The notes under the pieces were generated by a model, which made no database searches, was not told where the DNA came from, and worked only from the letters and a program-made list of their open reading frames with translations. Both the position numbers and the translations under genes were made by a program. From the NCBI GenBank assembly GCA_012295275.1, contig CM022677.1, positions 14,818,001 to 14,882,000 on the forward strand: a stretch of DNA of 64,000 nt, given 5' to 3'. This DNA is from Chrysomallon squamiferum (taxonomy: Eukaryota; Animalia; Mollusca). Shown here piece after piece: positions 1 to 64,000 of the stretch (position 1 is its first letter; every line of letters begins with the position of its first letter).

Positions 1-457
1 TTTAAGTATCCATTCTCATTTAGAACGGCTCGATGCAAGCGGCGATATTGCCTGTCTTGCGAGGGTGTTTTCAGAGTCGTCTTCCAAATAATATGGCAGT
101 GAGTTCCATATGTAGGATGATTTGAAATAGCCTGACATTCTTTTTGGTGATAAACCATTAATGTCTTCCATGATTTATTTCTCAAAAACGCTTTTAATTC
201 GTTTATCACACGGTCTTGACCCTTTGAAAGGTACTCATAGTTAGGCGTGGCCCAATGGTCAACAGTTTTAATATTTCCTGATTATCCATCTGGTATGACT
301 TGATGAAATTCTTACCAGTCGCATATATAAATTTCCCTTCTTTATCTTTTGCGAGACACCGAGGAACCAGATATTTCGGGTGAACCATGTCATAATTGAC
401 ATGACCCACCAAAACACTGTAATATGTATCTTCTGGAAGATCAACGAACCTATCCAT
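1..457 (-). CDS. NS1/Rep-like HUH endonuclease, N-terminal part (5' segment 457-316, HUH segment 277 to <1); the SF3 helicase is expected outside the window
   Basis: ATG at 457 in strong context (gaaATGg) gives MDRFVDLPEDTYYSVLVGH. A second frame, open from about 282 to the window edge, reads GNIKTVDHWATPNYEYLSKGQDRVINELKAFLRNKSWKTLMVYHQKECQAISNHPTYGTHCHIIWKTT, containing rolling-circle motif II (HUH followed by hydrophobic residues). The two frames join through a 38-nt GT-AG intron (315-278) or a 1-nt indel. Confidence 0.72.
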
Positions 458-513
458 TTCCAATAATGTATTTTCATATAATATGTTCTTTACGTTAAGA
501 GATAACAGTAACG

Positions 514-612
514 ACTGAAAACTTTTGAACGTTTCTTTATTTATAACGTTTAAAACATTACGTCATATATATGACGTCATATGGTGTACGTGACAAAATG
601 AACGTAACGTTA
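514..612 (-). promoter_or_regulatory. Internal viral promoter for NS1 (CRE/ATF sites, TATA, Inr) overlapping the likely VP poly(A) signal
   Basis: On the minus strand: TATAAATA at 545-538 and Inr-like TCAGT at 518-514 (A at 516, 29 nt from the TATA start). TGACGTCA at 572-579 and TTACGTCA at 558-565 overlap an 18-bp palindrome (560-577). AATAAA at 541-536. Confidence 0.7.
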
Positions 613-649
613 TTAAAAGACTAATCACTGTATTCATACGCTTAATATT

Positions 650-2769
650 TTATAATGGATATGACCAGTCATTTCCATTCCCCATAGTTTCTAATGTTCT
701 ATCACCATATGCACCATGTAATGGCCATAATTGTCTACGTCTATTTCTACGTTTATTCCAATTATCCCATATGGGTGGAAACGTTCTCATTTTCCATGTT
801 GTATTTATTCTTTCTTTATATTTAGCAGCATCTTCACCTAAAAATTGATCTTGTTCAGGATGTTTAACATTATCTTTATTACCCATTGGAGTAGTATCAT
901 CTTTTTTAAATATTAAACCTTGCATAGTACCAGGACATCCTCCTAATCCTATTGGAATATATTTTGGACACATGCCAGTCCGTACAATAAATTCAATCTC
1001 ACTATAATATGTTATCTGAATGTTAGCATGATAATTGAAAAATAATGTATTTCCTCCACTTGTTTTCTCAATGTCAGGATATAATCCAATTAAGAACATA
1101 GGAGGTCTGTTACATTGATATGTACGTCTATGTGAGCCATCTTTACAAACATCAATATTAGGATTATTTGCATTATTATGCATAACTCCTTGATTACTCA
1201 TTTTTGTCCCTCCATCATCTACCATAGATGGTGCACCAAGTACATTAGATGCCTTATTTTGAAAACAAGCTGTATAATGTATACGTCTGTATTGATGATT
1301 AAAATAACAACATATTGCAGTTCCCATTGGATGTTCTGTAGTATTGGTAACTACTATATCATGTGTTGGCCAAACCTCTAAATTACCTTTATTTTCGTTA
1401 GCACATTGATATTTAGATTTAATACATAATCCAGATATATCTGTAAAGTTAAGTGTATGTGATGTTTCTGATGGAAATAAAACGGTTGGTGAGTCTTTAC
1501 AGGTATAATCTAATGCAAAACCCCTGAACTAATTACAGTTTCTCTGTATCCATCATGTTTTTTCATGTCATATATATAATTAGGAGAGAATGTTTTATAT
1601 TCTAATCCATCACCTGTCCATGCATGATTTAATAATTGCATAGCCATATCACTTGGTAAATATAATTTTCTATCTGGTTGAACAGGTATACTTCTGTTAC
1701 TAATATCATCCATACATTCTTCATCTTTAAAATAGTAATTATGTGATAAATTTAATTTTTTTTCAGGCAAACCATAATCATTATTTACATCTGTAAATGT
1801 CCACACACGAGAATTTGGTGGTGCCATTACAGGTACTTCATTAGGATCAGATTTATTATTGTTTAAAACATGAACAATCATATTATTTATATTAAATCCT
1901 ATTCGTTTTACTCTATAACCCATAAAATCATCAGGTAAATTCCAATCATTAGCAGTAGTACTAGCTGCTTTATACCAATATGGTATTATATGCCCTCCAT
2001 GATTAAATGTAAATTCACATACATTTGGGTCCCCTATAGCCTTTTTCCAATTGATATTATCTGAATTATTATCCAATATTTTCATAACAGCTTTTCGTTC
2101 TTTCGTAAAATTAATAGTACTAGTAAATGTTCGTTTGAATGTTTTTTTAATTGTTATATAACGTGGATCTGTATATTTAGTTGCTCCACCAAAACCTTGA
2201 TACAACACATTATTACCGGTTGCAGATGCCATAGGTGCACCTTCAACAGCTTCACTTCCTCCTGTATCTGTAACTTCTTCATTCATTATGGAATCCGGCT
2301 CCATTACAGATTCCTGTGGTTGCAAATATGTACCTTTTGCATTTGATCTGTCTAATACATCTTGTGATACTGTACTAGATAACTGTTTGTTATCTTGAAC
2401 CTTAGCATCAGATCCTCCTGATGGTTCAGTTGATTGACGTTTCATAACTGATTTATTTTGATTTCCGGATGTGTCGTATATATTTCCTGGTTGTTCTTGG
2501 TTGTCGTAGAATAAAGGGGTCCCGAAAGGGTCGTCTTCGTCCGAATCTTCAACAGAGTTATAGTCTTGCCCAATATTTTGAATTGCCTGATAGAAATCGT
2601 TATTCGGAATTTGTATATTTGGATACTGACGTCGGATCGCAAGCCACTTTTCTTGTCGTTGTGAATAGGGGACATTTAGATCACCTAATATATTAAATGC
2701 TTTAGACTTAGCTATCGCCCAAAGTCTAGTGACTTCCTTCTTAGTCAACAGTCTCTTTCCTTTTGTCAT
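650..2769 (-). CDS. Densovirus-like capsid protein (VP), about 706 aa if the single frameshift at 1517-1524 is repaired
   Basis: The 419-aa ORF (2769-1510) has a G/S/A-rich linker followed by YITIKKTFKRTF and HIIPYWYKAASTTANDWNLPDDFMGYRVKRIGFNI, resembling densovirus jelly-roll strands. The -1 frame is open from about 1527 (GFALDYTCKDSPTVLFP...) straight into the 225-aa ORF (PPMFLIGLYP, ANIQITYYSEIEF, basic C-terminal KRRNRRR). No PLA2 motif is visible. Confidence 0.75.
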
Positions 2770-3131
2770 GAAATCGGTATGAGATTATATATATACGACA
2801 CGTTTTCGTTTTCGTCAGCCTCTAATTGATTTCTTTCAGTATCTGTGACGTTATTATCTATATCCTTTATATCAGGATTAACAAAATCCCCTAATTCTTT
2901 GATTGCTTGTTGAATCTGATTTTTAGTGTAATCAGATATACCTTCTACAGCTGATTCAACAACAGATGTTCCTATATTTATAGCTGGATCTAATAATGCA
3001 CTATCAGCTCCAATTATTTCTGTTATAGCTGGTGATGTAGATTCTAATATTGCTGTTGTGGCAAGTTCAACAGATGTATCGAAGGCGTATTCGATTAATT
3101 CTGTTGCAATTAATCCTAATGCAGTAAACAT
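2766..3131 (-). CDS. 121-aa acidic viral protein upstream of VP (putative minor structural protein)
   Basis: ATG at 3131 (MFTALGLIATELIEYAFDTSVELATTAILES...) lies just downstream of the TATA/Inr. Its TGA overlaps the VP ATG as ATGA (2769-2766). The longer 186-aa call in the ORF track starts at TTG inside the hairpin/promoter and is not credible. Confidence 0.6.
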   Translation of the reverse strand: MFTALGLIATELIEYAFDTSVELATTAILESTSPAITEIIGADSALLDPAINIGTSVVESAVEGISDYTKNQIQQAIKELGDFVNPDIKDIDNNVTDTERNQLEADENENVSYIYNLIPIS

Positions 3132-3157
3132 GCTATCATAACAACTATTATTATTAT

Positions 3158-3210
3158 AATGAACAAATTTTATAATATTTATATTATATATTATTAACCG
3201 GATATGACGT
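3158..3210 (-). promoter_or_regulatory. Terminal viral promoter driving the 121-aa ORF and VP
   Basis: TATATAA at 3190-3184 and Inr-like TCATT with A at 3160 (30-nt spacing). ATATGACGT at 3202-3210 is shared with the NS promoter (569-577). Confidence 0.55.
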
Positions 3211-3322
3211 GATATGTAAATTAATGTGATTTTTGGGACCTGATAGATCCCAACCCAACTCTTGCTTATTATTGAAAAAACAATGTATAACACGAATGGT
3301 TTTTGGTTTTTGGCCTTGAAAG

Positions 3323-3407
3323 CCAATATGTACTTTTAGCTTATGACCGTAGGGCTCGGGCTACGCCCGAAGGAGCTAGTCACCTTCGGGCTAAAAGTAC
3401 ATATTGG
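3323..3407. repeat. Parvovirus-type terminal hairpin (telomere)
   Basis: Perfect 18-bp inverted repeat CCAATATGTACTTTTAGC (3323-3340) / GCTAAAAGTACATATTGG (3390-3407). It encloses GC-rich internal palindromes: cgtag/ctacg, cccgaagg/ccttcggg, and the alternative tcgggc-tac-gcccga. Confidence 0.88.

Positions 3408-3411
<4 letters not shown>

Positions 3412-3454
<43 letters not shown>
3412..3454. repeat. (TG)n microsatellite at the virus-host junction
   Basis: Direct reading. Confidence 0.97.
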
Positions 3455-3457
<3 letters not shown>

Positions 3458-5299
3458 TGAATGAGTGTGTATGTTGTTTGATTTATAGCATATCTATCTA
3501 AAAAATGACTTTTTGAAATAGGAAAATATCAGGCCTCTATCTGTTTTCATAAGCTTGTTATTTTATTTTCAGACTAAACTCAACTAGTATAGTAAGTTAA
3601 ATCTAAATGTGGAAAAAGAAGAATTATTACTGTATTTAATAAAATCAAAAAGCATACACCCTGTCCAAAACAAAGAACCTACACTAACTGAATAAAAAAT
3701 CTTGTTTCACATAAGTATTGTTTATCACATTGAAACATCACAAAGATATATCATTAATCTAAAATCACAAATAAATTACATCTTTAAGTAAAATTCTCAA
3801 TAAATGCAGAATAAAAATTTAGTTACTTTGATTTCTTCATCTGAAAGTTTGCGCAACTGAAATAAAAATATACTGTTGAGACAGCTGTCCTAATGGGGGA
3901 ACAAATCTGGATATTGCTGATATTTTGCTAGTTAAGGAAAATGAAGGATGCAACACGAACTGCTGAACATAAAATGTGTTTCCTGAACTAATTTAACTAA
4001 TGTCTGCAATGACTGAAATAAGAAAACCTCAGCATAATATAAAATGTCAGTATAAGTAAAACATACATGCAAAAACTCTACATGATTTCAATAGACATAA
4101 CTGAAAACTAGGACTGTCATGTTACATGTAAGTATACGTTTTAATCAGTTGTTTGCTCAAACCTGTATTGTGGGATTCAGTATACACAGTGCAGACAAGA
4201 TTACACAATCAGAAGACTAACCAAAAAACCCAGATAGAAATGCATTTAATACCACCTTGAAACTGAGATACTGACCAATGTGTAACCAGACTTGCTAATC
4301 TTTTAATCTGAAAAGATCAAGAGCATTCTAATGAATTAATTAACTGCTATGATTTTAAAATGAGATGATATAATTAATTCAAACCACAAAAAAGTATTTT
4401 ATGCCATTACTATCTAAAGTAAACATCATTTATGAGAAATTTATATAAAATTTTTAATACTATTCTGTGCATAAAAATACATTTTGCTACTTTTAATTAA
4501 ATCCATCCTTAATCAAATGAGCCATAAAACCCAAAAGTGAATGAATAAAACATACAATATAGGAGCATTCAATCCACACATAGACATGGATATTTTAGAT
4601 CCTGGACAAGAAAAGTAAACTCATTCTTAATTAATAAAAATATATAAAACAATAGTTATGTAGATTATATTTTTAATTAGAAAAAAAAAACAAAAAAAAA
4701 CCCGCACACAAAGCTACTATAACCTAAAAACAACAATAGAACTTTCACCTTTTAAATTGTCTTCTTTACTGTTGAAACACGAACACAATAATTAAGTAGC
4801 ATCAGTAACAACAAAGATATGAATAAATTCTTAAGAGCTTTTAATTCAGCAACAAATAATTTACATTATTTTTTCTTACAAAATATCTGAATTAACAGCC
4901 TTTTTCATCAATGTATATCTGATTAGGGCTAACAATAAAAAATAAAAAATAAAAAAAAAGCTAGTAATGACAAAAATTATACATGTAAATATTTTTACCT
5001 TAATTTTTATACAAATATCATTATCATCTTTGTCAGTTAAAGAGTGACACATGTGAAAGGAAAAAGAAAAGACCGTGTTAACTTACTTGGTCTCTTCAAG
5101 TTCTGTTTGATTTTTTTTTTGTGTGGTTGTTTAATGTTCCCAACACCAGTAACCATTACTTCCCACTAACACATGCATGGAAATGAAAGTCATGTCTCTC
5201 ATCTCTCTGTGAAAATATATAATGTTTATTAGTATTAAAGGTATTTTATCTGTTTTTATCAATGTAAATTATTGCTAAATATACGCGAGTATGCAACAT

Positions 5300-6002
5300 A
5301 AAATATAAAGGGTAAAAAGAGAAAAAATAAGAGTAAAACTGTAAGTGGAGAAAGTGAACAGAAAATAAGGGTAAGCAGCAGCCAAGCTGGTCAAGAAGTC
5401 GCTATTACAAGGATGTCAAATACACAGAATAACGAGATGTTCATCTGCACCATTTTATAAGTGTCAGCAGTCACAGTATGGACAATACCAGGGTCAGTAT
5501 TCTGGGATAATTTCAACAGTTGTGCACATTCAAGATGTCAGTATATAATTAGATACCCTGATTAGAAAGTTATTACAAGGTTTGTTGGTGCTTAAACCAT
5601 TATTAAATTGATGTATCAGTGGTGAAATGATTGATATTTAGAAAAAAGTACAAGATATGAATTACATTCACTAACAGTTTGAAAGCAATAAAAATAAAAC
5701 TGAATAGTATGTAATTAAATACAAGATATCAGTGGTAAAATGTATGAATTACAATCACAGTTTGAAAGCAATAAAAATATCTCGGAGATTTGAAATCAAT
5801 TGTGTCAGATATGAACAGTTCTACTTATGAAATGAGAGATAATAATAACAGTGTGAAACAAAACATATGTGAATTAAAAACTGAGTTTGGAAACTTAAGA
5901 AAAAATGATCTACAAACTCGCTTCATGTGTGACAATTTAATCTTTAGTGGGATACCAGAGAAAGATGAGGAAGACACAGATGTGAAATTTACAACAAAAT
6001 AA
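5300..6002 (+). mobile_element. Degenerate LINE ORF1-like fragment
   Basis: A coiled-coil-like stretch followed by DLQTRFMCDNLIFSGIPEKDEED, matching the RSxRxNLxxxGIPE signature of L1/CR1-type ORF1p. The upstream part has stops and a short internal duplication (about 5614-5697 vs 5727-5779). Confidence 0.6.
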
Positions 6003-6020
6003 TCAGGTTTGTATAAAAGT

Positions 6021-6022
<2 letters not shown>

Positions 6023-6112
<90 letters not shown>
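6023..6112. repeat. Compound (TG)n(AG)n microsatellite
   Basis: Direct reading. Confidence 0.97.
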
Positions 6113-6116
<4 letters not shown>

Positions 6117-6633
6117 TATGTTATAAAATGGAACTTCCTACGTTAAATTAAATTAAACAACATTAGGTTTAGAATAACGAGAAATACGTAAGAAAACAAA
6201 CTCAAATTCACCTGTTCCAGTTTTTTCTCTTTTCCAGTGGCAGCAGTACAAATGTTTTCCTCAGTGCTGGACAGCACCTTCTACTGAAACAACTTCACTA
6301 GCAAACATCAGCATTCAATTATGTGCATTTTGAAAAAAAGAAATAAAAACCAAATTATAGAAATAATAAACTGTTATAAATAAATAACTAATGTTTCCAT
6401 TATTATTAAAATTAAAATTTTACTGGTACCAGTTACTCGATTATTCAGACACAAAGGGGTGTGGAATATTTTTGATATACTTTGTATAATCATGATAATG
6501 ATGATAATGGTATTAATTTAATTAATTAACAAAACAATGATTCTTATTATGCTATTTTACAATCAGTAAAGAGTTGTTACTATAAAATTTATTTCACTTT
6601 CTCTAAGAAATAAAAATAAGATAAAAAACTTAC

Positions 6634-6734
6634 AACTAGGAATTGTGCAGTCTGCAGTTTCTATACAGCTGATTCATCCTTCTCCATAATGTAAATTCCC
6701 TTTCTAGACAGCAACTGAACAATATTGCAATGAC
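6634..6734 (-). pseudogene. Decayed ankyrin-repeat-like exon
   Basis: Bounded by ttttatgtag| and |gtaagt. Translates (G)HCNIVQLLSRKGIYIMEKDES then a stop, resembling the ankyrin consensus GHxxIVxLLLxxGAxINxKD. Length is 101 nt versus the typical 99-nt ankyrin exon. Confidence 0.5.
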
Positions 6735-6898
6735 CTACATAAAATATTTAACATCAACAGTAAACAATGTTTTTAGCAATTCCAACATGGACATAATACT
6801 TTCTTTTTTTATCAATCTACATTTGTCTGATAAATGCATTCTTGTTTGCTTATAATCATTCATCTAATATGTCTCTCTCACACACAAACACACACATA

Positions 6899-6942
<44 letters not shown>

Positions 6943-6952
6943 AAGAACATAC

Positions 6953-7610
6953 CCTGCCACTGTTGAGAGGTTTCTGAAAACATTCTAACACAGGCCTAAC
7001 ACATCATTTGACACCAGACTCTTGATTCACATTATCAATAGTCTCTTGTATCCATTCTCTGGAAAATAGCCTGGATTTCTGTGATGATGAAGTAGGGGAC
7101 AGGGACATGGGTGCATTGGAACCACTCTTAATCAGGTACAGGACTAGCCCAGTTATTTGAATCATCTTGTTCTGCTGCAGCTACAGCCTCTGTTTTCTTC
7201 TCTCTGTTTTCTTTATCTTCACATTCAGCTTCATTCTCAGAGCAGCAAGCTCAGATGTTACCTGCTGCTCAACTTCCTGGCTGTTGTCTTTGCACACAGC
7301 CAATCCAGTCATCTGCCAAGTGGTTTTGTTTGGCAGAGTAGCAGATGAAGTCTTTTTACCAGCATCAGCTTGTTTTCACAACAACACGGACTGCTATGGA
7401 GCTCTGCCCTTTCCTTCTTGTTCCTGTCCATGCTGAATATAAACCATCAATACATCCATATTATAGATATTCCAGCAGCACTTGCACTCTACAGTGTGGT
7501 TCTGGTCAATGATTGTGTAGCTGGATGAGAAATTAATAAAATATTTCACTCAGATCTGATTTTTCATAGAAGCATCTTTAAATAAATCTGGAATATTTTC
7601 TCCACATGAT
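6953..7610 (-). pseudogene. Large decayed coding exon; the segment at about 7157-7262 resembles the CAMSAP/Patronin first coiled coil
   Basis: Bounded by ttttctag| and |gtatgt. One frame is largely readable with scattered stops: KKTSSATLPNKTTWQ...VTSELAALRMKLNVKIKKTERRKQRL*LQQNKMIQ, compared with CAMSAP SELxxLRMKLEEKRRxIE. Family assignment is from memory only. Confidence 0.45.
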
Positions 7611-8985
7611 CTAGAAAACATCAAATATAAACAAATATTAATAATGAAAAATAAAATGAATAATAATAATAAAGATTAAAATAATAATAATATTAAAAAA
7701 TAAAACACAAAATAATAAAAATTAGTAATAATAATAAGATGATTAAAAACAAAAAGGAAATACAACAAAACAAAACAAAATGTTGATTAATAAAATAAAA
7801 TTTACATTAAGAAAAGAAGGGATACAAAGAACAGTTATCACTGAGGATAACAAATTATTTGTGTGTGTGTGTGTGAATCATAAATAAACTGACAGAAAAC
7901 AACCTGTCAAACAAAATTAGCATATTTTCTTTTAATAGTTTTACTAGTTTATTTAAAAAAATAATAATAATAAAAAATAATAATAATAATAATAATAATA
8001 AAATTTAAAATTCTCTGTAAGTTGTTCTGTGGTGTTTCCTTTGGTGTGTGCTAAACAAGTCAATTTATTTTAAAACAAATTTAATTACTGGCCACTCAAA
8101 ATTTGCCCCTGATAGGCTGATACATCATGTTGGTAAAACAAAATTTGAGACTTTATATGACGTTGTTTATGCTGTTCCCATTAGTACAACCACTGGTGAA
8201 TGTTATTATTAATCGAGTGTCGTTTTTCGAAAAAATATAACAAATAAATAAATAAATAAATAAATAATTATTGTTCCCAAATAATATGGCTGCCATCATG
8301 TGTCTATGACTTTTAAATTATAATTAAATAAAACGAAAGAGATCCAAACGCATTATCAATTATAATAATAAATAGTAATACCTGTCTCCTTTACAAAATG
8401 AAATGATAATGCGATTACCCCAATTCTGTAGAAGATTCTTCGAACGTCAATTAAGAAGGTAAATCCGTGAAGACCGATAATCATCCCGCATTTTTCCGCA
8501 ACTACTACACTAAAAATAAAAAAAAAAAAAAAATAAATAAAACAAAAATAAAAATAATGTTCAAAAAAATAAAAAAATAAAAAATAAAGGAGCATAACAA
8601 CCTTTATTAAAATATACGTACTAATTATAAATCGATGTGGTTCTTTTATTTATTATTATTATTATTATTTTTTTTTTTTTTTTTTTTTATTATTATTAGC
8701 CAATCGTTGACCGAGAACTTCAAATACACGGTGTTGTTATTTTTTTTCCCCCTACTTTTTCTTTCTTCTCATTATTTATATTAATGCACCAAATAAAATC
8801 ACAAAGCTTACAATTCACACTACAATAACTTGCTTATTACTGTCCAGGAATTGACCGTTCTTTGATATACGTCTGAAAACATGGTCTGAAAAAATAAAAA
8901 ATATTATTTTACCTTTTACTAAGTACTGCAATCAGTGTCCTCCTGTATTAAAATATATTGTTAATATTTCTAGTAATGTAGCCGT

Positions 8986-9125
8986 GGCGCAACATTAACG
9001 TCGTAACTTATATTACACTATAGATTAAAATGATAATTTCAAGTAAGAACGTCGATTGTACAGAATACCCTTAATTTGGGAAATACAGAGCGTACTTTCA
9101 GTTCATTTTAATTTTTAATTTATTA

Positions 9126-9163
<38 letters not shown>

Positions 9164-12032
9164 TATGAAAAATAGAAGAAAACTTAAATGATATTCCATT
9201 ATGTATACAGTTATCACATTTATTTTGTAAAACGAGTGCAGTTTACACTATGAATCATATAACATAACATAATTATAAACAAGCAAAAATAAGGTGATAT
9301 TTTAAATTAAGGATACCGCTATTTTCACGAATAAATTATATAACATTACATAATTATAAACAAGCAAAAATAAGGTGTCAGTTTTACTTAAGGATAACGC
9401 TATTTGCACTGTTCGTTTTACCACTGAGTTATAAAAATAAATTTTAAAAACGTGTGCACTTTTGTGTAGTAGTTTACACGGGATTTTCGTTACATTGTGT
9501 TACACAGAACATTCACAGTTAGAGAGTAGCGGTGACACCAACCGTGTAAATTGTAAGAGAAGTCCGCCGATATCTTGAATAACTATGAATATCCTTCCAG
9601 ATTAGCTACCATTTTTTCTTAGTTTAGAAAAAAGTGTCTGCACTACATGTCTAATTATAAATATGTTTTGTGCTATAATAAAATATATATATATATAGAT
9701 ATGTCTCTAAAAAAATAATAACATTGTCTTAAAAACACTACGTTATTTTTTCTGAGTAAATAATTATTCTGACCTGATGTAGTAAACACAACATAAATTA
9801 CGTTGAGAAATATCACATTAATATCACAGTTGCTAATGAATTAACATTTTTATCTGGTTGCGATATTTTATTCCTGAATATTCACTGTACTTCTCAACTA
9901 GAAATATCAAGATGAATATCACTTCATATATAATAAATTACTTGCTAATATTTAACAGAGAAACCCCAGCTTTTCAATACACACCTGTCTACAAAAAGAA
10001 AATCAATATTTAATTATCATTTGAGATGCAACTAAAAACCAATGCTGATTTTGATAGTAACAGAGCAATTAGGTATTTGGAAACCCTCTTTATTTCTAAA
10101 TTTCTCAACTATCCTTCGTGAATGAGATGATATTCAGTTAGTTATACGACAAAACACTGATAATTACAGGTATGATTTCACTGTGAACATTCAGAAATAT
10201 AGATAGAACTTCGGTGTTGTAATTTTTTAAAATAATAGTAGCTTTGTATGTGACTCAAAAATATATCGAGAAATAAAGAGGGCGCATCTAGTGTAACATT
10301 TTATAAACACTAGAAACATGTTTCACTGAAAAACCACACAGCAGAACATTGTGCTAACTTCAGATACCGCTTTGAAATGTCCATTTTATTAAACGTGATG
10401 TGATATTTTACTTTGCTAATTCTACATCGTATAACAGGTGTAATTTTACTGTACGTGGAACTTAAATATTATGTACACTACAGAAAATACTGACAACTAT
10501 AGTTAATTAGACATTACTGACAGTTATAAATAATTCTGCATGGCGTTGTGAAAATAAGCGGTTTAATTACTTATAAAAAGAAAAAGATGAGAATTAATTA
10601 TGAGCAGTGATATTTAGTTTGTTGGTTAAGTATGTTGACGAATTGTTAATCTCATATTTTATTAATTATAGTTTGTTACATCAGGTTATACTGAAAAATA
10701 TCAGAATCATAATAGTGTGTACTGATTAGCTGAGAACAAGCAAGGTTAACATGTCATTTTATTATGCGAATTTTAATTTTTTCATTACATTCATTAAAAG
10801 GTGTACATCAGCGCAAGTTGTATAGTGTAATATTCTTTACATTTCTTATTATACCTGAAGTTCTCTTACATTAGATATTAATATAACCGCTCCACCAGTA
10901 AGTATCAATGAGTCAGTGAAGCAGACACCATATTTGTCAACAGCTAAATAACAACAGTAATAATAACACTTTAATATTTTTATTTTTTATTTTGTTTTTA
11001 TTTTTCTGTAAAAACGGAAGCTTCCTATATATGTTTGACGCTATTCTCTTAGTTTCATTAGAACTGTTCTGAGTGCGGATATAAAAATTACTTCGAACTT
11101 TTTATTAGGCCTCGTAAAGTTATCAGAGAAATCATATTTATTCTTAATGTATTGTTTCTGTCGAGATAAAAATTAAATACTTCTTTTTAAAAAAATATAT
11201 AATAATGATAATAATAATAATTAATTGGTTCATTTATAATATAATTACATGAGAAATCGTGAACTTTTATAAAACCACATTTAACTAAAAATATCGCTGT
11301 TTACACTGATAATGTTACCCATCGATAACAAAATAAGACGCAAGTTTTATAACGTCTGTATTATTTATATGAGACATTAAAATTACATTAATTAGAGATT
11401 ATCAGTTATATTATTGAATAAACATGGAATTTCATTCGAGATTAACTTACTTTTCTCAGTGTTTAAAAAAAAATCTGATATATTCTTAATTTGGGGGAAA
11501 ACAAAAATAATATTAATATTAATAATAAAAGTTCTGGTAGAGATGTTTATTGCATTCGTAACAGTTCATTCAAATTTATCTTAAAAATGCATTAATAATG
11601 AAAAACAAGGCAGCAATAGAAAATATAAAACAAATATATTTATTTTAATAAATATCAACATTATTAATTATAACATCTAAACAACAAGTGTAAGTTAAAT
11701 AGATATTTCTCTGTACAGAAGACAGCAGGTACAGATCTAGGGTGTGCTGTGTTAACATATTTGTGTGATGAGAAAATATCACAAATGTTCTCTTACTCGT
11801 CTACCATATAACACTTTCCATTTATTTTTTTATCACACACACTGCCTGAAATAAAAAATAAACAGTTACCAAGTAAAATTTCTCAAAACAGATTGTCATA
11901 GAATTTTATAGTATTTTAAAAGAATGAGAAAGAGAGAGACAAAGATGAAGCCGGCAAGAAAGATATAATGAGAGAGAGAAAAAAATAATAAGGAAGATGA
12001 TCAAAATAAAATAAAATAGGAGTGAAATATTG

Positions 12033-12082
<50 letters not shown>

Positions 12083-12120
12083 TATACAAACATGGATTTG
12101 CACACATTTTTTACCATACT
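8986..12120 (+). repeat. Segmental duplication copy A (paralog at about 30247-33140)
   Basis: Collinear shared blocks, e.g. ggcgcaaYattaacgtc...gggaaatacagagcgta (8986/30247), atcacagttgctaatgaa...ggttgcgatattttattcctg (about 9822/31218), tttgacgctattct (about 11034/31455) and attgcattcgtaacagttcattc (about 11549/32335). Confidence 0.88.
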
Positions 12121-12337
12121 CTTATTAGCTTCACAAAGTGTACTTATCATTCCAGTTTTATTTTGTAATTTGACCTTTTTTGTTTTAATCAAAACCCCAA
12201 CATGTAGTTAAAAAAGAAATACCCCCAAAATATATATATTTACAAACATCAGAAATAAACCTGTTTTAGTAGAACCAATTAATACTATTTATTTATTCAT
12301 TCATTTATTTGCTAGTTTGTTATAATCAGTGTAAGTA

Positions 12338-12375
<38 letters not shown>

Positions 12376-13761
12376 GAGCAACTGACCATGGGTAGTAACT
12401 TTTCATACCATAAGGGAAATAACTCTTTAGATAAAACTTGTGCAAATTAATCTTAAATTGTTAAAACATATGAAATAATGAAAGAAAGCAAATGCATTTC
12501 CCACCCAAATTAGAAACAAAATCAATAATAATAAACACCCTGAACACAATTTCATACCTGTTTTATATTTACCAAGAAACATTAACAAAAATCAAATTCA
12601 ACAGCAAAATTGTAAAAAATATAAAAATTAATTAATTAAAAATGGCTACAAAAAACATTATGCTGATACTGTCAAATTACATGTGCATTATAAACAAATA
12701 ACAAAAATAATGTAAAATGAGACTATAATTTAACTACATTTGTCACTTATTTATTTATTTATGTTTTTACCTGTTTTAAATTGTAACATTGGATACTTAA
12801 TTACTTTATTTAAAAGGAGCTAGTATCAAAAATTAATCTAGAAATCTTTTTTTTTTTTTTAAAGTCTGCTAAATAAATTAATTTGATGCTTTATTTGCTG
12901 AGTTTATTTTCTATTTTGTGCACACATATGCAGGCCTGCACTCACATACACACATCCAAGACACAAAACAAACACAGAAAATAACACACATACAAACATT
13001 ACAATACTCACATAACAGAAAATACACAAACACAGCCACACACACACCCACACACAGACTCACATTCACTTAGGCAAAACCCACACATACACACAAACAG
13101 ACATACCAACATACATACTGACTTACATACCCACATACAGTGCAGAACACAAATTTAATAAATAATAACTGATAATATCAAAAACACTTCTTATAAAAAA
13201 CACTTCCATGAAATCAAAGATAAAGATCAGTTTGAAAACAAAAATCTAATAAAAAATATGATTTCCTTCATAAACGTTGGTCCTGTGTATTTTATCAGCA
13301 CATAAATATTAGTATCAGTGTGTGTGTAATTAACTGCATATTTTATCATGTAATTATGTGTATCAGAAAATGTTGATTAGAGCATTAAAAAAGCATACGA
13401 ACAGGATGGTAGAAAGTATTATTTTCTATATCAGAACACTGGATAGAGGCAACAATCATCAGTTAAGTTGTATGGTTGAAATTAACATTCTTTGTATCAG
13501 AAATTTTCTATAGAGCATTTTTAAAATCATTTTCTATGAAGCTGAATTGACATTGTCTATATCAGAAAATACAGAATGGCATAGAAAACTTAACCTCTAT
13601 AACCAGGGAAAAAACTGGATATATTATTAACAATACCACTTTATTATCAGACAAGCAGAACATAAGAAAATATGTCAGAAAATACTGAACATATTATTAA
13701 TAATATTAATTTATCCTCATACAAAAACTGGACAAGAGAAAACTATTCTCTCAGAATGTAC

Positions 13762-14980
13762 CTGATAGAACTGTAATTGAAAACAATTTTCTTTCATCAG
13801 ATAAGCTACACAATCACTGTCACCACATTCTACTTCAGTGTACACAGGGTGAGCTAATCTGTAAGTGTGACGTTTCCATGACTCCTCTGTGTTCTGCAGG
13901 ATTAGTTCATGATGAACTGAATCTTCATCCTCTTCTCCATTTCTTGTCTGAGAAAAACATTCCAATATTTAATATTAATGTAATTAGGTATTGGTTTGTA
14001 CAGTTTGTATTATTTATCTTTGTCAACCAGTAGCTGATATATTTTTCATTCTTAAACATTCATTCCTTTATTTATATAGTTTGAAAAAAAACAATGGCTA
14101 TCAAAAACTCACATTTATTTAAAGATAAGCTTTCATTCCTGTCCATTTTACAAAAAGAAATGACAAAATTTTATAAGCAGATGGTACCAATATATATAAT
14201 TACAAATGAAAGGACTTCTTTTTAAATTTTAAAATTTGTTTTATCAATTACCATTAATTGTTTTAACATCTTTTTTTATATGTGTTCCTTCTATCAAAGC
14301 AAAAACCAACTACTTTGTTAAATCAGATGTACAACAGACACAACTAGGTATCATAATTGTGCACATACACTTTGTGAACAGGGAAAGACAGTGAAAGAAA
14401 CAAAGGAAGTGAAAGAGAAAATCAGAGATGCTAAGAGAAAATTGGAGATAGTGAGAGAGACTATGACATCATCACTATACCTGACTTTTATCTCCAGTTC
14501 TGTACTTTTAACATCATCAACTTTTATGTTAATTCTTGACATTATGAATGACTGTCTAAATATCTTAGCCTAGATAACAAAAAACACATTTTTTTAATTT
14601 TTCATAATAATCATTGTTAGTGTTAAACAACAAGGTTACAGTTGGGAGAAATATTTACAGTAAAAATTGCTGAAACAGATATTTACAGATTATATGATTA
14701 GACATACATACAGATAGACAGACACATAGGTACATATATAGATAAACAAACAGACTAAGTAACATAAAGTCAGAGACTTACATACTGACAGAAAGCTAGA
14801 AAATTAGACAAATATAAAACAAATACAGAGGTACATAGATATATTTATTTAGAAAGTAAGTTTATTTAGAGACTGGTAGATATTGGTTAGATAGGTAGGT
14901 TGATGATGTAGACCAACAGACAGACAGACAGTTTATTGTAGACCTACACTGGTAAATAGATATATAGTTACTAGGCAGAT

Positions 14981-15014
<34 letters not shown>

Positions 15015-15957
15015 CACACAGAAAGAGTGAGAGGCTGACATATTGGGAGTAGCAGGTAAATCAAATGACATTTATATATAATTAATCAAACATTGATGAT
15101 TTAAATGGAATACCTCTACTCTGTTGAAGTAATCTATAGCCTTGTCTACAGATACAGAATCAGACATCAGTTTCCATTCTATTCCACTGTTTGATCAAAT
15201 AACTGGATGCAGAAAAATTCAAGCAGTAGCAGTAATGGTAGCAGTAGTACCTGATTATATGTGAGAAGGAAATATCTTGTTCTTTACATTAAAAAGAAAG
15301 GTAAGTTTCAGAAATTAATGTAAAAGTTGATATTAAAACTGGATACAAAAGTTGAGATATACATGTTAAGTAATGAGAAATGTTATTTCATGTTAATCAT
15401 TTCATATTTATTAATTTCTCTCCTCCTCTTTCTCACACACACAAACACACACACACAAACACACACACACACAAACACACACACAAACACACACACACAC
15501 ACTACATTAATAACTATTTTCTTGTTCTTTTATTTCTAAATACATACATAGCTTCATATAGATTCAAAATACATTCATATGTGTGTGTGTATTTGTTATA
15601 ATAATAACTTTTTAAAAATATTTATCCAAAAATTACACACACACACACGCACACACACATACACACACACATGAAAAAACAAAAATCTTCAAAAACAGAA
15701 TACAGCACATACATATACTTTGGCTGGACAGCACTTCATATTACCCAGCATTCCTAGAGGAAGATAAATAAATAAATAAATGATATGATAAATTTCAATA
15801 AATGTGAACCATATAAATGTTAAAATAAAAACTAACCATAACTGTTTACCAGGATGTCCTCCAAGTGCTGTCAGTTAAATCAGGAAGCTGTGTGCAACTA
15901 AAGGGAGACAACTACAAGATGATTCAATTTTCTCCCCTGACTTCTTGACAGTGAAAC
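13762..15957 (-). other. Candidate spliced transcription unit (exon-like blocks 15957-15850, 15202-15114, 14569-14481, 13947-13762)
   Basis: Each block is less AT-rich than its flanks and is bounded by a pyrimidine-AG acceptor and a GT donor on the minus strand. No protein family recognised. Confidence 0.35.
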
Positions 15958-16845
15958 CTTAAAATTAATTAAGTTTAATGTCACGTAATGTTTTTAACAA
16001 ATGATTGGTAACTATTTAAAATACACTAATAGTAACAAACAAGTTATCAGAATAATACTGGTTCTAAAAAATCACTAATAATAGTAATTTTCAGAAAACA
16101 AAATATATTGATAGTCTATCAACAATACAAGTTTACAACTTCATTATTGTTCAGGTCTGCTTGGCATATCACTGGCAAACACTAGCAATATGACATCTCA
16201 ACGGAATCACGTTTTGAATTAGAAAGAACATCTGCACTAGTAACAAAAATGTATACTGAAATACTAATTATCTGAGATTACTAGGTAACTTGTTTTATTA
16301 AAACAATGAATACTGTTGAGAATAATGTAGGAATATTGTTATGTGCAGTTTTGTATCTCTTAAGTGCTGTAACTAGTGTAGTTCTGACCTCAGATCATTT
16401 GAAAAAGCGAATACGAAAAAACCAGTGAAAAAGAAAAACATCTGATCACAACTGAATAACAAACATGAAGAAGAAACATAATACTGCCAACAATTATAAC
16501 TAGCCTGTAAAAAAATAATAACAATAATAATAATAAAAAAAAGACTCTAATTCTTTAAATAACCATGAGCAGGATAACAAAATTAAAATGATAAAAGAAA
16601 GAGACTGAAGAACTAAAAGAAATAATATAGTATATTTTAAGTGATGTCAGGAAAAAAAAGTAAATAACAAATAATAGTAACATAAAAGAATAAGCAGAAA
16701 CTAGGAAATGAAAAATAAGAAACAAAAAGAATGAAGAAGAAAATTAACAAGAATATGGATGGTCAGTACATTCCAAAAAAAAAATAATAATAATAATAAT
16801 CATAATAATAATAATAATAAATACAAATTTAAAAAATAAAATAAT

Positions 16846-17015
16846 AATAATAAATAAATAATCAAAAATATTAAAATAAAAACTAAGAATTTAAAATATG
16901 AAGAAACAAAAAGAAAGAAGAATAAGAACTACAAAGAGAAACTCGGAGACTGAAAAATAATAAGTAAATTGTAATATAAAATCTTGCAAAAATAACTGAA
17001 AATAAGTAGATTCAA

Positions 17016-17047
<32 letters not shown>

Positions 17048-17226
17048 CTTTTTTTTTTTTTAAATAATAAATAAATAATCAAAAATATTAAAATAAAAAC
17101 TAAGAATTTAAAATATGAAGAAACAAAAAGAAAGAAGAATAAGAACTACAAAAAGAAACTCGGAGACTGAAAAATAATAAGTAAATTGTAATATTATAAA
17201 ATCTTGCAAAAATACCTGAAAATAAA
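16846..17226. repeat. Tandem duplication, period 217 bp
   Basis: atcaaaaatattaaaataaaaactaagaatttaaaatatgaagaaac...gaaactcggagactg occurs at 16861 and 17078. Confidence 0.9.
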
Positions 17227-18437
17227 TACAGAAAGAGGAACACAAAAGAAAAAGAAGATTATGAAGAAACTACCATATAGAAAAATAACAAGAAACAATA
17301 ATCATGGTAAACAGGTTAAAAATAAATAATCAAATAACTTTAAAGAAAACACAAACATTAAAACAAATAAAAACAATATGAATAAATATGAATAAACACA
17401 GGAATAAGAAGAAACAAGAATAATAAAACAGAAGAAGACAGAAGAATTAAGATACCACACACACATGCTGCACAAACAATGAAAATAATTTATTTTTATC
17501 AATCTTGATTTAAATCATTTTGTAAAGAAAGATTTATTCGGGATCATTTGTTATTTTCAGGCTGCTAAAACTGTTGCATATTATGACATCTAAAATAATA
17601 TTATGATGCTTGCCGAAGGATGAAGTTAATGTCTTTATATCGCTTCATCTCAGAATTTTGTTTATACATGGTAGACTTTTTTGATAGTGTAAATGATGTA
17701 ATCGAGACCTGTTTTCAACTCACATGTGACTTTGCATCTGCTAGAAAAAATTTAAATAATAAAATCAGACGGTTCAATAAGAACTATTCATTTATTAAAA
17801 TTATACAACACCAAAACAGATGAAGATGCACTACAGAGCACTCAATAATGTAAATAAAATCTCTTAAATTCTAACAGAAATACAAATAAGCTTCTCTTTT
17901 TTCTTCTTCTTTTTTTAGCACTGAAAGAATTTATTGAATTTTAAATTTTTATTTATTTATTTTCAGTATTACTTTTTTCAATCACAAAATAAAAACAAAA
18001 TATTTCTTGTTCTTTTTTAATTAACATTTTTCTTCTTTCTGTTTTGTTTCTTTCTTTCTTACTTAATATTATAAGTTTATACTAAATATTCCTTAATTAG
18101 GACTATTATTATTATTATTATTATTAGTAGTAGTAGTAGTAATAGTATTTCTTTTTCCAAAATAAAAAAAAGAGTAAGTTTGTTGAGTGAGAATAATAAA
18201 ATAATAATTATTATTTAAAATCTGTACTGAAATATATTTAATTTGCATTTTTACCAACAATAGCAAAAATGAAAATGTATAAAAATATGTATAATGAATG
18301 TGAAAATTAACCCTGAACAATGTGCATATTTTCTTTTCAACAATGGAATATATCTATATATTCATTTAAAAAATCCACTTTCATTCTGAAAATGAACAAT
18401 AAAAATGTATGTAGGTAGGTCACTGTGTCATGATATG

Positions 18438-18443
<6 letters not shown>

Positions 18444-18502
<59 letters not shown>
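18444..18502. repeat. (AG)n microsatellite
   Basis: Direct reading. Confidence 0.97.
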
Positions 18503-18506
<4 letters not shown>

Positions 18507-19204
18507 GTGATGAGAGTGTACTTTTTTATGGGTTATAAATGGACAGACAAACAGAAAGATACATATGGATTTTGAAAGTTGTTATGCATGCAGGAGATGA
18601 GTGAGACAGAGAGACTCAGAGGTAGAGAGAGTTTGATAGATTAAATGAAGCTGAATAAAGTCATAAAAAATAAATATTATCTGTGAATATCATGCAGTTC
18701 ATCAGCTAGTTTATGTATATTATTCTAACACAAAACAAAACTGCAGTGATTAAAATGCTGAAGTGTTATCTTGATGTGAACTTGACTTTTATCACCTACA
18801 AATCTATGTTTATTAAAGTTAACAGATTTGAATCCTGAACGAGGAAGTGATCCAGCTGATTAAAAAAAATAATAATTGAACAAAATAATGCAGACACTGC
18901 AACAGTAACACTGAAACTAATCATTTCATATATATAAAGTTTTATCTGGTAGGAAACAGAGTTGTAAGGATTTACATCTGCTTCTTCCTGATCAATGGCA
19001 GTTTATAACATAATTACCACCAACTTGATGGCTGTGCATTTGGAAGGTACAGTTTTCAGGAATATCGAGGAATAATTGAAGATAGCTTGGGTTTCAAGAT
19101 CTCCATAGATGACAAAAGACAAATTACACACAGACAAGAGAAATCCCCAAAACACAAAACAACAGTGAACAAAAGAAACACCAAACAGTACCAACCATTT
19201 ACAC

Positions 19205-22200
19205 ACTCTTCACAACAAGCAGACAATAACACAGACCTCTCCACTCTTCACAACAAACACACAATAACACACACCTCTCCACTCTTTACAACAAGCACAC
19301 AATAACACAGACCTCTCCACTCTTCACAACAAGCACACACAAAACACAGGTCTCTCACTTCACAACAAGCAGACAATAACACAGACCTCTCCACTCTTCA
19401 CAACAAACACACAATAACACAGACCTCTCCACTCTTCACAACAAGCACACAATAACACAGACCTCTCCACTCTTCACAACAAGCACACAATAACACAGAC
19501 CTCTCCACTCTTCACAACAAGCACACATACCTCTCCACTCTTCACAACAAGCACACAATAACACAGACCTCTCCACTCTTCACAACAAGCACACAATAAC
19601 ACAGACCTCTCCACTCTTCACAACAAGCACACAATAACACAGGTCTCTCCACTCTTCACAACAAGCACACAATAACACAGGTCTCTCCACTCTTCACAAC
19701 AAGCACAATAACACAGGTCTCTCCACTCTTCACAACAAGCACACAATAACACAGGTCCTCTCACTCTTCACAACAAGCACACAATAACACAGACCTCTCC
19801 ACTCTTCACAACAAGCACACAATAACACAGACCTCTCAACTCTTCACAACAAGCACACAATAACACAGACCTCTCTCCACTCTTCACAACAAGAACACAG
19901 GCCTCTCCACTCTTCACAACAAGCAAACAATAACACAGACCTCTCAACTCTTCACAACAAGCACACAATAACACAGGTCTCTCCACTCTTCACAACAAGC
20001 ACACAATAACACAGACCTCTCCACTCTTCACAACAAGCACACACACAGGTCTCTCACACAGACCTCTCCACTCTTCACAACAAGCACACAATAACACAGA
20101 CACAGACCTCTCCACTCTTCACAACAAGCACACAATAACACAGACCTCTCCACTCTTCTTCACAACAAGCACACAATAACACAGACCTCTCTCCACTCTT
20201 CACAACAAGCACACAATAACACAGACCTCCACTCTTCACAACAAGCACACAAATAACACAGACCTCTCCACTCTTCACAACAAAGCACACAATAACACAG
20301 ACCTCTCCACTCTTCACAACAAGCACACAAATAACACAGACAAGCTCTTCACACAAGAACACAGACCTCTCCACTCTTCACAACAAGCACACAATAACAC
20401 AGACCTCTCCACTCTTCACAACAAGCACACAATAACACAGACCTCTCAACTCTTCACAAACAAGCACACAATAACACAGACCTCTCAACTCTTCACTCTT
20501 CACAACAAGACCTCTCAAATCAAACACAATAACACAGACCTCTCCACTCTTCACAACAAGCACACAATAACACAGACCTCTCCACTCTTCACAACAAGCA
20601 CACAATAACACAGGTCTCTCCACTCTTCACAACAAGCACACAATAACACAGACCTCTCACTCTTCACAACAAGCACACAATAACACAGACCTCTCAACTC
20701 TTCACAACAAGCACACAATAACACAGACCTCTCCTCACTCTCTTCACAACAAGTACACAATAACACAGACCTCTCCACACAAGACCTCTCCACTCTTCAC
20801 AACAAGCACACAAATAACACAGACCTCTCCACTCTTCACAACAAGCACACAATAACACAGACCTCTCCACTCTTCACAACAACACAGGTCTCTCCACTCT
20901 TCACAACAAGTACACAATAACACAGGTCTCTCCACTCTTCACAACAGGTACACAATAACACAGACCTCTCCACTCTTCACAACAAGCACACAATAACACA
21001 GACCTCTCCACTCTTCACAACAAGCACACAATAACACAGACCTCTCCACTCTTCACAACAAGCACACAATAACACAGACCTCTCCACTCTTCACAACAAG
21101 CACACAATAACACAGACCTCTCCACTCTTCACAACAACAAGCACACAATAACACAGACCTCTCCACTCTTCACAACAAGCACACAATAACAACACAGACC
21201 TCTCCACTCTTCACAACAAGCACACAATAACACAGACCTCTCCACTCTTCACAACAAGCACACAATAACACAGGTCTCCACTCTTCACAACTCTTCAATA
21301 AACAAGACCTCTCCAATAACAACAAGCACACAATACCCTCTCTCCACTCTTCACAACAAGCACACAAATAACACAGACCTCTCCACTCTTCACACAACAA
21401 GGAACACAGACACTCCACTCTTTCACAACAAGCACACAATAACACAGACCTCTCCACTCTTCAACAACAAGCACACAAGGTCTCTCAACACAGACAACAA
21501 GCTCAATAACACAGGTCTTCTTCACAACAAGCACACAATAACACAGGTCTCTCCACTCTTCACAACAAGCACACAATAACACAGACCTCTCCACTCTTCA
21601 CAACAAGCACACAATAACACAGACCTCTCCACTCTTCAAACAAATAACACAACAACACAGACCTCTCCACTCTTCACAACAACAAGCACACAATAACACA
21701 GACCTCTCCACTCTTCACAACAAGCACACACAATAACACAGACCTCTCCACTCTTCACAACAAGCACACACAATAACACAGACCTCTCCACTCTTTCACA
21801 ACACAACAAGCACAACTTTCAACAAGACCTCTCACAGGTCTCTCCACTTCACAACAACAACACAATAACACAGACCTCTCCACTCTTCACAACAAGCACA
21901 CAACAACACAGACCTCTCCACTCTTCACAACAAGCACACAATAACACAGACCTCTCTCTCACTCTTTCACAACAAGCACACAATAACACAGGTCTCCTCT
22001 CACTTCACAACAAGCACACAATAACACAGACCTCTCCACTCTTCTCCACTCTTCAACAAGCACACAATAACACACAGACCTCTCCACTCTTCACAACAAG
22101 CACACAATAACACAGGTCTCTCCACTCTTCACAACAAGCACACAATAACACAACAACTCTCCAGACTTCTTCACAACAAGCACACAATTACACAGACCTC

Positions 22201-24100
22201 TCCACTCTTCACAACAAGACACACAACACAGACTCTCCACTCTTCACAACAAGCACACAATAACACAGGTCTCTCCACTCTTCACAACAAGCACACAATA
22301 ACACAGGTCTCTCCACTCTTCACAACAAGCACACAATAACACAGACCTCTCCACTCTTCACAACAAGCACACAATAACACAGACCTCTCCACTCTTCACA
22401 ACAAGCACACAATAACACAGGTCTCTCTTCTCTTCACAACAAGCACACAATAACACAGGTCTCTCCTCTTCACAACAAAGACACCTCTCCACTCTTTCAC
22501 AACAAGCACACAATAACACAGACCTCTCCACTCTTCACAACAAGCACACAATAACACAGGTCTCCACTCTTCACAACAAGCACACACAATAACACAGACC
22601 TCTCTCTCACAACTCTTCACAACAAGTCTCCATACAAATAACACAGACCTCTCCACTCTTCACAACAAGCACACAATAACACAGACCTCTCCACTCTTCA
22701 CAACAAGCACACAACAACACAGACCTCTCCACTCTTCACAACAACACAATAACACAGACCTCTCCACTCTTTCAACAAGCTCACAATAACACTCTCACTT
22801 CAACAACAAAATCACATGACCTCTCCACTCTAACAAGACACAACAACACACCTCTCCACTCTTCACAACAACAAGCACAATAACACAGACCTCTCAACTC
22901 TTCACAACAAACACACAATAACACAGACATCTCCTCTCAAACAACAAGATCACAATAACACAGACCTCTCCACAACAAAACAAGCACACAATAACACAGG
23001 TCTCCACTCTTCACAACAAGCACACACATAACACAGACCTCTCTTCAACAAGCACTTCACAACAAACAACAACAAATAACACAGGACCTCTCAACTCTTC
23101 ACAACAAGGACACAAAATACACAGACCTCTCAACTCTTCACAACAAGCACACAATAACACAGACAAAACTCTTCACAACAACACACAATAACACAGACCT
23201 CTCACTCTTCACAACAAGCAACAATAACACAGACCTCTCACTCTTCACAACAAGCACACAATAACACAGACCTCTCAACTCTTCACAACAACAAGCACAC
23301 AAATAACACAGACCTCTCCACTCTTCACAACAAGCACACAAAGAACACAGGTCTCTCCACTCTTCACAACAAACAACACAATAACACAGACCTCTCCACT
23401 CTTCACAACAAACAAGCACACAATAACACAGGTCCTCTCAACTCTTTCACAACAAACACAATAACAGATCAACCTCTCAAATTCACAACACACAAGACCT
23501 CACAACACTCTCTTCAACAACAAGAACACAGACTCTCCACAACAACAACACACAATAACACAGACCTCCACTCTTCAACAAGCACAACAAGCAACAACAA
23601 ACACAGAAACTCTCCTCTCTTCACAACAAGCACACAATAACAGACAGGTCTCACAACAAAACAACAAACACACACCTGGCCTCCACTCCACTCTTCACAA
23701 CAACAAACACACAACACTCTCTCAACTCAACACAACAACAACACAATAACTTCTCAACAAAAACAAAGTAAAACAACACAAACCTCTTCACAACAAGCAC
23801 ACAATAACACAGACCTCTCAACACTCTCACTTCAACAAACACACACAGACTCCTCACAAACAAACAACAACACAAACAATCTTCACAACTCAACACAACC
23901 TCTCCAAGAACAAGCAACAAAACACAGACCTCTCAGCTCTTCACAACAAACAAAAAAAACAACACAGACAGGTCCTCTCAGCTCACTTCACAAACACAAC
24001 ACAATAACACACAACACCACAACTTCTTCAACAAAAAGGGAGGTCCTCTCTAAAAACAAACACACAAAACACAAGGATCAACTCTTCAAACAACAAAAAC
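19205..24100 (+). repeat. 38-bp minisatellite array (CACAACAAGCACACAATAACACAGACCTCTCCACTCTT), increasingly degenerate to the right
   Basis: Period of 38 read directly (gacctc at 21001 and 21039). Variants include gacc/ggtc. Confidence 0.96.
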
Positions 24101-24189
24101 AACACAACACAATGAACACACAAGCCTCAAGCAACAACGTCAACAAAACCAATTTCAGGAAGAACATTCCAAGACACCACGTCCAAAAA

Positions 24190-26068
24190 CATCAACCAAG
24201 CCAAAGAGACACACCAACATAAAATACTAAGCATGACAGTACACAATAACAATCAAAACATCGACATAATTAATATATACAGCCCACCCACTCCCACACT
24301 ACACACCTTAAACCCACAACTTAAACAAAATGATAACAACAAACAAGAAGCTCATTATAGTGGGCAATTTCAACTGTCACAACACCTTATGGGGTGGCTC
24401 AACAGACAACAGTCCTGGAATCATCCTAGAAAATTTCATACAGCAAAACCAGCTGTTCTGTCTGAACGATGGAACACACGTACACCAGCGACATCAATGG
24501 TGACCAATCCCCCATTGATCCAATATTCACAAGTAAGGACATCACAGTGCTCTGTGAATGGCAAGTGCTCAATGAATTAAACAGCAACCTTCACCTAATA
24601 CTCACCAGCAAGAACACTTTCTCAGACAGAGCCATTTTCACACTCAAATGGAACTTCAAGAAAGCGGACTGGTAAGGCTTCTATAAAGCATGCAGAAACA
24701 TCACCAAACAGAACCCCAATGACATCAACACCTACTGCACATCACTCACCAACACGATATACTCCACTGCAAACAAATTCATACCCAAAACCAGACAATG
24801 CACTGGTGAAGTTTCCAACCTAATAAGAACACTCTGAATTCTTTTGCAACAACATCAACCACAAAACATCAGTCAAAGACATGTGGGCCAAAGTAAAAAT
24901 CATCCAAGGAAAAATTCCCCACAGAATCAACACTCTCAGCAAAAACAACATCACATTCACAGACAAACAAAAAGCAGACCTACTCAGCAAAACCTTCGCC
25001 AAGTCCAGCAGCAACTCGAACTTCCCACTGAAATTCACAAAGAGAATACTGGACAACCCAACAATCGACAAACATTCCGCAGACACAGAACACTTGAAAT
25101 ACAATCAACTCTTCAACATCAGCGAATTAAAACATGCACTCAAAAACAAGAAAAGTACTGCCACGGGGCCAGATAAAATAAGCTACACAATACTACAATA
25201 CCTACCAGATGAAATACTACTCTTCATATTCAATCTCTACAACACAATATGGACCACAGGCAAAATTCAGAAAAAACAGGAAACACGCCGAATGTTTCAG
25301 CTTGCCCAAACCACACAAAGATCACTCACTACCCAACAGCTACAGACCGATCATGCTGATGTCACACATGTGCATGGTATGGAGGGAAGGACTGCTCGTC
25401 AAATTAATCAACAACAACATCAAAGGCAACATGTTCAACTTCATTAAAGACTTTATCAACAACAGATCCGTAGCAGTCAAAGTGAACAGTCACACCTCAG
25501 AGAAAACGACAGTCGACAATGGCATCCCACAAGGATCCGTGATCTCTCCAACACTCTTCAACATCTACATCAATGACATCGTCACAGCACTCGACACCAA
25601 AAATCAACCAACTGAACCAATAAACACAGCACTCTTTGCAGACGACTGCGACTTTTGGCGTGCAGGCAGAAACAAATACAAAAAGACCTAAACAACATAA
25701 ACGACTGAACATTGAAATGGGGCATAAAGATTTCTCTTTCCAAAACGACATACCTCCTTTTCAACAAAAAAACAGGCAACAACAAAATCACACTAAACAT
25801 CAACCACAACGTCATAACACAAACCAAAACATTCACATTTCTAGCCAACATTCAACAGCCAACTCAACTTCGGATGACACATACACAACATAATTGCATC
25901 CTGCAAAAAAACACTCTATCTTCTAAAGCTAATTTCCGGAACCAGTTGGGGAGCAAATGAGTCAATGCTAATTCTGATATACAAATCATGTATTCTCTCC
26001 AGGCTCGACTATGGAGCCATGGCTTACTTGAATGCTCCCGAACACTCTTTAACAAAAACTAGAGGCAT
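24190..26068 (+). mobile_element. Decayed non-LTR retrotransposon ORF2 (APE endonuclease plus RT), I/Nimb/Ingi-like clade
   Basis: Endonuclease motifs IINIYSPP, IVGNFNCHNTLWG, LNDG, SPID, KWNFKKADW. RT motifs ATGPDKISY, PKPHKD...SYRPI, GIPQGSVISPTLFNIYINDI, LFADD, then WGAN...IYKSCILSRLDYG. There are frameshifts, an internal deletion between SHMC and VWREG, and a 3' truncation. Confidence 0.92.
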
Positions 26069-26692
26069 ATATCTACATTTCAAACTACTGACCTACTGAC
26101 CTACCTACCTATCTGTCTCTCTGTGTGTCTGCTATATGTTAGATTACATATAACCTACTGAACTACCTACTATCTAAATATATCTATTGAACTACTGACC
26201 TACCTTCCTGTCTGTTTATCTATCCACATTACAGATCGATAACTATCCTTCAATCATCTATCCAACTCCCTGTCACACTGCCTAGCTACATATCTAACTA
26301 AGCCTAGATAGCTACATTACAACCTGTGTATTTTACTGTGTGTCTACACTCTCAGCCTGGCACACAAACACACATGACAGAAAGAAGAAAACACAGAATA
26401 GATAGATAGACACTGACATGTTTGTCTATCTGCCTAAATTCATCTACATCCATCAATTCATTTTTTAACTTCTACTGATCTAACTGTCTATCAGTCTGTC
26501 AACATCTCTCTCTCTTTCTTTCTGTTTATCTTCCTGTTTATCTCTTTACCTGTTAATCTCCCATCAGACAGTCAGTCTCATATCTGTCAATCATCTTAAC
26601 TTCTTCTGCACTAATTTCTAATTTGTAATGTAGAAACACACAGATCTTTTGCACTGTCATTAGTCATTACATATTTGAATTTTTTCTGTTCC

Positions 26693-26847
26693 CTTCCATA
26701 ATAACTAAGAATCATCCACTGTTAACTATTGGAGAATAATCAATCCACACTGATGTGTATTGTCAACAACTTCCATAATAACTAAGAATCATCCACTGTT
26801 AACTATTGGAGAATAATCAATCAACATTGATGTGTATTGACAACAAC
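26693..26847. repeat. Tandem duplication, period 77 bp
   Basis: cttccataataactaagaatcatccactgttaactattggagaataatcaatc occurs at 26693 and 26770. Confidence 0.92.
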
Positions 26848-27152
26848 CTCTCTGTCTGGAAACTGCTTTGGAATGAAAAATCCTTAATATAACCTTTATA
26901 GTCTTCTCCATATTCTTGTAACTGAAGCTGATTCCAGAATCATGTCTTTCCTGTAGATACAATAATAAAATTTAATAGAATAATTATTTAGAAGTATTTT
27001 TCCATTGTGTTTTATTGTCTGTAATGTTAGAAAGACATTATTATAAATAAATATCATCTGTCTTATTATAATAGGGTTTAATAATAAATAACAAATAATT
27101 TAAATAAAAATTTAGATATCTAAAAAAAAAGGATCAATTCAACTAAAAAAAG

Positions 27153-27950
27153 TGTGTTTTATAAAGATAATTGAAAATATTTCTTTATGAAAAATGTTCT
27201 AATACTAAACAAGAAGAATGCATTGATTAGAATGCGTTATCATCAGCCTATGAAAAATGTAAGGCATTTTAGTTAAATAACTAATTTTTAACTAATTTTT
27301 TTGTACCACCTCTAATGAATTGAATATGGAAATAAATATTAAAATAAAAAATTATAAATGATTTCAAGTACTGTTTTACAACAACGTACTCAGAGTTGTC
27401 AGCTATGCAGTTTTAGCAGAGTAACGTTTCCACATTATGGTAATATTCATCTGCCAATTTGAGTGAAAATTATTTATTTTATTTTATTTTATTATTATTA
27501 TTATTATTATTATTATATTGTTGTTTGTTGTTGTTTTTTTTTTTGGCTGGCGACGTCTTTATAATAACTGAAAAAAAAATATCTAAGTAAATCAATAAAT
27601 GAAAAAAAAAAATAGTACGAAATGGGTACAAGATGGTATGACGTCAAAATCATACACACACCCAATTAATAATAATAATATAAAAAAAAAAAATGTTTCG
27701 ACCTTTTCAGCAATTACTACTCAATAACAGACATCTATGTATAAGCCGCATTGGTTATATGATATATTTCTCCAAGTTACCTCTAATAATCCATGTAGAA
27801 TTGATTGCATTATGAAGGAATTCGTGTTTAAATGTTTGTAAACACTGAACGGCGTTCGACGCTGCCATCTTGGATTTCCATCGGAAGTTTCCGTGCCCGA
27901 TCGGCGTAATTTGTGCCGTTACCAGTAATCGTTCCTGATGGTCCATGCTA
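27153..27950 (-). mobile_element. Older inverted copy of the hAT-like non-autonomous element at 57286-58495
   Basis: Reverse-complement similarity across several blocks (e.g. ctactcaataaYagacatctatgtata, atcggaagtttccgtg, cgtaatttRtgccgttac...tcgttcctg). It ends in ggtccatgcta at 27950, the TIR TAGCATGGACC. The left boundary is approximate. Confidence 0.78.
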
Positions 27951-30246
27951 CCAAAAGTATTCTACTCGAAATTGTAGTCGAATTTACAATATGTTGACGG
28001 TCTGACTTTGCTTTTATTATTTTTTGAAACTTTTATTATTAAATAGCTTTCAAATAATATCCTAAATATGGTGTATTGGATATGTGCAAATATACAAAAC
28101 ATTTCAAATAAAAACAAAATAAATCAAAAAAAATAAATCAAAAATAAAGGAACTGGTTGTTTAAAAGACAAATAAAACGCAGGGAATGTTAATAAGCCGG
28201 TTCTGTTTGCTATACAATAGTATGCAAAATTAGTTTTTTTCATCTAAAAGCAGCAAATCTGATTTATCGTTACCTCGCATTTGCGAGGGGTGATCTATTT
28301 CAGAAGTTCGTGGTCTACGGGAAATAACTCTATTTAACACATTGGTAAATATACAAAAAAGACTGAGTGTTGAGTAAACTATATATATATATATATAAAG
28401 AAAAAAAGACAAAAACAAAAAAGAAGAAATCACCAGGAATAATCATTTCTTACTCTTTTCTTTTCTCCTTGTTTCAGTATTCTTTATTAATTATTATTTT
28501 ATTTATCATTTTAATTAGTATTATTGTAGTTATTGTTGTTGTTTTTGTCGTTAATGTCGTTATGTAACATATTATTGCTGTCGTCATTATAAACAAAGAA
28601 ACAGTTATAATAGATAAATAGATTAGACACACACACACACACACACAAACGTATTATTATTATTACTTGTTTTTGGTTTGTTTGTTAATTAAGTTAATTA
28701 ATTTGCGTTTTATCTCATAGAAAACTTAGCTTGTCCATGTGAAAAATGTTCTTGTTCAAGTAAATGTAACTCAGTTTTCACCATCCTTCTCACGTTTTCA
28801 ATATTAACGCTACGTCTTATTTCTCTCCAGATTATTTCTAGTTGAACATTAATTGTCTAATTATGAATTTATTTTAACAGTGGATAATAGAATATTACTT
28901 CCTTGTATAGTCTCCCAATAGTTAATTAAGAATTAATCTGTAACAGCGCAGTTACAGAACTTGTCTTATAATATACATGGTTCATCTCCCTTTTCTCGCC
29001 TTTTTACTTTATTTTTAATAATGCCTGTTTAACGTTTCTCAATATTCTAGACTATTCAAGTATTTATGCAAGATAAATATCAACAATATGGAGAAGCTAA
29101 TTTATCTTAAAGTCGCCTGACTTTTTCGTGTTTTTTTTTTTCTCTTCCGAATAATAGAATAAAGTACCATTTCTATAAAACTAGACAAAGCGTTGTGTAT
29201 ATTTTACAAATATAATTGTTCTAATAATAATAACAGTGACGTGCAAAAGATGAAGATGATTTCAATAATCATATCCATAAATGTTTATTTTTAATTCAAC
29301 TCGTTCTGGTAATTAACTTTTGACAAGTATATATTAAGAAATGTGGTATTTGTTCGTCCTTATTTATTTATTTATTTGTTTTGCGAAAAGAAACGTTTGG
29401 GTGTTAAACTTGCAAAAACAATGCCTGGGCTTTTTCAGACGTGTAGCTGACTGTCTGGATAACATGTGTTTTAAGTAATAAAAACCATGTAACATAGTTT
29501 TGTTTTTCAAATCGTATTTGAGTATCTACTGAAACACGAAACTTTGAAGTTTTCTAGACGTAATTTGTGATGCTGGACTATAAACAAATAAGATTTCAGT
29601 TTTATATGAATAAACTGAGGTGCAACCAAAAATAGAATGATGTAGAAGAAAAAATACCACTATTTATTACTGATTATTTTTCTTAAATAAATTAATTAAT
29701 TAATTTAATTTTAAAATCGACTGCACAATTTAAATCATGGATGTTGGATATTAATGTTATATGCATTACATATGTATTTCAGTTTAATCTGACATTTTAA
29801 AAGATTCAGGAAAGATTTTATTGATCACTGGAGAAGTAAGATTAGTATTTACTTGAAAGTAAAGCCATGCAGTAAATGCTATGTTTCGTCTATCTAACTG
29901 TTCATATCCTCATACCATAAAACACTAACTCAGGAGGTTAGGCATGTTTTCTATGATGTAACTTACAAAGTTTAATATTTTCATCTTTTTATTATCATTT
30001 TCATATATTTTTCCCCACAAATTATTTCAATTAAACAGAAAATACAGATTATAAAAAATTGGAAACAATTTTCATTTGCAAATTTCTGAATTTTTTAAAA
30101 TTTTTAATCGCTGTTATTCTTATTTATCAGTCTAACCTTGCGCCCACTCAACTTCTCCTTTGTATTTCATACAGTTTTACAAAAGATTATTAATCTGTAT
30201 GTTTCTCTATATTCTTACCTTCTGCTAGAAGCAGAACACGTTAGAA

Positions 30247-30950
30247 GGCGCAATATTAACGTCATAAATTATATATCACTACACATTAAAATGATAATTT
30301 CAAGTAAGAACATCGATTATAGAGAATACCTGTATTTTGGGAAATACAGAGCGTAATATAGAGTTTAATTTAAAAATTTTAAATTTTTATTTTAGTTATT
30401 ATTATTATTACTATTATTATTATTATTTATAAAAAAATAGAAGAAAATTTAAATGATATTCCATTATGTATACAAAGAGCCCAGTTTACTATAAAGCATA
30501 ACATAATTATAAAATAAGATAGTTTTAATTAAGGATACTGCTAATTAAACGAATACACATCATATTAATTGTAAACAAGTACAAATAAAGTGATATTTTT
30601 AATTAAGTATACCGTTGTATACACGAATAAATTATATAACATCACATAATTATAAGCAAGTAAAAATAAATGACAGTTTTACTTAAGAATGTCGCTACTT
30701 ACACTGATAATGTTGCCCCTCAGTTATAAAAATTAATTTTAATAACTATTTATGTACTGCCTTTTGTTTCTCAGTTTAGAATAAATCTGAAAATGTTGCT
30801 GAGTTTCAGATTAATCAAATTATTTCTCATAGTAAACAAATCGTCGAATTAAATTAGATGAGTTTATTAACTTTTATTAAGTGAATTTGACAAACTTCAG
30901 CTGAGCGAATTTTTGCGGATTTTGGATATGTCTTCAGAAAAAAGAAAAGA

Positions 30951-30990
<40 letters not shown>

Positions 30991-32743
30991 TATATATATA
31001 TATATTGCAATTTGTGCTGGATCATATGAACTGCCACATACTATTAAAGAATCTACTGTTATCTTTCAGGATACCATTCAGTATATTCTGTGGATCAAGC
31101 TAATAAGATTAAATCCTAGTTAGACAGTGATGGCGTGTAAAAATTAAGCAGCGAAAATTATCAGTGCAAATAGTGCATTGTCATAATAAAAACACTACGT
31201 TACTTTTGCCGTGTAAAATCACAGTTGCTAATGAACTAACATTTTTATCTGGTTGCGATATTTTATTCCTGAATATTCACTGTACTTCTCAACTAGAAAT
31301 ATCAAGATGAATATCACTTCACATATAATTAATTATTTGCTATTATCTAACAATGTAACCTCAGCTTTTCTATACTCACCTGTCTAGAAAAAGAAAATCA
31401 ATATTTAATTATCAGTACAATCTCAGGTGCACCTAAAAACTAATCCAGATTTTGTTTGACGCTATTCTGTTAGTTTCATTAGAACTGTTGTGAGAACGGA
31501 TTTTATTAGGCCGCGTAATGTTATCAGAGAAAGATTTCGTCGAGTTAAAAACTAAATACAAGTATAAAATAATAATAAATGATGATTTATTTATAATATA
31601 ATTAAATGAGAAATTATGAAATCATATCAAAAATACTCAGTTGTATCAATATACATTTAATCATATCACAATATATTTAATTATATCAAAATATATTTAA
31701 TCATATCAAAAAATTGTTAATTATATCAAAAATACTTAATTATATCAAAATATATTTCATCATATGAAAATATATTTCACTGATTACTTATAAATTGATT
31801 TATTTATAATATACTTAAATGAGAAACGTGAACTTTTATAGAACAGTGATTTTTAACTAAAGTGTACCGCTATTAGCACTGATAATTTTACCCACTGATT
31901 TCAAAATAAGAAGCAATTTTAATATATTGTCTTATTAGAGATTATCGGTTATATTAGTGTATAAATATGGAATTTCATTCTCGATTAACTATATATATAT
32001 GTATACATCTGTAATTATCAATATAACCTGTGGTGTAATACTAGTTTCCGACTTTTAAAATGAATATCAAAATATATTTGCCTTAAACATTTTATTTGCT
32101 ACCATGTGTCCACATACTAACCTTTTAATTAACGGTTCTATTTTGTAAAATCTTCAGAATATTAAATATGTATTATCTGCGAGTGTATATACATCCATAT
32201 GTACCTGTCTTCATAAAAAAAAAAGAGTAAAATTATGCTATTTAAATTTATTTTTCTGAATCTGAATGTATAAGTAAAATACCTTTTGTAAACTTAGATT
32301 ACAAATGTGTTACAAGTTTTTGGAAGAGATGTGTATTGCATTCGTAACAGTTCATTCAAATTTATCTTAAAAGACATAAATATCGAAAAACAAGGCAATA
32401 ACAGAAAATGAAAACATTATATTTATTTTAAAAGATATCAAAATTAGTAATTATAACAAGTGTAAGTTAAATAGATATTTCTCTGTACAGAAATGTTTAC
32501 TCTCAAAAGTGTACTGAGATTGCCAGCATCCTATTCCCTGTATAAAATCCAGAATTTTCACCTGCTTAATAAAATAAATGTTTTACTGTATATAAATAAG
32601 ACTTAAGAACATAAATTTCATGTAATAATTAAATGTAGATCAATAAATATCAGAATAACCTGTGTAATATAAGTTCTTGCTAAAGAAAAAGAAACGGAGA
32701 TATATGAGAAAGAGAAACATAAATAAATAAATAAATAAATAAA

Positions 32744-32783
<40 letters not shown>

Positions 32784-33052
32784 GTAGTAGTAATAATGAT
32801 AAAAACAATAGTAATACAATTCTACTATTACTACTACTACTAGTAATAATAGTGGTAAAACAAAAAAGCATCTCTTATACCACATTTTTTAAGAAAGGTT
32901 CAATTTTTTGTTTTTCACCTGCCATTTGACATCCAAAGTATTATTTCCTTTCCAGTCAGAGTATGAACACGTTCACTAAAAAATAAAAACAATAAAAATT
33001 AATAGTAAGAAATTAAAATAAAATGAAATATGAATGAAATGTTGAATAAAAG

Positions 33053-33116
<64 letters not shown>

Positions 33117-33140
33117 CTCACATTTTTAACAATGCTGTTA
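30247..33140 (+). repeat. Segmental duplication copy B (paralog of 8986-12120), containing a ~20-bp tandem array at about 31615-31780
   Basis: Same collinear blocks as copy A, with large indels. The (atttaatcatatcaaaatat)n-like insert is flanked by a ~31-bp direct repeat (about 31583 and 31796) that is single in copy A. Confidence 0.85.
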
Positions 33141-33330
33141 TGGTTAATCTATAAACTAACAGGCTCAGAGATCACATCCTGGCCTCAGCTTATTTTCAGA
33201 ATTAATTATAGTAATGTAAAATTACTAAGCTGTCTGTTTAATATACTAACACTATTCTGAGAAAATATCTAAAATGTGCTTAGACTATATTTTTACAGAG
33301 TATCACCTAAAAATATTTGTTAGCAAAGCT

Positions 33331-33388
<58 letters not shown>

Positions 33389-33523
33389 TTCAGTTTAATA
33401 TCATGAAAGTATCTCTTTAGAAAATAAAATTTAATTTATACTGTTTTTAATAATTAATAAATTAATAATTTAATAAATAAATAAATAAAAACATCTACAT
33501 TGTTTATATAAACATTAGTTTAA

Positions 33524-33732
33524 CCAATCAGATACTGAGATTCCGGGCACCTGCCATCGTATTTGGCTCGGGTTTTGTGACGTCAATTATGCGCTGTGAC
33601 GACAGTGTTATTGGCGTCCCTACACAAAGCTGGTGGAAGTTGCGTAAACAAACTTTCGTAAAAGGAGCTAACATTCTTAAAATCTTTTAAAGTCACTTCA
33701 TCTGGTGAAATTGGTAATTTAATAAGGTAAGA
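33524..33732 (+). promoter_or_regulatory. CpG-rich promoter-like island with first-exon donor
   Basis: CCAAT at 33524-33528, TGACGTCA at 33578-33585, ATTGG at about 33610, and donor AAG|GTAAGA at 33727. Confidence 0.5.
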
Positions 33733-34185
33733 GTTTTTTCACTATTTAACTTACATAGGATCTTTGTTGCCCTATTCCCGGAGTATCTGCTATTGAGAAT
33801 CCAACGCATCCAGTAATATTAATTAATTTTAACTATCGTTCTTTCATTTAGTTGTGAGACTCGGCAAGAGAGATATTTGGCTATCACTGTTATACTGTTA
33901 CTAATTTATTACTTTATATAGTAAAATGTATTATAATATTACTGGTTAAGAAATTATATGTGTACTGATTTGGCACTTAGATGTTGTTATTTCCACCTGA
34001 CTTAAGGCAGTATTTTTAGAATGTAAATTTTCTTTACTAATAATAACTGATTAGGTTTGCATTGTGCAAATCGGAGTTCTTTAGTTAAATTAAACATCAG
34101 TTTTTCTTTCAAACATTTGACATTCTAGTTTTTATTGATTAAAAGCAAAACCATTATAAGAAATATTAAATTATCATCCTTTCAG

Positions 34186-34320
34186 TGTGGTTCCCCCTTG
34201 GATAAGAATATCTGATGGCCCATGACATATGTTACTTGCACAGATCTGAATTGTCAGGGTGTGTTCAAGGTGGTGCATGCCCAACCACATAAGCCTGTAT
34301 TGGAAGTTCATGTAACAGAG
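34186..34320 (+). pseudogene. 135-nt phase-0 exon with one in-frame TGA
   Basis: Bounded by cctttcag| and |gtgatt. Reads CGSPLDKNI*WPMTYVTCTDLNCQGVFKVVHAQPHKPVLEVHVTE; family not recognised. Confidence 0.4.
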
Positions 34321-36242
34321 GTGATTATTTTAATTTATATAGCAGAAAGAATTTTAGAATGACCAAGAATTAATTCCTGTGTCTGCTTTCACCAAAATTA
34401 TAAATTTAGTCATATCAATAAAGAAAGATGTCACAGACTTTTTTTACTGATAACTTGAGATAACACGACTAGCAGCAGAGCGAAAAAAAATCGAGTGTGT
34501 ATTTTATTAATAACACGTGTGTTTTCTAAGGGTAATGATGCCTGCATAATAAAAATAATAAAATATATAATGTTACTTGGATATTTTATTATGTAAACTG
34601 TGCGTCACAGAGATAGTCAGAGAAGGAAGTATTATTTTTCTATAAAGAGATGTAGAGAAATACGGAGAAATATAAATTAATGTGCTTTTTTAAGCTGGAG
34701 AAACTGCTCAAGAAAATAATTCTGAGATTTTTATTTTTATTTGTTTATTTATTTATTAAATATTTTTTAAAATTATGAGAAAATAAAAGTAAATATACTT
34801 CTACATTTTGACTTTAAAATATATTTCTATTTTAATAAATGACAAAGTTTTATAAGAAATATAATGTAAACTAATCTATAAATTTTGAATTAGTATTAAT
34901 TTGTATGCAATATTATTAATACATAATAAAAGTAACTATAAATATTAAGATAAAGTTAATGCACATGGCATTTTTTCTTCAAAACTATGAAAAGATATAA
35001 AGAGTTAATTAGATGTACACAATCTGCAACAATAATTAACATAATTCTTTAAGTTTACCAGAATTTCATGGACCACTTTCAAATTGGTGTGCATTCCACA
35101 GCGGGATGGTTAATCAGTAATTGAGTTGGACTGCGGCAGACCTTATAATGGTGCTGATTGGATGGATAAGTTTATTACAAATCAAATCATAGGTCATTGT
35201 TTTATAATTCAGCCAATTAGGTTTGGTGTTGGATTTGTGTTTGGAACTCTATCGGAAGGCGTGCGTGTTATTCATGTTGTTTTTTTGAGTAATGTATCGT
35301 ATTGTAAGTGTGGGCTTGACGATGGATTTTATCTTGGTACAGAGCGTTGTTCTTCATTTATTTTTTATTTGAAGACGCAGACCCAAAGTTACAAAACGTA
35401 CAGCAGATGAATGGATGAAATTAAAGCGTTAGCAGAATATAATAGATTTGGAAAAAGAAACAGTGATAGCGTTATCATTGCAGGAAAGTGAAGGGTCCAT
35501 CCTGATAAAGTGTTTAGTGAACTCGGCGTTGATGAAAGACGATAGAATGGCGACTTTGCTAACGAAAATATATAAAAGACGAACTTGCAGCCGTTTATGT
35601 TAGTGTTTAAGTTACCAGACGGAGCTGATTTGTGTCACAGAGAACAACTTTGTACTTACTGGTGCCGACTACAGCGATGTGATACATTTGTTGAAACAAG
35701 TCTGGCCAGTAGATGAGAACGACGATTCAAGAGTTGGATTGATTTATGTAGTGCAGGAAAATCAAATATTTTATACACAAAAGCGAAATGATCAGCATAT
35801 TGTGGAGCATTTCGAGGTTTATTTTAAAAAATAATAGTGAATTCAGATGTTCTTGACAGTGCATATAGTTCAACGGTTGCCAGTGAAAGCTGGATGAAAT
35901 GTCACTTGGATACTTTACACAGTAACTTAAACAAGTTAATAAAATGTTAGTGACACCGTTTTCAAACCTGGTGCAGGTAAATGCCTTAAATCAAAGAAAT
36001 AAGTAACAATTAATTGTGAAATAGTGGATGTAAAATGTAACATATCTGGTTGAAAGTGACATGCAATTATTTTTGGAAAAACCAGCAGTGAAAACTGCAA
36101 CGTAGTGTCAGATTTAGAGCATGATTCAAAACAACTTTTCTACACTATTACTGATAAGAAAAAAAGAAAATCAATTTAGAACTTCATAAACAGTTTTCTC
36201 ATCCTTTGAATCAAAGACTTGCAGTGTTATTAAAGGATGCAG

Positions 36243-36442
36243 NNNNNNNNNNNNNNNNNNNNNNNNNNNNNNNNNNNNNNNNNNNNNNNNNNNNNNNNNN
36301 NNNNNNNNNNNNNNNNNNNNNNNNNNNNNNNNNNNNNNNNNNNNNNNNNNNNNNNNNNNNNNNNNNNNNNNNNNNNNNNNNNNNNNNNNNNNNNNNNNNN
36401 NNNNNNNNNNNNNNNNNNNNNNNNNNNNNNNNNNNNNNNNNN
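36243..36442. other. Assembly gap (200 N)
   Basis: Run of N. Confidence 1.
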
Positions 36443-39400
36443 ACCTAGACATAACGATAGATACAAATATAGGTTAATACACAATAGAGATAACGATACA
36501 TACAGGTATAGATTAATACACACCTATAGTGAAGAATAGATGTAGATAGATTAATACACACCTAAAGATAACAATAAATTCAGATATGGATTAATACACA
36601 CCTACAGATAACCACAGATAGAGATTTTAGATTAATACACACCTATAGATAACGAGAGATACAGATTTTAGACTGACACACATTATAAATCACGACAGAA
36701 ACAGTTATAAAATTGTTGGCCCCTAAACATAACGATAGATAAATATATAGACTGAAACATACCTATAGAAAATGATAGAAACATATATTGAGTAAAACAC
36801 ACATAAACATAACGATAGATAAATATATAGACTGAAACATACCTATAGAAAATGATAGAAACATATATTGAGTAAAACACACATAAACATAACGATAGAC
36901 ATATCAATTGCTTAATAAATAATGAGACACAGAAAAATATAGTAATATATACCGATATAGATTAATACACACCTGCAGTAACCATATATACATATACAGA
37001 TCAGTACACACCTAAAGATAACGATAGAAACATATATAAATTAATACATAACTACAGATAACTATAGATATAGATATAGAATAATACACGGCTACAGATA
37101 ACGAGAGATACAGATTATAGATTCATACACTCCAATAGATATAGACAGAAACAGATATACTAATTAACACCTAAGAATAATAATAGATTGAAACCTAGCT
37201 ATATAAAATGACAAACATATATAGATTAAAACACACATAAAGATAACGATAGATTTATGAATAGCTTAACAATAATAAATAATGATATATACACATATAG
37301 AAAAACATAATGATATCTACAGATATAGATCAAAACGCAGCTAAAAATAAAGATACATACAGGTATAGATTAATACACACCTAAAGGTAACGATAGATAG
37401 AGATATCGATTAATACAGACGTATAGATAACTATAGACACAGATATAGACTAACACACAGAACCAGACGATTGATTAATACACGTCTGATGATAACGATA
37501 GAAACAGATATAGCTTAATATACACATAGAGATAACAATTGGTAGAGATTTTAGATTAATGCACACCTATAAATCACGAAAGAAACAGACATAAATTAAT
37601 ATACACATAAAATTAACGGAGTCAGATATACAGATAGATACACACTACAGATTACGATAGATAGCTTTATAGACTAATACACACCTATAGACAAGGAACT
37701 CACTACACAGATTGAAACACACCGACAGATAATGATTGATACAGATGTAGGTTAATCAAAAGCTTCAGATAAACAAGACACATATATAGAGATTGAAACA
37801 AACAAATAGATAACGGTCGGTACATAGATTAATTCACACCTACAGATAACGATAGATACAGATATAGATTTATACACATCCACAGAGAAAAAGATACATT
37901 CAGATATAGATGAACAGACACCTACATATAAGCACATACACAGATATATATTAATACACACCTATAGATAAAGATAGATTCAGATAAAGATTCATACACA
38001 CCTATAGATAACGATACTTACATATATAGATTAACAACTACCTAAAGATACATTCAGATATAGATTAATACACACCTACATATAAGCACAGACACAGATA
38101 TATATTAATACACACCTATAGATAAAGATAGATTCAGACAGAGATTCATACACACCTATAGATAACGATACTTACATATATAGATTAACAACTACCTAAA
38201 GATACATTCAGATATAGATTAATACACACCTACATATAAGCACAGACACAGATATATATTAATACACACCTATAGATAAAGATAGATTCAGACAGAGATT
38301 CATACACACCTATAGATAACGATACTTACATATATAGATTAACAACTACCTAAAGATACATTCAGATATAGATTAATACACACCTACATATAAACACAGA
38401 CACAGATATATATTAATACACACCTATAGATAAAGATAGATTCAGACAGAGATTCATACACACCTATAGATAACGATACTTACATATATAGATTAACAAC
38501 TACCTAAAGATACATTCAGATATAGATTAATACACACCTACATATAAGCACAGACACAGATATATATTAATACACACCTATAGATAAAGATAGATTCAGA
38601 CAGAGATTCATACACACCTATAGATAACGATACTTACATATATAGATTAACAACTACCTAAAGATACATTCAGATATAGATTAATACACACCTACATATA
38701 AGCACAGACACAGATATATATTAATACACACCTATAGATAAAGATAGATTCAGATGCAGATTGACACGCACCTAAAGATAACAATAAATACAGATATAAA
38801 TTAATACACACCTGTAGTATCCACGTATACAGATATAGATTAATACACGTCTAAAGATAAAGACAGAAACCGATATAGATTAATATATATATACATGTAG
38901 GTAAAGATAGATAGTTATTTTAGATTAATTCAACGATAACGATAGATTAGAACATATGAACAGAGACATAGAGACATAGATTAATGCATAAATAAATATA
39001 ACGATATATACAGATATAGGTCTATATAGATGGCAATATAAACAGGTACAGATTAATACACATCTACAGATACTAAAAGATACATATATAGGTTAATACA
39101 CACACATAGATAAAGATACCTTTAGATAGAGATTAATACACACCTACGGACAAACATAGATACAGATAAAGATTAATACACACCAAACGATAAGGATAAA
39201 TGCAGATATACATTGACACACACCTAAAGATAAGAACATATATAGACTAACGACACACGTATAAGTAATGCTAATACACACCTAAAGATGACGATAATTA
39301 CAGATTTATATTAGAACTCACCTACAGATAAGGATAGATAGGGATATAGACTAATACACACCTACAGATAACGATTAATGGAGGTATAGATTAATATACA

Positions 39401-40640
39401 TCTACAGATAACCAAACACAGAGATATAGATCGATACAGACCTAAATATAAATACAGAAACAGATATAGACAAATACTCCAACAGATAAGGAAATAAACA
39501 GATATAGAAAATACACAATTAGAGATAACCATTGATACGGATACAGAGCAAAACGCACTAACAGATAGATGCAGATATAGATTAATACACACCTACGATA
39601 ACGATAGCTGGAAATTTTAGATTAATCCAGATCAATAGATACAGTTACCGATTAATAGACACCAAACGATAATAGTAGATACAGATATATACTAATACAC
39701 ACCTACAGATAATTTCAGAAGCAGATACAGATTAATACGCATCTATACGTAACTATAGATAACAATAGATATAGATTAATATACACGCTGATGTAGATAT
39801 ATATTGATACACAGCTATTGATAAAGATAGATACATATATAGATTGATACACACCTACTGATAAAGATACATACATATATAGATTCACACACATATAAAT
39901 ATAGTTTAACAGTTGCGTATAGATAACGAAAATACATACACGGATTGACACACAGATAGGGTCAAATACAGTTATAGATTAACACACACCTACAGGTAGG
40001 TCAAATAAAGTTATGGACTAAAAACACCCTTACAGATAACGGAGACACACACAGATATATATATGTCTCCTTATCTGTTGGAGTATTTGTCTATATCTGT
40101 TTCTGTATTTATATTTATGTCTGTACTAATCAATATCTCTATGTTTGGTTATCTGTAGATGTATATTAATATATATATACATATATATATATATAGATAG
40201 ATAGATAGATAGATACCTACGGATAGCGACAAATACATTTATAGATTAACAAACACGTACATATAACGTAAACAGATATGTAGATAGGTACACATCTACA
40301 GATAAGAATAGATACAGATAAATATTGCTACACAGAAATATGACGATAGATACCCAAAGAGATTAATACAAAGTGACTGATAACGAAGATACAGTTATAG
40401 TTTAATATTGACCTACACATAACGTATATACATTAACAGATTAATGCAAACCTACAGATAGCGATAGATAAAGATACAGATTAATAAACACCTGATATAA
40501 TGATAGATACACAATAATAAGAGATATAAACCAGCAGAAAGTGATATAGATTGTTAACGCTTATAGATAACGATAGCTACAGGAATAGACTGATACACGC
40601 CTACAGATAACGATAGATACAGATATAGATTAATAACATA
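36443..40640 (+). repeat. ~40-bp satellite (ACCTACAGATAACGATAGATACAGATATAGATTAATACAC-like) with a 154-bp higher-order repeat at 37921-38755
   Basis: Monomer read directly. cctacatataaRcac recurs at 37921, 38075, 38229, 38383, 38537 and 38691. A short inverted segment lies at about 40064-40170. Confidence 0.93.
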
Positions 40641-40820
40641 GATACAGATAAAAATAAACAAAAAGCAAAAAAACAAAACAAACTCAGATCTCTTAGTCTG
40701 ATATAGCATAGTAACAACGGAAATTGTAAAATAAGTTTTTTTTTCTTATTTGCTATGTGTCGTATACTGTTTGAACTCAAAGTAAATTTTAGATGATTCC
40801 TCACCATTGTTTTAATAAAT

Positions 40821-40942
40821 TGTACCTAAAATGCAGCGACACGGAGTCACCTGGTGAGTGATGACACCCCCACCTCGTAGTGGCTAATACGGTAATTTGT
40901 ACTTGAAAATGCATTACCGGGGGACTGTTCACCATAGGTACA
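40821..40942. ncRNA. Candidate structured ncRNA or DNA element, 122 nt, copy 1
   Basis: Nested stems TGTACCTA/TAGGTACA, TGGTGA/TCACCA, CCC/GGG, CCAC/GTGG and CGGTAAT/ATTACCG. Only 2 differences from copy 2, both within one hairpin loop. Confidence 0.45.
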
Positions 40943-41094
40943 CATTTTTATTTAAGAATATAATTATTTCAATAATAATAATAATAATAATAAAATAAAA
41001 ATAAAAAAGAACGACTATTTCATGGGAAACAAAATAATTCTTATTCTTTCGCAATGACATACATTTAATCAACTTACTAAATTTCATAATAAGC

Positions 41095-41125
<31 letters not shown>

Positions 41126-41316
41126 AACCCCAAATATTTTCATTTTCATTTCAAGGTGACGATAAAATCTGGCTTTACTACTAATACTACTACTACTAAT
41201 AGTAAATAAATAAATAAATTAATAAATAAAAATAAAACATAAACAAAAGGAATTATTGACAGCTCAAACTGGGAGGTTGTTATGACACATTCAGTGCGGC
41301 CGAAGTAAAAGCGCTA

Positions 41317-43690
41317 ATGAATATTCATAACAGTACGTTTGACGTCACATAGTTCTGACCTATATTTCATAATGGCGGAAAGAAAGACATTTTCTATGAG
41401 TGAATATTATCCAGTTTTACGTCAGTTCACGTTATGGATACTTCTGTGAGATGGAAGACGTTAACGAAGTCGTCAGTGAGATTTGTTATGCCGCAGTAAC
41501 TTTATTTTCACTCACTAGAACGACCAGATTTAGTTTTTCTGTAGATGGTGAGTCACCGAAAACAACAACGCGAACATTGTGTGTTTGTTTAGAAAGTAAT
41601 TAATACTGTTAATTATAGGATTAATAAAATAATAAAACGATATACTTGAAAAAAGAAAAACGTTTTATGTATAAATATGTGCGGGAGTGTGTCTGTGTAT
41701 GTGTGTGTGTGTCTTTGCTATTTAAATAATACCACTGACACAGCAATGTAACTTACTAGTCTGATGAACTAACTATATTTGCATTTGCGTAAACCACAAA
41801 GAAATAATGAAAATATTAATGAAAACTGCATCAAGCATGGTTTTATTATTAATGGGGTGGATGCTCTCTCTCTCTCTGTGTGTGTGACTGCTGTCATGAA
41901 ATAAGGAAATTAATGTTTGACTTTTGATTCCAGAATTAAATAGAATCTGTTTGTAATTCAGTATACAGAATATTTATTTATAATTTTAATTTTTAAATTT
42001 TACAATAAAATATCATGAATATTCCACAAATTCCTTAACACAAATCATGTTACTGATTAAATAAACACACGAACAATAAATCTTAAAAATCTGTTTTATG
42101 TTTTAATTTTCTAGGACTCCCATCATGCCCAGACAAGAGAGCAACAAGAATCAACATCAACATCATGACTAAATACTGTCTTGTCCATCACATCACTGGG
42201 GTCAAGGACGTTGTCTTGTTTCCTAATACAACAATGTAATGGAATCATCTGCTAATTTGTTACAAATATTTATTAACTAATTTCTTACCTTCTGAACTAA
42301 TTACGATAATAATATTTTATCAGCAATTATCATAATAATAATTTATCTGCTGACAAAGTAGATTGTGTTTTGTGGTTGTAATTTAATATAATTTAATATG
42401 GTATTTGTTAAATAAATATTTTTGCTGAAGGAACTCAGTGTATAACTGGGAATGTTATTTAGAAAAAAACTAAAAAATTCTATGTTATTTTATATCAACT
42501 GCTAAAATGTTCTATAGATCATGGAAATATGTTAAGTAAAATCAGACATCACAAAATCCTGTAAGACATGCTATTGTTTTAACTGAAATAACATATTTTT
42601 ACATCAGCACCATGTAACACTAAAAGTGCACAGATCAATTCATTTCTGATTTAGTGTCAAAATGGAACCAACTGTCATCCTATTACTATTGAATAAGTCC
42701 AGATGTAATTTTAGATGATTGATTTACAAAATGCATGTTTCATGGGAAAACAAAAACCATCTACTTAAATATATTTATAAGGTTTTTAATATTTGTGTCA
42801 CATTGAGATAATGCAAAATGTTTTTGCTTTTATTTCAGATTAAAGATGGCTGACAATGAAAGAAAATTAGCTGACAAGTTATCTAATGACTGACAGAAGT
42901 TGAAACAGGAGAAAATGTTCCAATCTTGTAGGTTAAAAATATGTAGCACTGTTTTCTTGTATATAATTTTTATGTTCATGATTTGATAAATAAGTAAGTG
43001 TTTATTGAATTTAAATACAGACATTGAATGAGAGAAGAAAAAAAAAAGATTATGAATTCAGAAAAAAATGTTAAACCTGAGATATCAATGTCAACTTTAT
43101 TCTGTCTTTTGTGAAAATTTGGATTCATGCTTGATGTAAACGTGTATATGTGGCAAATATGTAAATAATTTCTAAATGTGGATGTTTAGAAATTATATTG
43201 TGATATTAGAAAGTTGATATTAACTGCAATTAATTATTTTTCAGAAAGTTGTTAATGTATGATGTTGTGCCAGTCTCCCACACATCAAAATATTCTACAG
43301 ATGAAGAACAACGTGCAAGACAAAAATCACTTTCTGATCAGTGGCCAACAGCAAAGTGAATGTAACACTGACATAGGAACAGTTGGATGGACTGTGATGT
43401 ATGTTCATCTGGTGTTTGTGCAAACATCTGTCACAAATATTTGGGGGAAATTTGTGTGTATAATTTGTACACTGCAATATTATTAATTTCACTGGAATCT
43501 AATTTTGTTGTTGTATTTTTAGTTTTCCTCAGTTTTGTATTTACTATCCTGCCATTCAGCATTTCTCAAATGTTTTGTTTTCATGGAATCCATATAGAGT
43601 TTAGTCATCATCATCTTTGCAATAACATATATTTGACATCAACTGTCTTGCTGTTTCTGTTCTTTATTGTATATTTAGCATTAATAAAAA
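41317..43690 (+). ncRNA. Candidate spliced lncRNA or pseudogene within unit copy 1 (exons to 41547, 42115-42235, 42839 to about 42931, 43245 to about 43690)
   Basis: Promoter motifs ATGAATATTCAT (41317-41328), TGACGTCA (41340-41347) and YY1-like AATGGCGG (41371-41378). Donor G|GTGAGT at 41548, tttcag/ttctag acceptors, AATAAA at about 43683. The last exon has a frameshifted PHD-like remnant (WMDCDVC...FVCIIC). Confidence 0.45.
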
Positions 43691-44121
43691 TAAACTTTTA
43701 CACAAGTGAAAGAATTGTGTTGTAAATTTTAATTTTTCTACACAGCAATTTACAGTGATGTATGCTGTGAACTTCAGGTGAGTTATGTGAATCATCTCAG
43801 AGAAATTCAAAGCTGAAAATTCCATAGAACAGAAAAAACAAAACAAAAACACTATGGTTCCAAAACAAATAAATAAATAAATAAAGATAAAAAATAATAA
43901 TAATAATAAATAAATAAATAGATAAAAAAAAACAAAACAAACATAGATAAATACATTAATAAATAAAGACTATGTTTCTGAATAGATTTTTACGGTGGTT
44001 TCTCTTGTTTGTGGTATTTGTTGCTGTGCGCATTGTTGTTGAATCAATACTGGAAGCAAACTTAACCTAATAACTAATATTTTAAAACTATTTTTATTCC
44101 TGTATAAAATATACAAGCTTT

Positions 44122-44252
44122 CCGCCATTTAAACCAATAACGTCACATTCGGTAATTTCCGTATTTCTGGCGGATACAAATATGACGTCAACAATTGAAC
44201 TCAGTGTGACTCGATCGCTTGCTTGGAGAAAGACGTCGTTCTGAAGGTGAAT
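44122..44252. promoter_or_regulatory. Putative bidirectional promoter near the right end of the unit (paralog about 58685-58815)
   Basis: YY1-like CCGCCATTT (44122-44130), CCAAT (44134-44138), TGACGTCA (44183-44190) and a plus-strand donor at 44247. Copy 2 has a minus-strand donor (acttacc at about 58623). Confidence 0.45.
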
Positions 44253-44739
44253 GTGATTGTTAATTCTGTTTTTAATTTTTAGACTAATATTTCTGTGTTT
44301 AGCAATTCTTGGATTACTAAGTCAGTGTGTTTACTAATTCTTGGATTATTAAGTACTGGATTATTTACTCTGTTGTTACTAATTCTGCTGGATATTGTCC
44401 GTGAGTACAAAAAACTAATTCTGTTTTGTTTTGTTTTTCAGAGACTTGATCTAAATGCTCATTCAGCATACTAGAAATAAACTGTGGTTCTCGATCGGAA
44501 ATTAATTTTCAAAATTGGTATTTTTACATCAAATTTGGCATAATCCGATCTATATTATATTGGCTAACCATCTAAATTTGCGTCTAAATTATAGCATAAC
44601 TTTTTATTATTATTATTTTTTTTAATGTTTTTTGTTTTGATGACGCTTCTAAATTTAATAATAATTATTATGATAGTTACTTAGTAAACAGTATACGACA
44701 CAAAGCAAATAATCATTTAATAAATTTTTAGATATTATA

Positions 44740-47700
44740 GACACACATATACGCATACAGATATAGATTCATACACGCCTACATATAAGTATATATGCAT
44801 ATATCGATTGTACGCACATACAGATAATAAGACATACACATATAGATAGATAAACAGCCACGCATATATAAAGACATAGACTGATGCATATCTGTAGATA
44901 AGAAAGAAACATAGATACATTGATAAACTAGTACAGACGATAGATTGACTTTGAAAAAATCTCCACATACCGATAGAAACAGATATAGATTGATAAACAC
45001 CTGGAGACAGCGATATATGCAGGTACAGACTGAGATTTGTATATACAGATAACACATATAGACTGAAACACACAGATAACGATATATATAGATAGAGATT
45101 TATACACATGAAAATACAGATACAGGTTGATAAACACTGACAGGGTAACAATACATACAAACATAGATTAATACACAGCTACAGACACCGAAAACTCATA
45201 TACAGAATGATATGCACGTACAGATAACGATAGAGATTGATATATATACAGAATGGTAACAGATAGTGAAAAAATCTATACACGCCTACAAATTACCTTT
45301 AGTAACAGGTATGGATTAATGCACACCTACAGACAAAATAAGACACATAATAGAGATTGATAGGTATCTACATTTAACGATAGAAACAGACTGTAGACTA
45401 ATACAAACCTACAAATTACCTTAGATATAGACTGATACACAGTTACAGATAAGGGTAGATAGATATACATTGATAAACACCTACAGATAAAGACAGATAC
45501 AGATATATATTGAGAAACACCTATAGATAAGATAAATATAGATACAGACCGGCACCCCCCTAGGGATAACGATATTTACAGACATAGTGTACTAGATATA
45601 TACAGATAACGAACACACATGTACACACGCCTAAAGATAACGATAGATACAGTTACACACCAACAGAATGCGATAGATAGAGCTATGGTCTAACACACAG
45701 CTACAGATAAGGAAGACACTGTAAAGATGAAACACACCGACAGATACTGATAGATACAGATATAGATTAATAAAACAAAAATACAGATAACGAACACACA
45801 TGTACACACGTCTAAAGATAACGATATATACAGTTATAGATTAATGTACATCTACCATTAACGCAGACAGATATATAGACATATACACACCAACATAATG
45901 CGATAGATAGACACACAGAGCTACAGATAACGAAGACACATATATAGAGAAGATACAACCAGCAGATAACGGCAGATAAAGGCATAGATTAATACACACC
46001 TAAAGATAACGTATACACATTAATACACACCTACAGATAACGATAGACACCGATATAGACTGATACATACCTAGAAATAGTGATAAATACAGATACAGGT
46101 TGATATATACCCACAGATAACGATATCTACAGACATAGGTTAATTCAATTCTACAGATAACCAAGAAACAGATATAGACAGACACACACCTTCGGATAAC
46201 GATATATACAGATATAGATTAATACACACTTAAATATAGCGATAGATAAGGAACAGATTAATACGCAACTGGAGATAGCGATATATCCAGATATAGACTG
46301 ACACACACCTGTAGATAACGATAGATTATAGATTAATACAAACCTAAAAATAGGGACAGATAAATATATAGACTAATACACACATAAAGATAAAGCTAGA
46401 TACATATACAGATTAATAAACACCTATTAATAATGACAAATACAAATATAGATAAAGATAACGCTATATACAGATAGAGATTAATCAACATATACGGATA
46501 ACGACACATAGAGATATATATTAATAAACACCTAAAGATAACGATAGATGCAGGTATAGATTAATAAACACCTAAAGATAACGATAGATACAGGTATAGA
46601 TTAATAAACACCTAAAGATTACGATAGATACAGGTATAGATGAATAAACACCTAAAGATAACGATAGATACAGATATTGATTAATACACATCTAAAGATA
46701 ACGATAAATAGAGATATAGATTAATACGCACCAAAAGATAACGATATATACAGATATAGATTAATAAGCACCTAAACATAACGACAGATATAGATATTGA
46801 TATATACACTCCTAAAGATAACGATAAATAGAGATATAGATTAATACACACCTAAAGATAACGATAAATGTATATATAGATTAATACACTCCTAAAGATA
46901 ACGATAAATACAGATACTGATTAATACACACCTGAAGATAATGATAAATAGATATATAGATTAATACACACGTAAAGATAACGATTGATACACATATCAA
47001 ATAATACCCTCCTATAGATCACGACTGAAACAGATATAGTTTAATATACACCTTTAGATGATTACAGATGGAGATATATACATTATATACACACAAAAAA
47101 ATAAGGATAGATACAGATAAATTAATAGACACTTGCAGATAACGAGATATTCAGATATAGATTAATACAAACCAAAAGATAACGATAGATACAGAAATAG
47201 AGTAGAATACATTTTAATACACACCTACAGAAAACGATATACAGGGATTTTAGATTAATACACACCTAAATATAAAGATTAACACAAATATAGATTAATG
47301 CAGACCTGTAGATAACGATAAATACACATATAGATTAACACACAGATAAAGATAACGATAGCTATAGATTAATACACACCTACAGATAACGATGTATACA
47401 GATATTGGCTGATATACACCTATAAATGACGATAGAAAGAGATACAGATTAATACACACCAAAAGATAACCATAGATTCAAATACAGAATAACACATACC
47501 TGAAGATAACGATAGATACAGATATAAATTAACACCACACCTCTATGGATGACTATAGAAAGAGACATAAATTAAAACAAGCCTATAGATAAAGATACAC
47601 ACATATATAAATTAATACACGCCTACAGATAACAATAAATATAGACTAATATACACCTATAGATAAAGATAGATACTGACATAGATTAATACACGCCTAA

Positions 47701-47964
47701 AGATAACGACAGAATCAGATATAGATTAACACAACACACCTATAGATAAGGAAGACAGACATATGGATTCATATATTCGTGCATATAACGCATAGACAGA
47801 GACTGTAGATGAATGCACACCTTCATAATACGAAGAGACATACACAGATTGACAGATACTACAAATAACGACAGACACAGATATAGATTAACCCACAGCT
47901 GCAGATTACGAGTATACATATATATAGATTGACAGACACCCCTACAGATACCGGAGACATATAT

Positions 47965-48042
<78 letters not shown>

Positions 48043-51000
48043 TGATAGATACACAGATGCGCACACAGCTTGATGACAATAGACACACAGATTATAAAAC
48101 AGTCTTTGATAATGACGATACAGACATAGACAAATACGCACCTACATATAACGTATACACATTAACAGAATAATGGATACTAGAGGTGGCGATAGATATG
48201 TATAGACAGATTAATAAACACCGACTATGATAATAGATACACATACTGGGTGATACATACCAACAAAAAGCAAGATATACTGATATAGACTGATACGAAC
48301 CTACAGATAACGATAGTTACAGACACTGTTTAATACACACTTTCAAATAACGAAGACCAATACACAGATAAACACCTACAGATAGCCATTGATATAGACA
48401 TGAACATACTTACACCTAGAGATCGATATAGAGACATATATAGATTGATAAACATCTAGATAACAATAGATATATAGTTTGATAAAAACCGACAGATAAC
48501 GATAGATACAGATACAGATAGATAAACATCTACAGATAACAATAGATAAATACTTTGATAAAAACCGACAGATAACGATAGATATAGATATAGTTTCATA
48601 AACACCTGTAGATAACGATAGATACAGATACAGATAGATACACACCTACAGATAACAGTAGATACAGATACAGAGAGATAAACATCTATAGATAACAATA
48701 GATACAGATATAGTTTGATAAACACATGCAGATAACGATAGATACACATACAGATAGATAAACACCTACAGATAATAATAGATACAGATACAGATAGATA
48801 AACACCTACAGACAACGATAGATACAGATACAGATCGATAAACACCTACAGATAAGAATAGATACTGATAGGGATAGATAAACACCTACATATAACAATA
48901 CATACAGATACAGATAGATACACACCAACAGATAACAATAGGTACAGATACAGATAGATAAACATATACAGATAACGATACACACAGATACAGATAGATA
49001 AACACATACAGATTACGACAGACACAGATACAGATAGATAAACACCTACAGATAACAATAGACACAGATACAGAAATATAAACACCTACAGATAACAACA
49101 GACACAGATACAGATAGATAAACACCTACAGATAACAATAGACACAGATACAGATAGATAAACACCTACTGATAACAATAAATACAGATAGATCAACACC
49201 TACAGATAAGGATAGATACAGATACAGATAGATAAACACCTACTGATAACAATAAATACAGATAGATAAACATCTACATATAAGAATAGATACAGATACA
49301 GATAGATAAACACCTACAGATAACAATAAATACAGATAGATAAACATCTACAGATAACGATAGATACAGATACAGATAGATAAACACCTACAGATAACAA
49401 TAGACACAGATACAGAAATATAAACACCTACAAATAACGATAGTCACAGATACAGATAGATAAACACCTACAGATAACAATAGACACAGATACAGATAGA
49501 TACACACCTACTGATAACGATAGACACAGATACAGATAGATCAACACCTACAGATAAGGATAGATACAGATACAGATAGATAAACACCTACTGATAACGA
49601 TAGATACAGATATAGATAGATAAACACCTATAGATAACGATAGACACAGACACAGATAGATAAACACCTGTAGATAACGATAAACACAGATACAGATAGA
49701 TAAACACCCCCTGATAACGATAGATACAGATATAGATAGATAAACACCTACAGATAACGATAGATATAGATACAGATAGATACACACCTACAGATAACAA
49801 TAGATACAGATATAGTTTGATAAACACATGCACATAACGATAGATACGGATACAGTTTGATAAACACCTGTAGATAATGATAGATAGAGATATAGATTAA
49901 TAAACACCTCTAGATAACGATAGATACAGTTACAGATAGATAAACATCTACAGATAACGATAGATACAGATAGATAAACACCTACAGAAAATAGATACAG
50001 ATACAGATAGATAAACATCTACATATAACAACAGATACAGATACAAATAGATAAACATCTCCAGATAACGATAGACACAGATACAGATAGATAAACACCT
50101 ACAGAATAGAACAGACACAGATACAGATAGATAAACAGCTACAGATAACAATAGATACAGACAGATAAACATCTACAGATAACAATAGACACAGACACAC
50201 ATATATAAACACCTACAGATAACGATAGATACACATACAGATAGATAAACACCTACTGATAACGATAGATACAGATATAGATAGATAAAGACCTACAGAT
50301 AACGATAGATACAGATAAATATAGATAAACACCTGTAGATAACGATAGACACAGATACAGATAGATAAACACCTACTGATAATGATAGATACATATATAG
50401 ATAGATAAACACCTACAGATAACGATAGATACAGATATAGATAGATAAACACCTACAGATAACGATAGATAGAGATACAGATAGATAAACACCTACAGAT
50501 AAGGATAGATACAGATATAGTTTGATAAACACATGCAGATAACGATAGATACAGATACAGATAGATACACACCTACAGATAACAATAGATACAGATATAG
50601 TTTGATAAACACATGCACATAACGATAGATACAGATACAGTTTGATAAACACCTGTAGATAATGATAGATACAGATATAGATTAATAAACACCTCTAGAT
50701 AACGATAGATACAGTTACAGATAGATAAACATCTACAGATAACGATAGATACAGATAGATAAACACCTACAGAAAATAGATACAGATACAGATAGATAAA
50801 CATCTACATATAACAACAGATACAGATACAAATAGATAAACATCTCCAGATAACGATAGACACAGATACAGATAGATAAACAGCTACAGATAACAATAGA
50901 TACAGACAGATAAACATCTACAGATAACAATAGACACAGACACACATATATAAACACCTACAGATAACGATAGATACACATACAGATAGATAAACACCTA

Positions 51001-54000
51001 CTGATAACGATAGACACAGATACAGATAGATAAACACCTACTGATAATGATAGATACATATATAGATAGATAAACACCTACAGATAACGATAGATACAGA
51101 TATAGATAGATAAACATCTACTGATAACGATAGATAGAGATATAGATAGATAAACACCTACAGATAACGATAGATACAGATACAGATAGATAAACACCTA
51201 CAGATAAGGATAGATACAGATATAGTTTGATAAACACATGCAGATAACGATAGATACAGATATAGTTTGATAAACACCTGTAGATAATGATAGAAACAGA
51301 TATAGATTGATAAACACCTGTAGATAATGATAGATACAGATATAGATTGATAAACATCTACACATAGCAATATATACAGATATAGATTGATAAACATCTA
51401 CAGATAACGATAGATACAGATATAGTTTGATAAACACATGCAGATAACGATAGATACAGATACAGATAGATAAACATTTACAGATAACGATAGACACAGA
51501 TATAGTTTGATAAACATCTACAGATAACGATAAATACAGATATAGATTGATAAACATCTACAGATAAGAATAAATACAGATATAGATTGATAAACATCTA
51601 CAGATAACGATAGATACAGATACAGATAGATAAACACATGCAGATAACAACAGATAGAGATATAGATAGATAAACATATGCAGATAACAATAGACACAGA
51701 TACAGATAGATAAACACCTACAGATAACAGTAGATACAGATAGACAAACATCTACAGATAACGATAGATACAGATACAGATAGATAAAAACCTAAAGATA
51801 ACAATAGACACAGATACAGATATATAAACACATACAGATAACAATAGACACAGATACAGATAGATAAACACCTACTGATAACGACAGATATAGATATAGA
51901 TAGATAAACACCTACAGATAACGATAGATGCAGATATAGTTTGATAAACACCTGCAGAAAACGACAGATACAGATACAGATAGATAAACATCTACAGATA
52001 ATAATAGACACAGATACAGATATAGTTTGATAAACACATGCACATAACGATAGATACAGATACAGATAGATAAACACCTACAGATAATAATAGATACAGA
52101 TACAGATAGATACACACCTACTGATAACGATAAATACAGATACAGATAGATAAACACATGCATATAACAATAGACAGAGATATAGATAGATAAACACCTA
52201 TAGGTAACGATAGATACAGATAGATAAACACCTACAGATAAGGATAGATACAGATATAGTTTGATAAACACATGCAGATAACGATAGATACAGATATAGT
52301 TTGATAAACACCTGTAGATAATGATAGAAACAGATATAGATTGATAAACACCTGTAGATAATGATAGATACAGATATAGATTGATAAACATCTACACATA
52401 GCAATATATACAGATATAGATTGATAAACATCTACAGATAACGATAGATACAGATATAGTTTGATAAACACATGCAGATAACGATAGATACAGATACAGA
52501 TAGATAAACATTTACAGATAACGATAGACACAGATATAGTTTGATAAACATCTACAGATAACGATAAATACAGATATAGATTGATAAACATCTACAGATA
52601 AGAATAAATACAGATATAGATTGATAAACATCTACAGATAACGATAGATACAGATACAGATAGATAAACACATGCAGATAACAACAGATAGAGATATAGA
52701 TAGATAAACATATGCAGATAACAATAGACACAGATACAGATAGATAAACACCTACAGATAACAGTAGATACAGATAGACAAACATCTACAGATAACGATA
52801 GATACAGATACAGATAGATAAAACCTAAAGATAACAATAGACACAGATACAGATATATAAACACATACAGATAACAATAGACACAGATACAGATAGATAA
52901 ACACCTACTGATAACGACAGATATAGATATAGATAGATAAACACCTACAGATAACGATAGATGCAGATATAGTTTGATAAACACCTGCAGAAAACGACAG
53001 ATACAGATACAGATAGATAAACATCTACAGATAATAATAGACACAGATACAGATATAGTTTGATAAACACATGCACATAACGATAGATACAGATACAGAT
53101 AGATAAACACCTACAGATAATAATAGATACAGATACAGATAGATACACACCTACTGATAACGATAAATACAGATACAGATAGATAAACACATGCATATAA
53201 CAATAGACAGAGATATAGATAGATAAACACCTATAGGTAACGATAGATACAGATAGATAAACACCTACAGATAAGGATAGATACAGATATAGTTTGATAA
53301 ACACATGCAGATAACGATAGATACAGATATAGTTTGATAAACACCTGTAGATAATGATAGATACAGATATAGATTGATAAACACCTGTAGATAATGATAG
53401 ATACAGATATAGATTGATAAACATCTACACATAGCAATATATACAGATATAGATTGACAAACATCTACAGATAACGATAGATACAGATATAGTTTGATAA
53501 ACACATGCAGATAACGATAGATACAGATACAGATAGATAAACATTTACAGATAACGATAGACACAGATATAGTTTGATAAACATCTACAGATAACGATAA
53601 ATACAGATATAGATTGATAAACATCTACAGATAAGAATAAATACAGATATAGATTGATAAACATCTACAGATAACGATAGATACAGATACAGATAGATAA
53701 ACACATGCAGATAACAACAGATAGAGATATAGATAGATAAACATATGCAGATAACAATAGACACAGATACAGATAGATAAACACCTACAGATAACAGTAG
53801 ATACAGATAGACAAACATCTACAGATAACGATAGATACAGATACAGATAGATAAAAACCTAAAGATAACAATAGACACAGATACAGATATATAAACACAT
53901 ACAGATAACAATAGACACAGATACAGATAGATAAACACCTACTGATAACGACAGATATAGATATAGATAGATAAACACCTACAGATAACGATAGATGCAG

Positions 54001-54430
54001 ATATAGTTTGATAAACACCTGCAGAAAACGACAGATACAGATACAGATAGATAAACATCTACAGATAATAATAGACACAGATACAGATATAGTTTGATAA
54101 ACACATGCACATAACGATAGATACAGATACAGATAGATAAACACCTACAGATAATAATAGATACAGATACAGATAGATACACACCTACTGATAACGATAA
54201 ATACAGATACAGATAGATAAACACATGCATATAACAATAGACAGAGATATAGATAGATAAACACCTATAGGTAACGATAGATACAGATAGATAAACACCT
54301 GTAGATAACGATAGACACAGATACAGATATATAAACACCTACTGATAACGATAGATACAGATACAGATAGATAAACACCTACAGATAACGATAGATACAG
54401 ATAGAGATAGATAAACACATGGAGATACAG
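44740..54430 (+). repeat. ~40-bp satellite: degenerate at 44740-48370, homogeneous at 48370-54430 with ~785-bp (x2) and ~1033-bp (x3) higher-order repeats
   Basis: Identical repeat-derived ORFs in the track recur at 49788/50573 (785 apart) and 51198/52232/53265 (1034 and 1033 apart). (GATA)n at about 47967-48040. Confidence 0.95.
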
Positions 54431-54491
54431 CTGAATTGATGTGTCTTTACTTACAACAATATACAAACTGATGGATTAATGCGGAAATGCA

Positions 54492-54492
<1 letters not shown>

Positions 54493-54570
<78 letters not shown>

Positions 54571-54585
54571 TTCTCTCTCTCTCTC
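54493..54585. repeat. (TC)n microsatellite
   Basis: Direct reading. Confidence 0.97.
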
Positions 54586-54716
54586 AAACACAGATATCAC
54601 TTAGTCTAAAAATGATAGAAATTGTAAATTAAGTTGTTTTCTTATTTGCTATGTGTCCTATACTCTTTGAATTCAAAGTAAATTTTAGATGATTCCTCAC
54701 CACTGTTTTAATAAAT

Positions 54717-54838
54717 TGTACCTAAAATGCAGCGACACGGAGTCACCTGGTGAGTGATGACACCCCCACCTCGTAGTGGCTAATACGGTAATTTTTACTT
54801 GAAAATGGATTACCGGGGGACTGTTCACCATAGGTACA
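54717..54838. ncRNA. Candidate structured ncRNA or DNA element, 122 nt, copy 2
   Basis: 120 of 122 positions identical to 40821-40942, with all stems intact. Confidence 0.45.
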
Positions 54839-55272
54839 AAATATCAGTTTTAATTGTTATTCAATAAATTCTATCTATCTATCTGTGTGTGTATATACGC
54901 ACATACGCGAACACGCACACACACACATTATTTAGAAACAATACGTGTTCTAGCATTCACAAACATATACCTAAAGAAGCAGATACATACACTCATACAT
55001 GCATGTACACATACAAGCACGCACACACATAAATATATTCGTTCTCTCTGAAACTGTCGTTTGCCTCTTTCCTACATTCCTCATTTGACTATATGCAAAT
55101 TAGCGTTTTCTGCAGGAAGTACTCGTTTGATGATACGGAGAGTCCGAGGGAGAGATGATTTGGAAACCGTTTCTCACTTCTCCGTTCCAAAATATTTAAA
55201 GAATACGTTTACGTGTGGAATAAATTATGAAAATTGAATTTTTCTGTTACAGGTTTTTAAGCCAAAAAGGGT

Positions 55273-55373
<101 letters not shown>

Positions 55374-55819
55374 GCTGTATGTCCGTATTAATCCATCGGT
55401 GTCTGTATTATTACAAGTAAACACGTATCAATTCAACTGTATATATGTAAGTATATAGCTGTGTATGTGGAATATATTACACTGATATTGAATTTAGCTC
55501 CTATACGTGGATACACGTAGACACATTGTTATTACAGCTATAAACAGAAAAACTTTAAAATAAGTAACTCAGACAACAACATAAAAAATACGACAACGGT
55601 GACAATAACAATTGCAATTGTAATTATAAATAATAATAAAAAATTGAAATAAATAAAAAAGCACCAAAAGGAAGATAAAAGAAACAGAGAAAGAAAAGGA
55701 AAATGTAATTATCTCCCTTACTCTTCACGTTTTTAGTTAAGATGAGAGAAGCGTATCGTTATTGTGAAAAATATTCAATCTCAATCCTAAGATCATTTCG
55801 TGAAATGAAATAAAATGTG

Positions 55820-55851
<32 letters not shown>

Positions 55852-57285
55852 AATAAGTAAACGTTGAGGAAGTATGCAATACACAAATGATGTGTGTCAT
55901 AATAAATATTAATTTAAAAAATAAAATAAAATAAAAATAAAAATGAAAAAGAACACATTTTTCATGGGAAACAAAATAATTCGTATTCTTCCGCAATCAC
56001 ATACATTTTATTAACTTATTAAATTTCATGATAAGTTTATCATCATCATCATCATTTTTCTTCTTCTTCTTACTATAATTATTATTATTACTATTATTAC
56101 TATTATTATTATTAGTAGTAGTAGTAATAGTAGTATTATTTTCATTTGAAGGTGACGATAAAATCTACTTGTATGGTATAATAATAATACTAATAATACT
56201 TCTACTACTAATGATAATATTAAGGAATAAATAAATACAAAAATAAAGAAATAAAGAAAACATAAAACATAAACAAAAGGGATTGTTGACAGATTAAACT
56301 GGGAGCATACCCCTTAAGACACGTTCAGTGCGACGGAAGTAAAAGCGCTAATGAATATTCATAACAGTACCTTTCACGTCACATAGGTCTGACCTATATT
56401 TCATAATGGCGGAAAGAAATAAATGTTCTATGAGTGAACAGTATCCACTTTTACGTCAGTTCACATTATGGATATGTCTGTAAGATGGAAGACGTTAACG
56501 AAGTCGTCAGTGAGATTTGTTATACAACAGCAACTTTATTTTCACTCACTAGAACGACCAGATTTAGTTTTTGTGTAGATGGTGAGTCACCGAAAACAGC
56601 AACTTTATTTTCACTCACTAGAACGTTGATGTTAACTGAAATTAATTATTTTTCAGAATACAATGGTATTAATGTATGATGTTGTGCCAATTTCCCACAC
56701 ATCTTATATTATATTCTACAGATGAGGAACTACGTTCAAGACAAAAATGACTTATTTGTCACAAAAGTCTTCAATGGAAAGACGAATGTCACATGACTGG
56801 TTGTCTAGACACACTGACATAGGAACAGTTGGATGGACTGTGATGTATGTGGCATTTCGTCAAAAACCTTTGGGAGAAATTTGTGTGCTTAATTTGTAGA
56901 CTACAATGTTATTAATTTCATTGGAATCTAATTGGTTTTTTTTTTTTTTGGGGGGCTTGATTTTGTGTTTACTGTCCTGTTACTCAGCATTTCCCTAATG
57001 TTTTGTTTTTTCAATGAATTCATATAGATTTTTTTGTTTATTCATCATCAGTTTTGTAATGAAATACATTTGACATCAGCTGTCTTACTGTTTCAGTTAT
57101 TTATTGTATATTTAGCACTGATAAAAATAACCTTTTACATAAGTGAATGCATTGTGTTGTAAATCTTACTTTTTCTACATGACAATTTACAGTGATATAC
57201 GGCATGAACTTCAGGTCACCTATCTGAATCATCTCAGAAACATTCAAAGTTGATAATGCCACAGAACTGATAAAAACCACTATGG

Positions 57286-58495
57286 TAGAATGAACTAACA
57301 GGAACGATAACTCGTAACGGCATAAATTACGTCACGGGGAAAAAAAAAAAGTCTCCAAAAATGTCTTCGATTTCATGGAGACAAACAACACCTAAATGTT
57401 CTTTTCTGCTGGGTTCTGACAGGGGGAACATTAACAATTACAAAAGTTAATACATTAATCTTATTCCGCATTATAATTTCAGTTTATTATGCACAAAAAT
57501 AATCCAGTTTGAAAAGTTTGATCAAGTTGAAAAAGTAGTTACGAAATGCGCGCGAATTCATGGTTTAGTAAGATGAACAACCATCCTTATCTTTATCAGT
57601 GTTAATCATAAAAAGTTCAGAAAACAGACGTAAAATAATTGAATTTGGAATTTTAAAAATTTTCGTTAGCTCACGGAAACTTCCGATTGAGATAATAGAT
57701 AGTTGGCAACTTTTAAATGCGTATGCCTGCATAATGTAATCAATGCTACATGGATTATTGAAAGTAATTTGGGGAAATATATCATTTAATCAATGTCTCG
57801 TATACATAGATGTCTATTATTGAGTAGAAATTGCTACAAATGTCGAAACCTTTTTTTTTTTTTTTTTTCATAACTTTGACGTCATACCATCTCTTACATG
57901 TTTCGTACTATACATTTTTGTCAGATAGTATTACGACGTCGCCAGGCAAAAAAAAAAAATAAATAAATAAATAAATTAAAATAAATAAAATAAATAAATA
58001 AATAAAATAATAATAATAATATAATATAATAAAATAAATAATTTTCACAGACACTGCCGCGTGAATATGAAGATGACTGTTCTCATTAGGTACCATAATG
58101 TGGACATGTTATTCTGTTAAAACTCCCTTGTGGACAGTTCTGAGTACGTAGTTGTAATACGATACTTGAAACCATCATAATTCTTTTTTTTTTTTTTTTT
58201 TAAATAACATTTATTTCCATTTTCAATGCATTAAAATACAGGTAAAAAGCAAACAGATCACGGGTTATTTGAATGTTTGCCTTGATACATTCATTATAAC
58301 GCTTGAATGAAGCAGTTTTACAACAGAAAAAAAAATAATAATAAAAAAGTAAAAAAAAATAAAATAAAGTTAAAAATGAAATTTTCACTCTTTTTCGTTA
58401 AAACAAAAAGCATTCACCTTCTAAAACATGTTCTATTATGTATGCAAACAATGAGTTTCCTATTTGTATTTTTATAAAATCATTGGTTCATGCTA
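57286..58495 (+). mobile_element. Non-autonomous hAT-like DNA transposon (~1.2 kb)
   Basis: TIRs TAGAATGAACTAA / TTGGTTCATGCTA. Target duplication ACTATGG(T) at 57279-57286 and 58496-58503. The paralogous empty site with a single ACTATGGT is at 43851-43858. Confidence 0.85.
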
Positions 58496-59269
58496 ACTAT
58501 GGTTCTAAAATAAATAAATAAATAAATAAATGCTATGTTTTTGAATAGATTTTTACGGTGGTTTCTGATGTCTGTGGTATTTGTTGCAGCGCGCATTGTT
58601 GTTGAATTGATACTGGAAGCAAACTTACCATAATAATTAATATTTTACAACTATTTTTATTCATTTCGAAAATATACAAAGTTTCCGCCATGTAAACCAA
58701 TGACGTTATATTCGGTAATTTCCGTATTCCTGGCGGGTATAAATATGACGTCAACAATTGAAATCAGTGTGACTCGATCGCTTGCTTGGAGAAAGATGTC
58801 CTTCTGAAGGTGAATGTGATTGTTAATTCTGTTTTAATTTTTAGACTAATATTTCTGTGTTTAGCAATTCTTGGATTATTAAGTACTGGATTATTTACTT
58901 TGTTGTTACTAATTCTGCTGGATATTGTCCGTGAGTACAAAAAACTAATTCTGTTTTGTTTTGTTTTTCAGGAACTTCGTCTAAATGCTAGAAATAAACT
59001 GTGGTTATTGATCGGGAATCAGTTTTCAAAATTGGCATTTTATATCAAATTTGGCATACTCCGATCTATACTACATTTGCGAACCGTCTAAATTTGCGTC
59101 TGAATTATAGTATAACTTTTTGTTTTTATTACTTTTTATGTTTTTTGTTTTGATGACGCTTCTAAATTTAATAATAATAATTATGATAGTTACTTAGTAA
59201 ACAGTATACGACACAAAGTAAATTATCATTTAATTTATATAGTTATTTTATATTTAGATATTATAGACA

Positions 59270-62200
59270 GACAGACTCACAGACACACACACAGACATAG
59301 ATAGGTTGTGGATAGAGACATTCAAAAGCTTTTATTCATGAACACAGATTTACAGATTAACGGATACATAATGACCGATGGAAACATACAGTAAGATACA
59401 CATACAATATATATTTCTATTTGGAGATAACTATACATACACGTATGAATTGCTATGTAAGGTGATATATACTAAAGGAGACTGATATCAGACAACAACA
59501 GACATAACCATACTGGCATTTTTACACCAAATTTGGCATCCTCCGATCTATGTTACACTGGCGAACCGTCTAAATTTGCGTCTGAATTATAGTATAACTT
59601 TTTGTTATTATTATATTTTAATTTTTTTGTTTTGATGACGCTTCTAAATTTAATAATAATTATTATGATAGTTACTTAGAAAAAGAATATACAACACAAA
59701 GCAGATTATAATTTTATTTAGATTAGTACACACATACACATATATATACATTCATAACACATAAACATGATACATTTATGAACATTCTCAGAAATATTCG
59801 TTGATATAGAGACACATACGTACATAGGATATATATAGATAGAAAAACAAACCCAGATATATAGTGATAAACACCTACAGATAAAGATAGATACACACAC
59901 ATACATATAATGTTAAATAAACATATAGATTAATAATACATAATATAACCATAATGGAGGCACATATACATAACGATATAACTATATATAGGCTCCAACA
60001 TACAAATACTGATAGACATAGATATAGATTAATACCTACCAACAGATAACAACAGATACACATACAAATTGATAAACATGTACAGATACAGATACAGATA
60101 CAGATACATATAGATTAATACACACATACAATTATGGATACAGATATAGATAAATACAGACTAACATTTAATAATAGACACACCTCCAGATAAATACAAA
60201 CTTACATACAACTATAGTTAAATCTATACATTAATACACATTTACACATAACGATACATACAGACATAAATACCACCTATTCATATAATGAAGTATCATA
60301 TATAAATTGACAACATTGACAGGTAACAACAGAAACAGACATATTGTCAAACACTTACAGACAACAAACAGAAACAGATATACTGACAAACACTTAGACA
60401 TAACAATACAAACAGACATATTGACAAACACAGCTAACAACAGGAGATATATTGACAAAGACTTAGAGATAAAAATAGAAACACATATCTTGACTAACAC
60501 CTACACATAACGACAGAAACAGATATACTGACAAACACTTAGACATAACAATACAAACAGACATATTGACAATTACAGATAACAACACAGATATATTAAC
60601 AAACACAGCTAACGACAGGAGATATATTGACAAAGACTTAGAGATAACAACAGAAACAGATATCTTGACTAACACCTACATATAACGACAGAAACAGATA
60701 CACTGACAAACATTTAGAGATAACAACAAAAACAGATTTATTGACAAACAGTTACAGATAAGGAAAGAAACATATATACTGACAAAGACTTCCAGATAAC
60801 GACAGAAACAGATATGTTGAAAACCACTTAAAGATAAGGACAGAAACAGAAATATTGAAAACCACTTAAAAATAAGGACAGAAACAGATATATTCACAAA
60901 CACTTAAAGATAACAACACAAACACATATATTGACAAAGCCTTTCAGATAACGACAGAAACAGATATATTGACAAACACTTAAAGATCAGGACAGAAACA
61001 GATATATTGACAAACTCTAAAAAGATCAGGACAGAAACAGATATACTGACAAACTCTTAAAGATCAGGACAGACACAGATATATTGACAGACTCTTAAAG
61101 ATCAGGACAGAGACAGATATACGCACAAACATTTAGAGATAACAACAAAAACAGATATATTGACAAACAGTTACAGATACGGACAAAAACATATTGAAAA
61201 CTATTTAAAGATAACAACAGAAACAGATATATTGAAAACCACTTGCAGATAAGGACAGAAACAGATATATTGACAAACACAGGCAATGACAGAAAGACAT
61301 ACAAACAAATACTGACAGATAAGGACAGAAATAGATATCTTCACTAACACTTACACATAACGACAGGAGCAGATATATTAACAAACATTGAAAGACAAAT
61401 ACAGAAATAGATTCCAAAACATTTACAGACAATGACAAAAACAGACATATTGACAAACACCTAGAGATAACTACACAAACAGAAATATTGACAAAGACTT
61501 AGAGATAATGACAGAAACAGATATATTGAAAACCACTTAAAGATAAGGACAGAAACAGATATATTGACAAAGACTTTCAGATAACGATAGAAACAGATAT
61601 ATTGACAAAGAATTAAAAAGATAAGGACAGAAACAGACAAACTGACAAAGATTTAGAGATAACAACACAAACAGATATACTGACAAACATTTACAGATAA
61701 GGACAGAAACAGATATCTTCAGTAACACCTACACATAAGGAGAGAAACAGATATACTCACAAACATTTAGACATAACGACAAAAACAAATATATCAACAA
61801 ACAGTTACAGATAAGGACAGAAACATATATTGAAAACTATTTAAAGATAACGACAGAAACAAATACATTGAAAACCACTTGAAGATAAGCTCAGAAATAG
61901 ATATATTGACAAACGAGTTACACATAAAAAGAGAAACATATATACTGACAAACACTTACACATAAAAACAGAAATAGATATATTGAGAAACAGTTACAGA
62001 TAAAAACAGAAACATATATACTGACAAACACTTACACATAAAAACAGAAATATATATATTGACAAACAGTTGCAGATAAAAACAGAAACAGATATATTGA
62101 CACAGTTACACATAGAAACAGAAACAGATATACAGACAAACACAGACAGACACAAAAAGACATACTAACAAATACCGACAGATAAGGACAGAAATAGAAA

Positions 62201-64000
62201 TCTTGACTAACACTTACACATAACGACAGGAGCAGATATATTAACAAACATTGAAAGACAAATACAGAAATAGATTCCAAAACATTTACAGACAATGACA
62301 AAAACAGACATATTGACAAACACCTAGAGATAACTACACAAACAGATATATTGAGAAAGACTTACAGATAACGAAACAGATATATTGAAAACCACTTAAA
62401 GATAAGGACAGAAACAGATATATTGACAAAGACTTTCAGATAACGACAGAAAGAGATATATTGACAGACTTAAAAAGATAACGACAGAAACAGACAAACT
62501 GACAAACACTTACAGATAATGACACAAATAGATATCTCGACTAACACATACACATAAGGACAGAAACAGATATACTGAGAAACATTTAGAGATAACAACA
62601 AAAACAGATTTATTGACAAACAGTTACAGATAAGGACAGAAACATATACATTGACAACTATTTAAAGATAATGACAGAAACAGATATATTGACAAACTCT
62701 TAAAGATCAGGACAGAGACATATATTGTGAAACACCTAGAGATAACTAGACAAACAGATATATTGACAAAGACTTAAAGATAACAACACAAACACATATA
62801 CTGAAAAAGACTTTCAGATAATGACAGAAACAGATATATTGACAAACTCTTAAAGATCAGGACAGAGACATATATATTGACAAAGACATAAAAAGATAAC
62901 GACAGAAACAGACAAACTGACAAAGATTTAGAGGTAAGTAACGCAAACAGATATATTGACAAACTCTTTAAGATAACGACAGAAACATATATATTGACAA
63001 ACTCTTAAAGATAAGGACAGAGACAGATATATTGACAGTTACACATAAAAACAGAAACATATATACTGACAAACATTTACACATAAAAACAGAAACAGAT
63101 ATATTGACAAACAGTTACACATAAAAACAGAAACAGATATATTGACAAACACCTAGAGATAACTACACAGACAGACATATTGACAAACACTTACAGATAA
63201 GGACAGAAACAGACATATTGACAAACACTTACAGATAACTACACAAACAGACATATTGACACAGACTTACAGATAACGACAGAAACAGATATATTGACAA
63301 AAAGTTACACATAGAAACAGAAACAGATATATAGACAAAAAGTTACACATAAAAACAGAAACAGATATATTGACAAAAAGTTACACATAGAAACAAAAAC
63401 AGATATATAGACAAACACAGACAGACACAAAAAGACATACTAACAAATACCGACAGATAAGGACAGAAATAGATATCTTCACTAACACTTACACATAACG
63501 ACAGGAGCAGATATATTAACAAACATTGAAAGACAAATACAGAAATAGATTCCAAAACATTTACAAAGACAAAAACAGACATTGACAAACACCTAGAGAT
63601 AACTACACAAACAGAAATATTGACAAAGACTTACAGATAATGACAGAAACAGATATATTGAAAACCACTTAAAGATAAGGACAGAAACAGATATCATAAA
63701 AACCAGTTAAAAATAAGGACAGAAACAGATATATTAACAAACACTTAAAGATAACAACACAAACACATATATTCACAAAGACTTTCAGATAACGACAGAA
63801 AGAGATATATTGACAAAGACTTACAGATATCAACAGAAAGATATATATTGAAAACCACTTAAAAAAAAGGACAGAAACAGATACATTCACAAACACCTAG
63901 AGATAACTACACAAACAGATATATAGACAAAGACTTACAGATAATGACAGAAACATATATATTGAAAACCACTTGCAGATAAGGACAAAAACATATATAT
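59270..64000 (+). repeat. Satellite continuation, becoming a 38-bp variant (ACTTACAGATAAGGACAGAAACAGATATATTGACAAAC) from about 60300
   Basis: Period of 38 (ttacagat at 63191 and 63229). A longer block recurs near 61.3, 62.2 and 63.5 kb. Confidence 0.92.

What the first reader, a model, noticed from the sequence alone, without database searches (positions are those of the whole stretch)
1..3411. Parvovirus-like genome with reversed, capsid-first monosense architecture (hairpin, promoter, ORF121, VP, promoter, NS1)
Seen in sequence: terminal hairpin, capsid cassette and HUH Rep all lie on the minus strand in that order. Each cassette has its own correctly spaced TATA/Inr and a shared ATATGACGT element, and only about 190 bp separates the VP stop from the NS ATG, with no telomere-like hairpin between them. 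Established: Parvoviridae are either monosense NS then VP, or ambisense with NS and VP converging on opposite strands. Inference: this is a lineage of linear ssDNA viruses (or virus-like mobile elements) with a third genome organisation. The tidy intergenic promoter argues against a random rearrangement.
Basis: partly seen in the sequence, partly recalled or inferred. Interest (0 to 1): 0.88.

Follow-up and report, generated by a model that had tools for sequence, protein, structure and literature searches.

The report
Capsid-first parvovirus-like element in animal genome
A broken parvovirus-like insertion in an animal-type genome carries its capsid gene before a likely replication gene on the same strand, and diverged copies share that order, so it likely comes from a virus lineage with a gene layout not found in the papers searched; the far end and the helicase are still unseen.

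Summary
The layout is real: an 85-nt fold-back hairpin (3323-3407), TATA/Inr, ORF121, a capsid gene, a 192-nt promoter-like spacer and an HUH-motif frame all read on the minus strand. An intact natural relative (50-54% identical) folds as a parvovirus capsid (Z 15; all 20 hits at Z>=8 are parvovirus capsids). It belongs to an unnamed family of 47 clusters, found in sea-slug genomes and on contigs of up to 7.4 kb. So the order was kept while both genes were under selection; it is not a one-off breakpoint. Not shown: the SF3 helicase, a second hairpin, and a free virus genome with this order. Relatives occur in several copies per contig, so a circular or tandem rolling-circle unit stays open. 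This copy has a frame break in each large gene. Verdict: a likely capsid-first monosense parvovirus-like lineage, a new variant of a known kind.

The parts
3323..3407 (-). Fold-back hairpin, 18-bp perfect stem with a branched or bulged top; likely terminal replication origin
3412..3470 (.). (CA)n microsatellite directly outside the hairpin; start of host-like flank
3158..3210 (-). Predicted capsid-cassette promoter: ACGTCATAT (3210-3202), TATA (3190), Inr TCATT (3162)
2766..3131 (-). ORF121, acidic with a hydrophobic start; stop overlaps the capsid ATG; no family match
1510..2769 (-). Capsid gene, N-terminal piece (419 aa), 50% identical to intact relative P0003 residues 1-400
650..1528 (-). 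Capsid gene, C-terminal piece in another frame, 54% identical to P0003 residues 401-690; stop at 652-650
458..649 (-). 192-nt spacer: 8 ACGT sites (one full TGACGTCA), TATA at 545 overlapping the only AATAAA (541) after the capsid stop, Inr TCAGT at 518; predicted capsid poly(A) signal plus NS promoter
206..457 (-). NS gene, first piece from ATG 457; 9 of 11 listed differences at third codon positions
1..281 (-). NS gene, second piece with Glu (140-138) and H-C-H (101-93); runs off the window; 6 of 6 listed differences synonymous
268..477 (-). 69-codon overlapping frame from ATG 477, just upstream of the NS ATG; coding status untested

Best explanation
This is a broken endogenous copy of a likely linear, hairpin-ended parvovirus-like virus whose capsid cassette comes first and whose likely replication gene follows on the same strand from its own internal promoter. 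Shown: the layout, the parvovirus fold of the capsid family, the same junction in diverged copies, and selection on both genes. Inferred: the hairpin primes and re-initiates rolling-hairpin replication after nicking by the HUH protein; a terminal promoter makes one mRNA for ORF121 and, by stop-restart or leaky scanning at the overlapping stop/ATG, the capsid; the ACGT/CRE-rich internal promoter makes NS; and because the capsid's predicted poly(A) signal lies inside the NS TATA box, late capsid transcription would run over the NS promoter and damp it, a simple early-to-late switch. In effect it looks like the capsid half of an ambisense densovirus with the NS cassette turned round. Several diverged strains likely integrated into this host's germline.
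For: Capsid: model of intact relative P0003 (pLDDT 60.7 overall, 80-94 over much of the core) matches parvovirus capsids in PDB (E 1.9e-9; all listed rows parvoviral), BFVD (E 1.3e-15 at 16% identity) and by VIA-align (20 of 48,161 chains at Z>=8, all parvovirus capsids; best Z 15.0, rmsd 4.8, 280 aligned; next unrelated Z 5.5). One of 36 family members has a parvoviral PLA2 domain. Junction: diverged contigs cover 533-825 (X6, 49 other letters, 14 gaps) and 494-740 (X1, 36 other letters, 15 gaps), and paired joints of equal depth link NS to spacer to capsid (459>534 with 608>696 in X6; 422>540 with 607>696 in X3 and X6); a joint 2633>2981 links capsid to ORF121. Selection: 39 of 57 classified differences at third positions (p 7e-8), 37 of 57 synonymous against about 20% expected. 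Size: relatives lie on Logan contigs of 3.3-7.4 kb, five of six in one cluster at 6.4-7.0 kb, which fits single-piece genomes. ACGT: 8 in the spacer, reached by 4 of 5,000 shuffles.
Against: No helicase and no second hairpin are visible; the window ends in the nuclease domain and no genome is held. The NS piece has no significant match in Pfam, PDB or the protein collection; Atlas hits to HUH Rep clusters score 0.87-0.89, leads only. All order evidence comes from one host species (organism A); no context from another host or a free virus was obtained. Relatives of the capsid occur several times per contig (judged by equal contig lengths: two copies on an 8,418-nt contig, at least three on a 297,455-nt contig; two genes three locus tags apart in Plakobranchus ocellatus), as tandem arrays of a circular or concatemeric unit would. 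No listed diverged contig spans from the hairpin into ORF121 with 31 or more letters on both sides (best joint 3144>3233, side 30). The C-terminal capsid piece alone shows only 10 of 21 third-position changes (p 0.12). The difference tables were cut to their 40 best-supported rows each.
Confidence: 0.6

Rival explanations
1. The replicating unit is a circle or a rolling-circle mobile element with one hairpin origin; the HUH protein nicks at the hairpin and inserts linearised or tandem copies that all begin there, so 'capsid first' is only the order counted from the origin.
For: Many diverged copies in the host (502 and 690 contigs laid in X1 and X3, most under 95% alike, host flank included); several capsid copies per contig in other hosts; only one hairpin seen; hairpins at one or both ends are general in HUH transposons (PMC10288648, passages).
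Against: The capsid fold matches linear parvoviruses far better than circular ssDNA viruses (Z 10-15 against 5.2 for bacilladnavirus and 4.9 for BFDV); the 85-nt branched hairpin is the size and shape of a parvovirus telomere (recalled comparison); concatemers also arise in ordinary parvovirus integration (recalled).
Confidence: 0.17
2. An ordinary NS-then-capsid parvovirus integrated as a head-to-tail concatemer, lost its hairpins at the join, and the rearranged block was then multiplied by the host.
For: Both genes are broken here; clustered copies in other hosts; ACGT/CRE sites of the spacer resemble left-end origin and promoter elements of monosense parvoviruses (recalled).
Against: Copies about 20% diverged share the junction and diverged mainly at synonymous sites, which host-side duplication of a dead block would not give; it also needs a hairpin directly upstream of the capsid cassette, where NS should be.
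Confidence: 0.1
3. The virus is bipartite, like Acheta domesticus segmented densovirus, and a capsid segment and an NS segment were joined on integration.
For: Each cassette has its own promoter; 3 of 10 top Logan representatives looked up lie on contigs of 3.3-3.8 kb; a bipartite parvovirus is known (PMC11357303, passage).
Against: No hairpin remnant at the join; the same join in diverged copies; most family contigs are 4.8-7.4 kb.
Confidence: 0.08
4. The HUH frame belongs to the element but is not a parvoviral NS1 (for example a helicase-free Rep), making this a chimera of a parvovirus capsid with another replicon.
For: No sequence match to parvoviral NS1; Atlas leads are to 117-like and ORF2/G2P Rep clusters.
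Against: Parvoviral nuclease domains are poorly conserved outside the motifs (PMC13426907, passages); the Glu before H-x-H fits parvovirus, CRESS and transposon Reps alike (PMC10288648).
Confidence: 0.05

Closest known systems
Ambisense densoviruses (Densovirinae, e.g. Planococcus citri, Acheta domestica and Blattella germanica densoviruses)
   Same: Capsid fold (BFVD ranks 2, 16, 23); hairpin then promoter then capsid cassette at one end; capsid cassette split into two ORFs in some genera (PMC12297876, passage)
   Different: There NS is on the opposite strand and converges (PMC12297876 introduction); here NS is on the same strand from an internal promoter. Capsid identity only 11-12%; no Denso_VP4 Pfam hit; ORF121 has no PLA2 match.
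Monosense parvoviruses (Parvovirinae, hamaviruses, iteraviruses such as Bombyx mori densovirus 1)
   Same: Both genes on one strand, one terminal and one internal promoter; best structural match is BmDNV-1 capsid (Z 15.0, rmsd 4.8, 280 aligned)
   Different: Order is swapped: reviews state that all parvoviruses have NS on the left and VP on the right (PMC11357303, passage).
Swazi bat-associated megaparvovirus lineage (PMC13426907)
   Same: Large (about 6.4 kb) invertebrate-type parvoviruses with an atypical layout, a structural-type (PLA2) ORF upstream of NS1, and whole endogenous copies (section 3.3 read)
   Different: Their major capsid gene still follows NS1; capsid is hamavirus-like without an N-terminal extension, whereas this family has a conserved N-terminal helical domain and a long low-confidence linker. 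Sequence kinship not tested.
Mollusc parvovirus-related sequences (PMC5013282)
   Same: Parvovirus-related sequences from molluscs that branch outside known genera (passages); here named relatives come from three sea-slug genomes
   Different: That work used SF3 domains and gives no gene order in the passages seen; whether it is the same lineage was not tested.
Replitrons and Helitrons (HUH transposons)
   Same: HUH motif with an upstream Glu, terminal hairpin, many genomic copies (PMC10288648, passages)
   Different: No capsid is described for them; here the HUH frame is linked to a parvovirus-fold capsid in several diverged copies.

Membership tests
Parvoviridae | Capsid protein with the parvovirus jelly-roll fold | tested here: met
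   Tested on intact relative P0003, 50-54% identical to the window's two pieces:
Parvoviridae | NS1 with an N-terminal HUH endonuclease domain | tested here: inconclusive
   H-C-H with upstream Glu seen directly; Atlas leads to HUH Reps at 0.87-0.89; no Pfam, PDB or homologue hit; single-sequence model too poor (pLDDT 58.7)
Parvoviridae | SF3 helicase in NS1 (basis of classification) | not testable with these tools
   Lies left of position 1; no genome held; a contig runs 899 nt further but its letters are not given
Parvoviridae | Palindromic hairpin at both ends of a linear genome | tested here: inconclusive
   One hairpin at the visible end; the other end is outside the window
Parvoviridae | NS on the left and VP on the right, monosense or converging | tested here: not met
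   Hairpin, capsid, NS on one strand, shared by diverged copies; rule as stated in PMC11357303. The element is therefore called parvovirus-like, not filed as a member.
Parvoviridae | Linear ssDNA packaged in virions, about 4-6 kb | not testable with these tools
   Only contig lengths of relatives (3.3-7.4 kb)
Parvoviridae | PLA2 domain in the minor capsid protein (common, not universal) | tested here: not met
   None in ORF121 or the window's capsid pieces; present in 1 of 36 family members
Ambisense Densovirinae | NS and VP on opposite strands, converging | tested here: not met
   Both coding frames under selection are on the minus strand
Helitron or Replitron | Helitron RepHel with PIF1 helicase, or Replitron transposase with short terminal direct repeats | tested here: inconclusive
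   No Pfam hit for the NS pieces; rest of the gene and far end unseen

The most novel reading that the evidence does not exclude
A widespread, unnamed family of 6-7 kb parvovirus-like viruses of molluscs and other aquatic invertebrates (47 capsid clusters at 50% identity) uses a third genome plan, capsid first and NS second on one strand, with the capsid's poly(A) signal set in the NS TATA box as a timing switch; it would be the missing intermediate between monosense and ambisense parvoviruses, one cassette inversion away from the ambisense plan, and it repeatedly enters host germlines in many copies.
Probability: 0.35. Interest if true: 0.85.

Novelty: new variant of a known kind. Interest (0 to 1): 0.66.

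Why it matters
Reviews treat NS-left, VP-right as universal for parvoviruses. A capsid-first monosense lineage would be a third plan and would make the origin of ambisense genomes testable: the plans differ by an inversion or swap of one cassette, and an NS1 tree could order them. The capsid family is itself unnamed (no Pfam family, best structural neighbour 16% identical) and has a conserved N-terminal helical domain with no clear structural match. Many diverged, once-functional copies in one host give a dated record of a virus group for which no complete genome map was found in the searches made here.

Tried and rejected
Genome context of relatives: viral-contig scans found no relative in 6 of 8 scans and one confirmed match without a locus in 2 of 8; genome contigs 0 of 2; the one metagenome scan gave a 1,011-nt locus with a capsid fragment only; phage records no match. 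NS homologues: none among 40 candidates. The NS single-sequence model was low-confidence and all-helical, so it was not searched. ORF121 is not the fused N-terminus of any of 73 stored proteins (best E 0.31) and does not match the similar-looking start of the Elysia chlorotica protein (E 2.1). The capsid's N-terminal helical domain gave only Z about 5 matches within the whole model; it was not folded alone, so this says nothing about a new fold. The RNA run X7 holds diverged contigs of capsid, ORF121 and NS and has no cover at 482-518, but it also covers the host flank, contigs give no strand, and it is one study: not used as evidence of expression. Small word shares of X3-X7 were not taken as absence of this copy. 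Supplements of PMC8079154: 24 of 32 files searched for locus tags and parvovirus terms, no hit; 8 files unseen. Rfam: nothing in 1-8000. The capsid tree is a quick tree only, without bootstrap: the window groups with P0002 and P0003 (SH-aLRT 100) but the three named sea-slug proteins are not one group; two long-branch joins are unsafe. Earlier scan findings: nothing by sequence or place; the word hits concern other elements.
Full report
Setting. The window is AT-rich (22-44% GC per kb) and full of microsatellites and 38-40 nt satellite arrays, with a reverse-transcriptase fragment near 25.2-25.7 kb (Pfam RVT_1, E 9.5e-12). This reads as animal nuclear DNA. No genome is held, so nothing left of position 1 could be read. 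The host was not identified.

Observation. On the minus strand, in order: a (CA)n tract, a hairpin at 3407-3323 (18-bp perfect stem; z -6.58; Y-shaped fold within 0.3 kcal/mol of the best), TATA at 3190 and TCATT at 3162, ORF121 (3131-2766) whose stop overlaps the capsid ATG (2769), the capsid gene in two frames (2769-1510 and 1528-650), a 192-nt spacer, and an NS gene in two frames from ATG 457 to the window edge, with Glu and H-C-H at 140-93. The spacer has no telomere-like fold but has 8 ACGT sites (4 of 5,000 shuffles reach 8; at most 5 in any window of that size sampled in the rest of the sequence), TATA at 545, TCAGT at 518, and its only AATAAA inside the TATA box. The TATA/Inr pattern is not rare by itself (9 found, 7.8 expected), and the shared ATATGACGT is reversed in the first promoter. 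Exact short-read contigs from two studies (X1, X2) match 1-413 with no difference, and X1 also 1283-1645, so the frame breaks are real; X1 may be the source of the assembly.

The capsid. The N-terminal piece finds 2 close clusters and 47 representatives at E<=0.001 among 1.84 billion. Cluster members include intact 690-aa proteins (P0003, P0010) that cover both window pieces at 50% and 54% identity. An AlphaFold2 model of P0003 from a 36-row alignment matches parvovirus capsids by Foldseek and VIA-align (20 of 20 hits at Z>=8). No Pfam capsid family matches any of the 36 rows; 1 of 36 has a parvoviral PLA2. Sequence search of PDB finds nothing. Of 20 representatives looked up, 13 come from Logan contigs of 1.9-7.4 kb, 3 are named proteins of Elysia marginata, Plakobranchus ocellatus and Elysia chlorotica, and 4 come from ENA or JGI. 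Most members share an N-terminal helical motif modelled with pLDDT 81-90.

Is the order a one-off? Public runs of organism A hold many diverged copies (502, 334, 690 and 83 contigs laid on 1-4600, host flank included). Laid on 1-1100 at 80% likeness, a contig of X6 covers 533-825 with 49 other letters and 14 gaps, and one of X1 covers 494-740 with 36 other letters and 15 gaps; both cross the capsid stop into the NS promoter. One of X3 covers 283-520, from inside NS to the Inr. Pairs of joints with identical depth (459>534 and 608>696 at 55.5 in X6; 422>540 and 607>696 at 81.6 in X3 and 31.2 in X6) imply single contigs running NS, spacer, capsid; that each pair is one contig is my inference from the depths. 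A joint 2633>2981 links ORF121 and capsid in a diverged copy. The link from hairpin side to ORF121 has only a joint with side 30, one letter short of the tool's bridging rule. The tables are cut (15 of 24 and 15 of 36 joints shown); none of those shown joins the spacer to the hairpin.

Did those copies diverge alive? Searches list their 40 best-supported differences each (of 931 and 517). I dropped 8 in the host flank, leaving 70 distinct sites, and 13 more in the spacer or near the breaks. Of the remaining 57, 39 are at third codon positions and 37 are synonymous, against about 20% expected: capsid N piece 14 of 19, capsid C piece 10 of 21 (not significant alone), first NS piece 9 of 11 third-position, HUH piece 6 of 6. 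So both genes were under purifying selection while the copies that share the junction diverged. That fits separate strains of a replicating element, not host duplication of a dead rearrangement. It also shows that the frame from ATG 457 and the HUH frame are the real NS coding frames.

What is not shown. The NS protein has no significant homologue; Atlas neighbours are HUH Rep clusters below 0.9. The helicase and far end are outside the window. All ten protein-based scans of viral and prokaryote contigs failed to give a locus, and the metagenome scan gave 1 kb (see Tried and rejected), so the order is documented in one host species only. Capsid relatives cluster on contigs of other hosts, which keeps a circular or tandem unit alive as a rival.

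How it likely works. Rolling-hairpin replication as in parvoviruses (PMC12297876 introduction) is inferred from the hairpin, HUH motif and capsid. The terminal promoter would drive ORF121 and capsid from one mRNA; the internal CRE/ACGT-rich promoter would drive NS first; capsid transcripts ending at the AATAAA in the NS TATA box would then occlude NS. ORF121, hydrophobic at its start, is a candidate minor virion or entry protein standing where other densoviruses keep a separate PLA2 ORF; this is untested. This copy is defective in both genes.

Comparison and novelty. PMC11357303 (passages) states that all parvoviruses have NS left and VP right; PMC12297876 (introduction and passages) describes only monosense and converging ambisense plans; PMC13426907 (passages and section 3.3) adds a large lineage with extra upstream cassettes but NS1 still before VP; PMC5013282 (passages) reports mollusc parvovirus-related sequences outside known genera; PMC6085071 (passages) reports parvo-like sequences in starfish and anemone as piRNA sources; PMC10288648 (passages) describes replitrons. 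Eight full-text searches found no capsid-first monosense parvovirus; the library lacks most subscription papers and matches words only, so this is weak evidence of absence. The element fails the layout feature and could not be tested for the SF3 helicase, so it is called parvovirus-like. Verdict: observation confirmed, interpretation likely (0.6) but unfinished; new variant of a known kind; interest 0.66.

Noticed in passing
window 3412-3470: The hairpin abuts a (CA)n microsatellite with only a few bases between; whether other copies also sit in CA repeats (a target preference) could not be seen because the read tool skips the repeat.
   Followed up: partly
window 3543-4600: The flank beyond the microsatellite is itself a high-copy repeat in organism A (summed contig depth above that of the viral part) and has no second copy in the window.
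   Followed up: no
P0003 residues 10-65; window 2600-2770: A three-helix N-terminal domain with a W-G-x-A-K motif is conserved across most of the capsid family, and follows the PLA2 domain in P0043; no clear structural match within the whole-model search.
   Followed up: partly
window 3116-3139 and 268-477: Each cassette has a short upstream ATG frame before its main ATG (7 codons at 3139, 69 codons at 477), which could tune translation or encode an NS2-like protein.
   Followed up: no
window 58738-58768: A host-side stretch has TATAAATATGACGTCA followed by TCAGT at promoter spacing, much like the NS promoter; no long ORF listed nearby.
   Followed up: no
window 19204-23466, 36443-40637, 46453-54418, 60302-64000: Long strand-skewed satellite arrays with 38-40 nt units.
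   Followed up: no
window 24116-25691: Fragmented non-LTR retrotransposon with an RVT_1 match.
   Followed up: partly
named records GFO18446.1, GFO18449.1, GFR75904.1, RUS86780.1: Sea-slug 'hypothetical proteins' that are members of this capsid family, so likely unrecognised endogenous viral genes.
   Followed up: partly
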